Shown: positions 1 through 64,000 of the stretch, piece after piece
How positions within the stretch are numbered: position 1 is the first letter of the stretch
Layout of the letters: each line of letters opens with the position of its first letter
From: Chrysomallon squamiferum
Lineage: Eukaryota > Animalia > Mollusca
Length of the DNA stretch: 64,000 bases
Assembly (NCBI GenBank): GCA_012295275.1
Contig: CM022672.1
Coordinates: 28,768,001 to 28,832,000, forward strand
Direction: 5' to 3'
Translations under genes and position numbers: made by a program
The notes under the pieces: model-generated
What the model was told of the DNA's origin: nothing
The model's input: the letters and a program-made list of their open reading frames with translations, nothing else
Databases searched by the model: none

Positions 1-834
1 AACTTCCAAGAAGAATAAATATTCTTAATACAGAAATGAAAGCAGGAATAGATTAAAACTCCGAACTTTGTTGACTAGCATAAATACATATTCAATGTTT
101 GGAAGTGGGAAATAATTTTATTATACTTTTTATACCAGTTCTAAGGACAGAACATTTTTTATTTGTCAACATTCTGTTTCTTTCATTCTTTTGAAAAATG
201 ATAAGTTGATTAATAGAAATTTATTTTTTGAAGCCTAATGACATCTTATGTTTAATCATTTCATTAGTATTTTAATGTACTTGAATATTTTAAGTTTACA
301 AGAAAGAAATCAAATATTACAAACTATATTTTATTTTACATACACATCATTTTGATTGCATTTGTGAATGACAGCATAAATGTGAAACTGATATATTAAC
401 TTTTTCAGTGAATCTTCCTTATAACTTCTTTATTTTTTATTCTTTTATTTTTTTTTTACATCAATTCTAGATATCTCTACGATAGTTTGTTACATATGTG
501 TTTGTATTAATTCAGAGTTCACATTCATTGTTCTTTGGATAAAGTTTATTCTTTTATTATTTTTGTGTTTTGTGAATTTGATTTTTTTCTGATTCCTCCC
601 AACCCTGTAAACAAGTATTCAAAAAAAAAAAAAAAAAAAAAAAGTAAAAAAAAAAGTGTTTGGTTTATGGGCTTTTTCATTATATTACTTTATAAAATTA
701 ATAAATCACTAAATGTCAGGTGAACTGTGGATATGTTTAGAATATATTATAAACATAAGAGAATGGATTCAGCTGAAGTGCTGAATAGTGTCACCTGCAA
801 CCTGACTACCACACTGGCATATTTTCCTTTTCAG

Positions 835-1069
835 GTCAGCTATTCAGAGGATTTCAGACACCATTGTTTCATCATCCCAACACATTTGTCATGAGTGTGG
901 TAAATGTTTCACCACTCGGGGGAATCTTATGAGACACGCCCAAAGTGTGCATGAACAAGTCACTTTTACCTGTCCAGGCTGTAGACGAAAGTTCAACCAG
1001 AAGAGCAATTTAATGCGACACTTAAAATTTAACTGCAGAGTTATAAAATCTTTATCAGAAAAAATATAG
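835..1069 (+). CDS. Alternative terminal exon P1: C2H2 + C2HC zinc-finger pair (missed by ORF track)
   Basis: Acceptor ttttccttttcAG ends 834. Frame from 836 reads SAIQRISDTIVSSSQHICHECGKCFTTRGNLMRHAQSVHEQVTFTCPGCRRKFNQKSNLMRHLKFNC...KI*, TAG 1067-1069. Phase 2, no upstream ATG. Confidence 0.88.
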
Positions 1070-2898
1070 TTTGCAAATAGTCAAATGAAAAAACATTTTC
1101 CATTAGTAGCAATGATGAAAAGTAACTGATACTGACTGCAGTTGTATTTCTGGTGGTTTGGGTGTTTGTTTAAATCTTTCTATTGGAATGTTTTTCTGTT
1201 TATGCAGACCCTGATATTTCTGTGCAGTAAGATCAGGTTAAAATAGAAATTATATTATTTATTCATTACTATCTAGAAGGTAATTTAAAAAACATAATTA
1301 AAAAAACATCCATGCATAATAAACACGCAAGAAGAACTTATGTTTTGAAATATTTGCAACAGAACTACTTTAAAAAAACAATAAAAAAACAAAAACAAAC
1401 ACACACACTTTTATTATTTATTTTTAATTAATTATTGTTACTGTTATTGTTATTATTTTTAATGTTTCAAAAGATCAATTTTGGGAGTATTTTAATTGTA
1501 TTTTTATGCATTTTTATAAAGACATCAAGCCTATTTGTTTCATAGTTACTGGAACTGGTATTAAAAACTGTATCGGTCACATTTAGCTATAGAACTGTAG
1601 ATCATAACCATCCAGCAACTGTTACATATTTTACACTGCTGTTGTTTTAACAACTTCTTAACATTTTATGGAATTTGTCCCTTTGTAAAGAGATGATATT
1701 TACATGTTTGATGCCAAATGTTAACACTGCAGTCTATTCTGTTTGACAGATATCATTATTTTTTTTTTTGTGTTAATTTTAAATGTGTTATGTAATGACA
1801 TAATGTAATTTATTAAAATAATCTTTAGGTGAAGTACAGAAATCAGTGAAAATTAAGATAAAGTTTCAGGAAAGGCTCATTAATAAAGTCTGATAAAGTA
1901 ATCTTAATAATGTTAGTTCAAAATGAACTGAATCATTGGGGGAGAAACCTCAAACTTAGAAATAATTTTAAATGGTTGATTTGATATAACCAACTTTCAC
2001 AATGAAATGTTTTGTCACAGTTATTTCTTTGTGTAAGATGATCTTTTACATCTCTGTAGAAACAAAATAGGAAATACAAACGTACCTGAAATAATCAAGT
2101 GAAATCAAGAACCTGTGCAGATTTAAGTATTAACATTTTTTAATATTTTTCACTGATTTAACCTCATTACACCATTTTTAGGTCACCTTTTTTTTTTCAG
2201 TTTAGGATTAAGTGATAAGTTATTTGGAATATAATCTTCCAGCCAAGATTAATTTCTAATAAAGTTTTAATCTTTGAAACTTACTATTATGTACTAGAAG
2301 ACAGACATGGATATAAAATAAAGAATGGTTTGAATATTTGTGACGCTAACAGCTAATAATGAGTCACCATATCTGTGCATTAAAACTCTTCTTCTTCCTT
2401 TAAAACAACTGCAGTAAATTAGAGTACTTCAAATTTAAATAAATAAATAAATAATAATAAACATAATAATAAATTTCTTTTCCATGATACTAGTTCATGA
2501 AAGAATTAAAGATTATTAATATTTGTATTTTCAGACTGTTTGATTGGTAAAGATATAGTTATCATTATTTTACATGCAGTCATTGGCAGTTGTCTCATCA
2601 TACATACTTGGTTAATGATGCAAATTATTATTATCTTTTTTTTTTTCGAAAATTGTATTTTGTAATAATCATGAATGTTTATTATTTGGTTTCATTATTT
2701 TAACTAAATATTGTAATCACAGTTTAAAAGCCATGTTAAATAATAAAAATATTCAGATGGTTATTGTTATCATTATATTGATTTTATTTTTTGAATCAAT
2801 TTTAATAATTTTTAAAAACATTGTTACCATTGTTTTCTGAAGCACATTTTTCATATCCTTTTGATATCCACCAACCTGCTACTTGTTTACAATTTCAG

Positions 2899-3154
2899 AT
2901 CTCACAGAAACTTCAGAAAAAGTAAGGATTCTAGTAATGGCTGTGTGGGTAACAAGACTTTGCATCACACTTGCTACATTTGTGGCAAATATTTTGCTAA
3001 ACGTTTTTGTTTGCTGAGGCACATACAGAGTCTTCATGATAGAGTGTGCTTTGACTGTCCAGCTTGTGGAAAAAAATTTAATCAAAAGAGCAACTTCATG
3101 AGACATTTCAAAATGTCATGCAAACATGTTGTCAAGATTGGTGAAAAATCATAA
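2899..3154 (+). CDS. Alternative terminal exon P2: C2H2 + C2HC zinc-finger pair
   Basis: Acceptor aatttcAG ends 2898, phase 2. CYICGKYFAKRFCLLRHIQSLH and CPACGKKFNQKSNFMRHFKMSC. Confidence 0.88.
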
Positions 3155-4599
3155 TCACAAGTCAATCCTAATAGTACTGTGTGGAATAATTGTAAAGACT
3201 GTCTTGTTGGTCTCAAGATGAGGTTCAAATATTGATATAATTTGTATCATTTCATATTGATTAATCCAAAATGGAATGGATGTTGGACTGAACTACAACT
3301 ATAAAATTGGAATATTTTAATTTTAATTTTTATTTGTTATATACTCGAATGAAAAACAAAATTGCTACTATTATTATCAGACAGTTATATAGTACTTTGA
3401 ATATTTCAACATTGGTGTCTTGAAGATATTCAATTTTAACTACATCAAAAAAACTGGTAAATGAATCAATCTCTTGTGTGAAACTGGTGTGTCAAAAGTT
3501 TGAGAGTTAAGCAAAGAATAGAGAGAATGTGGACAGCATGTTGATATCAAGTGACATGCAGGTAGATTTGGTACTTGAGTACAAAAGTTGGACTTAGATG
3601 AGGATAAAGTTTATCTTTATTTTAATTTAAAAGAGATTAATTTGCAATCATTCTAATATTGTTGGATCTCACATCTAATAAATGAACAAATTGGAGACAG
3701 AGTATTCACCCAAAAAGTAGATCAGCTTGTAGCTGCAGAATTCATTCACTACAAGAAAGATTGTTTTACATCCACATCCTGAGTTTAGAATTTCTTAAAA
3801 TTACAACTTCTTAATTTTTATATTTTGCAAAATCCATATGTACCTGGCATTTATATTTCTTACATTCCTGTTTAATATCCAATAGGTCAAGCATAACTAA
3901 GTTTTCATGGAATGAAATTTATAATAAAACTATTAAAGTTTTTAAACTTCAGAAGAATATAAATCTGTTCTGTCATTTGGTTACTGCAGTTATTTTATTT
4001 TCAGATAGATTATAATTTTCTGTGTACAAATGTTAATAATTTTTTAGAATATTTTACTGCACTATCATAACTAGTTTAATGTATATTTGAAACAATTTGT
4101 GTCTTACCCAAATTATCATCCATTTACAGACATGATTATCATCTATGTGTAATATTTCTTTGTTTTCTAAACCAGTGAGTGAACACTGGAAAAGATTTTC
4201 AACCAATTCACTTTTTCTTTTTGAGTATGTTAGCTTTAAAAACTCTGAGAACATTACATGTTTTTCTGTATGCTTATTTCACTTTCATCAAAAACTTTAA
4301 ATGTTGTGAATATATTTATGCTGAAAAATGTATGATGACATCTTTCTTTGCAACAATTTTTATGAATTCTTCTTATTGGAAATTAATAACTTTAGTTAGG
4401 AATGGACACATTTGAATTTTCATATATCCCCAAAAATATTGCCTTACTTTGAAAGGTGGTAATGAATTTTTTAAGCTACAGAAAGAAAAAGGCATATACA
4501 AGCTGCAAAAAGCTGTTGTTATTGTTTTCATATATCAGGAAAATGAAAAAGAATCCAGTATGATGTCAAAACCAACAAAGTAATTCTTTCCTATTTCAG

Positions 4600-4834
4600 A
4601 TTCCATGGGGACAGCAACTTGAAGTTGTCAGATAGTAGCAGGACCATGGAACATGTTTGCAATGTTTGTGGGAAAGCTTTTGCCACAAGTGGCACTTTGA
4701 AAAGACACAAGCAGAGTTTACATGAAAACTTGTCATTTGTGTGTCCTGGTTGTGGAAAAGACTTTAATCAAAGAAGCAACTTCATGAGACATTTAAAAAT
4801 ATATTGTAAATATGTTGATAAATTGTCACATTAA
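4600..4834 (+). CDS. Alternative terminal exon P3: C2H2 + C2HC zinc-finger pair
   Basis: Acceptor ttctttcctatttcAG ends 4599, phase 2. CNVCGKAFATSGTLKRHKQSLH and CPGCGKDFNQRSNFMRHLKIYC. Confidence 0.88.
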
Positions 4835-4900
4835 TCAGTTTGCTTGTTTTTAACTGATTTGATGATCCTTTCCAACAGAGTGATTCCTTTGCTGTTTCAG

Positions 4901-5168
4901 GTTTCATTGGACAAGAGGACATTCTAGCTTGTTGGGTCACAACAAGATCTTCAAGCATTATTGTAATGTGTGTGGCAGAGGTTTCTCTACAAGAGGCAAC
5001 GTACAAAGACATAAACAGAGCATTCATGAAAAATTACAGTTTGCTTGTCCAGACTGTGGTAAAATTTTCAACCAGAAAAGTAACTTCATGACACATACTA
5101 GAATACATTGCAAAAAAAGGATGAAGAAACAACTTGATGCATCTATTGCAGATGGAACTAACCATTGA
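4901..5168 (+). CDS. Alternative terminal exon P4: zinc-finger pair
   Basis: Acceptor ttcctttgctgtttcAG ends 4900, phase 2. CNVCGRGFSTRGNVQRHKQSIH and CPDCGKIFNQKSNFMTHTRIHC. AATAAA at 5182. Confidence 0.88.
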
Positions 5169-6468
5169 TTTTCATTGCATCAATAAAATACACTGAAGAG
5201 GATTTACTGGAAAACAATACAAGGAAAATGTATTCACATGGTATACATTGAATTAACTGAGCCATATTGGAAGTGCTACATTGAAAATACTTTTGTGTTT
5301 TCATTATTTAAAGGATTACAGCTTCTGAAAATGATAATCTTTCAGTAAATGGTTTGGATAAATAAGATTTTATAACCTTTTTCTATTGAAAGCCAACAGA
5401 TTTATGTTGCTGCATTAATTTTCTAGAATGTTCAAATACGTACTTGTTATTTTACAGTTTTTAGCTGAACAGTGAGATGATGGGGATGGCTTTTATTGTT
5501 TTTAAGAAAACTGTATCAGCCACCTGCTACAAAACTATAATCTTTCCCTTTTGACTGCTAAAATGTTAGGTTCTCAAGAGGTTTTTTTTAAATGTTTGAT
5601 TAATACATCTCCAGAAACTGAGAACAAACCTGATTTTGTTACATTGTGTATTGTTTTCTTTGATTTGTTTTTGTTTTTTTTTGCTAAAAAGTAAGTTACT
5701 ATTATTTAAAACAGTTTAACTATGAATACACTGGGCTCTGAATTAACCTTCAGATTGCATTGCATTGGTTAAATTTAGTTTAGTACAATCTAATTTCATT
5801 CAAGTCAAAAATTGGAACATTAAAAATGGTTTTACTTAATGATCTTCTGTTTTGCTTTTAATAATATCTTCAATGTTTGTTTCACATAATTCCTAACAGA
5901 TCAATCTAAAACTGAATGTTACTTGATAAAAAAGTATATTTCATTCATCTAGGAGTGTCAGATTAATAGCAGTTGGGTTAAAATAAAGTCAGTTGCATGA
6001 AAACTTTCAATAGAAAATTTCTCTGTATTGAGTCATTTATTGCTGTTGTCACCTTTCTTAATTAGTTAAATTAACTTAATTTTTAATGTTATAAACAACA
6101 GCACAATCTATTATTACAATGAAATAAAAGGGTGAAAAATTATCTGTTTATTTATAAATTGTTCAAACTGAAAGCTAGGAATATATTTTTTTATTACCAA
6201 CAGTATATCTTTTCTTCCATTAAATTATCTTTTTATTCTTTCTTTACAAAAGAAAATTATAATTTGTTGCTGTATTAAATGAATACTAGCAAGTTATAAT
6301 GTGACACTTTGATAAATTAATCCTGGAAAACCTTATGATGAAACATTTTGTAGGAAATAAGGAATATGTATATTTACATACGTGCAGTCATCTCTGTTAA
6401 TTATTTTATTTTTTTTAAGATGGTATTTTCTTCTATCCAAACCAACTGGCAGTTCCTTTCCTTTTCAG

Positions 6469-6724
6469 ATCACATGATAGGAGAAGTGAGAATAGCAATC
6501 CAGCTGAAAGCAGTTTTGGTTGGAGAAGATTTAAACACACTTGCAAAGTTTGTGGCAAACATTTTTCTACTAGAGGCAGTTTGCTCCGGCACGATCAGAG
6601 TATCCACAGAAATATTTTTTACTCTTGCCCAGGTTGTGGAAAACAGTTTAATGAGAGAAGCAACTTCATGAGACATGTCAAACAGTACTGTAAATCAGAT
6701 GTATACTCACAGACTCCAAAATAG
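6469..6724 (+). CDS. Alternative terminal exon P5: C2H2 + C2HC zinc-finger pair (missed by ORF track)
   Basis: Acceptor ttcctttccttttcAG ends 6468. Frame from 6470 reads SHDRRSENSNPAESSFGWRRFKHTCKVCGKHFSTRGSLLRHDQSIHRNIFYSCPGCGKQFNERSNFMRHVKQYC...PK*, TAG 6722-6724. Phase 2. Confidence 0.88.
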
Positions 6725-7478
6725 AGTAAACAGCTCCATACTTATTTAAAATATAGCAATAAGATGATTAATCAAAGTATCTTACCTGTAACATATCAAA
6801 ATTTTAAATGGAATTTTTACTTGGCCAAAGAGATAGATGCAACAGTTCTGCAGTCTGCAATAAAAAATAATGCCAAAACAGGAAAAAACATCCCACCAGT
6901 GTTCATCATATTCTGTTTGGTGATTAAAACACATTTCACATATCTGCATTTGTCATGATTCTGTAATTTGTGATGCATTTTACAATGTTTTCACAGCTAA
7001 GTTTATGTAATGTAGCATCATGTAGCTTGTCTAGGTTCAGCTGTGACATATTTATAGACATGTTCTTTCAAATGCATGAGCTGTTATATAAAATATTTGT
7101 TTTCCTGTTTATAAAATTAAATATTACTTCTTTCAAAAATGTGTTGTTGTTTCTATGTGTAAGTCATATGCCAGATATATTTAATTAAAAATGAAAGCTA
7201 TATTGTGTATAATCACTGACATATATAGTCACACTTGCATGAAGATATTACGGTCCTATATGCTTGAATTGTGGATGTAAAGAATATATATAAATATGGG
7301 CACCAATCTGTAATCTGTATGAATATGCAAATAATTGTCTACATGCATGCACATGCACACACAGACACAAAAATTACTGAACTGAAGAAATTGACACTGT
7401 TGATTTCTGGTTTTATTTCATCTTGTAATAGCCGACTAAGAGGGAGATAATTACACCTATGTATTGCTTTGTTTTCAG

Positions 7479-7731
7479 GCCATCACGAACATCTTCAGCA
7501 AGGTATCTGTCAAAACTGACACATGCTGATGGTTCTACAGCTGTGTATAAATGTCATCTGTGTGAAAAACAGTACTCAGAGAAAAGAAATCTTTGGAGAC
7601 ACAATCGATTTGTTCATGAGAAGGTCAAGAAATATGTGTGCAGTTTGTGTGGCCAGAGATTCATGCAGAAATGTCACTTAACTAGTCATCTCAATAGTAA
7701 ACTGGTGCATGCTGGATTCCACAACTCATAG
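7479..7731 (+). CDS. Alternative terminal exon P6: C2H2 zinc-finger pair
   Basis: Acceptor ctttgttttcAG ends 7478, phase 2. CHLCEKQYSEKRNLWRHNRFVH and CSLCGQRFMQKCHLTSHLNSKLVH. Confidence 0.87.
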
Positions 7732-8456
7732 CTCCAGAATATTGGTGCTTACTAGATACCTCAGCATTGTCAACTTAGAAAAATACATGTTCTGCTAATA
7801 CTGAAGTTATAGTAACACTAACAGAACTAATTTGTGCTGATTTGTCATTTTGTATATCTGTATTTTCAAAATGTCTTGTGTTTTTCTTTTTTTCTTTTTT
7901 TACATCACCAGTAGCATTTGCTTTAGAAACTGATGTTATTACATTTTTAAATTTACATTTTAGTATAAAAGGGTAAAAAACTGAGTGTGTGTATATATAT
8001 ATATATTTTATTCTTTTTAATTATTATAACGAGAGATGAATGTTCAACCAATTATACATTATGTTCATAGTTGTGTTCCATATATTTTGTTTTTGTATCA
8101 TCAAAAAATTAATTTAAAACATAAACATTTAACAAATGATTACAAAATTTACTAATCTGTGCTGTCAAAAATAAACAGTGAAAGACCCAGTGATGTCAGC
8201 TCAGTATTGTTGTGATAGTGCAGTTACAAGTTTAAGATGATGTATGACAGTACATGCCTGAACTAACAATACAGTTGTATTTGAATACAGATTTTTAATA
8301 CAAATGTTAAACAGAGTTACATAACTGATTTAAAAATAAAAAAAGAATGTTGTTAAATCCATATATTCTGTGTATTTCTTAGAGTTTTTCTTCATTATTG
8401 GATATGACACTGTGCCTGTATTTGAGCAACAAAGGAATTTATCCTTTTACTTTCAG

Positions 8457-8673
8457 AGTGTCCACACGACTTGACAAAGAACTGGCTGGTACTAAACAGT
8501 ATGTTTGTTCTCAGTGCAGCAAAGTGTTCACTCTTCATCACAATCTGCTACGACATCAGAGAAGTGTACACAGACAGGGATTCAACTTCAGCTGTGCATT
8601 TTGTGGCAAACTGTTCTTTAGAAAGGACCATTTGAACTTGCATCTGAAAGGAAAACACAACATCACAAATTAA
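8457..8673 (+). CDS. Alternative terminal exon P7: C2H2 zinc-finger pair
   Basis: Acceptor ccttttactttcAG ends 8456, phase 2. CSQCSKVFTLHHNLLRHQRSVH and CAFCGKLFFRKDHLNLHLKGKH. Confidence 0.87.
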
Positions 8674-10534
8674 CAGTGTTAATTGAATAGTTAACATTCA
8701 ATGAGGGGATCAGATTAACCATTTCACAGCTAAGAACTGAACTGAGTTAATCAGATATTTTACTGCCTATGTTTTATAAACAATACAAGGATATAATGAG
8801 GATGGTATAAATAATGACTTTTAGGTCTGTATATTTCAAGGTAAACAATAAAGATGATTACAGAAAATACTAGTTACATTTAAACAAGGGCTTCCATATC
8901 ATATTTGGACTTTTAGGTCAGATCAATTGACATCATTCTACAGGGTAGAACAGATCTATAATCTGCTCATTGCTGGGCAACAGGCCTTCACTGAATAACT
9001 GACATGAATTTGAAGCAAACAGTGATACAGATTTTATCTACTCTGAGTCATGTTCGTTATCAAAATAATTTATTATTTCAAAGCTGTTCTGTTTGTCAGA
9101 AAAATCAGATATTTCAATAAAGTTTTCAGCATCTCCCATAATTATTGTAACCTTTGAAACTCATTCTTTCTTAAAGATTTTAAAGTTGGAAAATGTTTCC
9201 TTCTTTAAATTAATTGCAACTGCTTAAATTTAAATTCGATATTTAATTCTTATACACAGATAAATATATCAAAAACATTCAGTGACTGCAGAATATTAAT
9301 ATATTTTGTGTTGGAGATGGAAATTACACTGAAAAGGTGAAATATTTCCCACTGGTTGGTAGTTCATTTGTCATCAATGTTTCACCACTTTGTATTTATA
9401 AAGTAAGAATAAATCATTTTTAAGTATTAAGATCCAGGGGTATAAGTTAAACTCACAGCATGTTACTTCTGTGGACAATGGAAAAATTGTGAAAAAAAAG
9501 GAAATAATGAAAAAAAAAATAATCTCAGAATTTTCTAAATCATTTAAAAAGACTGAAAATAATAACTTGTTTAATTTTTTTTTAAAGAATAAAAAATCAA
9601 GTTTTGTTATGACTGACAATTTTTTTTTTTTTTTTTTTTTTAATTTTTATTAAATATATTTCTCAAATCTTTTATAACTTGTCTCTTGTTTAGATGCATT
9701 ACTTTCTTTTTATTTATTGGATTCCAAATGGACAGTGATTTACAGTTCTTCATATAAATAATTAGAATAAAGAAAAAAACAAAAAGTTCCAAACAAACTT
9801 GCCACACTGTCATAACATATGGTTTTTTTTATTATTATTATCTTATTTTATATATGTTTTCTAATTCACACATAAAGATTACAATTAAAATAAAATTTTG
9901 TTTTACAAGGTAGGTTTTGGCAAGCAAAATATAATAATGTATATAATAAAAGTGATATATTGAGGCTTTCTCCATAAAATTAAGTTTTATTACCATCACT
10001 ATTTTTCATTTTCAAATTTTTACTTAATAATTCATCATATAATTTTACAGAATAAGGGAAAGAACAAAACAAAGAACTTCATAGTTGTAAGATGGAGTAT
10101 ATATTTGGTTCCTTGGTTTTTAAAGTTAAGAAGCATTTTAAAATAGTTTACTTCTGAGAAATTGAAATGACTGCCACTGAGGCTTATATCCAAAGACCCT
10201 TCAAACATCAAAAAATGTCCAATTTTTTCTCATCATCTTCAAGATATTTATTAAACAAGTACTTTAGGCCTTGGACTATAATACCTCACACAGGCTATGA
10301 GAATAATTTGAACTGCCAAAAGTTGATTAACCAACTTGAATAGAAAACTTTCAGTGTTGAAGCTCAGATGTCAAGTTTCTCTCCACATCACAGCCATCAT
10401 CTCATCAGTGTGTTTGCATTGTATTAACACTTAATGCTTCTCATTTTAAAACTGGTGGAGAGTCTTTGTTCATACCATTTTAAATACATCTGTAACTGCT
10501 TATAATTTGCTAGATTTCTAGTAAGCACTATGGT

Positions 10535-10830
10535 GATCACTAATGCTAAGAAGAATGCAGATAATATTTACAAGAGTTTTTGAAATTTGAATTCATACCT
10601 TCCATTTGCTAATGAAGCAATCCTATGTGCTTCTTATGCGAAAAGACTTTAAGTAATGAATCATGAAACCTGCTAAATGAAAGACCACCTCAAAAAGATT
10701 CACTTTGCTAAGTAACGGAAAGATCTTAGTTTAATAAAAAAAAAAATGCTGAATGAAAAAAAAAGAAGGGAAATCTGGCAAATGTTAAAAGTAAATACAC
10801 AGCTATCAGTTCATTGACAACTATGACTGA
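10535..10830 (+). mobile_element. Decayed hAT (Buster/Charlie-like) transposase 5' fragment with BED finger
   Basis: Frameshifted hand translation gives ...EFLKFEFIP...PMCFLCEKTLSNES.KPAK.KDHLKKIH, matching the Buster/ZBED5-type BED motif C..C...LSNESMKP.KL..HL...H. Boundaries approximate. Confidence 0.6.
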
Positions 10831-12032
10831 GAGGGTGTTGAGTATGGACTGGCTGTATCTCGGCTGGTTGGTTCATTGGGAAAAATTATGAGCTTTGGTA
10901 CTGAGCTTAGCCACAACACAGATTTTCATTATGTACTTTAAAACAAAGCAACAGCTAAGCTAAAATGTTTTAAAATGTTATAAAGACTACATTGCTAATG
11001 ATGAATAATATAGTTAATACTTTATTAAGTATTTTAAAAAAATAGAGCATATGAGGAAAGAACATTTAAATCAATTCATTTATGCGAAAACAGGTATTAC
11101 ACTGGTCCATTATGTTTTGATTCCAACGAATGATAAATTATTGTAGCTGTGTTATCATCATGTTTCACTAAAGTTCAAATAGCATATAAAATAAATAGAC
11201 AAATGAAAAAGAAAAAAAACCCACTTTGGAGAATTATGTTATAGGTCTTGCACTGACTAATGGTACCTGAAACCTCTTGGAACTAAATGTGGCAATTTGC
11301 AAACAAGCTGCAAAACTTCATCATACTCAACTTCTTGTGTTTATCTTGATGATGACTATGAAGAATCAGAGAAAGTGTTTTCAGATTTTTTGAAAAATAG
11401 AATCACATACAACAACCTTTTTACCCTGCCTTTAAGAATGGATCAGCACTGCATAATATGACCCAAATGTTTGAAAATATATCTTGAAATGGTTGACAAT
11501 CATAGCACTGCAATATGAAATGCTCCATTCTTTGTTAGCAAAGAAATGTAATCTTAGTTCATACTTTCCACATAATGTTGATACTGTGTGAGCTTAAATT
11601 ACATAATTCACATCAATGGTGTCAAGTCTCTTATCGGTTATTCACACAAAAATTCATATTTTGGCTCCTAGGTGTCACTTTCATACCTGAATAATACATT
11701 CATAGCATCTAGGACAGACTGTTACGAGATAATTGTCCTGAGACAGCTTGCTGTCAGCTATTTTGAATTTATGCAGATTAGTAGTGTGATATTCAGAGAT
11801 AGAAAGTGTCATAAAAATTTCTAATGTAATTTTTTCTAGGTTACTTATAATCCTACTGGCCTCTCTCTCTCTCTCTCTCTTTCTCACACACACACACACA
11901 GACATTTTTTTGTTTGTTTTTGTTTTAATAAGGTTACAAGTTAGACTGATTAATAGTCTTACAGAATAAAAATCATTTAAAACAATTACTGGAAGCAACA
12001 AAAAGCAACTTTACATTCAACAAACATTATAC

Positions 12033-12033
<1 letters not shown>

Positions 12034-12073
<40 letters not shown>
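12034..12073. repeat. (TG)n microsatellite
   Basis: About 20 perfect TG units; a (CT)n/(CA)n run lies nearby at about 11860-11900. Confidence 0.95.
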
Positions 12074-12074
<1 letters not shown>

Positions 12075-12678
12075 CAGGCAATTTGTCCTTCCACTATGAC
12101 TTACTTTTCTGTAACTGGAAATAAATGATTTTACTTTAGTTTTTGGGCGTACAGGTGTTCAGCTTGTATATGTTAAGTTGAGTATATAACATTTTAATTT
12201 AAAATCACTTTCCATATTCATTCTTACCACAGTTGTTAGCAAATATGTAAATTAATCATTTTCAGATGTTTATATTTTGTTGAGAAATAGTTGATTAAAT
12301 AATTTGTAAACATAAACAGTATGTCTCTGGATGATTATTTTTATTTTCAGATTTTAAAAAAGGGTGCGTAGCATTCTTGTGATGAAATAAATTTCTTTAC
12401 AAGAAAAAAGTAACAGTTTAAAAAAAGAAATCATTCCTTTGGTCTCTCTGTGTAAGTCATCATATTTGTTTTTTTCTCTCTCTCACTTTTTTATTATTTA
12501 TTTAAATGCTAAAAACAAAGCAAGATCCATTACAACATTTTTTTTTTTTGAATCGATGATGCATTTACAGCAAACTTGATTGTGCCATTGGATGCATTTG
12601 CATATTCATTAATAATGTTTTGAAAATAGTCCAGTTGGAGTCTGTGTTGTTAATATGAGACAACTGTTCTGTTTTCAG

Positions 12679-12907
12679 GAGACCTAATAGAAGAGCTGTG
12701 AAATCAGCATTAAGGAACATGTCACATTTAAGTTTGCACATTTGTCCTACATGTGGCAAATCATTCACACAGCGTGGCACAATGAAGCGCCACCATCAAA
12801 GTGTGCACCAGAAAGTGGCAAGATTCCAGTGTCCATTCTGCAACAGGAAGTTTTCCAGAAACGATCACCTTGGTCAGCACATGGTCTACTGCAAACGGAA
12901 ACTTTGA
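12679..12907 (+). CDS. Alternative terminal exon P8: C2H2 + C2HC zinc-finger pair
   Basis: Acceptor gttctgttttcAG ends 12678, phase 2. CPTCGKSFTQRGTMKRHHQSVH and CPFCNRKFSRNDHLGQHMVYC. Confidence 0.88.
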
Positions 12908-15783
12908 ATGTATCTGTTAACTAATACATTAAGTTCTTGGATAACTAACTAAAGTTTTCTATGTGTTCAGCCACAGAACAATAAACTGAATCCATATTTA
13001 GATAATTATATAACCAGTTTCAGACAATGACATAAGAAAAAAAATAACAGGAACAAAAAAAAATATGTTTTCAAAGATTTGTCATCATAATAAATATGTT
13101 TAAAGAAAAGTGTTTGTGTGTAGGTAATTATATTGCTATTAAAAAAAGACAAAAATAAAATTTAAATTAAAGAACAGTTGAAAAATTAACAGAAAACGAT
13201 GCAGTGAAATACATGTAATACTGTACTTTTACTCTGGCTTAGAAGATGCTAATAAAAGTCAGCTTTAATTTGAAATATTCAAAAGTCATCAACATTCTGT
13301 TTTAAAGTGTAAAATACTGTATATATAAACACTCAGTAAAATATTTTCAAAAACACTGAATTAAAGAAATGTCATTGGAATTACAAAGTACCTTACATCA
13401 GTCAATAGGGGTATTTTCTCTGAATTATTAAAACTAGTATTTTAATATAGGTGTAATAGCATTGGTTATTAATTAGGCTGGTGGCTTGAAGAAGTTGTAA
13501 ATTTGCACAGGAATTTGTTAGAAATATATTTATCTGGTGGTGTTATACTATAATTATAAATAATTATAATTTTCTTTTTTTAATGTAATAAAATAGATTA
13601 ATATGTTAATAACTGATTGTTGAAAGTTAAACATTAATATACTTGAGATTTGTTCCCATTGTTGCAAGGAATATTATAAATGCATCTTTCCAGCAGAATA
13701 AGGAAAATATATATAAAATCTAGTGAATGCATGAACTAAGAGCAGATCACACACATGAAAATCACACATATTATTAATGCTTAAATAAAATAAAACCATA
13801 TTACCATTTAGAATCATTCTTTGAGTGCAGATTTTATGCTGAAAGGAAACTGATATAAATTTTATTACTTCAGATTTTCAGAGTCTGTCCATGTTGGAAC
13901 ATCACATGTATTAGCTGTGTAGACCAACATTATTCTTCAGAATCACAATGTACAGCATATACCAGCATAGGAATAGATTCTCATGTGAGATGTGTTCTTT
14001 CATTCCTAGAAGAAACAAAACAAAAGCAAAACCATTTTCATTCTATATTTTTATCATATATTCATAGTTGACTTTGAGGATTCTTTTTTAATTATGTAGT
14101 AGGATTTTTATTATTATTATTACTGCTCGTGTGATAAAGTTACAAAAACATTTCAGTTGCTGTTCTGATTTCATACTGTTACAATGAAGGAGTTTTCAGT
14201 TCTTAATATGACATCTACTTGATGTCAGTGGTTTTGAAAAAAGTAATGGAAAAAGTAGTGTATTTCAATACTGTTACCTATATTAGATTTTATACATATG
14301 ATATTGTATTTTCCTACAGTTGGTTTGTTGTACAATGCTCTCTGAATTCTGTTATCGCTTGCTATTCCAGTTTACATAATCTAATTGCAGTTATTCTGAT
14401 TGGTGTAACACTGTAATATCTAAGTAAAACACTGCAGTGTTTTCAAATCACACCCACCCAACAAAAAGCCCAATTGATGTCAAATATTCCTTCTCCTCAC
14501 TGACTACAAGTGTGTTCCAGTGTTTGTGAGGGCCTGCTTCTGATCATCCTGCACATCATACATACAAGAAATTTTTGTCAAACTTTGAACTGATTTACTG
14601 ATAATTTTAGGTGTTTCATGTATGCACTTTGGCATTTTGAGGTAAGACTGAGGCAGTTAATTTTAACAATTGATACAGCAGTCAGTTTTGTCCTGTCAGT
14701 ACTAACCCACACAAGTCTGGTGTGTTGTCAGCATTAGTCAGGTCAACACAGTTATCACAGTATTTGAAACCAGGATTTTCCTTTCAGTGTCCCACCAAAT
14801 ACTTTTTATCCCTAGTGAAGCATACACAGAATTTCATAAGATTCTTTAATGGGATATTTCAATCAGTCTTCTGCCATTAGCTTAAGGCTCTGATAATACT
14901 TACCAGAAAAGAAATGAGTTCCTGATGATGCAGTGAGAACACACCATTTTGGGCACAAAGCTGAGAATGAAGAAAATCCATTCTTCTTTTCAGGATAGGA
15001 TTCGTTTCAAAAAGAATAAATCTCCTTGAGATTCAGTAATATGAACCACTTGTGATGTTTTCACTATTCTCATTATGAATATTCTCAGAATCCTTCATTT
15101 CAGAACTACTTTCATTAAAACTAATAATGTCATTTTTTTCTGATAAAACCTATCTGGTTCTTATCACATTATCCTAATATACCCTTCTGCTTTTTTTTTT
15201 TGATACAGTGTTATTTTTCACCAAAAGGTTTGTGGCACCAAATTTTTCATAATCCCATCTTTCTTCTAATATCACAACACAGGTAGTGTTAAACAAGATA
15301 TTAAAACTATGATACATTTTCCTACCACATTATAGTGTATTTTGTACATTAATGCACATTAATTAGCGAGGTTAATATTTTAGATTTTGACTAGTTATAA
15401 CAAGAACACATTATACACAACTGAAGATGGGAAGGTTATACCCACTGAATGATTTTATGTGGAATATCCCTATAGTTTGTGCAAATAATGTCATAAACTT
15501 CCTGTATAAGTACACTGTGAAACAAGGTGATGTGTACTTTAGATATATATTACTTTAGTATATAAATAGCCTGCAGATACTGCTAATAGTTTCGTGCTAT
15601 TAAATTGATATATAAATAATCTTTTGATATTAAACTAATATATACATATATTGTGTACAATTTTCCATTTACAATCATATATAAACAAATATATAATAGT
15701 TTCTATACACTGACTTGATAGTTAGCATTCAGATATTGATGTGTAAACAGTTCTGTGATTTTAAGTCCTATTTTGTATTTCAG

Positions 15784-16012
15784 AATGTGCTGTGCTATCT
15801 CTAAACAACACGATTCAACAACTTGCATTTACAAATGTCCAGAATGTCAGCGTCCATTTGGTTTCAACCATTCTCTTTTGCGACACATTCGCTGTGTGCA
15901 TCAGCGAATAAAAAACTTTCCCTGTAACAAGTGTGGAAAACGATTTACTCGAAGTGATGTTCTCAACAAACACATGGGCACTTGTACTCAGACATTTCAT
16001 AGCTCTAACTGA
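15784..16012 (+). CDS. Alternative terminal exon P9: C2H2 + C2HC zinc-finger pair
   Basis: Acceptor ttttgtatttcAG ends 15783, phase 2. CPECQRPFGFNHSLLRHIRCVH and CNKCGKRFTRSDVLNKHMGTC. Confidence 0.88.
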
Positions 16013-17692
16013 TTTCTAGCTGAGGAAATGATAATAATTACAATCATCTAGCAGAATGTGAAAAATAGTGATAAAAAAAAAGAGTTTAAAATGTGACTGT
16101 TTTAGGAAAGATTAAATACACCAGAAGAAAGCATGTCCATATACTATTGAAAGCAGTGTCTGGTTAAAGTATTAGACCATTACAAAGATGTTAAACAGAG
16201 TTGTTACATTCAGACACTGTGGTAAAGTGTGAAAATCAAAATAAGAGATTTATTTGTTATCTATCTAGATTCAAAAACATTCAAAACAGAAATATTTAAT
16301 TCTAAAATATTTCATATTACTTCAATTCTGTTCCTTGCTTTACTTTGTTTTTGTAAATGATGAAGATAACTGTTCGTGTGGCAGAACTGTCTTTTGTATG
16401 AGCAGAACACCTCTGAAGATATCTTACCTGGGAAAATAATAATCAAGACAATGTATTAATAACTAAACACACATACACACATATACACACACATACACAT
16501 ATAAACACATACACACATGCACATATACACACACATACACACAAACACACATTTGACCTGATGTACGTATAATCCTAGCCTGTTGTTACTTTTGGAGTAG
16601 CTGTTTTCTAGGCAATAAATTGTAGCCCTTTGATGTGATGTTTTTTCCATTTAGGAATGTGTGTAAGAAAAAACAATTTACCAAATACCTGACAGCTATG
16701 TTTTACATTTCTGATATTAAACAATCCAATATTAATAATAAACAATCCAAGACATTAATAATTGTTTAGAGTTCATTGTAATCTTTAGAAAATATTAATT
16801 GTTATTATTGTGAAAAATATGTCTTTACTAAATCCTCTTTTTATTATTTATGTGTTCATTATAGAAATATACAACATATTACTATTGTGACAAGCCAGTA
16901 TTGGTACAGGGTGGTGAATAATGTGGTGCATAGCATGAAGGTCAAAGTTGGAAAAAGATTTTGTCCCAAATTTTCTTTGAAATGACATAGTATTTATCAT
17001 TACAATAGAAAAAATCGGTAATGAATTTAGCAACCTTTTTTTCATCCATGGCCTTCTAGGCAAAGACACAGAATAGGGCCTCAACATACACAAGCACAAA
17101 AAGTTACTGACAGCAATCCACAACATATATAATAAACTGCATGGGACCCTAGTTGAACAGACAATTCAGTAAATGCTGAATCATAAAATGGTGTGATTAA
17201 TATATAATGATACCAAATATTTGCTAGTTTTTTCATCAACAGATATATATATATATATAGTTGTGATGTTAAATTTGTTGATTTTATCTTGGAGGATTTT
17301 TCTGCTGTCTATAAAATTCAGGATATGTTATTCTGTTAGATGTGTTTATTTATTTATTATATCTTTTTCATTTTATTTATTTATTTATTTTTATTATTTT
17401 TTTTTTTTTTTTTTTTTTCAATTTTAGCTTATAATTGAAAATGTATAATTCACAAATATTTATCTAATACTGACAAATTCCACTCTTATGATAAATGAAT
17501 TTCTGTTCTGTGCTATTTTTTAATTGATATTATGGTATAAGTATTTATAATCATCATTATATCATTTCAAGATAATCCAGACAAAATGCCACAGCTAAAT
17601 AATATATTATTAGCAGCATGTATAAGGGACTTATGTGTTTTGTTTATTTCAATAATAATTAAAGTATTATTTTCATTCTTTTTTCTTTTCAG

Positions 17693-18008
17693 GACACTTC
17701 AAAAAAGATTAAGGCAAATAAATAAAATTAATAAGGGAAGTAAGAATTTTCATCCATTTTCTTGTTTTGTTTGTTCCAAATTGTTCACCTACCGCTCAGC
17801 TTTAGTACGTCATCAGCGCACCCTGCATCAACAACAGAAGAAAAGATTTCTGTGCACTTTCTGTGAGGCATCATTCAGTCGTCAAGACAACCTCACTCAG
17901 CATGCTAAAATACACAGACCATGCAGTCACTGTGGCAAAATATCACTCAGCAGTGAAGAGTGGAAAAAACATTTAAAGGAGCATTTTCAATTACAAAAAC
18001 AAATTTAA
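17693..18008 (+). CDS. Alternative terminal exon P10 (last of + array): three C2H2 fingers
   Basis: Acceptor ttcttttttcttttcAG ends 17692, phase 2. CFVC..HQRTLH, CTFC..HAKIH, CSHC..HLKEH. AATAAA overlaps the stop (18007-18012). Confidence 0.87.
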
Positions 18009-18276
18009 TAAACTGTACTAGCTTTCAGAATTAAAAAACAATTATGTTTTAAATGATTGCTATTGCTTTTTTCTGAATATTGATGAGATTGAAACCAAAT
18101 ATTTCCCAGTAATTCAGGAGCTGCATAAGAATTAATGGGGCTGAACAACTTCTGGCATTTGCTTATCCAATCCAAATTTAAAGGTGAACATCTCAACAAT
18201 GTTAAAGTGCATTTAGCTGATCAGGACACAGATACAGGAAGCAGCATTCTTTTATTTTTATAAAATTAGCTCAGTA

Positions 18277-18640
18277 GTGTTAACAAAAGAGAAAGACAAG
18301 CTAGTTTATAAAGAATATACTAATATTGAAAGTGAATGTTTTTATCAGAAAAATCATGTGATAAAGAGGAAAAGTTGGCCAAAACTTGTAGATATGGAAA
18401 ATGACAAAATGAATAATTTTCAGATGGTTGTGCCAGAAATTATTGACAGGACATTCTGAGTTTGAGTCACAAAGGTTTGTTTGAGGGTAATGTAGGATGT
18501 ATGAATAGGCTTATATTGCATGGGTTTTTTTATTGACTGGGCATATATACTGACACAAATATGCTAACTAAATATCAAGTGGCAGGTAAGCCCAATCAGG
18601 TAATTCCTCCAGCACCTATGAAATTAATTCCAAATACATT
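18277..18640 (+). mobile_element. Gypsy LTR-retrotransposon pol relic (integrase zinc-binding region)
   Basis: Fragments QMVVPE...LSLSH... and YQVAGKPNQVIPPAPMKLIP match the Gypsy integrase motif CQ.VGKPNQ.IPPAPL.PIP; interrupted by stops/frameshifts. Confidence 0.72.
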
Positions 18641-19064
18641 TTGTGGAGGTCTTGAAACAAATCTGGATGTAAAGATCCTCAATCAAGTACCACTTTATTT
18701 GGATGTCAGTATGATGAGGTCTCTGGTGTGCATTCTTCGATGCCAAATCTTTACTTTTTCAGTGGAAAATACTAATAGGTTTACAGCCAGCTGCTGAATT
18801 TCACCAGACTGCTGTGATGTTCTGGCTTCATGTGTAGTCAGTGCAATATTTCATCTTTTCAATATGTACAGAACAGGACGTAGTTTGTCAGGTTCATCCT
18901 CCTCCATCTCTTAACTGTGGCAGAAGTGGACAGATGTTGTAATTGTTGTTATGACTGTATTTATATGTATGTTTTACTTAAATGTGTAAATAAAATTTCT
19001 TATTTGATGTAATTTTGATTTCTCTTATTTGACTTTAAAATAAGCTGCTTTCGTATTTAATATA

Positions 19065-19291
19065 CAGGGTGTCCCAGAAGTCACGCACCATGAAGATTTT
19101 TATTTAGATACATATGAATAAAATTTTTATTAATAATAATCATAACAAATGCTCAAATTGCTTGCCCTCTGCATTGATACATACTTCAATTCTCTTTATA
19201 AAACTGTTTTTTACTCTGTTGAGGGTTTCGCTACTAATTTATGTGTATCTAAATAAAAATCTTCATGGTGCGTGACTTCTGGGACACCCTG
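19065..19291. mobile_element. Tc1/mariner-superfamily MITE, 227 bp
   Basis: 48-bp perfect terminal inverted repeats starting CAGGGTGTCCCAGAAGTCACGCACC, flanked by TA on both sides. Interior (- strand) encodes transposase C-terminus LNRVKNSFIKRIEVCINAEGKQFEHLL*. Confidence 0.92.
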
Positions 19292-22200
19292 TATATATCA
19301 ATGAATATCCTGAAAAAAAACCAAACCCCCCAAAAAACCTGGAACTGGTGGCCAAATGCCTACGTTTTTTTAACTTTTGGTTGAGCAACTTGTACACTGG
19401 GTGAATCAATGTTTGGATTCAGGGGTAGGCATGAAATTTGTAACATAACTGCACAAATAAAACCATCAAACATACATCTCTCTGTCTGTTATGTATGAAT
19501 GTTTGATATGAGGGCATCATAATGTAATCAGTTTTTGTGTTTGATAGTAAATAAGTTATGATTAAATAAATAAAAACCACACACATATACACACTCTGTG
19601 TTTGCATATGAATCTAGAAGAATCATGTTTATGTGGGTGGGTAAAAGGAAATAACTATCCACATACCATAGTATGAAACTAAATAAATAATAATGAAGCT
19701 AAAAAAATCCATTTTTGGATGGACTATCACTCTGTGTGCTTCAGTATGAATGTAGAAGAATCCATGTTAGGGTGGAGCCAATCTGGAAAGAATCAATTTG
19801 TATGTATCACAGAATGAAAATAATTTTGCATGATGGTAGGAAACTGAAACAAATAATAAATAAAAACACACTCTACTTGGTATGAAGAATCTATGAATGG
19901 ATTGACAGGCAAATATGACTCCTATTATGAAAACATGATCAAGCAAACACCTCATAGAAGGAAAGAGAAAGGGATTCTCATTACACTTGCATGACACAAG
20001 AGAGTGTTGAGTAGATCAAATTGTAATGAACCGGTTGCAGTGTTTTGTTGTTGTTTTCCACTGGTTGATGCTCCGGGATTTGTGCAGTTCGTTCAATTTG
20101 TGGTTTTCATCACCAGGTTCGTGAAGGTCGGTCCTATCTGCTGTTCAGTTCTTGGGTGCTCTTGACATTTTCATCTCCTTGCTGGCTCTTTCTTTATCAT
20201 TCAACAATTCCCAATATTTATTTATTTCTTTTCTTTTTTTGCCAATGGTCTTTTTATTGGTTTAAAAAATATTAATAACATCAGTAATTAAAACAGTAAT
20301 AGTCAATTTGTGCTGAACATATTTTCAAATGTTGACAAAATTTCATTTGACCTATATTAGGTTGTTTAATTTTTATTTCCTCTTTTTGAAGCCTACAAGT
20401 TTAGTTGTGCACAATAACCCATGCTCTTTATATGTGCTCTTACAAGTAAAAGTGGAAGAATGTATGTGTGGATGAGAGGGGCTAAAATGGAATCATGGAT
20501 AAAGAAGCATGGATGAAATGTGTTTATAAGAATGCACATACAAATAGAAACCTGTCAATAAACATACAGTCTCTGTCGCCGTGCTTGGATATTAATGTGG
20601 AAAAATCTGTGGTTTCTGTACCCAAGCACACAGTATGAAAGAAATCAGTTGGTACGTATGTGTGCTTGGTGTGAATGTGCTACAGTCTATGTTTGGATGG
20701 CTTGGTTGTCACAGTGCCAGTGCCTAAAATGCTCAATACAATTGGTAAATTTTAAATTGTGACAGTAAAACATATATCCACTAGATAAACAACATAAACA
20801 AGAGTGCAGTTCGAGTTATTTATTTATATGCAAAATAGAGTTTGTAATAATATAATATAAAAAAAATAAACACAACTAAATTATTTATGGTTTTGTGGAA
20901 ACCTGACTTAAAATACGGAATCAACTGAATCCCAATTAGACAGAATCGGTTACAGAGAAACAAGTATATAAGTTTTACATATATATTAATTAAACAAATA
21001 TGACATTAATGACACAGATTACACTGCCTAATGATGGTATAAAAAACAAAAACACAAAAAAAACAAAGGGAGAAATGTATTTTACCATATCCCTCTGCCA
21101 AATGCTTATCAAAGAAAGACCAAAGTCCCATGACTCAAACCGCCATGATGTACAACCACCTGCTTGTCACTTCTTCTTTGAGACCCAGAACTTGAAGCTG
21201 GTTGAAAACTGCAGGATCAAAGAAGAAGGCAAAGCGACATGTGCAAACAAATTTCAAAACTTTATTACTTTGTCACACAAACCTTGCCCTGTCATGGACT
21301 CTAATTAATGCAAGTTTGAAATTTAAAAACTGACTTCACAAGTTCCTGTAGAATGGTATTACAAATTGTAAAACAAAACTAATTATTTGCACATACCGGC
21401 AGATAAAGATAGTTTATTTACTGATTATGATTATTAATACATTAATTATAATTAGTTGTTATTTTGTTCTTTTCTTTATTTCAATACAGACACTCACAAG
21501 ATTATATACATATAAAAATGAGTACTCTAATAAAATATCTATAGTATATAGAAAAGAAATGTATCTAATGAAATCGGGTTTTATGTAGAACAAAGTCGTG
21601 ATTATCTATCTTCCTCAGAGTGGTATGGATGATTTCATAAATGATCATATGAAAAGAAACCGTCAGTAAACTGAGCTCGTCCTCGAGTATTAATGTGGAA
21701 TAACCCGTATTTCTTTTAATCAGTTAAATTTTGTTTAATATTTATTTAAACTTCCAGCAATGCTTATGCTTCAAAGAAATGGGAGAAATATATATTTAGT
21801 TGTTCAGTGGTGTATTGTTAAACTATTATGTAACCTCTTTTGGTCTGGAAAAACTGATGATCGAGAAAGACTTTGGAAAATTGGTAATGTACTTCACACA
21901 CACATCAGATGTTTTAAATATTTTTTTATACATTTGTTTCTTAGAAAGAAATTATGACACAAAAGACTTTTATATTTTATTTATTTCTCTTACAACTACT
22001 TTAAATTTATAAACTGTAAAACATGTATATGAAAACAGTTAAAGGAAAGTTTGTTTATTCCGATTTACTAAAACAAAATAGTTATGTTGGTTAAACCGTT
22101 TGAACTTCAGTAATTGAAAAATTTTATACTACATTCACTGCCAAATATCCTAAACATATTTATAAAATATCCTAAATTTATATTTGTATTTTATATATCA

Positions 22201-22448
22201 CATACATTATTTAAACAAATTATTGTTTTGATTCATATAACTTCAATTAAAAGTACCAAATGTGGTAATGTCATTTTTATTTTGAAAAATTAACTTCAAA
22301 TACACTTAATGACAGAGAAATATATTCTAATTTTGTTTAGTGATGTACAAAAGCTTAATGTATTAAAATAAACAATTATTTGGCACATATGTAGTATATA
22401 TATACATATATAGAATGCTGCAACATTGTTTTATTTTATTTATTATTA

Positions 22449-23307
22449 CAGTGCTTATTGTAGGGATGTCTGTTGGGCCGAGTAAAAATGTCCTGTCATC
22501 GGGACAAAATTACAATTTTTAATATATGTTAACTATCTGTATTTACATGCACCACACCACAACAGAAATAAATCATCGTGGCCAGGCATTGCCATAGCAA
22601 GCAGCCCAGCTTTCTTCTACAATACAACTGCAAAAATATTGAATTCATTGATGGATGTAAACAAAATATTTTGAACGGCATAAAACTCAAAAGCAAATGT
22701 TGCATTTGAAACCTAATACAGCTCTGATTTGCGCCAGCTGCACAATAAAAAAACAAAAGGTGCTGTGTATAAAAACATATGTGGAACGATGATGAATGAT
22801 TGAATTATCAAAATTATGTACCAAATAGGTTGAACTTGCATGTTTTGGCAAGCGTTTGGCAATTGAAATTTATGGAACCTTGTTATCGACAAAAACAATA
22901 TACCTTGCAGTTCATATATAGCAGCTGTTCAAATAAAATTATTTATTTTAGAGAAAACAAATCCAAATCAGTTATTCCATATTTAATTTGAAAAGTTACA
23001 ATATATATAGCAGTTGTAAGAGACCCAAAACAATTTACAGAATATGTGGCCAGTCTGCAAATGTTGGATATTGTGGACAGTATCAGATAGATGAGGATGA
23101 AACATCCGATGTTGTTGACAAGATTTTGGATTGCTGGCTAGCAACCTTTGAAGGATATGGATATAAAGACAATAAAATAAATGAAAAAAACAAACTATCT
23201 GTTTGCTTTAAGAGTGGAATAATAATGTAAAATGATGTCCATTGATCTAAGGGACATTTGAAAAAAGAATCAGGACTCAAACATGGCCATTTAAGACTTT
23301 ACCACTG
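22449..23307. mobile_element. Non-autonomous DNA-transposon-like repeat, copy 1 (hAT-like ends)
   Basis: Collinear shared blocks with 26189-27042 (ggacaaaattac; cattgatggatg; tgaattatcaaaattatgtac; gaaaacaaatccaaatcag; attgat.taagggacat). Begins CAGTG, ends ACCACTG. Confidence 0.65.
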
Positions 23308-24752
23308 TTTGTATATCTGAAAGATAAGAAGAAAGACAAGAAGATAAAAGAAGAGGTTACAAATGTGGGTCAGTATACTGAAGGCCAATCTACCGCAGAA
23401 AGCAATTATGGTGATTACTAGCATAAACTGGAAATGAGAGATAGCACACACACACACACACACACAAATATACACACACATTTGTTTTGTATTTAAAAAT
23501 TTTAAAATTAAAAATAAATAATAATAATAATGCTTAGTGGACCAAAAAAGGCTTTGTTTTGTCTTTGTTGTTGTTTTATTCTTGCTTTATTTATTTATTT
23601 ATTATTATTTTGTTGTTGTTGTTGTTATTGTGCTGTTTTATTCCTATAAATTATTTGAATGTAATATTTTAAATATTTTTCAGGCTCAGTTAGGGAAGGT
23701 TTAACACTGTGGCAAACTACATTTCAAGATGGCTGATTTGAATCATACGTCCCAATAAAATATGCTTTAAATAAATAAATAAAATAAAAATGTAATTGCA
23801 GAAAGTGTATCAATCTCTGAAATGAAGCGTGAAAATGGGTTTCAATTTATTTTATTTCACTGAATAAAAAAGCTTATTACAGCCTCAGATTAGTAAATGT
23901 GAATCGGCAGCACCTTCACATGCTCTCTTTCAACTTCCCTTTTCCCTGTTTTTTCTGATGGTTACAAGAAATTGGGTCCAAACTGTAAGAGTTACTACAA
24001 ATTTAAATTATTTCATTGTGTTGCCATGGTGACATTTTTATTTTATTTGTGTGATAGCAGTCAATAAACTATCAACAGAACTTCTGTTATTCCATTGTTT
24101 AAAGATACCAGAAATAAAATATATGACAACACAGTCAAACTACAACACAGTTTTGATAAAACGATATAATAATAAGATAATTGTTTTCGAATATCTTACA
24201 GGTGATACTGTTTATTCTAGACGTTGTATTTCTGTCTGTTTCAAAACAAATAATTAAGTTCTAATTGTATACATTATTTCAGTTTTCTTTGCCAATTCTC
24301 TTTTTCTGTTTTATATTTAACACATGTATTCAAAACATGACAAGAAAATGTCTTAATAAAGAAAGCAGCATTGGTTTACTAATCGCCATATTCAGTTAAA
24401 AATGATAGAGCAAATATCTGCAACAATGTTTTTACTTTTTTTCATAATTTTTTGTTTTGTTCTTTTCTCTCAGCTAAATCTTATGAAAATATTAACAATA
24501 TAGTTTTTACAATGTGGGGATAATCCTGGTGGATGATAAAGTTTAATACCATGTGTTGTCATACAGACATCCAAAAAACGTCGTCAAGAAATAGAGATTT
24601 ATTATTATTATTATTATTATTATACGTTAAATATAAAAAATATATGTATATTTCAGTGTTGTTTCTTTTTCTTATGCCATAGATTATACATGACAAACAA
24701 ACAAAATTACAATAATAAAAAAAAAAAAAAAAATTAAATTAAAGTTAAATTA

Positions 24753-24803
<51 letters not shown>
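24753..24803. repeat. (AAT)n microsatellite
   Basis: Direct tandem AAT run; a poly-A run of about 32 nt lies at 25142-25173. Confidence 0.9.
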
Positions 24804-24804
<1 letters not shown>

Positions 24805-25141
24805 TAAACTGCATGAGGTACAATTATTGCATTCTGTTCGTTTTCCCTCACATCTCATGAACATCAGTATTAAATATGATTATAATTTATATTTTGTTCT
24901 AAACTGAAGAATGAGAATTATTATTTTTTTTTTACATTTCTGCAGTACCTGATGAATGCTGGATTGGTGAGAGAGGATCTAGCGAAAAAGAAATAACTAG
25001 TTATCTGTCCGCCATTTGCCTTTTCAATAGCCACATAGAGTGATGAGCCCTGCAGTCTATCAGTAAAAGAAAATTAATTTTTTGTATCAATACCATAAAT
25101 ACAGATCAGCTTCTTTCCTTTAGAAAACAGTTTATTTGAAG

Positions 25142-25175
<34 letters not shown>

Positions 25176-26188
25176 ATGAAAAGAAAAGAAAAGAAAAACA
25201 TTATAATAATAATAATAAAATAAAATTATAAAATTTTATTATTATTATTTATAATGTTTTTCTATTCTTTTCATTCTGTTTTTAAAATTATAAAATTTTA
25301 TTTTTAAGATAACACGAAAAATTAATTTGGTTCCTAACAAATGTGTTTGTGATTTAATGTTCACCATGAGTGGATCTATTATGAAACTATTTAGCTTAAT
25401 CTTCATGGCCTCTAATCCAGGACAGGCCCCAGAAGCAACTTTAATCAAAATCTGTAGTGCCGTGGTTACATTTTTTAAAAATTAATGACAATTTGAAATT
25501 TAAACATATTTAAAAAGGAAAATTTACGATGAATAAATATAATGAAAAACAGTTATTTAAAAGTATCAACAACATTTTAAAAATTAAATAAATAAAAATA
25601 TGGGTATTAATTCTGTCTTCATTTCGTACATATTTTATCACTTACATGAACAACATCAGCAGAACGTTTTGGTTAAGCCTTAATAAATGATTCTAAAACT
25701 TTAAAGAAATCATAAGCCTGAAGATCAGACACTTGCAATGTACAAGAAAATGAGAACTGTGATTGAATTTTCTTAACTCAGTGATCCATTGATATTATTC
25801 CCTGGGTGAAGAAAAACAGCTGATCAGTGTTCAAAGGGCAACACGTAATTAGACACAAGTACAACTTCAACACAGTAGAGATTTGTGAAAGTTTTCTATC
25901 ACTGATATTAATGAAATCATTCTGAAACAATCATTCTTTAGTGCCCGTCGTAGATGTGCTTCACAACAGCTTGCTCTGATTAACGCGTTAATTCTTTTTC
26001 AGTTTCAGAGACAACCATTCATGACCTCTGAGCAATGGTTGTCTCTGAAACTGAAACTGATGAGGTTCATGGTTAATGACGTTGTTTAAATATAACATTG
26101 TTATAAGATGTGTTTTTTTTTGTTTTTTTTACATAGCTTTATTTTATTTTATTTTATTTTTCATTCTTTCTTTCTTTCTTTGAGATTA

Positions 26189-27042
26189 CATTGGTACCTC
26201 TATTATAAGGACATCTGTGTGGCTAAGCAAAAGTGTCAGTATTTCGCAGGTGTCCCATCATTAGAAGGACAAAAATTACTGACAATATACTTAACATATT
26301 TACAATCTTTACTCAGTGCACCCCCAACAAACATAAACGGTCAAGGCTGGGCATTGTCATAGCAACCTTTGCGGCTTTCTCCTAAAACAGAATTGCAAAC
26401 TTACTGAGATCATTGATGGATGCAAATGAAACATATTTTACACATCTTAACTCATTATAAGCAAATACTGCGTTTGAAACCCAAACAGAACTTTCATTTG
26501 AGCCAATAGATAAAAAAAAAAATAATAAAAAAAAAAAAAAATAAAAAAAAAATAAAAAAAATAAATAACAATAAAAAATAATAATAAATAAACAAATAAA
26601 TAAACAAACAAATAAATAATACTTTTTTTTAAATTAAAAATCTTATAAGACATTGTGTTTATTAAATATAAATTATGGAATGATGCTGAATATCTGAATT
26701 ATCAAAATTATGTACAAAAAACTCCCATGGGTTGGCGAGCAAGCATTTGGCAGTATAATTACGTGGGACCTTGGGATTTAACAAAAACAACATACCCTGC
26801 TAAGCGTATAAAGCTGCCGTACAAACAATAAAATTATTTATTTTGGTGAAAACAAATCCAAATCAGAATGACTGTTCGCTTTCAGAGTGAAATAATAAAA
26901 AAAAATGCTGTCCATATCCGTGTTTAATATGCGTCTATTGATGTAAGGGACATATCCAAGAAGAAACAATCAGGTCTCGGAAAATTGGCCCTACATCGTA
27001 GGTACCTTTCATTTCGGGGACCGCTAAAGACTGGCACCACTG
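26189..27042. mobile_element. Non-autonomous DNA-transposon-like repeat, copy 2 (hAT-like ends)
   Basis: Imperfect terminal inverted repeats CATTGGTACC / GGCACCACTG; diverged direct copy of 22449-23307. Ends 45 bp from the stop of exon M6. No clear target-site duplication. Confidence 0.65.
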
Positions 27043-27087
27043 TATTTATATTTATTTCAATGCCTTGCATAATATTAATGAATCATT

Positions 27088-27441
27088 TTATTCATCACCT
27101 TTGATCTTTATTTTTGGCAGTGTTTTTTTATGATACATTAATCCACATATTGATCTATAATGTTTGCCACAATTCTTGCACTTGAGAAGTCCAGCATGTC
27201 CTTTCAGGTGATAAATCAAGTGACTTTTATCTGAGAATGTGCATGGACAGAGGTGACACTTGAGATAGTTTCCTGTGTGTGTCATTTCATGCCTTGCTAG
27301 GTCAGATTTCCGAAGAGTTTGGTAATCACAAAATACACATTTGTGTATCTTTCTACCAAGGTGAAAGGTCTTCTTTGAGTGAAAGTGTTTTGAAACACAG
27401 CGGTTCCTTTTGTCTAATCCTCCACCACGGACAGGCATGTT
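27088..27441 (-). CDS. Alternative terminal exon M6: three zinc fingers (third lacks last ligand as assembled)
   Basis: Acceptor ttttctttcttcactgCAG then AAC ATG, phase 0. CVFC..HEMTH, CHLC..HLKGH, CKNC..H. Confidence 0.87.
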   Translation of the reverse strand, partial: NMPVRGGGLDKRNRCVSKHFHSKKTFHLGRKIHKCVFCDYQTLRKSDLARHEMTHTGNYLKCHLCPCTFSDKSHLIYHLKGHAGLLKCKNCGKHYRSICGLMYHKKTLPKIKIKGDE

Positions 27442-28449
27442 CTGCAGTGAAGAAAGAAAAAGGTGTAAAGTAGTTTATATAAACTTTAAATTTTTTCTTA
27501 ACTCAAATGTGTAGCAATTACCAAATTATATTAGTGTAATAAATTATCTCTGCAACTATCTTTAAACATAATGTAGCATTAAAATTGGCTTTCGTTCAGC
27601 AGTCAAATTAAATTATTTATCTATATCAACAACAACAACAACAAAAAAGGAAAAAAAAAAAGAATTATAAATTTGTATTTGATATAAAATGTATTATAGA
27701 ATCTTTATTTCTTTTTTCTTTGAAGACTATGAAATAAAAAAGTAAAAGCAAAAATAATATATCTTATGTAAAGTTATTTTAATTAGCAAATCAAAGGAAC
27801 AAGAAACAGCACAGCAAGAGAATAACAAATCGCTATAAAAAGAAAATAATTTAATAATTATTGAGATTCCATTTAAAAATAATGAAAAAAATAATGTTCA
27901 GAATTTATTCATTATGTCTTTCTGGACATGAAACAATGGTTTGGAACAATGTCATCTATTTTAATTTAAAGAAAAATCTGTGTCCTCCACTAAGTTATGA
28001 ACAACTCAGTAATAAACATCACACTATATGTACTTTATGGAAAGTTCAAATGGTATCAAACACTAGGCAATAGGTCCCGTTGCATGAAAAAAAGCATTAT
28101 GCTACAAGACAAAATCATATTTTAAGTAACAGAGGAAAACATTTCCTGTTTCATAAAATATGGTTTTGTCTTATGTTTTTCTCATTAATATTTTAATTTT
28201 GCACCAGTTGGCAAAGTATTTTAGTATCTTTCAAAATATATATTTAATTCCACCAACAACAAATATTTTCAGCTGAAATATATACTTTAAATTTTTTTAT
28301 TTTAACCACAGAATATACAGTATAAAATATAATATTAGCTAATAACATGCTAATAATGTAAATTAATGTGCTAAAATAGAGAAGTCTCCAAATCATCAGT
28401 AGAGAAAAGACAAAAACAAAACTCTTAAATATGTTCTACATATTCCTGT

Positions 28450-31400
28450 TAGTAAATATTTGTCATATAAATAGAAAGTGTATGTTATGTAAGAAACATA
28501 CAAGAGTACATAATGGAAAGAATTAAATAGAAAAATAAATAAATTATTTGCATATGTTTTCATATTTTATCCATTAATAGTTATGATATTTATTTACATT
28601 TTATACAATTAATTTTGTCCAGATATTCCATTTTTCTTCAAATTTAATTGTTCCATTATTTATCTTTCAAATATATTTATCTTTGCAATATTACATGTTA
28701 AAAACATTTTGGAAAGCAGTCAAAAATAGTTGTTGGTGTTTGTATTTTGATTTATGTATGTACTGCTTGGCAATTAACAATATTAAATTAATTATATTTT
28801 TCAGAATTATTTGGGTCGCCTAAAATTATTGTTTGTGCATTTATCTGAAGTCTCACTTTTGTTCTAAAAAATATCCATTTTGTAACAGTTTTCCAAAAAT
28901 GTCTGAACATGTTTATATAACAAGATAATATAAATAACAAGATCTTGTATTGAAAATATCTGAGCCTTGTGTCTGTTGTTAGCTTGAACAGAAGAAGTTA
29001 TATACTTTTCCACCATTTGTCATAGAACTCTATACCAAAAATATGCTGCCATTTTATTTTCAAATTTTTTTTATGTTCTGAAGTAGTTTCTATTATACAC
29101 TCACTGTAGAATTTTTTCAAACATTTGTTCTAGGCAGTTAGGAATTCCTGGTATTTGTAAAGTTATTTGGTCAGTAAGTAAAGAGAATTTATAAAAAAGA
29201 ATTTATTGCTAACATCAAGCCATTGTAAATGGTGGTTTAAAGTTATATTTTTACAAAATGCAGTGTATGAAAGCCAGTTGACACAAACAGATGTTTTAAA
29301 AATAAAATTCCTCTATTTGCCCTTGTCTTATAATAAACACACTTATTATCAGTTTTAATATGAGAGTTAACCAGATTAGCAGACTCAGTATTTTTGTCAT
29401 GTCCCTTGTAACTTCACACTTTTCTAGAAATTTGTATATAATACATTTTTCCAAAAGGGATTTGTGCATATCAGCAATTTTACCTTACTGGAGGGTGAGC
29501 CCAAAATTAACATTAGTGAATCTCTATATTGTAAACAATTACTGAGTAGAGAGGCCATATCTTGGCTCAAATACATACTGTTAAAACAAAATAGTTTTAT
29601 AACTTAACATTTATTGCTCTTAAATCACCATTTTGATAATACTGAATTAATGTTTTTCTAGCTATTTTATCAGGCTTTTTATTTCAAATGAACTGAAAGA
29701 AATAGGTTTCTTATAGTTTTGAAGAATCAGTTGGATTTGGCAGTGAAGAAAAAAGAAAAACAATTATTGATCAAACTAAACTTTTTGACTATAGTAAATT
29801 TTCCTAGAGGAGATAAAGAACATTTTGCCCATTGTTCAAGCAGCTTTTAACCTCATTCAACTTTGCATTACAGTTTAATTCACATCTGATAGAGATCCCC
29901 AAGTATTCTAAATACTCTAGTCCATTTTAATTCATGTTTTGAATACAGTTTTCTGTTATTATTACAGTCTTTGCCAAATTTTATGACATTAGTTTTATTT
30001 GTATTAACTTTAAGATAATTTGGTAAAAAATTCTAAGGTTTCTATAGTTTTATCACACCAGTCTAATAGCAGTGTTATGTCATCAGAAAACTGAATTTTT
30101 TTTAATTCATTGGATTTATCTCAGCCCCACACACGTTTGCTATTTCAAGAATCTCCAAACATATGATAAAAAGTAGCAAGATAGCAGATCTCCATGTCTA
30201 CATCCTCTGCCAAGTTTGAAGCATTCAGTGATCTTACTATTTAGATATAAAAATGATATACATTCATTATAAAAGGTCAGTATCCATCTTTGAATCGAGA
30301 CTCCAAACTTGAAATAAGCTAAAACATTTTTTTAATAAAATCCAATGAAATTGAAACAAAAGCTTTTTCAAAATCTACAATTAATAACACCCCAGGTTTA
30401 TTTTTTGTGTATATATAACATAATTGATTGGTCATGTATAAATCTATTTTGATCTGAGAGGACAGATTCTATTTTTTTCTGCAATAACTCCTGATCCTAA
30501 TCTGCGACGGACGCGCCCGCTGACCTGTCAGAAAGCGTGCCCGTCGCAGACGTGCTTCACAACAGCTTGCTCTGATTAGCACATTAATTTTTTTCCTATT
30601 CCTATTCCTGATCTTAATTTGAAAACAATGTTTAGGAGTGGTATTGGTCTCCAGGTCTTAATATATTCTTTTGCCTTATCTTTCTATGGAATAAGTGTAA
30701 TAAAACCTGATTTTTGTGAATCTGATAACTTACCAAGTTGATATCCAAGATTTAAACATCTTATAACAAAATAGTTAATATTGGACCAAAAGAATTTAAT
30801 AAATTCAGTAGTATATCATCTGTTTCCTGGGACTTACTCATTTTTGTTAAGATGTTCTTAATTTCTTTATAACTTAATTCTCCGTGTAGCAATTTTGACA
30901 TATTTCATCTGGCTACTTCACAGTTATTAAGTATTCTGTCTAGATCTATATTAATCAAATCATTGTCTTGATTAGCATATAATATTTTATAAAAAGTTGC
31001 TACTTCTTCCTCAATTTGTTTTTGATTTTATAATAGATTATTTTAGTGTCTATTGATATTTTAATGTTTTTGTCACATAATTTCTCTTTTTTAAGCCACA
31101 CAAAAATTTTGATGTTTTTCTCCGTGTTCCAACCATCGATCTCAAGACCTAATTTAGATTTTTCTTTCCTGTAGACTTCTAGATCAGTTTTAGGATTACA
31201 AAGATTTTATTATATATGATGTGTTTCTCTATAACTGAATCAAGTTGTTTGGAAAATGATGGTTTATCTTTATTGCTTGGATCAGGTACATTAATGAGAG
31301 TGAATCACTGTTTGTTTAATGAATTGTTATTGCTATTAAATTACCATCAGTGCTGCTTACCTGATTTTGTATAGTAAAGAAAGATTTTGAGTTGTTAAGA

Positions 31401-31620
31401 AAATGGCCACATCCCCAGAATTACTTTTAAATGAACTGAAATGACATTACCTACATCCCACTGAGACCTGATTATAATTTCTTTTGTGAAGTGTTTATCT
31501 TGTAGCAAATACATAATAGTGTATATCTCTTAAATATTTAAAAACATCTTTTCTCTTCTCATTAGTTTGGAGACCTTGACAATTGAGAGACTTCATTTTT
31601 TTATGTATTATCCAAATAAG
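28450..31620 (-). mobile_element. Degenerate non-LTR retrotransposon ORF2 (L1/Tx1-like; APE endonuclease + RT)
   Basis: Minus-strand motifs in the expected order: SLNCQGL...KRKDVFKYL (~31590), SNSGDVAIF (~31410), LIVDFEKAF (~30370), QFSDD (~30085), EYLGI (~29900), FEEKWN (~28635). Many stops/frameshifts; ends approximate. Confidence 0.85.
30502..30605 (+). mobile_element. Short GC-rich insertion within the LINE (SINE-like or 5'-truncated retro-element)
   Basis: Flanked by 13-bp direct repeat tcctgatc(c/t)taat (30489-30501, 30606-30618), internal hairpin, (cctatt)n tail. About 50 bp also present at 25941-25993. Confidence 0.65.
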
Positions 31621-31729
31621 CAATATAAATAGTAATTTCTTACTGTACATTGTCTGAGTTTTTAAGGTGAAAGTGTAAAAGATTTTTTTAACATGCACTT
31701 TCACACCAGACACATATCTTCTTTCATAC

Positions 31730-32518
31730 AAGTTTTGTAGAAAAAGAAAATCCAAATCTCATTCGTACTTATTGCTTTCTACATAGAGAAGTTCTTGTTT
31801 CAAAAATATCACAGGAAGATTTAAAGGTTGTGTTACATAAAGTTACTGGAATGGTCAATTATATAAAAAGTAGACCATTGAACTCACAATTAATTGAACA
31901 ACTAGGCAAAGTGATGAACTCTCAGCATGTTAAGTTATTAATGCACACTGAGGTTCGCTGGCTGTCAAAAGGCAAAGTACTAAATCGTGTTCACGAACTG
32001 CACAAGGAATTACTATCATTTTTTTCTCCAGGAAAAGCAGGAGAAATTCTGTGAATACCTTAGTTGCATCTTTGGATGTCTAAAATGGAATACCTAACAA
32101 ATATTTAGTGAACTAAATAAAACAAACAGTAGTATGCAAGGTAAAAACAAAAATATTCTCACTTCAACAGACAAGTTAGTTGCCCTCAAAAAGAAAATTG
32201 TGATTTGGAAAAAAAGAGCAATCACTGGTAATCTTGATATGTTCCCTTTATTGCGTTCTATCTGCATTTGAGAAATGATCCCTACTGTATTTACTTAAAG
32301 TCATTAAGGACAGAAAAGTATGATTGGATTAGAGATCCTTTCACAAATCATTCTTCCAGCATTGAACTTGACTTGCAGTTATGTGCTGTCCATGACTTGC
32401 CATGTTTCTATTTTGCAAAATTCAAATATTTTTCATATATATTCAGCCATGTGTGCCACTATTTTTTCATGTGTGGTCCAAGGTATGCCGCTGACAAAAA
32501 AAATGTTGAGAATCACTG
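31730..32518 (+). mobile_element. hAT (Buster/Charlie-like) transposase relic with right terminal repeat
   Basis: CFLHREVL...MVNYIKSRPLNSQL...LLMHTEVRWLSKGKVLNRVHEL matches Buster/ZBED5-type transposases. Ends TTGAGAATCACTG (reverse complement CAGTGATTCTCAA) followed by CTCTAAAT. Confidence 0.88.
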
Positions 32519-34180
32519 CTCTAAATAGTTTGTACACAAAATGTGGCTAGTTTTTTTTTTGTAACCAGTACCTTTCACATGCAACACATTATTGTGATAT
32601 AAATTGAAGCATCTGAAATATAGACATTACGCACAGTAAACATGAGGTAACATAGAGGACTAGATTGAATTGTAAGCTAGAAAGTGTTATATTTTAAACG
32701 CTAAACACATTTTTTAGTGAATGGTGGGTGGCATGTTTGAAATGTACATGGACTGGCAAACTCATGTCTCATTCTTTTGTGTACACAGGTGATGCAATGC
32801 AAGCTTCTAAGAGTAACATTTTACTAATATTTAAATATTAAACTTGACTAATGATTAAAAATTTTAAAGGTAACTTAGTTGGTATTTTTCAATCTCACCT
32901 TTCAGTCTGACCTATTGTCAACCAGCCTTTCAAGTTTTGTTCTCCAACTTTCTTTGTGATGTACTGAACTAAAGTAAGTATGTGATCGGATCATTAAAAT
33001 GGTAACTTTGTAGACATGAAATAAATGTATGATGACTCTCACCTTTTCATAAGAGTGAAGAATTAAACAAAAAATTAATCTAGATCAAAAGTATGTTTCT
33101 TATAATTGATGGTCATTGATGATCACCAGGCCCTGTGATTAACTGGTGTTACATTATTTCCTTCTTCTTCTTCTTTCTTTTTTGTCTTAGATCAAGTAAA
33201 ACCTACAATTTCCTACACCTTTGTAAGTTTTTTTTTAACATAAAAACTAGATTTCAACACTAGATACTAATAAAATAAAAACATATTTTTTTTTTTTTTT
33301 TACAACAGATTGTATGTAGTACACATTTAATGTTGGTTCACATTTTATCAAATAATTTTTTTCAACAAGAAACTGTTGTCACTGAAATGATAATCCTATG
33401 TGGTTTTTACTGTGTTTATAGTAAGCAAAAAGCATAAATAAAATGGTTTAATGGAAAGATGTTATTTCTTAAAAACAATCCTTAGAATTCCCTCTCTTAT
33501 ACTGTTATTATTTTTTAAAATATATGTTTTAAAAATTAACAACCATCAGTATTAAAGTTATGATCAGATAGATATCATCACTTACAAACTGCTTTTAGTT
33601 TTAACAATAACTGACTGCTGTTCATTATTTTTCAGTCAGTTTTTACAGGATTTTATTACTGTTTTCTTAAAGACAGAACAAACTTGCTATCTCTTGTTTA
33701 CAATGAAAATTAATGCTGCATAGGTAAAATCGATAAAACTTTATTTTTAATTTTTTTTGTTATCTTTAAAACAAATGATGGAACTTTAGCCTGTCCATAT
33801 TTTCTACTTTGCATCAAGTGTATTTAATACTTTAAAATAGTGATAGCAAACTGTAGCCTGCCTAATTACCTGAGACATTTTTTAGTAGGCTCTACACTTG
33901 ATGATGAACAATGTATTACTGAAAAAGCTGCCCATACCAGATTCAAACATCAAACAGCAAGTTAAAAGAGGAAGATCTGAAATGTCAACCACTGACATAT
34001 CTTTACCATCTTTTTAAGTGCACACATACTTTTGAAGAAATGCAAATCTGAAATTAGAAACTTTTGTCAGAGTTTGTTAACTTTGTTAATTTATTTCAAA
34101 TATAAATATGACATCATTAAAACAAATACTGACAAATAAGAAAAAATGCATCTTTAGGTGAGATGTAGATGTTAATATTT

Positions 34181-34582
34181 CTAATGATGTCTTTTCATGT
34201 GATGATTCAAAGTACAAACAGAACCGTATGTTTTTCCACAGTGATGACAATAGATCTTCCCTTCATGCCATCTAATGTGATAGTTGAGTTGTCCTTTATC
34301 TGAAAATCGTCGTGGACACAACTGACACTGAAGATAGTCACCAGTATGAACTCTAACATGTCTGGTGTAATTTCCTTTCAGTCTTGTCATATAGCCACAG
34401 GTTGAACAAGTGTACAATGTCCAGCGACGTGTAACTGATCTTGATGCACTCTGTGATCCAAATTTTCTAGTCCTTGTTGTACTAGTCAAGTAACTGAGAC
34501 TATCAGATTTGTTATCCTCAACAAACTCACAGTTTTGATAAAGTTTCTTCTTGCTGTTCTGGTGTTCAGATGAACTGAAGCT
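34181..34582 (-). CDS. Alternative terminal exon M5: three C2H2 fingers
   Basis: Acceptor ctttcttcccttCAG, phase 0. CSTC..HVRVH, CQLC..HIRWH, CHHC..HMKRH. Confidence 0.89.
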   Translation of the reverse strand, partial: SFSSSEHQNSKKKLYQNCEFVEDNKSDSLSYLTSTTRTRKFGSQSASRSVTRRWTLYTCSTCGYMTRLKGNYTRHVRVHTGDYLQCQLCPRRFSDKGQLNYHIRWHEGKIYCHHCGKTYGSVCTLNHHMKRHH

Positions 34583-36595
34583 CTGAAGGGAAGAAAGCAA
34601 CATGTTACATATGCCATTTTTTAACCAGCTGTCTGTATTTTATAATATAAATTTATTTTATAAAAAAAAAAAATTCATTAAACTTACTTACAAGACTGTC
34701 ATATCTGTATTTACAACATAATTTATTGAATTATCTATTCTGTCAGAAGTAAACAGATACTAGTTTCAAACATGAAAGATAAAACTGTTCATACAAAACA
34801 TTATGGTAATGTACATTTGCTTTCATACATATCACTGTCAGTAAAAAATAAAAATTATGCTGCTAAGAAACATGCAACAAATTAAAAATAATTATAAAAA
34901 AGAGTTTAGTTAAATAACTAATTAATCTACTAAACAAAAATTGGTGTGTAAGTTAACATTAAAGAGTTTTCAAAATATTACAAGAGATGTAGTGAATTAA
35001 CTTTCACTGCAAATGCAAATTCATAATTATAAAATGATTAGTATGAAGTCAATGGTTTTTTTTTATACAAAATGAAGTAATGTTATCTTAGAGGCAATGT
35101 TGAGTGAAATAATAACACTACAGATGTCACTAATTACAACATTATTATAAATATGTATGTGCACAGACACAAGGGAAGTCTAAGATTACTCTTACTTTCA
35201 CATATATTCAGGATGTATTATTTTATTATTACTAACTGAAATACTGTCACAACCAGATGAGTAATCACTGTAGCAATTTTCTCCTTAAAATAGTCTGTTC
35301 ATGTGTCAATAAAAATGTTTCAAGTCGTTTGTTGTCTGCTTTTAGAACAAAGACTGCTGAATAAATTGTCAGGATATGGAATTACCAGAAGCAGTCATCT
35401 TTTTTTTTGATTTTCAACATTTTTATTTTTTATTTCTTACAAATTATGTTACATTTAATTTTGGAAAGAAGCCATATTATAGGGATATCTATATTCAGTT
35501 AACAAAATTATTTTTACCATAATTTTTGATGAGAGTGTATATACAGTCTTAAGTAATAATATAAGTGATCATAATTACTTATTTAATCATCATTTTGTAT
35601 GAATGTTAAAATTATTTTAAAAAATTACATTTAAGTACAGGTTCCAGGGTAGCTATACTATGTGAAAGAGATTAAACCAACCAAAGTATTAATAAGTGCA
35701 TTCATTTGAAAAGAATTTGTGTTGTTCACTTTGCTATTAAATAATTAAGTTTTCTGAGACCAGCTGGTGTAATTTAGAAGGAAAAAAAAAGGGAATCGGT
35801 GATTATATAGTTTATTGCCTCAACAAGTCAAAATCTGGTTTTAAATCATGAATTGATTTGGACCAAATTAGCATTTTCACTTTTAACATCAGCATTGTAC
35901 AATTTTCAAACCAAGAACACACAACATATCTAGTATTTGTTGACATGATGATATTCAAAGACAAAATTTAAATGATAAAGAATATAGTGATGCCTTGTAC
36001 TTCAAACATTCGAGAGTTCAAAACGCTTCTACATTCAAACTGAACATGCAATGAAAAAATGCATTAACTGTGTTTATGACAGGTATTGTGCACCAATGTT
36101 TCTTCTCTCACACTTACTGTAAAGCTATATCTTGTGTCACTCTGGTGATTTGTTCAAAGCCTTTTCCACTTTATTTTTTGTGTTTTAGGTTTTATATATA
36201 TATCCCATCTATTAGCAATGGCATCCAAAAACAATGTGGAAACAAAAGCAATTGTTTATTTTATTAAACAGTATTTACTTAATTTATTTATTGGTTAACG
36301 TTTTCTTGTTTTAATTTATAATTTTTATATTTCTACTTTATATTATATGTATTTGCTCTTTATGTTTATCAAAATGTGTTCTGGTCTGGAAACTGACTAA
36401 TTCACTTTCTGCTATTTCTAATATTTCTAATATTTCACAAGTAACAAAACTTGTAAACCTTCTAGATTTTTGAATCATTAAAAAATACAAGTAATAATGA
36501 AAATACATATAAAAATGTAATAATAAAAATAAAAAACAATAAAAAAGTAAAAACATCTTCTTTATTTTTTTACCAAACTAATAATTCAAAACAAT

Positions 36596-37093
36596 TCAGA
36601 GAAAATGTTGAGTTCTTCTGTGATTGTGTAATCCAGAAATGGAGGTGTATTTCTTTCCACACACAGTGCACTGTAGTTTTCCTGCGTGGCCCATCATGTG
36701 ATAGGAAAGCTGTCCTTGGTCAGAGTACTTGCGAGGACAGAGAGGACAGAGAAAATAATCACCTGAGTGCACACGTTTGTGTTTTATTAGATTTGTGGTG
36801 TAAAAAGTCTCATAGCTACACTCATCACATTTGTGTAACCGTATTCTTGATTTGTTAGGAACGTCTTTCTTCCTTCGGGTTCTGTTCACAAAAGCACAAG
36901 ACCAGGCAGCTGGCTCTGGCTCTGTAACTCTGTTACTTTTGGAAGTCTGACTACAGCTCTGTAATCCTGCTAAACTCATCAGTTCTGCATTATTAACAAA
37001 ATAACCTGTCTTATTGACAAAGGATGAATCTTGTCCAACTCTTCTCATCTGCCCTCTGTTGTGTACAGAGATACAACCAAATAGTGAAGAACT
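36596..37093 (-). CDS. Alternative terminal exon M4: three C2H2 fingers
   Basis: Acceptor cctttgttctctgCAG, phase 0. CDEC..HKRVH, CPLC..HMMGH, CTVC..HRRTQH. Confidence 0.89.
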   Translation of the reverse strand, partial: SSSLFGCISVHNRGQMRRVGQDSSFVNKTGYFVNNAELMSLAGLQSCSQTSKSNRVTEPEPAAWSCAFVNRTRRKKDVPNKSRIRLHKCDECSYETFYTTNLIKHKRVHSGDYFLCPLCPRKYSDQGQLSYHMMGHAGKLQCTVCGKKYTSISGLHNHRRTQHFL

Positions 37094-37852
37094 CTGCAGA
37101 GAACAAAGGCAACACCTTAATTTTAGAAATAACATTTTAATACAATCAAATAGTTTCTTAACAATTCTGTAACTTTAATTACATACATTCCAACTATCAA
37201 ACATTGATATAAAATCAGGAATATTTTGATCTCCTTGATTATCCAATACAAAACAACTTATTTGTTAATTTGGAAAAAAAGAAGAAAAAATATTTGTTTT
37301 GATAACTGCATAAATTTATCATAAATTTTATTATTTACATAACATTATTTATTTTTAGAAATAAGATAAAAAATGTTTAATTTGCTTACATGAATAGAAG
37401 CTAGCAAAATGTTCCCCAAATGATGGCATAATTAAATAGTTTTATGAAAGATCTGCACATCACAACCTGCTGTAACAGAATTTGCTATCTTTTTTCATAA
37501 ACATGTACTGGTGTGATTACGATTCATATTATGAATATGTTCAGAGAGATCCATTTAACTAGTTAACTGACAAAAATCAAGAATCTTGTCAGTTATTACA
37601 AGTGATAATTTCTCAGTAATAAAATCATATTCTAAGCAGTATAGATAAAAATAATAGTTATTCATATGAATAAAAAGAAAGACCAAGTAGAATACAAAAT
37701 TTAATTTCAGATTGATACATTATTTAAAACCAGTATTTGACTATTGAAATATATTCATGAAGGCTGGATTTTGAATAAATTATTATTATTATTTAAATGC
37801 ACAGTGTGCTGATATAGTACAAGTATTGACAGTTTTCTACAGAATTTCTGTT

Positions 37853-38070
37853 TATCAGGTTGTATTAAAAGTTCTGTCCATTTTTTTAAGGCTCAATAAA
37901 ACAATAAAAAAAAACAATATATCTTATTTATTTAATCATTAGTATAGTCATCAATCTTCTCTATGACCTCTTTCCATCTGTCAATGAGCTTTTTAATGCC
38001 ACATTCATAAAATTGCTTAGGTTTACCTATTTAATTTTAAAAAATGGACAGAACTTTTGTTAGAATGGTA
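37853..38070. mobile_element. Decayed mariner-derived MITE
   Basis: Inverted repeat aaaagttctgtccatttttt / aaaaaatggacagaactttt. Interior (- strand) reads KQFYECGIKKLIDRWKEVIEKIDDY, the mariner C-terminal FY..GI..L..RW..VI motif. Confidence 0.78.
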
Positions 38071-38552
38071 CTTTTACAATATTATTTTTAAACATTTTAT
38101 TCAGGCCTAAAACATGCTAAATTGTTGTTTTTTATGCTGGTCATTACTGCTGTACTTAATGGTCTGTTTAAAACCAAATTTAAAATAATAGTAATAATAA
38201 AATAAAAAACAAAAGTACAAAATAGTAAAAAGTTAAAAAGGTTTTATTACTTTGTAAGATATTTTCAAATAACTCAAATTTAAGATAAGTCTTTTAAATA
38301 AAAGTAAATTCTAATTTTAGATATGAATATTCCTTTTAACATGAATATTAATGATTTTGAAGGACTGTTTTTCTCATCCATCTTTGGCAAGTAAACTGAA
38401 TTACCCAAAAACCAACACTGCACAACTGAATTAGCAAAACCCAATTAGGGATGCAGAGAAATGTTTTTGTAACACTATGTAAACTGAAGAATATTACTAT
38501 AATTATACATTTAATGAAGTAATGCATAAAATGTCTGTATATTGCTTCAACA

Positions 38553-38906
38553 TCAGTTTTGACAGTTTTTCCGGTGCAGATTTAATCCAGAAAAAGATCC
38601 ATATTTCTTTCCACACACATTACATTTGAGTTTTCCAGCATGACCTTGCAAATGATAGGACAATTGTCCTGCGTCTGAGTAACGTCGAGGACACAGGTGA
38701 CACTGTAGATACTCGCCCGAATGGATTCTCTTGTGTTTCAGCAGGTTAGTTGTATAGCGAGTCTCATAACCACACAGGTCACACTTGTGCATTTTCCTCT
38801 TCTTTATTGGAGTGATGTTTCTGTGTATGCTTATGTTCACTGATGTTCCTAACATGCTGCATGGTGCCTTAAATCTGGTAGAATGATTTCTGTATACAGA
38901 TGCTTT
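38553..38906 (-). CDS. Alternative terminal exon M3: C2H2, C2H2, C2HC fingers
   Basis: Acceptor ttttttccattctctgCAG, phase 0. Open frame KASVYRNHSTRFKAPCSMLG...; CDLC, CHLC, CNVC..HRKNC. Confidence 0.89.
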   Translation of the reverse strand, partial: KASVYRNHSTRFKAPCSMLGTSVNISIHRNITPIKKRKMHKCDLCGYETRYTTNLLKHKRIHSGEYLQCHLCPRRYSDAGQLSYHLQGHAGKLKCNVCGKKYGSFSGLNLHRKNCQN

Positions 38907-39677
38907 CTGCAGAGAATGGAAAAAAACAAAACAAAAAAAAACAACAAAAAAAAGAGGGAGAAATACTTTGATTTACTTCAAATAATCCAATAATAATACT
39001 GAAATACACACTAGATAATTAAAGAATATGGTTAAAACATAACTTTATTTTCAGTGATATCAGCTAAAAAAAATATTTGAATTTCTTTATGGTTTCTTTA
39101 TTATTTGCAATTGTAATTACAGTCATACTACTGTACTTAAGAATTCCTGCATATTTTATATGGCAACAAAAAAAGAAAAAAGAAAATAAAATCTTTATTT
39201 GTTTATTTTGAAAGTTAATTCAACTTCAGGTAAAAAAAAAAGAAAAAAAAAAAGAAAGCAAAACAAATACAGAATTATGCTAATCTGTACTGAAGAACCA
39301 GAAAAGCCAAGTGTCAACAAATGAACCATTTCACAATAAACTGGTAAATGGAACAGCATCATTCATCAACACAACATTCATGTGTGGCCAACATTTTGTT
39401 TTGAATTTATTTTTGTCTGTGAGCCATTATTGATAATTTACTTTACTTCAATACCATGTCACAACTAAGCATCAGCAGTGTGCTTCCTTCTACCTCTTGT
39501 TTTACAAGCATAAAAAACACATGATAAGCTTTTATCCTTATTTTGTAAGTATCAGTAAATTTCACAATGAAATGTATCACTTAATGCATAAGAATGTACT
39601 TGATAAAAGACTTCTGGTTTATGATCTCAAGTGCTGATGTTCTGTTACAAAACATTTGGTTACATTCTTCTACAGAC

Positions 39678-40013
39678 CTATCTGCAAACTTTTCTATGCC
39701 TCCACAAGGTAACTTTGGACATGAATTTACGAGTACATTTTGTACACATAAGTTCTCCTTTGTGTCCTTTCAGGTGATACACCAGGTTACCTTTGTCAGC
39801 AAACTGTTGTGTGCAGACGTGGCATTTATGTAAATTCCTTGTATGAGTTCTTTCATGCTTATCCATGTTAGAAAGGTTGTTTGTTTGATAGCTACAGAAC
39901 TGACATGAGAATAATCTTTTATATATAATTATAGGAGGTCCTGTTGCTGAATCTTTAACTACACGTTTGAAAATACAGCTTGCAACCTTTTCATGTGGGT
40001 GATCATGATTTGT
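39678..40013 (-). CDS. Alternative terminal exon M2: C2H2, C2H2, C2HC fingers
   Basis: Acceptor ttcttttgttttcaCAG, phase 0. CQFC..HERTH, CHVC..HLKGH, CTKC..HRKVC. Confidence 0.89.
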   Translation of the reverse strand, partial: TNHDHPHEKVASCIFKRVVKDSATGPPIIIYKRLFSCQFCSYQTNNLSNMDKHERTHTRNLHKCHVCTQQFADKGNLVYHLKGHKGELMCTKCTRKFMSKVTLWRHRKVCR

Positions 40014-42438
40014 CTGTGAAAACAAAAGAAATAAATCACAGTTATGTTAATGACAGTGTCAAACTATGATGTAGCAAAGCAAATCTAAATTTTTATTATT
40101 AATTTATTAAACATGAATATTTGTATATAAATATCATGAAATCATATCTTGAACAGATGTACAAAAATTAAAAAATATTTTTGCTTTCTTGTTTTTCTCG
40201 CACAATTTTCGTTCTGAGTAACATTTTTATTCTGAGATAAATATTTTTTTCTTTCTTTCTGTTCACACAGATATATACACATACACAACAAATATAATAT
40301 TAATACTGACATTAACTAGTCAGCAAAATTTGGAGTAAATGCTGTTTTTTGGTGAAAAAAGTAATAACAAATCTATCTTGAGATTTCTCCTGTAAATGAT
40401 GTTTTATCAATTTAAACAGTGGACAGTCTCTAAATAATAATTTTTCTTTATTTTTTTAAAAAGATATCTGTAAATATATGATATGTCATTTGCTCATTGC
40501 CTTAAAATCATGTGAAAATGGGAGATTTGTATGCTTTCTGTTTAGGTAACTGTTAGACTATCCCCTGAAGGCTTGAAACATCATCTTTCCATCAGTATGT
40601 TAATATCTGTTCGTCTTCTTAGAAAACAGTTCCATAAAGTTCAGCAGTGTAAACTACTTTGATCATTTGATGACAAGATCATGACCCAAGCTATTGTTTT
40701 CATTGGTTCACTGACAATAATAAACCAATAAATGCATACTTTGTGTTTATTTCCACAGTACAGCAGCTGATCTACATAAAAGAAAAGGAAAGAAACAATA
40801 ATAGTGAATGTTGACATAATGTTAAATGTTAATGAATGTTATGCAGTTTGAGGAATTGAAGAATATTTTTGGAGGATCTGATACATGATAGTGAGACATG
40901 GGACTGAAGATGATTAAATGAACTATGAGACAGATGAATAGAACCATTTCATCTTAAGACTTTCCAAACTGATCGAAGTGAACGTGAGAAAGACCTGTGT
41001 ATCGGCATTTGGGCAGGGTAGGGAGCAATGAATTGTCCATTGATCTTCTTTATCATCTGTACATCTAAGTGAGGCAGAAATAAGAAATAAGTAAAAATAT
41101 GACAATTATTTAAAATGAAAGTTTATTTTTATTTTTGCCTAGATGAGAAAACTGCATTCATTTTCATATATTTACTATGACAGTTCACTGTAAAACTGAT
41201 TCCTAGCTTTTGATACTTATACAACCTAGGTATAGTTGTCTTAATGTATGACATTTTTGTGTCTTTTTTGATGTTCATAAAGTAATTAATTCTATTCTTG
41301 ATATTTGTGCTTGTGTCATTATCAAAAAGAGAATGCCTTTATTTTTGACTACTCCAAATGTATTCCATATGAATTATTTGGATTATCAAAAAGTAAAATG
41401 TTATGAGACCCAACCACATATGGGACAACAGCAGAACAAAAACAAAATGAATTTAATATAGATAAAATAGATAAAAAATCCTTTAACATTTTTTTGAAAT
41501 ATTACTACTGTATTTTACATTTTATTTCAAACACAAATGTGACGACAGTTTGGTCATTACATTTATTTTCATTATAAAAACATTTGTTATTTTATTGTTA
41601 ATTTTTCTAATAAGAGTATTATTTTATGTATTAATACAGTATGAACCAAAAGCCATTGACTGGTTTAAGTTTAAGCCAGCTTTGTTCACATGAACCAAAG
41701 AATAATGGTAGTGCCTATTCATCATTTTTCTTATTCTAATAAAGATACTGTATTCTTATTAGCAGAAGATCAAGACAATGTTCAAAACTTATAACTGACC
41801 AAATCTGAAGATCAGTCCATGGTAATAAGGTAAATGTCCAAAAACCAAATGAATATTCTGAAAGTCTTTCTCTGCATTTTAACGTTTCTACTTCCCAACA
41901 TGTTTATCATTTATACTCCCATAAGAACTGATGGATATTATTTTGTGATATATCATAAGAAATGCTGTTTTTTTCAGGTTGTATTTATAATTAAGTCTTG
42001 AATTTTTTTAACAGGTGACTGATTTTGTCAGACTCTGACACATAAAAGGCTTTTTTCATTAAATGTTTTAAAAATAGTAATTGTTTTTCAACACTTTTCA
42101 GACCATTTCATTTTCACATCCAAGTAGCTCTTTGTTGTTCAGATTTAGAACTAACAAATATGTTGAGTTAGTGATTATTTCTCTTCAGTAAAATATAATT
42201 ATTTCACAGAATTTCAAGAATAATTCAGAACTTTTAAATATGGAACTTTAATGTCATTTGAAACTTTGATATTGTAAAAATATCACAATGTCCAAAATCA
42301 TGCCAATTTTAGAAGTATACAAAGTATTTTGATTTCACAGTCCCACAGTTGTTAAAAACATTTCATACTTTCTTCTTTAATATCTTAATTAACAACAGTA
42401 TCTTTTTGCGAGTTCTAAATCACATGTCAAGCCCACCA

Positions 42439-42777
42439 CTATTTTAGACTGTATTTAACAAGGCAGTGTTTTTTTTTGTGTGTTCTCAAACCACCTGCTG
42501 ACATGAATGTTCTGTGACACACTTGACAAAATAGTTCACCTCTGTGTGCTTTCAGATGGTAGACAAGGTTACCCTTGTCAGCAAACTGTCTTGAACATTG
42601 AGTACATTTATGTAACTCCTTTGTATGTGTTCTGACATGTTTTTCCATATTATTTTTATGGTTGGATTGGTAACCACAGTAAGTACATCTGTATTTAACC
42701 CCACATGCATTGGACACTTTAGTTGTATTTTCTTGATGTTTTATGGACAGTCTACTGATCCACTGTGTTGAACAAGT
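42439..42777 (-). CDS. Alternative terminal exon M1: three C2H2 fingers
   Basis: Acceptor tttgtttttcaCAG, phase 0. CTYC..HVRTH, CTQC..HLKAH, CQVC..HKKKH. Confidence 0.89.
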   Translation of the reverse strand, partial: TCSTQWISRLSIKHQENTTKVSNACGVKYRCTYCGYQSNHKNNMEKHVRTHTKELHKCTQCSRQFADKGNLVYHLKAHRGELFCQVCHRTFMSAGGLRTHKKKHCLVKYSLK

Positions 42778-45700
42778 CTGTGAAAAACAAAAACAAAAAT
42801 AAAAACAAACAACAGTGATTTTTTTCTGCTGAAAACTGTTTCTTCTTCTTTTTTTACACAAACTGAATCATTAATTCATTATTATTATTCACTTATGAAA
42901 TTAAAATAATGGTATTTGAAATCCATGTTCATAAATATTTTCAATGTTTTAGTGTGCAACCAGTAAGCAGTAATGATATCACATTTGATGATCATATTTT
43001 AATTGGGTGTATTTATAACTCACAAACAGTTTTATATATTAATTTTTTAACTTAAAAAAAAAATGATAATAATAATAAAGAAAACAACTATAATGAAATT
43101 TCTTAAATTTTATAATTATAAATTATTATGACACACACACAGAGGTCCTTGCTGTATGTTTCCCCTATGAATATTGTTTTGCATATATATCAGTAACAAA
43201 TGATGAACGCTATTTCACTTCTATTTTGCAGTTTTGTTGTTTTGGACAGATAAAAAGCAGAATGTGAGCTCTGTGTGACTGCCATGATTGTAATTCTCAT
43301 TTTTATTTTTGTTGTTTTTTCACTGTACATTTATTTTTATTGTAAGTTGTTTATTACATATTTGTCAGGTATGAACATTGTATATTTGAGATATTTCATA
43401 ATTTAAGTATCACCTAAAAGTTACTTCTGAAAAATCATTTCTCAGTCAAGGTTAATGGACAAGCATACTGACACATCACAACTCTACTAATAACAAATAC
43501 AGAAGAAGATGTCTTTGTTATAACTTTCTGAATCAAAGACAAGAAAAGCAAAAAGTGTGGATCAAACTGAAAATGAAAGTTGACTGGATAACATTGTAGT
43601 CAGTGAAGAGGCAACTTTCCAGTGGGGTCAGCCGTTAATCATCTGAAGTCACAGAATGGCAAAAACTCTCCAAAAGTTCATATGTTATTGGAACAACTAT
43701 AACAGGTCCCATCTACCTTGACAGGTTTCATCAGTTTCTCAGACATCTTGATGATGTATTCTTGATAAATGTTTGTTTCAATAAAATGTTATCCTCTTGT
43801 AAAAAGATATGCAAACTTTTAACCATGGAAATATAATAACATATACAGTACATTTTTGGAAACTGTTCACAAACCCAGAATTAAACACCGTAATTTGACA
43901 TTAAATTTTTTTAGATCCAATAATGGGAATTATTTTGTAAAATGTTGTATGGGTTTTTGTGGGGGAGAGGTCATTTGAGACATGTTAAAATAATGAACAA
44001 TAGATTAAACTAATGAATTGTATAAATAGTACTGATTATTTACCCTGAGTCTTTTGATTTGCAAAATAATAATAAACATCAAACTGAAAACATGTTTTAA
44101 TATTTTGACTCTTAGGCTGATTTTCAGTGGAAATGCTCATACTATATTAGACATAACAAAATGGTATTTTTTGCTATTACCTGAGCTTACCAAGTCCATA
44201 CTGGTGTTTGTATTCAGTTGATGTACACTAGCTCACAAACAAGTGTAGTATTTCATCTGTTTTAAAATTTTCAGGAATAAAATCTTTTTCATGACTTAGT
44301 ACCTCTCCACTGTTTTGCAATTTTGCCTGTCTACAATATTTTTAATTTTCAAATGATGAAACTCATATTTCAAATAGGCAATGTACTTCATTTCTGGAAA
44401 ATGTTATCAAGATGCCCATCCACAAAAATCATCTGTTTTTGCTGTATCAGTCATAAACAAACCATTGTCATGTGATCAAATACAGGAGTTTTGTAAAGTT
44501 ATCTTGTTTTTGAAGGGAGGTATGAATTTTTTTCAATAAAGCTTGAAGCATGAGGCCATAATTACAGAAATTGAATTCATGTTTTGGATGACTGTAAGTT
44601 TCTTTGTATTTCAAAGAATGAAATTAAGCCTATGGCTATTTTTACTTGACCTCATCACTCGTATATTAGTATACCCCTACCCAAGAGTTGTTATTCACCA
44701 CATCATACATCCTCAACTATTTCTGCCCCCTTTTGCCCTATAGTATCAATTATAGTCTAAATATTGTCCCCAAATGTTTTATTGCTCTTCTAACTTGCTT
44801 CAGTTTCTGGGTCAGTATTCTCATGCCAGCTCTGCTATTTGATAATTTTCAACAATGATATAGCTTTCTAGGATAGTTCATATATATGACTGCTCTGTTT
44901 TCTCCACAGCTGCAAACAATTGTTTCTTAGTCATTTTAATTTTTTTGGATCATGTTCTGATATATTATGAAATGACTGTTAACAGTATCATCATCTGATT
45001 ATTTAAATTTACATGACTTTGAAAAGCATAGTAATTGTTGCAGCCTAATTTTTTTTTTTTTAAATGTACTTATGAATTCATACAGTTTAAGTTAGAAATA
45101 ATGACCATAATGAATAAATGTTAAAATCCATTTCACCTAGTATTCAGGTTGCTTTCCTAACCAAAGAAAATTACAGATAATTTGAATCTGTGGCCTAAAT
45201 ATATTTCATTTCATTTCAAGTTATCACTGTACAGGTTACTGGCAACCAATGTTCTTTTTTAGTATATTAGTTCAGATTATACTAATTATACAGTTTTAAA
45301 AATTTTGTTTCAAACTGCAGCTATCTGGGTTTTTTAAGGTGAAGAAAAAAAAAAAATAGAATTTGTAAAATACTCATGATATATAAACCAAATGAAAAAT
45401 ACACAAAAACTATTTTAATATCACATGAATGATCAGTTTCACTCTGAAAATAGTGAAGCCTGCACTTTCAGTTTTATTCACTGCTTTAACTAAAGTTTAA
45501 GTTAAACATAAATTCAGGAAATCAAACCAGTGTGATTTACAATCTTAACAATAACATGTTTCCTTATAGATTATCATTTCAATTCAAAATAAAAGATCTA
45601 TCATGACTGCAGAAACAAAGGAATTGATAAAAACATTAATCTAAAGCTTAACAATAATGTAATTTTGTTACAATTTATTACTAGCAAATATTATGATATG

Positions 45701-46538
45701 AACAAATGAAAATTCACACACAAGTATTATAAATGTATTAAAAAAACCACAATGGTAACATTATTTATTGATATGAATAGAAATACAAAACAAGGCAGTG
45801 ATCACAAACTTGTCAGTCTGCTTGATGATGAGTTTTGTTTACAATTTGTTGTCCAGAAGACAACACAATCTAAAATGTTGATGTTACAGCTGATCACGTC
45901 AGTTCATTTACACTGTAACCCAGAATTATTATTTTTAACTATTGTTATAGATTGTACTAATAATTCATTTTATTTAACAAATTGTATGCAGCAGCATTAG
46001 TAAGTCCATTGATACTGATGTTTTTACTCCAATGTTTGTGATCAGAAGCCATAAGAATGATGTCTTTCTAGTGCTTTATAATTTGTGTAATGTATGTTAG
46101 TTATTATGATCTATTTATGTATATTAAAATATTTATAATTCAGTGCAATAACATTCTACATAAATGTCTTTAGCATATAGACAAAAATCTTCATTTCTTG
46201 TTTTTCTATAACCTCAATTATTCCTGAAGTTTTTATAATTTAAATGTTCTGTAAACTATTGAATATGAAATAAGTATGTAATATATATTCTGTGCATGAA
46301 TTCAAGAGAAGAAAACTTTTTTAAAATTTCTTTCTATTAAAAACTATGTTTTATTTAATATGTTTAAACTTTAAAACAAGGAAAACTTAATCCATTTCCC
46401 TCCACTGTTAGAATTTTCAAATTACCATGTAATAAAATGTACACAAAATGAATTGTATTTTTATTGGTTAATTTGGTTTTACCAAACTAAAAGCACTAGA
46501 AGAACATACATGCTGTGAAAAAATAAAATGTACTGTAC

Positions 46539-46861
46539 CTGTAAAGAGCTCAAATCAGAAGATGATGTGTTTACTGATGCAAACTGCTGATTTTCACCAC
46601 CACTACCATCCTCAGTATTTGACTTGGTGTCAAAACTGTCTATAAACAAAATGTCATCAGCCTCTTCTTTGATGTGTATATTATCAGGCAGACATAACCT
46701 TTCTGTACTAGTCTGTGATGTGGATGTGTCTGTAATTTCAGAATGTGACAAGGTTTCATTCCCCTGATGAACTGCTCTGTCACTGAGATAATTTCCTTCA
46801 GCCACAGAAACAATGTTTGTTGCAGCAGAAAATAAAGACTCCATTTCATTATCAGTTTTTT
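46539..46861 (-). CDS. Constant coding exon 2 (acidic/Ser-rich linker) ending in the common phase-0 donor
   Basis: Acceptor ttttgtttttcAG; joins the previous exon in frame (phase 1: ...PNKK-E-KTDNEMESLF). Contains IKEE (SUMO consensus). Donor CAG|GTACAG at 46539/46538, phase 0. Confidence 0.8.
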
Positions 46862-47122
46862 CTGAAAAACAAAATTTTTACTACCAAAATAATGCTATAA
46901 TAAAAAGCTTCAATATTTTCAGAATAAATTACTTAGAGAAATATTTGTTACAGTGTCTGCTTTAAAGATATGCTACATTTCACAGAGTATTAATATGTCC
47001 ATAAAGTAATGATAAAAAGTAAACAGTCCTTGTATTTTTTTAATACTAGGTGCATATTTTTGCTTTGAGTGCGGATGTATACATGAGAGAAATGCATGCA
47101 TTATTACTAGCACTATACAAAC

Positions 47123-47846
47123 CTTTCTTATTTGGAGCTGTTTCTTCTTGTACTGAACGTTTTCGACCTCTGTTATCTTCTGAGACAGTATCTGATGATG
47201 ATGTTATATGTTTTACATCTGACCCATCAAGATTTTCTGCATCAGCATCATTCACTGATGGAATAATAGCCATTACTGGACTGTTATGAGCTGCACTTGT
47301 TAAATACTGCACAGATTGTCGAGGTTGGATTGTTGTTGGTTGTTGCTGGAATGATGAGGTGGGTAATGAGTTTGTGTCAGGTCCACCAGCTGCAAAGGAT
47401 GATAAATTATTTCTTCTATTCTGTCTGAAAGACTGCTTGTACTGAGATGATGCCTCAAGAGAATGTAGTTTTTGCCTTGCTGATGACAGCTGATATGGAA
47501 TATTATTTGGTTGTGATTGTTCAGAACTCTCTCTCAGATGAATTGATGTTTCCTGGACTGTTCTTTGTGTATTTGTGTTATCTCTGAGCACTATATCAGA
47601 ATTATTTCTAACAGGTAATCGTTTCATAGTTTTGAAGGCTTTTACACAGTAACTCTCACTGATGACATCACCAGTGTTGTGAACCATCTCACTCAGAACA
47701 TAGCGTTCTTTTTTGTAATTGTCTATTTCTAAAGAAAGGTAACCACTCAATTCCACTGCCTGATCAAACTCTATATAGTCTCGACAGAATTTTTGCATTG
47801 CTTCCACAAACCTGGTGAAGAACTGGACAGAATACTGTTTATCCAT
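47123..47846 (-). CDS. Constant coding exon 1: N-terminal globular domain (~75 aa) plus low-complexity region and putative NLS
   Basis: Acceptor ttctcttctttttaaAG with exon start 47871; caaaATGG start at 47846. MDKQYSVQFFTRFVEAMQKFCRDYIEFDQAVELSGYLSLEIDNYKKERYVLSEMV... Donor AAG|GTTTGT at 47123/47122 (phase 1), 261-nt intron. RGRKR...KK basic cluster. Confidence 0.85.
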
Positions 47847-49098
47847 TTTGATATTTGTTTATTTAATTATCCTTTAAAAAGAAGAGAAGAAAGAAGCGTA
47901 TATATATCAGTATGACATTTATTGCTGTATGGTTTAATTATCTCTAGTTATGTTAATAATAATCACTTAATTAAAAACTGGTTTATCTAATAAAGTATAT
48001 ACGGACATTTTGATACATTGTTTTTATGTATTACAATGCTTACAATCATCAACATAACAAACAGTAGATATTATTCAGTAAAACCTGTGCTGATAAGAAT
48101 TAAACTGAAAGATTACCAAAAGAGTTGTGCAAATGACTGTTTTGTTTCAATGAATGTTGTGTGAAACTAACCTTGTGTCACTAATTTTCCATTCACATAA
48201 ACAATATTTTGCTAACTGTTGAAAATAAAATTTAAAAAACCACTCTTCAAGAATGATATTCTTTCTTGTTCAGTACTGCTGCACTGCTATTCAAATAATA
48301 CTTGTATGTAGTGCACTGGTTATTCCAGTAAAACCAACAGTGAATTGTGATCTTGTTAACTAAGAAGCTGTAATTTTCAGAGTTGTTTTTGTATTGAAAA
48401 ATAATGCAGATCACCGTTAATATTTTTTTACTTTAATGAAAAAGGTATAATAATAGAACCATAAATTTTAACTGCTTAGGAAGTTCAATTTTGTTCAGTA
48501 ATAATCCTTATTATTATTATTTATTACAAAAACATAAAAATATACTGTTTAAAAAAAAGATTATGCAGTGGAAAAAGGTTAAGCAAATATATGTAGAATT
48601 AATATTTCTGATTCCTGTATATATTTTAGTTGCAACATTAATATAAGGTATTAAATGTTTTGAATACTGGGATATATTTTCAAATATTAGTTTAATTCAT
48701 CTTTTTTCCTTTTCATATATTTATTTATTTATTTTTGTTGTAACTTTTTCCAATTAAGCAGTTATTAGAAGTATCTTAGTTTAAAACAATTATTGCTGAC
48801 AAAAATTAAAATCTTCGAAAACTTTTTATCATTATTATTTATTTTATTTATTAATTATTATTTTTATCACGAATGCTGTTCTAAACACAAATTTACTAAC
48901 TGAGGTTCTAATGGGGTAAAATGTTAGAATAGTTTATATGCTAGAAATATTTTAAGAATATTTATCAGAACTAATTTCTAACTGACTTTAAGAAAGTCTA
49001 TATGGCTAGTATAAGCGATAGCTTGATAAAAATGCAGTTCATTTGGTCTTCACCGATCATAATTTCGGTACTATCATTGACTTTTAATGTTATCTTAC

Positions 49099-49275
49099 CT
49101 GTTATTCGTTAGTTCTTCAATTAATATGCTAGGTCTTGTTACACATTTGTACCAAAAATCTGATTTATAGTCACAACACTAAAGCGTTCATTTTGACGCT
49201 CGAGGTTATCTTTCTTTGGTGATTTTGATATGAAATACAGATTAACGCCAAAAATATGGTAACCGGAAATGTATA
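49099..49275 (-). promoter_or_regulatory. Putative non-coding first exon / promoter of the constant region
   Basis: Donor CAG|GTAAGA at 49099/49098; local CpG enrichment; ETS-like ACCGGAAAT at 49262. Start site not determinable. Confidence 0.5.
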
Positions 49276-49864
49276 TTTGTAAAAAAAATAATAATAAAAA
49301 AATGTATATATATACATATTTTTTAAGTCTATAGCACTCATAACAGATGAATTTATACTGAAAGTATAACATTATTGTTAATATAATTTTGAAAATTTAT
49401 TTATTATTAATAATCGATATTTCTTAAATGATGGTGATGGTGATAATAATAACAGTAATAATACTAATACTGCTTGTAATAATAATAATTGTTACCACAT
49501 TTTAGGCAATGCTCTTGCAAAGAAGCATTTTAACAATTATTTATTATGCCTAAGATTTATTTTATCTTCGGCAGGTATCATAAAATTATGTTCTAAAAGA
49601 CATCTTTAAAAATTTGCAAATGATAATGTAGATGTTGAAATCAAATTTATTTAGCTGGCCTTATAAATTCTTTATCTTACTGCATTAATAAAAATCCTTC
49701 GTGTGAAAGTTATACTATTATATTTTTCTATAATTTTATTTGTTCGACTGCTTTACAAATATGAAACTAATAAATGTTAATCTACAGCCAAATTTAGAAA
49801 TAATAATTAACATTCTGCAAAAGCAATATCGATTATTTGAAATATGAAAGGACGATTGAAAATT

Positions 49865-49900
<36 letters not shown>

Positions 49901-50269
49901 TAACAAAAAATATATAATATACTTATAGTACAATCTAAATTGATTGTCTTTTTAAGTAAGTAAGTTTTATCTTCACCAATATCTACTCAAAATAGAACTT
50001 TTGTCAGTGTTAAAATGCAAGAGGCAAACATCCTTTCAAATGTACGGTATAGTCAATTAAATCACAATGCAAATTAAATTAGGTATAATGGTTACTATAT
50101 CCCAAATAGTTGTGGCTGTAAAGATGCACTTTTACGAATGCTTAACGGCTGTCCCAAAATAATGTTCTGTTATGTTAAAAGTTGAGAAAATCGGCTGGCA
50201 GACATATATTTAAAGAAGTCTTGTTAATATTTTTATTGTCACTATTCATAATTTATAACAATAACTTTA

Positions 50270-50270
<1 letters not shown>

Positions 50271-50338
<68 letters not shown>

Positions 50339-50345
50339 AATAAAT
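50271..50345. repeat. (TAA)n / (AAAT)n microsatellite
   Basis: Tandem TAA run grading into AAAT; produces the spurious poly-Tyr ORF. Confidence 0.9.
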
Positions 50346-50895
50346 AAAAAATAATAAAAAAAAAATAAAATAAAATAAAGTAAGATATGAACACCACAAA
50401 AAATAACAAAAATATGAAAACGTCTCTAAAATCTTCATTAATAGCGATTTGTGTACACAGTTCTTTTTTTTTTCCGAAAATGGTCGATTTTACCGACTTC
50501 AGTTTAATAATGTTTAATCAAACAAATCTTCAGTTTTCCTACTAAACAGTTCTGGATTTTCTCGACAACATATTGTAACGAGCCTGACTTTTTCAGTCTG
50601 TCAAACCTTGTATGTCAGTAATCAAACATCGTCCCATTCACAAAATAATAGTCCATTCGATTTTCAGGTGTTATTAACCTGGTATAAAGCTAACTTAAGG
50701 CCCAATCCACTAAACAGTTAGTTAATATCGCTTACTTTATAAGCTGAAAGATCAAAATTCAATGAATAATCAAATGTTAATTGTTCAATCCATAAAGACA
50801 TCATAAATTGGTTCTGGAATTATTTTATACTGTCAATATATTTCAAAGTTAAAATTCACAGATCCCAGAAGGTATTTCGTTGATTCAGGACTTAC

Positions 50896-51070
50896 CGTTC
50901 AAGAACGCACGAACGATGTATCATTAGACCACTGCACGAGAACGAGCGAACGACCTTTCGTAAAACGTCCGCACAAAAATGAACAATTTTCTCGTCAGAC
51001 ACTCCGTTCTTCGACTTCTCGTCACTCAAAAACGACCTTCCATTGAATATGTGTTAGGTGTCCGGAATTT
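50896..51070 (-). promoter_or_regulatory. Second putative non-coding 5' exon / promoter
   Basis: Consensus donor CG|GTAAGT at 50896/50895 at the edge of one of the most CpG-rich stretches in the window; TCCGGAA at 51061. Confidence 0.5.
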
Positions 51071-51406
51071 CAGCAGTTGATTATACAATGTTCTTTTAGT
51101 TGATTTGCTAATCTGCTGTGTTACTCATTATATTTAGTATACGCTGATAAAATAAATAAATAAATAAAAATATATAAAACTTAAGGAAATTTTTATTAAT
51201 TTTAACAATTTCATTACACGTCTTTTTTATATTTATTTTTTTAATTTTTCAATTCACATGTAAAAACATTTGAAATTAATTCCTATAATCAGTGACTCTT
51301 ATTTAATCATGAAATACTTAATATAAATGTTAGCAGTCTTGTTCTGCCATCAGTGGAAAGGTCTAACAAGATTGTCGGGATCAAAGGTATTTTAGATATA
51401 TACAAC

Positions 51407-51492
51407 GTGTGTGTGTGTGTGTGTGTGTGTGTTTTATAGCTTTCGTGAGGTTTCATTTTTAGTTTTTGGACTTTCCTTCAAATATAATTACT

Positions 51493-51527
<35 letters not shown>
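51407..51527. repeat. Two (TG)n microsatellites
   Basis: TG runs at about 51407-51431 and 51497-51527. Confidence 0.9.
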
Positions 51528-51530
<3 letters not shown>

Positions 51531-53383
51531 GATTATACTGACACTGCAGGCCAGTCACTAGCGAACCGACAAAACGGCTCACAACATTACAATTTTTTAC
51601 CTGAATAAACTACTATTCTGTGTTATTGTAGATTTACAATCTTTTCTCAGTCGTGACACACTGGGCACTCAACCAGAATGTTGCGCATCCCAGTTTGAAA
51701 ATTAGTATGCCTTTATTTAATTATTTATTTATTATTATTATTATTTTTCATTTCATCTTTTAATGAAAACAGATTTATAATTAATGTTTTGCAATATGGT
51801 CCATTTTTATAATTAAAACTTTTTTTCTTTTTTTTTTTCTTTTTAGTATTTCAAAATAAATAAATTTACTGGATTTCTTAAACATCTCTTATTAATAGTT
51901 AATCAATTTTGTCAGTGGTTATGTTTATGTTTTAGTGAAATTTGTATGATTGTTCAATTAGATTTTGCCATACCGCCATCTGAGTACCTTTTTTTTTTTT
52001 TTTACCCTGAACCTCAACCGTATTTATCATTATTTTGAAGCAAAACAAAAAGTAATATATATATATATATATATATCACACCACACACACATGTATATAT
52101 ACATTTTTTTCTTTTCTTTTTTTTTTTACCTATTCTAATGGTGGAACCATATCAAAATAGCCGATTTTTAAAAGTTGACAAAAACAAAAATGTAATAAAA
52201 TAAAAAATTTGAATTTTCAAACTAAAACAAGTAGTAAGGCAACACTAAACTGAAACAAAGGAAGCCTTAAGTTTATCAAAACAAACATTCAATTGTAGTC
52301 TTCTTTTTAAGAAGTTGTTGATTAGGCCGTCTCAGTAAAGCAGTTTTACAGCAGCGGTGCAGTTTCCTATAGAAACAGACAGTGTTTAAAAAAGCTACAC
52401 TTCATAATTAAATTATTATTATTATTATTGTTATTTTATTCATGCACTTAGAGCAATTTCTAGAATCAATTTGAAGTGTGTCAGTACGTGGGTGCACTGT
52501 TGGAAAACAGTTTGTGTTAAAATGTACGGAATTCTATTGTGCAAACTGTCAAATTTAAAAATATCAGCTAATTTGTCAAAGTCGTTTAAAACAACACTAT
52601 TTGAAAGTTATTAGTCATATACTTAAGTTATATTTTAGACCCTATGGACAAACGAAAAAAACTTAATTATTAATATTAACATTTTTCAGAATCATGGTGA
52701 CCCAGTCAGACATATTTGTTTTATCTGTTAATAATTTAATTTTAATTTGCTCATAATCAGGTCGATAAACTGGTGTGATCACTGGACACAGTTTAAGAAA
52801 TAGTAATCTTTACAGCTTAATCAAAATTCAAACAACAAATGATTTTAAAACCATTATTTATTATTATTATTATTATTTGTTACGCCATGATTTTTCACCA
52901 CTGAGTGACGTTACGTATTTTTCCTATAATCTTCATCTTCTTTTTGGACATTACGTAAAAATATGTTACACACACACAATCTGTAAGACTGATGTTAAAA
53001 CAGATTTTTTTATTTACACAATTTTTTTTTTTAACACAAATGTGTAAGTGAAAAATGTACCCATTTTCTTGTAGATTTGCATTTAAAGTAATCATAACGT
53101 TTTAGGAACAAAAACAGAGTAGCAGAATGAAAATAATCGACAAATAGGTTGACGTAAATGTGTCAAAATATAGGAAAAAGAACCAGTAGGCAGAAAACAG
53201 ATTTTGATATTAAGTAACTGAAATGGTTTTATTCTGAAATATTTAAAAGCGAACAATAACAGTCGATCAACACGGATATGCCCAAACGACGGAAAGTATA
53301 ATTTTGTATCTACATTGATTCTACGTTAATTAAGGCACGGTCAGTTAATACTGCGCAATGATAGTCATTAACGTTCAAGGCAA

Positions 53384-53416
<33 letters not shown>

Positions 53417-56266
53417 GAAAAAAGTTAATCATAGCGTTTTTAAATGAAACTGGTCCGACGACAGGTCTCGTAACAGAATGTTTTTATTTATTTATTTATT
53501 TATGTATTTAAAATGTTTTTTAAATATATATTTATTTCGTTATATTTTTTCTTTTTCTTTTTAGTATTGTTTGGCAATTTGTACTTGTTTACAAAATGCA
53601 TCTAATACTATTTTAAGAATTATTGTATATACTAGAGCTTTCAAGTGTTAGTAATTAAACTGTTAAGTTTAACTTTATGGAACACGATAACCTTAGCCGT
53701 ATCACGTTACATTTTCATGGTTCATTGTATTTTATAAATATCTGCATCAATTGTTTTCTTTGTACCAAAAATTATTAAAATATGAATGTATTGTATGATA
53801 TCGCAATACCTCTGTCTCGAATCGATGTATCGTATCGTATATTGCCGTATCATCACAGCTCTAGTGAATACGATGACACCACCATTAGAGGCAGTTAATT
53901 AGAAGATATTGGTTATCAGTTGTCACATTAATTTTGCTAATACAAAGTCTGGAGAGAAACAGTCATGCTGGGAAGACATAATGTGACATGAAAACTCTTT
54001 ACAATGTTTCAAAGTCGGATTGATAGAAGCTAATGTTATAATATTTAATTATAATCTCAACAAACAATAACCCATTATCAAAATACAGTGAAATATTATT
54101 TAAAATATATCAAAAGCACATCAAATGGTTATCATTTATTTATAAGAATAAATAAATAAATAAATAAATAAATAATAACAATAACAATAACAATAACAAC
54201 AACAATAATAATAATTTGTTGGACTTCAATGAAAAATTAAGTATCACATTCATAGACTGAGACTGAAATCAATGTTTTATGTGCTGTTTTGTCAACATCA
54301 ACCTGTTTGAAATTCAGTTTGGCAAGACACAAAAGTGTTTGAGCAAATGTTACCATTTAAGCACGGTGTAACCTTGTTTTATCTGACAAAAATTGATTTA
54401 ACGTGCAAGTACTTTATGTACTATCAAAACACAAAATTATATTGGAAACAGCTGTAACCACTTCTTATTCTTAGCTTGTTTGGCTTACTTCGAGTATTAG
54501 ACAAAAAATAAACAGTGTGTTTCTGCAATGATTTCATTACTGGTTTTTTTGTTTTGTTTATTAGTCTGCACTAGGAGTCTGAAGAAACCAATCAACTGAT
54601 TTGATTTAATATAATTTCCTTAAAGAATGTTGCCACTATTTTGCAAACACAATATTTAAGATGCTTGTGTGCAAGAGATAACAAGACATGTATAACACAG
54701 AATGTTTTATGCTGAGTTTTAATGTTTCATAATAATAACACTATTAGAAGGAATAAAAACTTTATTTTGAATTACACAGTAGTTCTTGAACTGCCATTCA
54801 CTGTGGCAAAGTGGACATATGCATCACATATTTAGCACTTGACAATGTACAAGTACAAACATGTAGTCAGCTAATTGAAATAATCTGATAAAAACAAAGA
54901 TACCAAATTAACAGTTTCAGTAATGCCATACCAAGTTGATTTGCTCTGAAGTCTTTGAATATAACTATACAGTAAAAAAAAAAAATAATAATATAAATAA
55001 ATAAATAATACTTTAGAAATAAAAGATGACAGAGGAGTTTGCATTTATGTTGCTTGAAGAACTGGCTGTAGACAGATAACAGGTGGTAAAAAGGGGTAAA
55101 TATGTGTTTATTAAAATACAGATCATTGGTGCTCAAAGATTTTTTTTTTTTTTTTTTTTTGATGATAAAATGGATGTTTGTATGTGAGCAGATGTTGGAA
55201 AAGATTTAACTGTATATAACTCAATGCACTTAACTAAACATTGCCAAAAAATAAATAATGACATTTCTAATGTGTGCATTAGTGAAGTGTAAATGAATAT
55301 TTAGCTTCTGGCTGAAATTTGTGCAGTTTTATATGTAAATTAACTTCTGGTACTTAATGCATTTCAGAAATTTACAGTTATTTCCTTGGCTACATATACA
55401 CAGTAAAATACCATGATATAAAAGTAACATTATGCTGATGATGATATGAAAAAAATAAAGAATACATAATATTGCTTAGTAAGTGTACACACACAGACAC
55501 ATGCACACATACACATTTATTTATTTACAGCTAAGTATTTACTCTCTGAATGTTATCTAAAACTCACAACACAAAGATATATATGAGTATGTGGATTTTT
55601 GCATGACAAGATTTAAATAAATATAACTACAAGTAACTAATATTTTATCTAGTATGAAAAATTAACAACAAAAATATCTTTTAAATAACTATTTTCAGAT
55701 GATGTGGAACAGTGAGTTTCTATATTTAACATTATATTTTTAGAACAAACAGTTCACACATAGATTATAAATTAGTTTTATATTTTATTCCTTTCTTTAA
55801 AAACTGTCAAGTCAATAGCTGCTTGTCAACTTTTGTCAGATGAAATTCCTTCTGATTGTTTTGTAATAATGCTGCTAATAAACCTTATAGGATTTATCTG
55901 GTGTTTTATTTTATTTATATTGACAGACATGATTTGATCAATCAAGTGATAACTAGGGATATTTATTTAGCATTGTTTTTCAGTAGTACAGAATGATTTT
56001 ATACTATCAGCTGCCTCTGTAAAAGCCTGGGCTGAATTTATAAATAATTCTACTTTGAATAAAAAGGTTCCATTTTGTTCAGCAGTCTAGGATACAAACA
56101 GTGTCTCAAAATTTTGTTTGGGATCATCTCTGTATTCAATTAATTTACATGGAAACTTGTTATCTTGTAAAAACACATGTAGTAAACAAACAAAGAGACA
56201 TCTCGTCAACAAGACAGTCTAGTTAGGTATAAAATATTTAATTACAATTTCAGTTCAATTTGTCTC

Positions 56267-56626
56267 TCAGTGCCTGTGCAGCTTTCTATGTTTTCCCAGG
56301 CTTTGTGTTGAAGAATAGTTCTTGCCACAGATTTCACATTTTAACATGCCAGCATGTGCTTTTAAATGCCCATCAAGATGATTCTTTTCATAGAAGAACT
56401 TTGGACAGAGATGGCAGGAAAAGAAATCACCTGAATGTTTTCTCTTGTGCCTGTTCAGATTTGGAGCAAAGGATGTCTGGAAAGAACACTGATCACATTT
56501 GTAGCTTTTCTCACTGCTGCTGATAAAACGTCTGCCAGGTCGTGACAGTGGCATTCTGCCAAATTCTAGCAGGTTTGAATCCTGAGCTGATTCTCTTACA
56601 GATATTGCCTGATATGGTCGCCATCT
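56267..56626 (-). CDS. Alternative terminal exon U5: three C2H2 fingers (upstream of the constant region)
   Basis: Acceptor ttacttttcaCAG, phase 0. CDQC..HKRKH, CHLC..HLKAH, CEIC..HRKLH. Confidence 0.89.
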   Translation of the reverse strand, partial: RWRPYQAISVRESAQDSNLLEFGRMPLSRPGRRFISSSEKSYKCDQCSFQTSFAPNLNRHKRKHSGDFFSCHLCPKFFYEKNHLDGHLKAHAGMLKCEICGKNYSSTQSLGKHRKLHRH

Positions 56627-57422
56627 CTGTGAAAAGTAATAAACAACTGACATATTTATTAGCAGTTAATACTATCTACAATTATGTATTTAATTTGTTT
56701 AAAGCATACTTGCATAATCACATTTTTATTTTTGGACTTTATGATGTTCAAAACATATAATACTCTTGTAATGTTAAAAATCTTCATTTTAAGCAAAATA
56801 CATAAAAGCTAAAACTAATAATAAATATAATAATAATAATAAAAAAATGGTATTAATGAAAGTAAATAATAAATAAATAAATAGTAAAATAAAATAAAAT
56901 AAAAATTAAAAAATAGTAAAAAAGAAGACAAAATATTTAAAACATTTTACGACTCGTAAAATGTAAAAATGAATAAAAAAAAGAAGAAACTTGTCATTTA
57001 TATGTAATAAGGAAATAAGAAAAAGTATGTATTTATATATAAATGAAATAAAAATAAATATACAGTACAAAACTAAAATCTTCTGAAAGTCATATGGGAG
57101 AACAATAACAATATCTGAAGTAACACAGACATATTCAGATCAGAAGTAAATGAATTCAGTAATTCAGTGAAATGTTGCTTGTCCTTATAAAAATATTTTT
57201 GGTTTTGGTTTACACTGCTGCACAAAATCAAAAGTTCATTTCAAAGAGGAATAATGTTTTGTACACTGTTGAGCAATCAGTAGAAATTTATATTCTGTTT
57301 CATTATAGTGAAATAAGTACAGGATTTCCTATATGTTAATGTACAGCATAAAATGTTCTCACAAATTAAAAGGTTATTTTAAAAGGTATTATGAATTTTG
57401 TCAAACTTCAGGTTGTTATTTT

Positions 57423-57809
57423 TTAATGTGTTGTCCCAGATGTCATGAGCTGACCCGGATTATTGTGAGTTTTTCTGTGTTTTCCAAGTCCCTGCACTGA
57501 GGAGTAAGTCTTGCCACAGATTTCACAGTTTAAGGTACCAGCATGAGCCTTTAAGTGTCCTTCCAAATGATTCCGTTCATAGAAACCTTTAGAACATAGA
57601 TGACACCGAAACAAATCTCCAGTGTGTTTCCTTTTGTGTCTCATTAAATTTCCAGCAAAACACGACTGAAATGAACACTGATCACATCTGTAAATTTTTT
57701 CTGAGTCATTTATCTCCGCCTGTCTCCTCCGATGTCGTTCATATCTCTGAAAGTTGGACATATCCATAACTCCTCCCTGATTTTCTTCAACAAACGATGT
57801 TGTAATATT
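57423..57809 (-). CDS. Alternative terminal exon U4: three C2H2 fingers
   Basis: Acceptor ttttttttcttgatctctaCAG, phase 0. Open frame NITTSFVEENQGGVMDMS...; close paralog of U5. Confidence 0.89.
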   Translation of the reverse strand, partial: NITTSFVEENQGGVMDMSNFQRYERHRRRQAEINDSEKIYRCDQCSFQSCFAGNLMRHKRKHTGDLFRCHLCSKGFYERNHLEGHLKAHAGTLNCEICGKTYSSVQGLGKHRKTHNNPGQLMTSGTTH

Positions 57810-59177
57810 CTGTAGAGATCAAGAAAAAAAATTTAAGAAATGTGTCTAAATTAACTGTCCTTTCTCTCCATCATCTCTTATGTAAATATTAATAAATATT
57901 AAATATTAATTACAAAAATGAATTATTATTTCATGTTCATCATGACAAAGAATATCAAATGCAAACAAGCAATGTGCCTTTCCTGCCAATTTCATAAGAA
58001 GAAATATTCTGTTGTTAACTGAAATTTTCATTTAAGAATCTTGTGACTCTTTTTAAACTTAAATTTAAAATGGCTTCTATGCAAGAAAACAGAGGTATAG
58101 TGTTAGTGACTGAATATCATTATTACTGTAATGTACAAGGGTACTCTTTGTAACTGTCAATCTTTCAAATGTTTTTACATAAAAAACATATAACAAACCA
58201 AAATAAAAACATCTTGTAGGATACATTCTCATTGACTATTGCCCTTTATTGATATGACATTTATAAATAGATAACTTTTGGAAAAAATAAATTTAAGACT
58301 GTGATGTGCACTGAAATATTGTGTATATCAGAGATACTTGTCAATAATTTACCCTATTAAATGTTGAAACCCTCCATGCCATCTTAATAATTTAAATAAA
58401 AAACAACTTTGTCATATTTTGTAAACATAAAAACTACATCTAAATTAAAGCATAGATATGCAGTTTCTTGTTATAAAAAAGTTACATTTGAATTTTCAAA
58501 TATCACATTCAGGAAGATGTGAAAAAAGCTACTTACATTTTAAAATGACATCATAATAACAAAGAAAAACTAAAGAAAATGGGAAAAACAGATGTTTCTA
58601 CAGCCTGAAGTGACTAAATAGTACTACTACTACTAATAAAAATAAATAAATAAATAAATAAAATAAAACCTTACTATTCAGTAAACAAAATTCAGTGTTT
58701 CACAATTTTATTGAAAAACTTCAAAAATACAAACAGAAACTAAATACAGTTACTTTTAAAGTTATATTCTTTATTTGTTTTAAAGGAATTTTTTTTTAGA
58801 GCAATGCAATTTATACAAAAATCTTTCTTCTAATACAATCATGTTCAGTTAGAGTTACAACAAATTCTAAATTTTGTGTATACTGGAAATAAAACATTGC
58901 AGCACAAATACGAATTGGATAGTTTTGGCCATAACATTTGTTGATTCAAACTAATTGTTTATTCTACTTATAGTTCTTTTTCTCACAAGAACACACTGAT
59001 ATCTTAAAGTACACTCAATCCTGAAGGCTTGTAGTCAGACAAGTGTAATATAAAGCTCATCAGTGAGTCTTGCAACCACTAATGAACAGTGCTTTTTTCT
59101 CAGTGACATGTCCATTTACAAAAAAAACATAAAATACATTTGGGATTTCATGATAATGTGATCAAGACATGAAGAAA

Positions 59178-59507
59178 TTAATTTTTTTTATGGCTTTTAA
59201 CATGTCTAGATAAACCACTAAATGAAGAATAGTTTTGCCCACAAATTTTACACCGAAGCTGGCCTGCATGGGCTTTCAAATGGTATGCTAACTGTGTTTT
59301 GTAGGAGTAATGCCGTGGACATAAGTGACATTGGAAGAAGTCTCCTGTGTGGATTCGCTTGTGGGCGAGAAGATGTGCCTTGTACGCACTCTGATACTTG
59401 CACTGGTCACACTTGAACACGAACCTGTCCTGAGACACATACAAGTATTTTGCTGTCCAGTCATTAGCATGTGAAGCAGTACTTTTGTTCATTTCCCATC
59501 CAGGATC
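59178..59507 (-). CDS. Alternative terminal exon U3: three C2H2 fingers
   Basis: Acceptor ttattttcttCAG, phase 0. CDQC..HKRIH, CHLC..HLKAH, CKIC..HVKSH. Confidence 0.89.
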   Translation of the reverse strand, partial: DPGWEMNKSTASHANDWTAKYLYVSQDRFVFKCDQCKYQSAYKAHLLAHKRIHTGDFFQCHLCPRHYSYKTQLAYHLKAHAGQLRCKICGQNYSSFSGLSRHVKSHKKN

Positions 59508-60312
59508 CTGAAGAAAATAATTAAAATTTACTGTTATTTGTAGATGTGCCTTATCTTCACACGAAACAATGGAAATGTTACAATGAATTGTCTCATTTAT
59601 TAACAGCATTCTGGTGATTTAACACATTCAGTTCCATACATTTTTACAACACTACACAAGTTAGTTTCTTTTTCTGTGTGTATAAAGTTCAACTGTTTCA
59701 CTGTCATAGACATCTTCTATGATGAAATAAAGAATAAAGGAATATGTAATGTATAACTTCCAATAATTTGTATCAGTAATAAAGATAGCCAAAATGCACA
59801 TCCAGTGTGAAATTGTTTAGTTTAACAGGCAATATGAGGTATATAGATTTCATCCATTTAATTTCTAATAAATATGTGTTTTATTTTATTACTTTATTCA
59901 GAAAAAATAATTTTGCAATTATAAAAGAAAACAAAAATTATAACTATTTTATTATAAAAAGAAGGAAACTGAAATGACTTTTTTAAGAGATTGAATTAAC
60001 AACACGTCTTTGTAACATTTTTCATGCAAAGTTTGTTTAGGAAATAAGGACAAATATCTAACACCACTTTTCTTACATTAAAACACTTATTTTGAAATTA
60101 CAATAAAATGGTATATAATACTTTATAAAACATTATAATAAAAAACTGACTATCATTTGTATTCCCGTAAATAAATACAATAATTACATACATCCCAAAA
60201 TTGTTCATTCTATTCCCTCTGAATCCAGCTGTTATATAACAAATCATTTCATTTTTTTTTTTTATCCAACAATAATGAATCTAAAATAACCATACATGAA
60301 GATCTAACATTC

Positions 60313-60684
60313 TCAACAATAGTGCTGCAATCTCTTTTTATGTCTAGCTAAGCCACTGAAGGATGAATACTTCTGTCCACAAGTTCCACATTTCAGCAGT
60401 CCAGCATGAGCTTTCATGTGATACTCCAACTGTCTTCTGATAGAGAACATGCGAGGACAGATGTGACATTTAAAAAACTCTCCAGTGTGTTTCACCATGT
60501 GAGCCTTCAAACTGGAAGCATGGAAAGTCTCAAAGTTACACTGGCTGCACCGTTTTATATCCAAACCTTTGCGATTTCTGTCTCCCAGAGACATTGTTAA
60601 TTGATCTGAATTTGTAACTGATGTCCTTGAATACTGTCCTAATCCAGAGGGCTCAGGAAAAGATGAAGTAACTTGGTATGTATT
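60313..60684 (-). CDS. Alternative terminal exon U2: three C2H2 fingers
   Basis: Acceptor attcttttcttCAG, phase 0. CSQC..HMVKH, CHIC..HMKAH, CGTC..HKKRLQH. Confidence 0.89.
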   Translation of the reverse strand, partial: NTYQVTSSFPEPSGLGQYSRTSVTNSDQLTMSLGDRNRKGLDIKRCSQCNFETFHASSLKAHMVKHTGEFFKCHICPRMFSIRRQLEYHMKAHAGLLKCGTCGQKYSSFSGLARHKKRLQHYC

Positions 60685-63660
60685 CTGAAGAAAAGAATTA
60701 GGCCAAGCTAGTATAATGGACAATTTTGTGAAGAACAAGTCTATGAAAAATAATTAGAAAGAAAATAAATGTGCTTCATTTTATCTGTTAATAATAATAA
60801 TTATATACAGCAAAAATATTTAAAAGGCAGTTTTTTTTTATCACTAGCTCCAATGTATTGAAGATGTTTGGAATGTTTCAATTTAAAAACATTTATTATC
60901 TGATGCTAAGTTCCAAAGTATCTTTAACATCATTTGTTTTGTGAGAAACATGAGATACATTAATTTTCAAAGAAAGACAAAAGTAATAAACATTCAAAGT
61001 AAGGTGTCTTTTGCTAGAAAAAAGTAATTATGTAAACAAGCAGAAATCAGTTGTAGCCTCTAAACAAGAGATTGTTGAGTTGCTGCTTCACAGAAACTAC
61101 CTCACACACACACAAACAAAAACAAAGTAAAAACATCCAGATTCATTGTGAAGGTCAGTAAATTATTTTGCTGGGTCACCAATAAAAACAATAAATAAAA
61201 AAAGTAATAATAATAATAATAATAATAAAGTAAAATTAAATAAATAAAAAAAATTATAACAATAAATTAAGAATACCTATAAAATATTATTACAGGCTGA
61301 AGATCTACTGTTGAAAGGTATTTCACATTGTGAGGAGATAGCCTGAGAATAGGAACACAGAAGTCATTTACATTTTATAAGCAGTTTATACTGATAATCT
61401 GAAGACACACATGTACACACACAATAATAATTTAGTGCAGATATAAAAGTTTGAGTACACTAAACCATCTGAAAGCTGTAAGAAATTAATTATCTAGGAA
61501 ATCATATTTATCTGCAGTTTGTTAGAGTGCAGTATACTGTTCTTGAAGAATACAGTTAAAAAGCAATGATTTCACTATTAGTTTTTTTATTAGGACTCTG
61601 AAGAAACCAGTCAACTGATATAGTTAAATAATTCAGTAACAGCAAAAATCAGATTATATGACCAATTAAAAATCGCTTTATATATTACATAACACACATG
61701 GACACACACATGAAACAAAAGTAAAGTAAATATTAATCAGACAAATTATTATTGCAAATATTTATTTTATTTACTTCAAATCAATCAATAAAACTATTTT
61801 CATGATTAGCAGCATCAAAAATGTACATGAATAACAACAACTTTATCATAGCTGGAAATAAATTCTCATTATTTTTTTTTTTCTCAGTGTTGTGCACAAT
61901 CTAGTCATTTTTTTCCAGTGACATGAACAATGTTTCAATAACAGGTTAACATTATTTAAACTGTCTACTTACTTAGAAATGTAAGTAATAGAATTTAAAA
62001 AAATTACCATTCACAAACAGTAGTAATAGAAAGAAATTAAGTAAAGGCAATCTTTATTAACAAAATAATACTATCTGTACTATCAAACCACAAAATACTA
62101 TTGTATTTCAGAGCAATCAAAGTAACAGGAATGGAAAGAAAAGTGATTTTCTGTTTTTTAAAACAAAATTATTCAGTGAAAATGTATGGAAAAATAAATA
62201 ATCAAACTGGTTATAGTTTAATCAGATTATTTACTTTATTAACAGGGCAAGGAATAACTGAAAACAAACAGTAAGAAAACAGAAGAAAAAACTAAAAAAA
62301 AAAAAAAAAAAAGAAAAAGTAAAATTAATACTGATATATATATATATATATTTTTTTTTTTTTAAACTGTGTTTTCTCCTGTTGATACAAACAGAGATAC
62401 ATTTCACTGTTCTGTAGACCAACATGCACTTCTGACTATACATGCCAGCTATCATTCCAATAACAAAAAAGGGTTCCAGAAGATAAGTTCAGTATTAAGG
62501 GTGTGGTAATAATGGATGTTAGAATTAACAGCAATGGAATGGTCAGTACAGAAAAACTGTATGGTACTTTTAATTAGTGACAATTTAGATTTTATAAAAA
62601 AATTAAATTGAATTAAATTAAATTTAAAAAAAATTCTATATGTTATTATTTAGATTCTGTTGGTTTTGATATTTATTATTATTATTTTTTCAATCAAGAG
62701 ACATTTAAAGAAAGTTCATCTAATGATTGATATTTCCTTTTCCAGTTATTTGTTTTCAAAGAATGTTGATATGTTTGTTTCAAATGTAATAAGTTCTGAT
62801 TTTAACACAGTAAATCTGAGCTGATACTTAATTATTGTTGTGTAATCATACTAGCAATTAGACACAACTGAAATGGGACATCTCTGGTATTAATGAAAAA
62901 TAAATATTTGAATATCTGAATAAGTTTAAATATATTATCAATTCATTTTTTTATTTTTTTTTATTTTTAAACACTTTGGATTATCTATAAAGAAAAACTA
63001 CAGAGAACTTGTATCACAAAAACATTTGTTATTAATTTATTTTTATGCAGATCTCTACATTCATGACAAATTAATAATAATAATCTGTGTTCACATTCAT
63101 GACGGATTCTTTGTTACCTCAGTCCAACTAAACAAATCATACCATAACATCCCACTGTCACAGCAGTGCACAATAAATTTCTGTGAAAACATGCAACAGT
63201 ATTTTCTTAGAATGTGATTTACAAATTTTTACCTCATTTAACTGAAACAAAAAACACATACATCTGCAATGAATAATTCTTCCAGTTTACTTTATTACTA
63301 TTATTCTGTGTACAACAGAACATAATTATGTATGATATGGACTTTCCATCTCTCTTCAGGAAAAAACACACAACAAAATAAATATTTAATCAAATTTAAA
63401 AAAAAAAAAGGATAAAACAAAAATATTAATAAAAAAAGTAATAAAATAAAAATGATAATGATAATGAATTCTTTTCTTGTTCTTCTTGTTTTTTTATTTT
63501 TTTCACTATTTCTTATTATCTTCAAAACTTCTCACAATAATTCATCAAATGTGCCTATGTGTACACCAGTCCAAAAACATATAAACAGTAAGATTTCCCA
63601 AATTTACTGTAATTTTGCACACAAAAAAGTATGTAACTGTGGATATCAGTAAACATTTGC

Positions 63661-64000
63661 TCATGGATGATGATGGTGTTTCCTCTGATGGTATCTCAGT
63701 CCATAATAGGATGAATACTTCTTGTCACACAGCTTGCACTTGAGAATCCCTGCATGTCCCATCAGATGATAGTCCAGATGACTCTTGTCAGAAAACTTGC
63801 TAGTACACAAATGGCAGTGGAGATAATTTCCAGAGTGAACTCGCATGTGTCGTTCTAAATTTGTAGTTTTTATTGTCTGATAGCAACATAAACCACACTT
63901 GTGGATCAACCGCGAGCCCTTTTCTTTGGGGTGTTTCACAAACTCATTATTATCTCCCCAACTGTTCAAAGAATATCCTTCCCTTCCCAATGAACGAATC
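63661..64000 (-). CDS. Alternative terminal exon U1: three C2H2 fingers (5' end beyond window)
   Basis: Frame stays open to the window edge, so the acceptor is not visible. CGLC..HMRVH, CHLC..HLMGH, CKLC..HQRKH. Confidence 0.85.
   Translation of the reverse strand, partial: IRSLGREGYSLNSWGDNNEFVKHPKEKGSRLIHKCGLCCYQTIKTTNLERHMRVHSGNYLHCHLCTSKFSDKSHLDYHLMGHAGILKCKLCDKKYSSYYGLRYHQRKHHHHP

Follow-up and report, generated by a model that had tools for sequence, protein, structure and literature searches.

The 64-kb window analysed here, a stretch of 64,000 nucleotides from Chrysomallon squamiferum, carries on its plus strand a tandem array of ten zinc-finger exons, located at positions 835-1069 (exon 1), 2899-3154 (exon 2), 4600-4834 (exon 3), 4901-5168 (exon 4), 6469-6724 (exon 5), 7479-7731 (exon 6), 8457-8673 (exon 7), 12679-12907 (exon 8), 15784-16012 (exon 9) and 17693-18008 (exon 10), the second coordinate being in each case the end of the stop codon. 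A six-frame scan of the whole window returned exactly these ten as plus-strand finger ORFs. All ten are preceded by an intron end reading TTTCAG, are entered in phase 2, with one base ahead of the finger frame, and close with a stop of their own, exactly as had been claimed in an earlier note on this DNA; the open frames, counted from the second exon base, are 71-104 codons long. Exons 1 and 5 have no start codon, and both are missing, as the same note had pointed out, from the default ORF list, which is defined by a start codon and a length of at least 60 amino acids.

The finger pattern matches twice in every exon (10/10), while a third finger in exon 10, the last plus-strand unit, is visible in Pfam alone, which returned three stretches. 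The first finger is of the C2H2 type and the second mostly of the C2HC type (exon 1 being an example of this pairing), and the zinc ligands C18, C21, H34, H39, C46, C49 and H62 are invariant over the ten exons. When three of the ten exons were scanned with PF00096, they scored 47.9 bits (exon 1), 32.1 bits (exon 6) and 47.6 bits (exon 10), the gathering cut-off being 25.2. In all 45 pairwise comparisons between exons, pN was lower than pS, with synonymous sites mostly saturated. Searches against longer proteins gave no match for exon 10, and the matches of a profile of the ten exons were swamped by vertebrate poly-finger proteins.

The hexamer TTTCAG occurs 68 times on the plus strand of the 64-kb window, i.e. 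about once per kb; a chance copy in the correct phase, in the short stretch from the upstream stop to the first cysteine, would be expected in a few percent of the units, and one was present in 10 out of 10. Over the 100 nt preceding them, the ten acceptors have in common only a pyrimidine tract, the TTTCAG end and a likely CCAAC-like branch point, and no docking-type element was found within these 100 nt. All ten units show the anatomy of a lola-type locus: they are in tandem, on one strand and in one phase, and every unit has an acceptor, a DNA-binding module and a stop of its own.

Evidence for splicing came from RNA, in the form of assembled contigs of four runs (X1-X4) from one study, placed on positions 1-9590 of the window, which include exons 1-7. 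In these libraries intergenic DNA has a similar depth of coverage (28-29 of 30 bins), so that coverage alone is no evidence of expression. In run X3, an identical 28-nt sequence (hereafter the tag) stands directly ahead of exon 1 (835) and of exon 4 (4901), each link being provided by one contig of that run. Different variable exons are thus joined in RNA to one upstream sequence, as in a lola-type locus, with two of the ten exons, or two of the seven covered, tied to it directly and the other five covered exons free of the tag among the rows listed. The tag translates as G-I-S-W-E-S-S-N followed by a split Q codon; it ends in two codon bases (CA), which implies a phase-2 donor, and because the first exon base is a purine in all ten exons, a Q is expected at the joint in every isoform. 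The contigs stop within about 30 nt of a branch, and the link observed is between the tag and a finger exon rather than between an N-terminal domain and a finger exon.

The RNA also corrects the view that the plus-strand exons are strictly terminal, because donors past the stops are spliced to the following acceptor. These 3' UTR donors, whose GTs lie from 1 to about 300 nt past the stops, link successive finger exons into a chain, and the GT..AG joints so formed on the plus strand end at 6469 (runs X1 and X4), 7479 (X3 and X4), 8457 (X4) and, weakly, 4600 (X3). From exon 4, one donor GT is found at 5241-5242 (exon end 5240), joined to 6469 in run X1 (joint 5239>6468, with the cut moved by +1), and a second at 5345-5346 (exon end 5344), joined in run X4 (joint 5344>6469). 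A third exon 4 donor may be placed at 5351/5352 on the basis of a 12-letter loose end before 6468 in run X2, the letters of which were placed at 5339; the acceptor of exon 5 is accordingly used in runs X1, X2 and X4. The donor GT of exon 5, at 6726-6727, lies one base past the stop and is joined to exon 6 in runs X3 and X4 (joint 6725>7479), and that of exon 6, at 7745-7746, lies 13 nt past the stop and is joined to 8457, the acceptor of exon 7, in run X4 (joint 7743>8456, cut moved by +1). A likely donor GT of exon 2, at 3457-3458 and leading to exon 3 at 4600, is weaker: the joint 3453>4599 of run X3, with three letters between and a depth of 2, could tentatively be read as 3456>4600 with one extra A in an A-run. 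In all, six of the seven acceptors in the 1-9590 stretch have an RNA joint or the tag, the acceptor of exon 2 (2899) having no joint among those listed. Exons 3 and 4 are separated by a gap of 66 nt which contains neither AATAAA nor ATTAAA, and no poly(A) sites were observed for the plus-strand array.

The remaining 11 finger ORFs of the window are all on the minus strand, and the two arrays converge at 18-27 kb. The minus-strand finger exons with a scorable acceptor are entered in phase 0 in 10 out of 10 cases and end in TTTCAG in none of the 10, so that both the phase and the hexamer are specific to the plus-strand array. A minus-strand gene at 47846-46539 has six variable exons of its own; its constant part closes with ..TTA CAG|gt, a phase-0 donor, and with the peptide ..SSDLSSLQ. 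The absence from the window of a constant exon for the plus-strand array, proposed in the earlier note, is borne out in two ways. The tag has no 14-mer match in the 64-kb window on either strand (nor an exact match in the metagenome contigs), and the constant region of the orthologous snail gene described below finds its only match in the window in the minus-strand exon 47846-47184, which places the constant exons of the plus-strand gene elsewhere.

This ortholog is LOC121382587 of the snail Gigantopelta aegis, an annotated gene in which a constant region of 386 aa is combined with alternative finger tails, at least 13 in number (RefSeq isoforms up to X14; our records P0008, P0190-P0200 and P0235). 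Its constant region ends in GTSWDSSNQ, and the tag, read as GISWESSN plus Q, is equal to it at seven of nine residues; the string SWDSSNQ is present in all 13 isoforms examined and in no other retrieved protein that was checked. Four of the window exons are reciprocal best hits of four LOC121382587 tails, namely exon 2 with the tail of isoform X7 (P0199; 69% identity over 83 aa, with the alignment starting at residue 1; tree support 95/99), exon 6 with that of isoform X4 (P0198; 81% over 79 aa; 100/98), exon 8 with that of isoform X10 (P0197; 70% over 61 aa; 85/82) and exon 9 with that of isoform X9 (P0190; 72-73% over 52-53 aa; 99/96), in a tree from which the long tail P0192 was left out. 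The tail alignments begin at the first residue past the joint. No clear ortholog of exons 1, 3, 4, 5, 7 and 10 was found among the 13 G. aegis tails examined, exons 1, 3, 4 and 5 showing 43-55% identity to the tail that matches exon 2 at 69%. The snail gene therefore resembles the window array in having one constant region and alternative short tails, mostly with two fingers, joined after ..SW[D/E]SSNQ, but differs from it in that 9 of the 13 tails examined have no counterpart among the ten window exons. A search of the metagenome contigs with P0008 found no related locus.

The constant region of LOC121382587 starts with the same N-terminal domain of about 76 aa as the minus-strand gene at 47846, to which it is 45% identical over 217 aa (41% by tblastn). 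This domain (MDKQYS..SESYCTKAFKT), which belongs to an unnamed family, was found in molluscs only. The N-terminal exon at 47846 has no Pfam match at E <= 1, the only Pfam matches of the constant region of LOC121382587 are to finger families, and P0008, P0199 and P0198 gave no match to any BTB family at E <= 0.01. AF2 predicts for the domain a helix and four strands (pLDDT 82.5); Foldseek found no match in the PDB at E <= 0.001, the best Z obtained with VIA-align against 48,161 chains was 4.6, with no match to a solved fold, and the ESM Atlas yielded no usable match for the 47846 exon. Many G. aegis genes on a single chromosome record begin with this domain, their isoform numbers reaching X20, and the gene family that carries it is large in this species.

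Taken together, the tag shared by the exons at 835 and 4901, its CA end and the orthology with LOC121382587 support the reading, first put forward in the earlier note, of a 3' variable array served by a common phase-2 donor exon outside the window. We consider it very probable that a single gene uses the ten plus-strand exons as alternative 3' coding exons; RNA ties two of them to one out-of-window exon, and one phase-2 donor is likely to serve them all. From comparison with the snail gene, we predict that the constant part outside the window is some 386 aa long and that the protein begins with the mollusc N-terminal domain of about 76 aa, which is also encoded at 47846. In the mechanism that we propose, a long primary transcript would run rightwards through the plus-strand array, and the constant donor (..AAT CA|gt) would pair with one of many near-identical TTTCAG acceptors; the last constant exon is predicted to end ..TCTAGTAATCA, followed by GT. 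From the chosen exon would come the third base that completes the Q codon, then a short linker, a module of two DNA-binding fingers and a stop. Where transcription reads on, the 3' UTR donors would be spliced to the following acceptors, by the joints actually observed, and the later finger exons chained in this way would become untranslated sequence. A single N-terminal scaffold would in this way be combined with different DNA-binding heads, giving a set of transcription factors.

An arrangement by trans-splicing, in which variable and constant exons are joined from separate pre-mRNAs and the constant part may be neither upstream, nor on the same strand, nor nearby, appears unlikely. The constant exon does lie outside the window and might be on either strand; the opposite-strand arrays converge as in mod(mdg4); and fly loci of the same build use trans-splicing, which PMC11426971 reports for both lola and mod(mdg4). 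However, the annotation of the G. aegis ortholog is that of a single gene with ordinary colinear isoforms, all on one chromosome record, and the chain joints correspond to one continuous plus-strand transcript across several units. Nothing in the data requires trans-splicing.

Still less likely, in our opinion, is a reading in which the array consists of small genes in their own right or of duplicates in decay, only some of the units being real exons of a multi-isoform gene. The lack of a start codon in two units speaks against it. It would be compatible with the nature of exons 1, 3, 4 and 5, which are diverged copies of the exon 2 type, with exons 7 and 10, for which there is no clear ortholog, and with the distribution of acceptor joints, none being seen for exon 2 (among the joints listed) or for exons 8-10 (beyond the 1-9590 stretch). 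Yet frame, zinc ligands, acceptor and phase are kept in ten out of ten units in spite of saturated synonymous sites, exons 1, 4, 5 and 7 (and weakly exon 3) are spliced in RNA, and exons 8 and 9 are conserved with G. aegis at 70-73%. Finally, it is hardly conceivable that the plus-strand exons are antisense variable exons of the minus-strand gene at 47846-46539 in the manner of mod(mdg4), because, while they do lie downstream of it, past that gene's six variable exons and on the other strand, as that layout would have it, its phase-0 donor does not provide the two bases that they need, and the tag before 835 and 4901, without a match in the window, encodes a peptide different from ..SSDLSSLQ; phase and tag thus contradict this gene as their constant source.

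The proposed set of alternative 3' coding exons can be compared with known loci of similar build. The clustered protocadherin and UGT1A loci likewise pair a single constant part with one out of many variable exons in tandem, but there the variable exons are 5', with their own promoters, and the constant exons 3', i.e. the mirror image of the plus-strand array. The TTK-group BTB genes fruitless, broad and tramtrack put a few alternative C-terminal finger pairs on one N-terminal domain, a BTB scaffold; these genes are arthropod-specific and have far fewer alternatives than the window array. Drosophila mod(mdg4) combines a BTB domain with at least 30 alternative 3' exons, some of them on the opposite strand and trans-spliced. 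Like mod(mdg4), the present locus has many alternative 3' exons after a common part, and the window has arrays on both strands; unlike it, the tails of the plus-strand array are C2H2 rather than FLYWCH, and its exons are not joined to the minus-strand constant exons in the window, the two strands representing two different converging genes.

A close parallel is Drosophila lola, in which a BTB domain is followed by alternative 3' zinc-finger exons (of 20 isoforms, 17 have fingers, according to PMC11426971, which also states in general terms that arthropod TTK-group BTB genes have alternative finger pairs). Like lola, the window locus would have constant 5' exons for a scaffold (a protein-interaction scaffold in lola) followed by alternative 3' exons, each with a finger pair and its own stop, and would obtain many DNA-binding specificities from one locus. 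The two differ in that the G. aegis ortholog has no BTB domain, and no N-terminal BTB of the TTK type, and in that C2H2 first fingers are here followed mostly by C2HC second ones. Our results support a locus of the lola kind whose scaffold is a different one.

In the literature searched, which was a partial collection, we found no account of a mollusc locus of this kind. In the part of the G. aegis genome paper available to us, zinc fingers are mentioned once, for ZFHX4, and PMC11426971 reports that the TTK-type BTB was not found in Mollusca. Loci with a scaffold and alternative DNA-binding exons are known from arthropods, where they are tied to the TTK-type BTB domain; here the same build is met with in a mollusc, where the N-terminal domain is another one, without a family name. 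With moderate confidence, we propose that molluscs have their own, convergent counterpart of the arthropod lola/mod(mdg4)/TTK-BTB system, based on an unrelated, mollusc-specific N-terminal domain without a known fold and comprising dozens of clustered genes. Each of these genes would combine a constant scaffold with arrays of alternative 3' exons, ten to twenty in number and each conserved in its own right, which are daisy-chained by 3' UTR donors and encode different DNA-binding heads: pairs or triplets of C2H2 fingers, to which psq-HTH and BEN are added in G. aegis. If this is true, isoform-based diversity of transcription factors would have evolved convergently, with the repertoire multiplied by splicing, zinc-finger gene counts in molluscs would understate this repertoire, and a second, independent system would be at hand for how one donor picks among many near-identical acceptors. 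Within the snails, single variable exons are conserved between the two species.

The stretch is AT-rich eukaryotic DNA, with a G+C content of 24-33% in 2-kb bins, and a six-frame scan of the whole window returned 21 open frames with C2H2-type fingers, 10 on the + strand (806-18008) and 11 on the minus strand (27088-63999). The earlier note had described ten + strand units (835..1069 to 17693..18008, here exons 1-10), each with an intron end reading TTTCAG, one base before the reading frame, and a stop of its own; this was found at all ten places. In every exon the first base is a purine, and the frame that opens after it spans 71-104 codons. There are two fingers per exon (three in exon 10 by Pfam), the first being C-x2-C-x12-H-x4-H and the second mostly C2HC, with invariant zinc ligands. 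Because TTTCAG occurs only about once per kb on the + strand, ten in-phase copies right before ten finger modules are not due to chance. On the minus strand, an acceptor could be scored for ten finger exons; every one of them is in phase 0, and none has the TTTCAG end. The exons starting at 835 and 6469 are indeed missing from the ordinary ORF list, as had been noticed, and pN was lower than pS in 45 of 45 window exon pairs, with synonymous sites mostly saturated. The + strand finger-exon array is real, and its first interpretation is supported.

RNA runs containing this stretch comprised four from one study (X1-X4) and one other run; their contigs were compared with positions 1-9590, which hold seven of the ten + exons. 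Since these assembled contigs also extend over intergenic DNA (28-29 of 30 bins), coverage is uninformative here; the joints are informative. In run X3, an identical 28-nt tag precedes 835 and 4901, the starts of exons 1 and 4, and this tag has no 14-mer match on either strand of the window, which supports the proposal of a constant-plus-variable gene whose constant exons lie beyond the window, in the simplest case to its left. The tag ends in two codon bases (CA), i.e. in the phase-2 donor that had been predicted. Read by hand with CA as a codon start, it translates as G-I-S-W-E-S-S-N, and the CA plus the purine opening every variable exon makes the next residue Q. We infer that all ten + exons are on this same donor and are spliced to it in cis. 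Trans-splicing to the constant exons, as described for lola and mod(mdg4) (PMC11426971), is an unlikely alternative that none of the observations requires. The minus-strand constant exons within the window are ruled out as partners, because the last of these is in phase 0 and differs in sequence from the tag.

The gene of the + array has a probable counterpart in Gigantopelta aegis, LOC121382587, whose annotated isoforms run up to X14. In the 13 isoforms seen, a common stretch of 386 residues ends in GTSWDSSNQ, past which they split into short, mostly two-finger tails. The tag peptide equals this end in 7 of 9 residues, and the motif was in no other fetched protein among those checked. Four exons and four tails are reciprocal best hits, with alignments starting at the first residue past the joint: exon 2 with P0199 (isoform X7, 69% identity), exon 6 with P0198 (X4, 81%), exon 8 with P0197 (X10, 70%) and exon 9 with P0190 (X9, 72-73%). 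A maximum-likelihood tree, calculated without the long five-finger tail P0192, recovered these pairs with support of 95/99, 100/98, 85/82 and 99/96, respectively, and had no resolution beyond them. Four others (exons 1, 3, 4 and 5) are of the exon 2 type but have diverged from it; for exons 7 and 10 no tail among those seen is a clear partner, and tblastn of 12 G. aegis tails revealed no further + strand exons in the window. These data support the + array as the 3' variable part of the LOC121382587 ortholog. The sole window match of the G. aegis constant region is the minus-strand exon 47846-47184 (41% identity), so that orthology supports the earlier suggestion that the constant exons of the + array would encode a paralog of the domain starting at 47846.

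The RNA joints also connect finger exons to one another. Four GT..AG joints were found on the + strand, 5240>6469 (run X1), 5344>6469 (X4), 6725>7479 (X3 and X4) and 7744>8457 (X4); a loose end of 12 letters in X2 fits 5351>6469, and a joint of depth 2 in X3 can be read as 3456>4600 given one A added to an A-run, a weak reading. Together with the two acceptors behind the tag, six of the seven in 1-9590 are used, counting 4600 on the weak joint; acceptor 2899 has no joint among those listed, a listing that leaves out 11 loose ends. Donors 1, 13, 72, 176 and about 300 nt past stops splice a finger exon to the next, and therefore one + strand transcript reaches across several units, and an exon need not be the terminal one. 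Within 3457-7746 (+), used GT donors are located 1 nt past the exon 5 stop and 13 nt past the exon 6 stop, so that the 3' UTR of a given finger exon can take in later ones. This chain splicing may represent regulation, poly(A)-site sharing or noise. AATAAA and ATTAAA are absent from the 66 nt separating exons 3 and 4. Contigs of three or four runs depart from the reference at 8502, 9056, 2802/4033 and 4476, where there are no splice signals; at 8502, within exon 7, the foreign sequence keeps the finger frame. Such departures might stem from a paralog at another place, from an allele, or from an indel by which the animals sampled differ from the assembly.

A second gene of the same build is complete in the window on the minus strand (46539-47846 plus 27088-42867). 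Its constant exon A (47846..47123), with the ATG at 47846 and a phase-1 donor, is 63-69% identical to a G. aegis 'zinc finger protein 37-like' (P0001). Constant exon B (46861..46539) ends CAG|gt in phase 0 and is followed by six alternative three-finger exons with phase-0 acceptors (27088-42867). Upstream of the start of this gene, five more three-finger exons with phase-0 acceptors (56267-63999, minus strand), the last continuing past the window end, presumably belong to another family gene with constant exons right of the window.

Pfam gave no match for the ORF starting at 47846. A search of 1.84 billion cluster representatives returned 63 relatives, all sharing the N-terminal domain of about 76 aa (47592-47846, minus strand); those with names are molluscs only, namely gastropods (G. 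aegis, Haliotis, Pomacea, Batillaria, Babylonia and Plakobranchus) and bivalves (Solemya and Sinanodonta). In Haliotis, Pomacea and the bivalves the domain is joined to DUF3504 or ZMYM2-like C-termini, not to fingers. A confident AF2 model of the domain (pLDDT 82.5) has one helix and four strands, and structure searches with it found no solved relative. In G. aegis many genes are headed by this domain, the hits listed being all on one record of 91,665,651 bases; their isoform numbers reach X19-X20, and their tails include C2H2 fingers, HTH_psq, BEN and DUF3504.

The + array locus resembles lola in having one scaffold and many finger heads, but does not belong to the lola family: Pfam found no BTB domain in LOC121382587, and TTK-type BTB was reportedly not found in Mollusca (PMC11426971). 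The locus is a variant of the known lola-like build on what would be a different N-terminal domain; a partial literature search found no earlier description of such a mollusc locus. The + and minus arrays converge tail to tail around 18009-27087, about 9 kb without finger exons and with no long ORF having a family match among those looked at. Long TAT/ATA and GT/CA microsatellites, recognized as poly-Y, poly-L and CVCV runs in stop-to-stop ORF lists, are located at 49700-50500, 51400-51560 and 23400-23500.

Follow-up and report, generated by a model that had tools for sequence, protein, structure and literature searches.

What stands at the front of a zinc-finger gene of the mollusc Chrysomallon squamiferum, in the position where an established effector domain would be expected, and what could it do there? 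The effector domains listed for C2H2 proteins in the available part of PMC12774644 are BTB, ZAD, SCAN and KRAB. The gene considered here lies in a stretch of 64,000 nucleotides (hereafter the window), and the original prediction described its N-terminus as a unit of about 75 residues that resembles none of these four and is shared by alternatively spliced finger isoforms. Our analysis places that gene in a larger set: many snail genes start with the same uncatalogued domain, spliced to many interchangeable DNA-binding ends.

The domain opens at a minus-strand ATG at 47846 and continues for 75 codons with zero stops, and the plus frame across 47620-47846 is interrupted by stops. The motifs first picked out in it, FFTRFVEAMQKFCRDYI, VELSGYLSLEID and ERYVLSEMV, are all found in the minus-strand peptide. 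Its predicted length also holds, as column identity among 29 representatives is 0.66-0.96 over residues 1-70, 0.52 at 71-80 and 0.12-0.31 at 81-200, a sharp fall after residue ~75. The gapless core found family-wide is residues 1-58 (31 diverse rows aligned), and segment 59-75 is weak or missing in some subfamilies. In a 104-row alignment, G35, D42 and E53 are invariant, and F9, Q18, C21 and F27 nearly so, C21 being the sole family-wide cysteine. Conservation in related species, on which the original prediction had staked itself, is found in related gastropods: identity to the best Gigantopelta aegis proteins is 95-97% over the domain, and the likely G. aegis orthologue, P0012, is 96% identical to the window protein in the domain and 50% in the linker. 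Judged from these alignments, residues 1-75 are a discrete, constrained and conserved domain.

The constant part of the gene amounts to 349 codons, and a splice acceptor likely lies immediately upstream of the ATG, which would put the exon start at about 47871 (Table 1). After residue 75 follows a linker with 44 Ser, 23 Asn, 23 Thr and 21 Gln among 274 residues, the Ser/Gln/Asn-rich region noticed earlier. The basic cluster, the KKEK completed across the splice and the IKEE noticed with it are all present; we take the cluster to be a likely bipartite nuclear localisation signal, and IKEE fits the SUMO-type consensus.

Table 1. Features of the domain-bearing gene, in window positions
Feature	Position	Strand	Details
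Unnamed N-terminal domain, residues 1-75	47620..47846	minus	core residues 1-58 = 47673-47846
First constant coding exon, domain and Ser/Asn/Thr/Gln-rich linker	47123..47846	minus	241 codons; RNA contigs cover 47123-47634 in X1-X3
Constant GT-AG intron, 261 nt	46862..47122	minus	joint 46861/47123 in RNA contigs X1, X2, X3
Second constant exon, holds IKEE	46539..46861	minus	phase-0 shared donor at its end
Basic cluster RGRKR...KK, KKEK completed across intron	47129..47171	minus	RGRKR = residues 226-230
IKEE	46662-46673	minus	within second constant exon
Alternative last exon 1, three C2H2 fingers	42439..42777	minus	in frame; 73% to G. aegis P0025
Alternative last exon 2, three C2H2 fingers	39678..40013	minus	joint 40013/46539 in X1, X4
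Alternative last exon 3, three C2H2 fingers	38553..38906	minus	in frame; 72% to G. aegis P0029
Alternative last exon 4, three C2H2 fingers	36596..37093	minus	joint 37093/46539 in X3, X4
Alternative last exon 5, three C2H2 fingers	34181..34582	minus	joint 34582/46539 in X1; 83% to G. aegis P0018
Alternative last exon 6, two pattern-matching C2H2 fingers and a degenerate third	27088..27441	minus	predicted acceptor in frame; 79% to G. aegis P0024

Across the isoforms the domain is fixed, and the DNA-binding end is exchanged through alternative last exons. All six of these exons continue the frame of the phase-0 shared donor, and among the RNA contig matches listed this donor is joined to at least three of the six (at 34582, 37093 and 40013). 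The RNA support consists of contigs from four runs (X1-X4) of a single study, the constant intron being bridged in three of the four; last exon 6 fell outside the stretch compared with RNA. Contig ends suggest joins to two further last exons, with the join itself unlisted in both cases: record 12 of X2 ends at 42777 (last exon 1), with 30 letters placed elsewhere, and record 24 of X4 ends at 38910 (last exon 3). The sharing of one domain by many finger isoforms, as originally proposed, thus appears in the RNA joints, and also in the 19 ends of the orthologous gene group in G. aegis. Six G. aegis isoform ends (P0021, P0024, P0026, P0027, P0028 and P0036) match last exon 6 at 65-79%, suggesting that one last exon, its counterpart, was duplicated locally in that species.

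The surroundings of the gene hold further finger exons. Upstream of it, the minus strand carries five more three-finger last exons (56267-63999), three of which best match ends of the G. aegis paralogue group P0011 (68-74%); these exons likely close a tandem paralogue, the constant exons of which fall outside the window. On the plus strand, 806-18008 contains ten mostly two-finger exons, which share 37-49% similarity with the ends of other G. aegis genes that bear the domain and which likely belong to a convergent family member with its front left of the window. In mod(mdg4), trans-splicing takes in even opposite-strand exons. The window locus, unlike mod(mdg4), gives no sign of this, since the best acceptors of nine of the ten plus-strand exons differ in phase from the phase-0 donor; the contigs are blind to interallelic trans-splicing. 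Over 47620-47846, some contigs from the same organism differ so as to encode K12 and E28, the residues of the G. aegis paralogues, and the domain bin has a summed contig depth several times that of the linker bin next to it; variants and depth alike reflect paralogous transcripts with near-identical domain DNA. Between finger exons, 31692-32550 (plus strand) holds broken transposase-like fragments, matched by many divergent RNA contigs, which we take from their motifs to be hAT-type, and short plus-strand frames at 18217-18797 resemble a decayed LTR-retrotransposon integrase region.

Could the domain belong to a known interaction family (BTB, ZAD, SCAN or a transposase multimerisation module) but have diverged too far for Pfam to recognise it? 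We consider this quite improbable. A Pfam search with the window domain returned 0 families at E up to 10, the confident match that could have overturned the original prediction being absent; searches with 19 members produced four unrelated matches, each seen in a single member (best E 0.008), and none of 109 scanned relatives matched over the domain, with the qualification that most matches above E 0.1 are discarded by the filters of HMMER. Profiles of BTB, SCAN and KRAB had no match over the domain in any of these sets. PDB sequences yielded 0 matches for the domain and 0 for a broad profile, and neither the window domain nor P0274 1-78 had a usable match in the ESM Atlas. Nine PDB sequence matches of A3 were rejected, all of them on the low-complexity tail. 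The Tramtrack motif FxL[RK]W occurs in 0/317 carriers, as does the ZAD-type CxxC..CxxC, the two CxxC pairs of ZAD being zinc-binding. SCAN is an all-helical domain, unlike the domain in its AlphaFold model, and KRAB proteins carry long C2H2 arrays, unlike most members of the present family. These sequence tests bear out the claim that the domain is none of the four. BTB domains span 100-120 residues and are built of five helices and three strands (PMC11426971, in the text available), which also differs from a conserved span of 58-75 residues with one predicted helix. RefSeq names of some carriers do include "BTB" or "SCAN", which could be read in favour of a hidden relative; these names follow the finger match, and BTB, SCAN and KRAB accessions are absent from the precomputed Pfam lists of carriers. 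A further point for a diverged known family is that the partner ends are largely of transposase-derived types, so that the front could be too. A description of the domain was not found in the open-access texts searched.

The predicted fold offers another view of the domain. An AlphaFold model built from the 104-row alignment (pLDDT 84.3, pTM 0.71; five models spanning 77.7-84.3) has a helix at 4-24, strands at 30-41 and 45-56, and short strands at 61-63 and 66-68, in agreement with the helix-then-strands reading of the original prediction. The predicted fold thus consists of one helix, followed by a long beta-hairpin and by short strands at the C-terminus. An earlier model, based on 19 close rows, consisted of helices alone (pLDDT 58) and was discarded. 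The helix bears a broad conserved hydrophobic stripe; of the two hairpin faces, one is hydrophobic throughout and the second in part, with a weighted hydrophobic fraction of 0.61-0.81 at positions 36, 38, 50 and 54. In the model, F9, F10, F13, M17, F20 and C21 of the helix would pack onto one hairpin face made up of V31, L33, L37, L39, I41, Y49, L51 and V55 together with the invariant G35/E53 pair, a pairing that we infer from a hairpin register set by hydrophobic alternation.

Searches with the good model, which had been suggested as a check, found 0 matches at E up to 0.001 in the PDB (Foldseek) and 0 at the same limit among viral structures. The best row of the wide VIA search was a pseudopilin (5bw0_B; Z 5.3, rmsd 3.1, 66 aligned), the only one of 48,161 at Z 5 or more, with 0 at Z 8, and a second VIA search reached at best Z 4.9. 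Among the structure rows shown (Foldseek PDB and VIA), no BTB, ZAD, SCAN or KRAB chain appeared, a result that speaks neither against kinship with these four nor for a new fold. Rows at Z 3.1-4.5 resemble PC4, PUR and Whirly proteins, including 2it9_A (Z 4.5, rmsd 3.0, 62 aligned) and PURA (8chv_B; Z 3.5, rmsd 4.0, 65 aligned), and would fit a sheet with single-stranded DNA or RNA as its ligand, next to the C-terminal DNA-binding end. However, such Z values lie within the background stated for the search tool, the helix comes first in the domain whereas PUR and PC4 repeats end in one, and of the four members whose core charge was counted (-3, -2, -2 and +3), three are net acidic. A nucleic-acid-binding sheet therefore seems the least probable of the readings that we considered.

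How widespread is the domain? A narrow profile, built from 19 close members, had 247 matches at E up to 0.001 (55 at 1e-10) in a library of 1,835,955,588 proteins, and the analysis drew on the best 150 of the 247, 116 of them new. Of 138 candidate proteins, 116 matched the domain: 87 from G. aegis, 10 from Haliotis and 19 without a name. Distant members are 21-36% identical. Eleven of the 20 clusters looked up were named, all from gastropods (Lottia, Patella, Haliotis, Nucella, Batillaria, Pomacea twice, Lymnaea, Biomphalaria, Physella and Plakobranchus), and a homologue search, its listing filled by G. aegis isoforms, added Aplysia, Bulinus and Candidula; among the matches listed for this narrow profile, every named carrier is a gastropod, from limpets to pulmonates. 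The domain is present as a single copy in 317 of 321 proteins. In 301 of these 317 carriers it starts no further in than residue 30 (285 by residue 10, 16 at 11-30), whereas 2 start at 31-60 and 14 beyond 60; these counts include isoforms and are not independent. A Pfam scan of 109 of the 116 new relatives (7 omitted for size) found a partner domain in 37: C2H2 in 17, DUF3504 in 10, HTH psq/CENP-B/Tc5/Tnp in 6, zf-Tnp_2 in 3 and FLYWCH in 1, with no Pfam match whatsoever in 71, many of them partial. The idea of an unnamed front of mollusc zinc-finger proteins thus stands as regards a real uncatalogued N-terminal domain and needs amendment in that the named carriers are gastropods and the partners extend beyond C2H2.

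The variety of ends is considerable. In G. aegis, 135 proteins sort by their N-terminus into 19 groups and have at least 134 distinct C-termini, BEN and psq ends among them, and all of these lie on one 91.7 Mb contig; isoform sets sharing one front also occur in Aplysia (4 ends), Pomacea (3) and Patella (2). Most ends consist of one to three fingers or one HTH. Linkers contain the SUMO-type motif [IV]KxE in 71/101 cases against 8.6 expected from shuffles, the sequences being related, and basic clusters in 25/101 against 5.2; PxDL[ST] is not enriched (3/101 linkers against 1.5). A set of vertnin-like proteins of 1,600-1,800 residues (P0203, P0219, P0236, P0280 and P0309-P0311), from limpet, abalone and heterobranchs, has the domain core at residues of about 92-113. 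The domain tree (57 rows, 75 columns) has a weak backbone with 17/53 branches open, and we used only its supported groups, one of which is a vertnin-like group spanning Lottia, Haliotis and heterobranchs (98/95); this span makes it likely that more than one subfamily predates the gastropod radiation.

We regard it as probable that the domain serves in self- and hetero-oligomerisation, as a convergent equivalent of the Tramtrack-type BTB domain of lola and mod(mdg4), a role suggested by architecture, surface pattern and paralogue conservation. Its single N-terminal copy, its partner types, the cassette layout and the hydrophobic second face all argue for association. In such a mechanism, the spare hydrophobic surface (Y36, S/C38, V50 and M54 on the second face, plus the strand edges) would pair with another copy, splice isoforms and paralogues would be joined into mixed complexes, and short two- or three-finger ends would thereby gain avidity and combinatorial specificity; the linker would likely add nuclear import and SUMO-dependent cofactor recruitment. 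Four G. aegis paralogues are 99-100% identical in the domain and 24-39% in the linker, as expected if partners must stay interchangeable, and gene conversion could be an alternative source of this near-identity in tandem paralogues. The monomer folds confidently alone (pLDDT 84, pTM 0.71), so an obligate oligomer is not required. A two-copy complex prediction scored 0.01 against a mark of 0.32, with the alignment unused and the chain fold uncertain, and weighs neither way; covariation, from a shallow alignment (160 rows, effective 79), was noise for inter-chain contacts. The architecture of the vertnin-like carriers, which differs, counts against association, as do the 71 relatives that lack any Pfam match.

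A dock for a cofactor would sit in the same position and be equally conserved. In a KRAB-like arrangement of this kind, a monomeric domain would recruit one conserved partner, a co-repressor, chromatin modifier or ubiquitin ligase, to the sites bound by the variable end, possibly to silence transposons or developmental genes, and the polar residues D42 and E53 (invariant) and Q18 (near-invariant) could make the partner site. The clustering of the expansion on one G. aegis contig recalls KRAB clusters, and the enrichment of the SUMO-type motif in linkers also fits. However, most ends here are short, a design served by the avidity of a multimer, and the divergence between subfamilies is much for one fixed partner. 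Docking is compatible with oligomerisation, since BTB does both; as a reading of its own we find it rather unlikely, if clearly less so than a diverged known family.

The closest parallel to an oligomerising front comes from arthropods. According to the available part of PMC11426971, insect BTB factors pair with C2H2, psq and FLYWCH ends, oligomerisation lets short DNA-binding ends gain affinity, Tramtrack-type factors form hexamers and broad heteromers with isoforms differing in their ends, and the Tramtrack motif was not found in Mollusca. Like these factors (lola, mod(mdg4), broad, GAF and pipsqueak), the gastropod proteins have a single conserved N-terminal domain, a long diverged linker, short ends of the same types, many isoforms and a lineage-specific expansion, and the window gene has the layout of lola and mod(mdg4), in which constant 5' exons are spliced to alternative last DNA-binding exons. 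Unlike them, the domain has no sequence or motif match to BTB and a smaller fold of one helix and a long hairpin, and hexamers and heteromers, demonstrated for the Tramtrack type, are for the gastropod domain a matter of inference. It thus most likely works as the Tramtrack-type BTB does while lying outside that family. As a lineage-restricted N-terminal module on clustered zinc-finger genes it also resembles ZAD, SCAN and KRAB, from which it differs in not being all-helical, in its non-C2H2 partners and in drawing diversity from alternative last exons as well as gene duplication; unlike ZAD, it has no four-cysteine zinc site. DUF3504 is Crypton-derived and occurs in ZMYM2-4, QRICH1 and long KCTD1. 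The window's subfamily is likewise joined to DUF3504 in Haliotis, Pomacea and Gigantopelta, with the gastropod domain as the front in place of MYM fingers or BTB.

The annotation of "BTB-" and "SCAN-containing-like" proteins that lack those domains is corrected, and longest-isoform filtering, used in the methods given in the available text of PMC12513265, would hide most ends of the family. The domain is only 58-75 residues long and easy to express, which makes the association claim directly testable, and the family is present in the model snails Aplysia, Lymnaea and Biomphalaria. The broader proposition could about equally well hold or fail: that gastropods evolved their own BTB equivalent, with hundreds of isoforms from about 20 clustered genes forming mixed oligomers and a combinatorial regulatory code, dating to the common ancestor of limpets, abalones, caenogastropods and pulmonates. 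If true, it would add a fifth effector domain, with a different predicted fold, to the four given for C2H2 proteins in the consulted part of PMC12774644, and the design of lola, in which one interaction front serves many swappable ends, would have arisen again from different parts.
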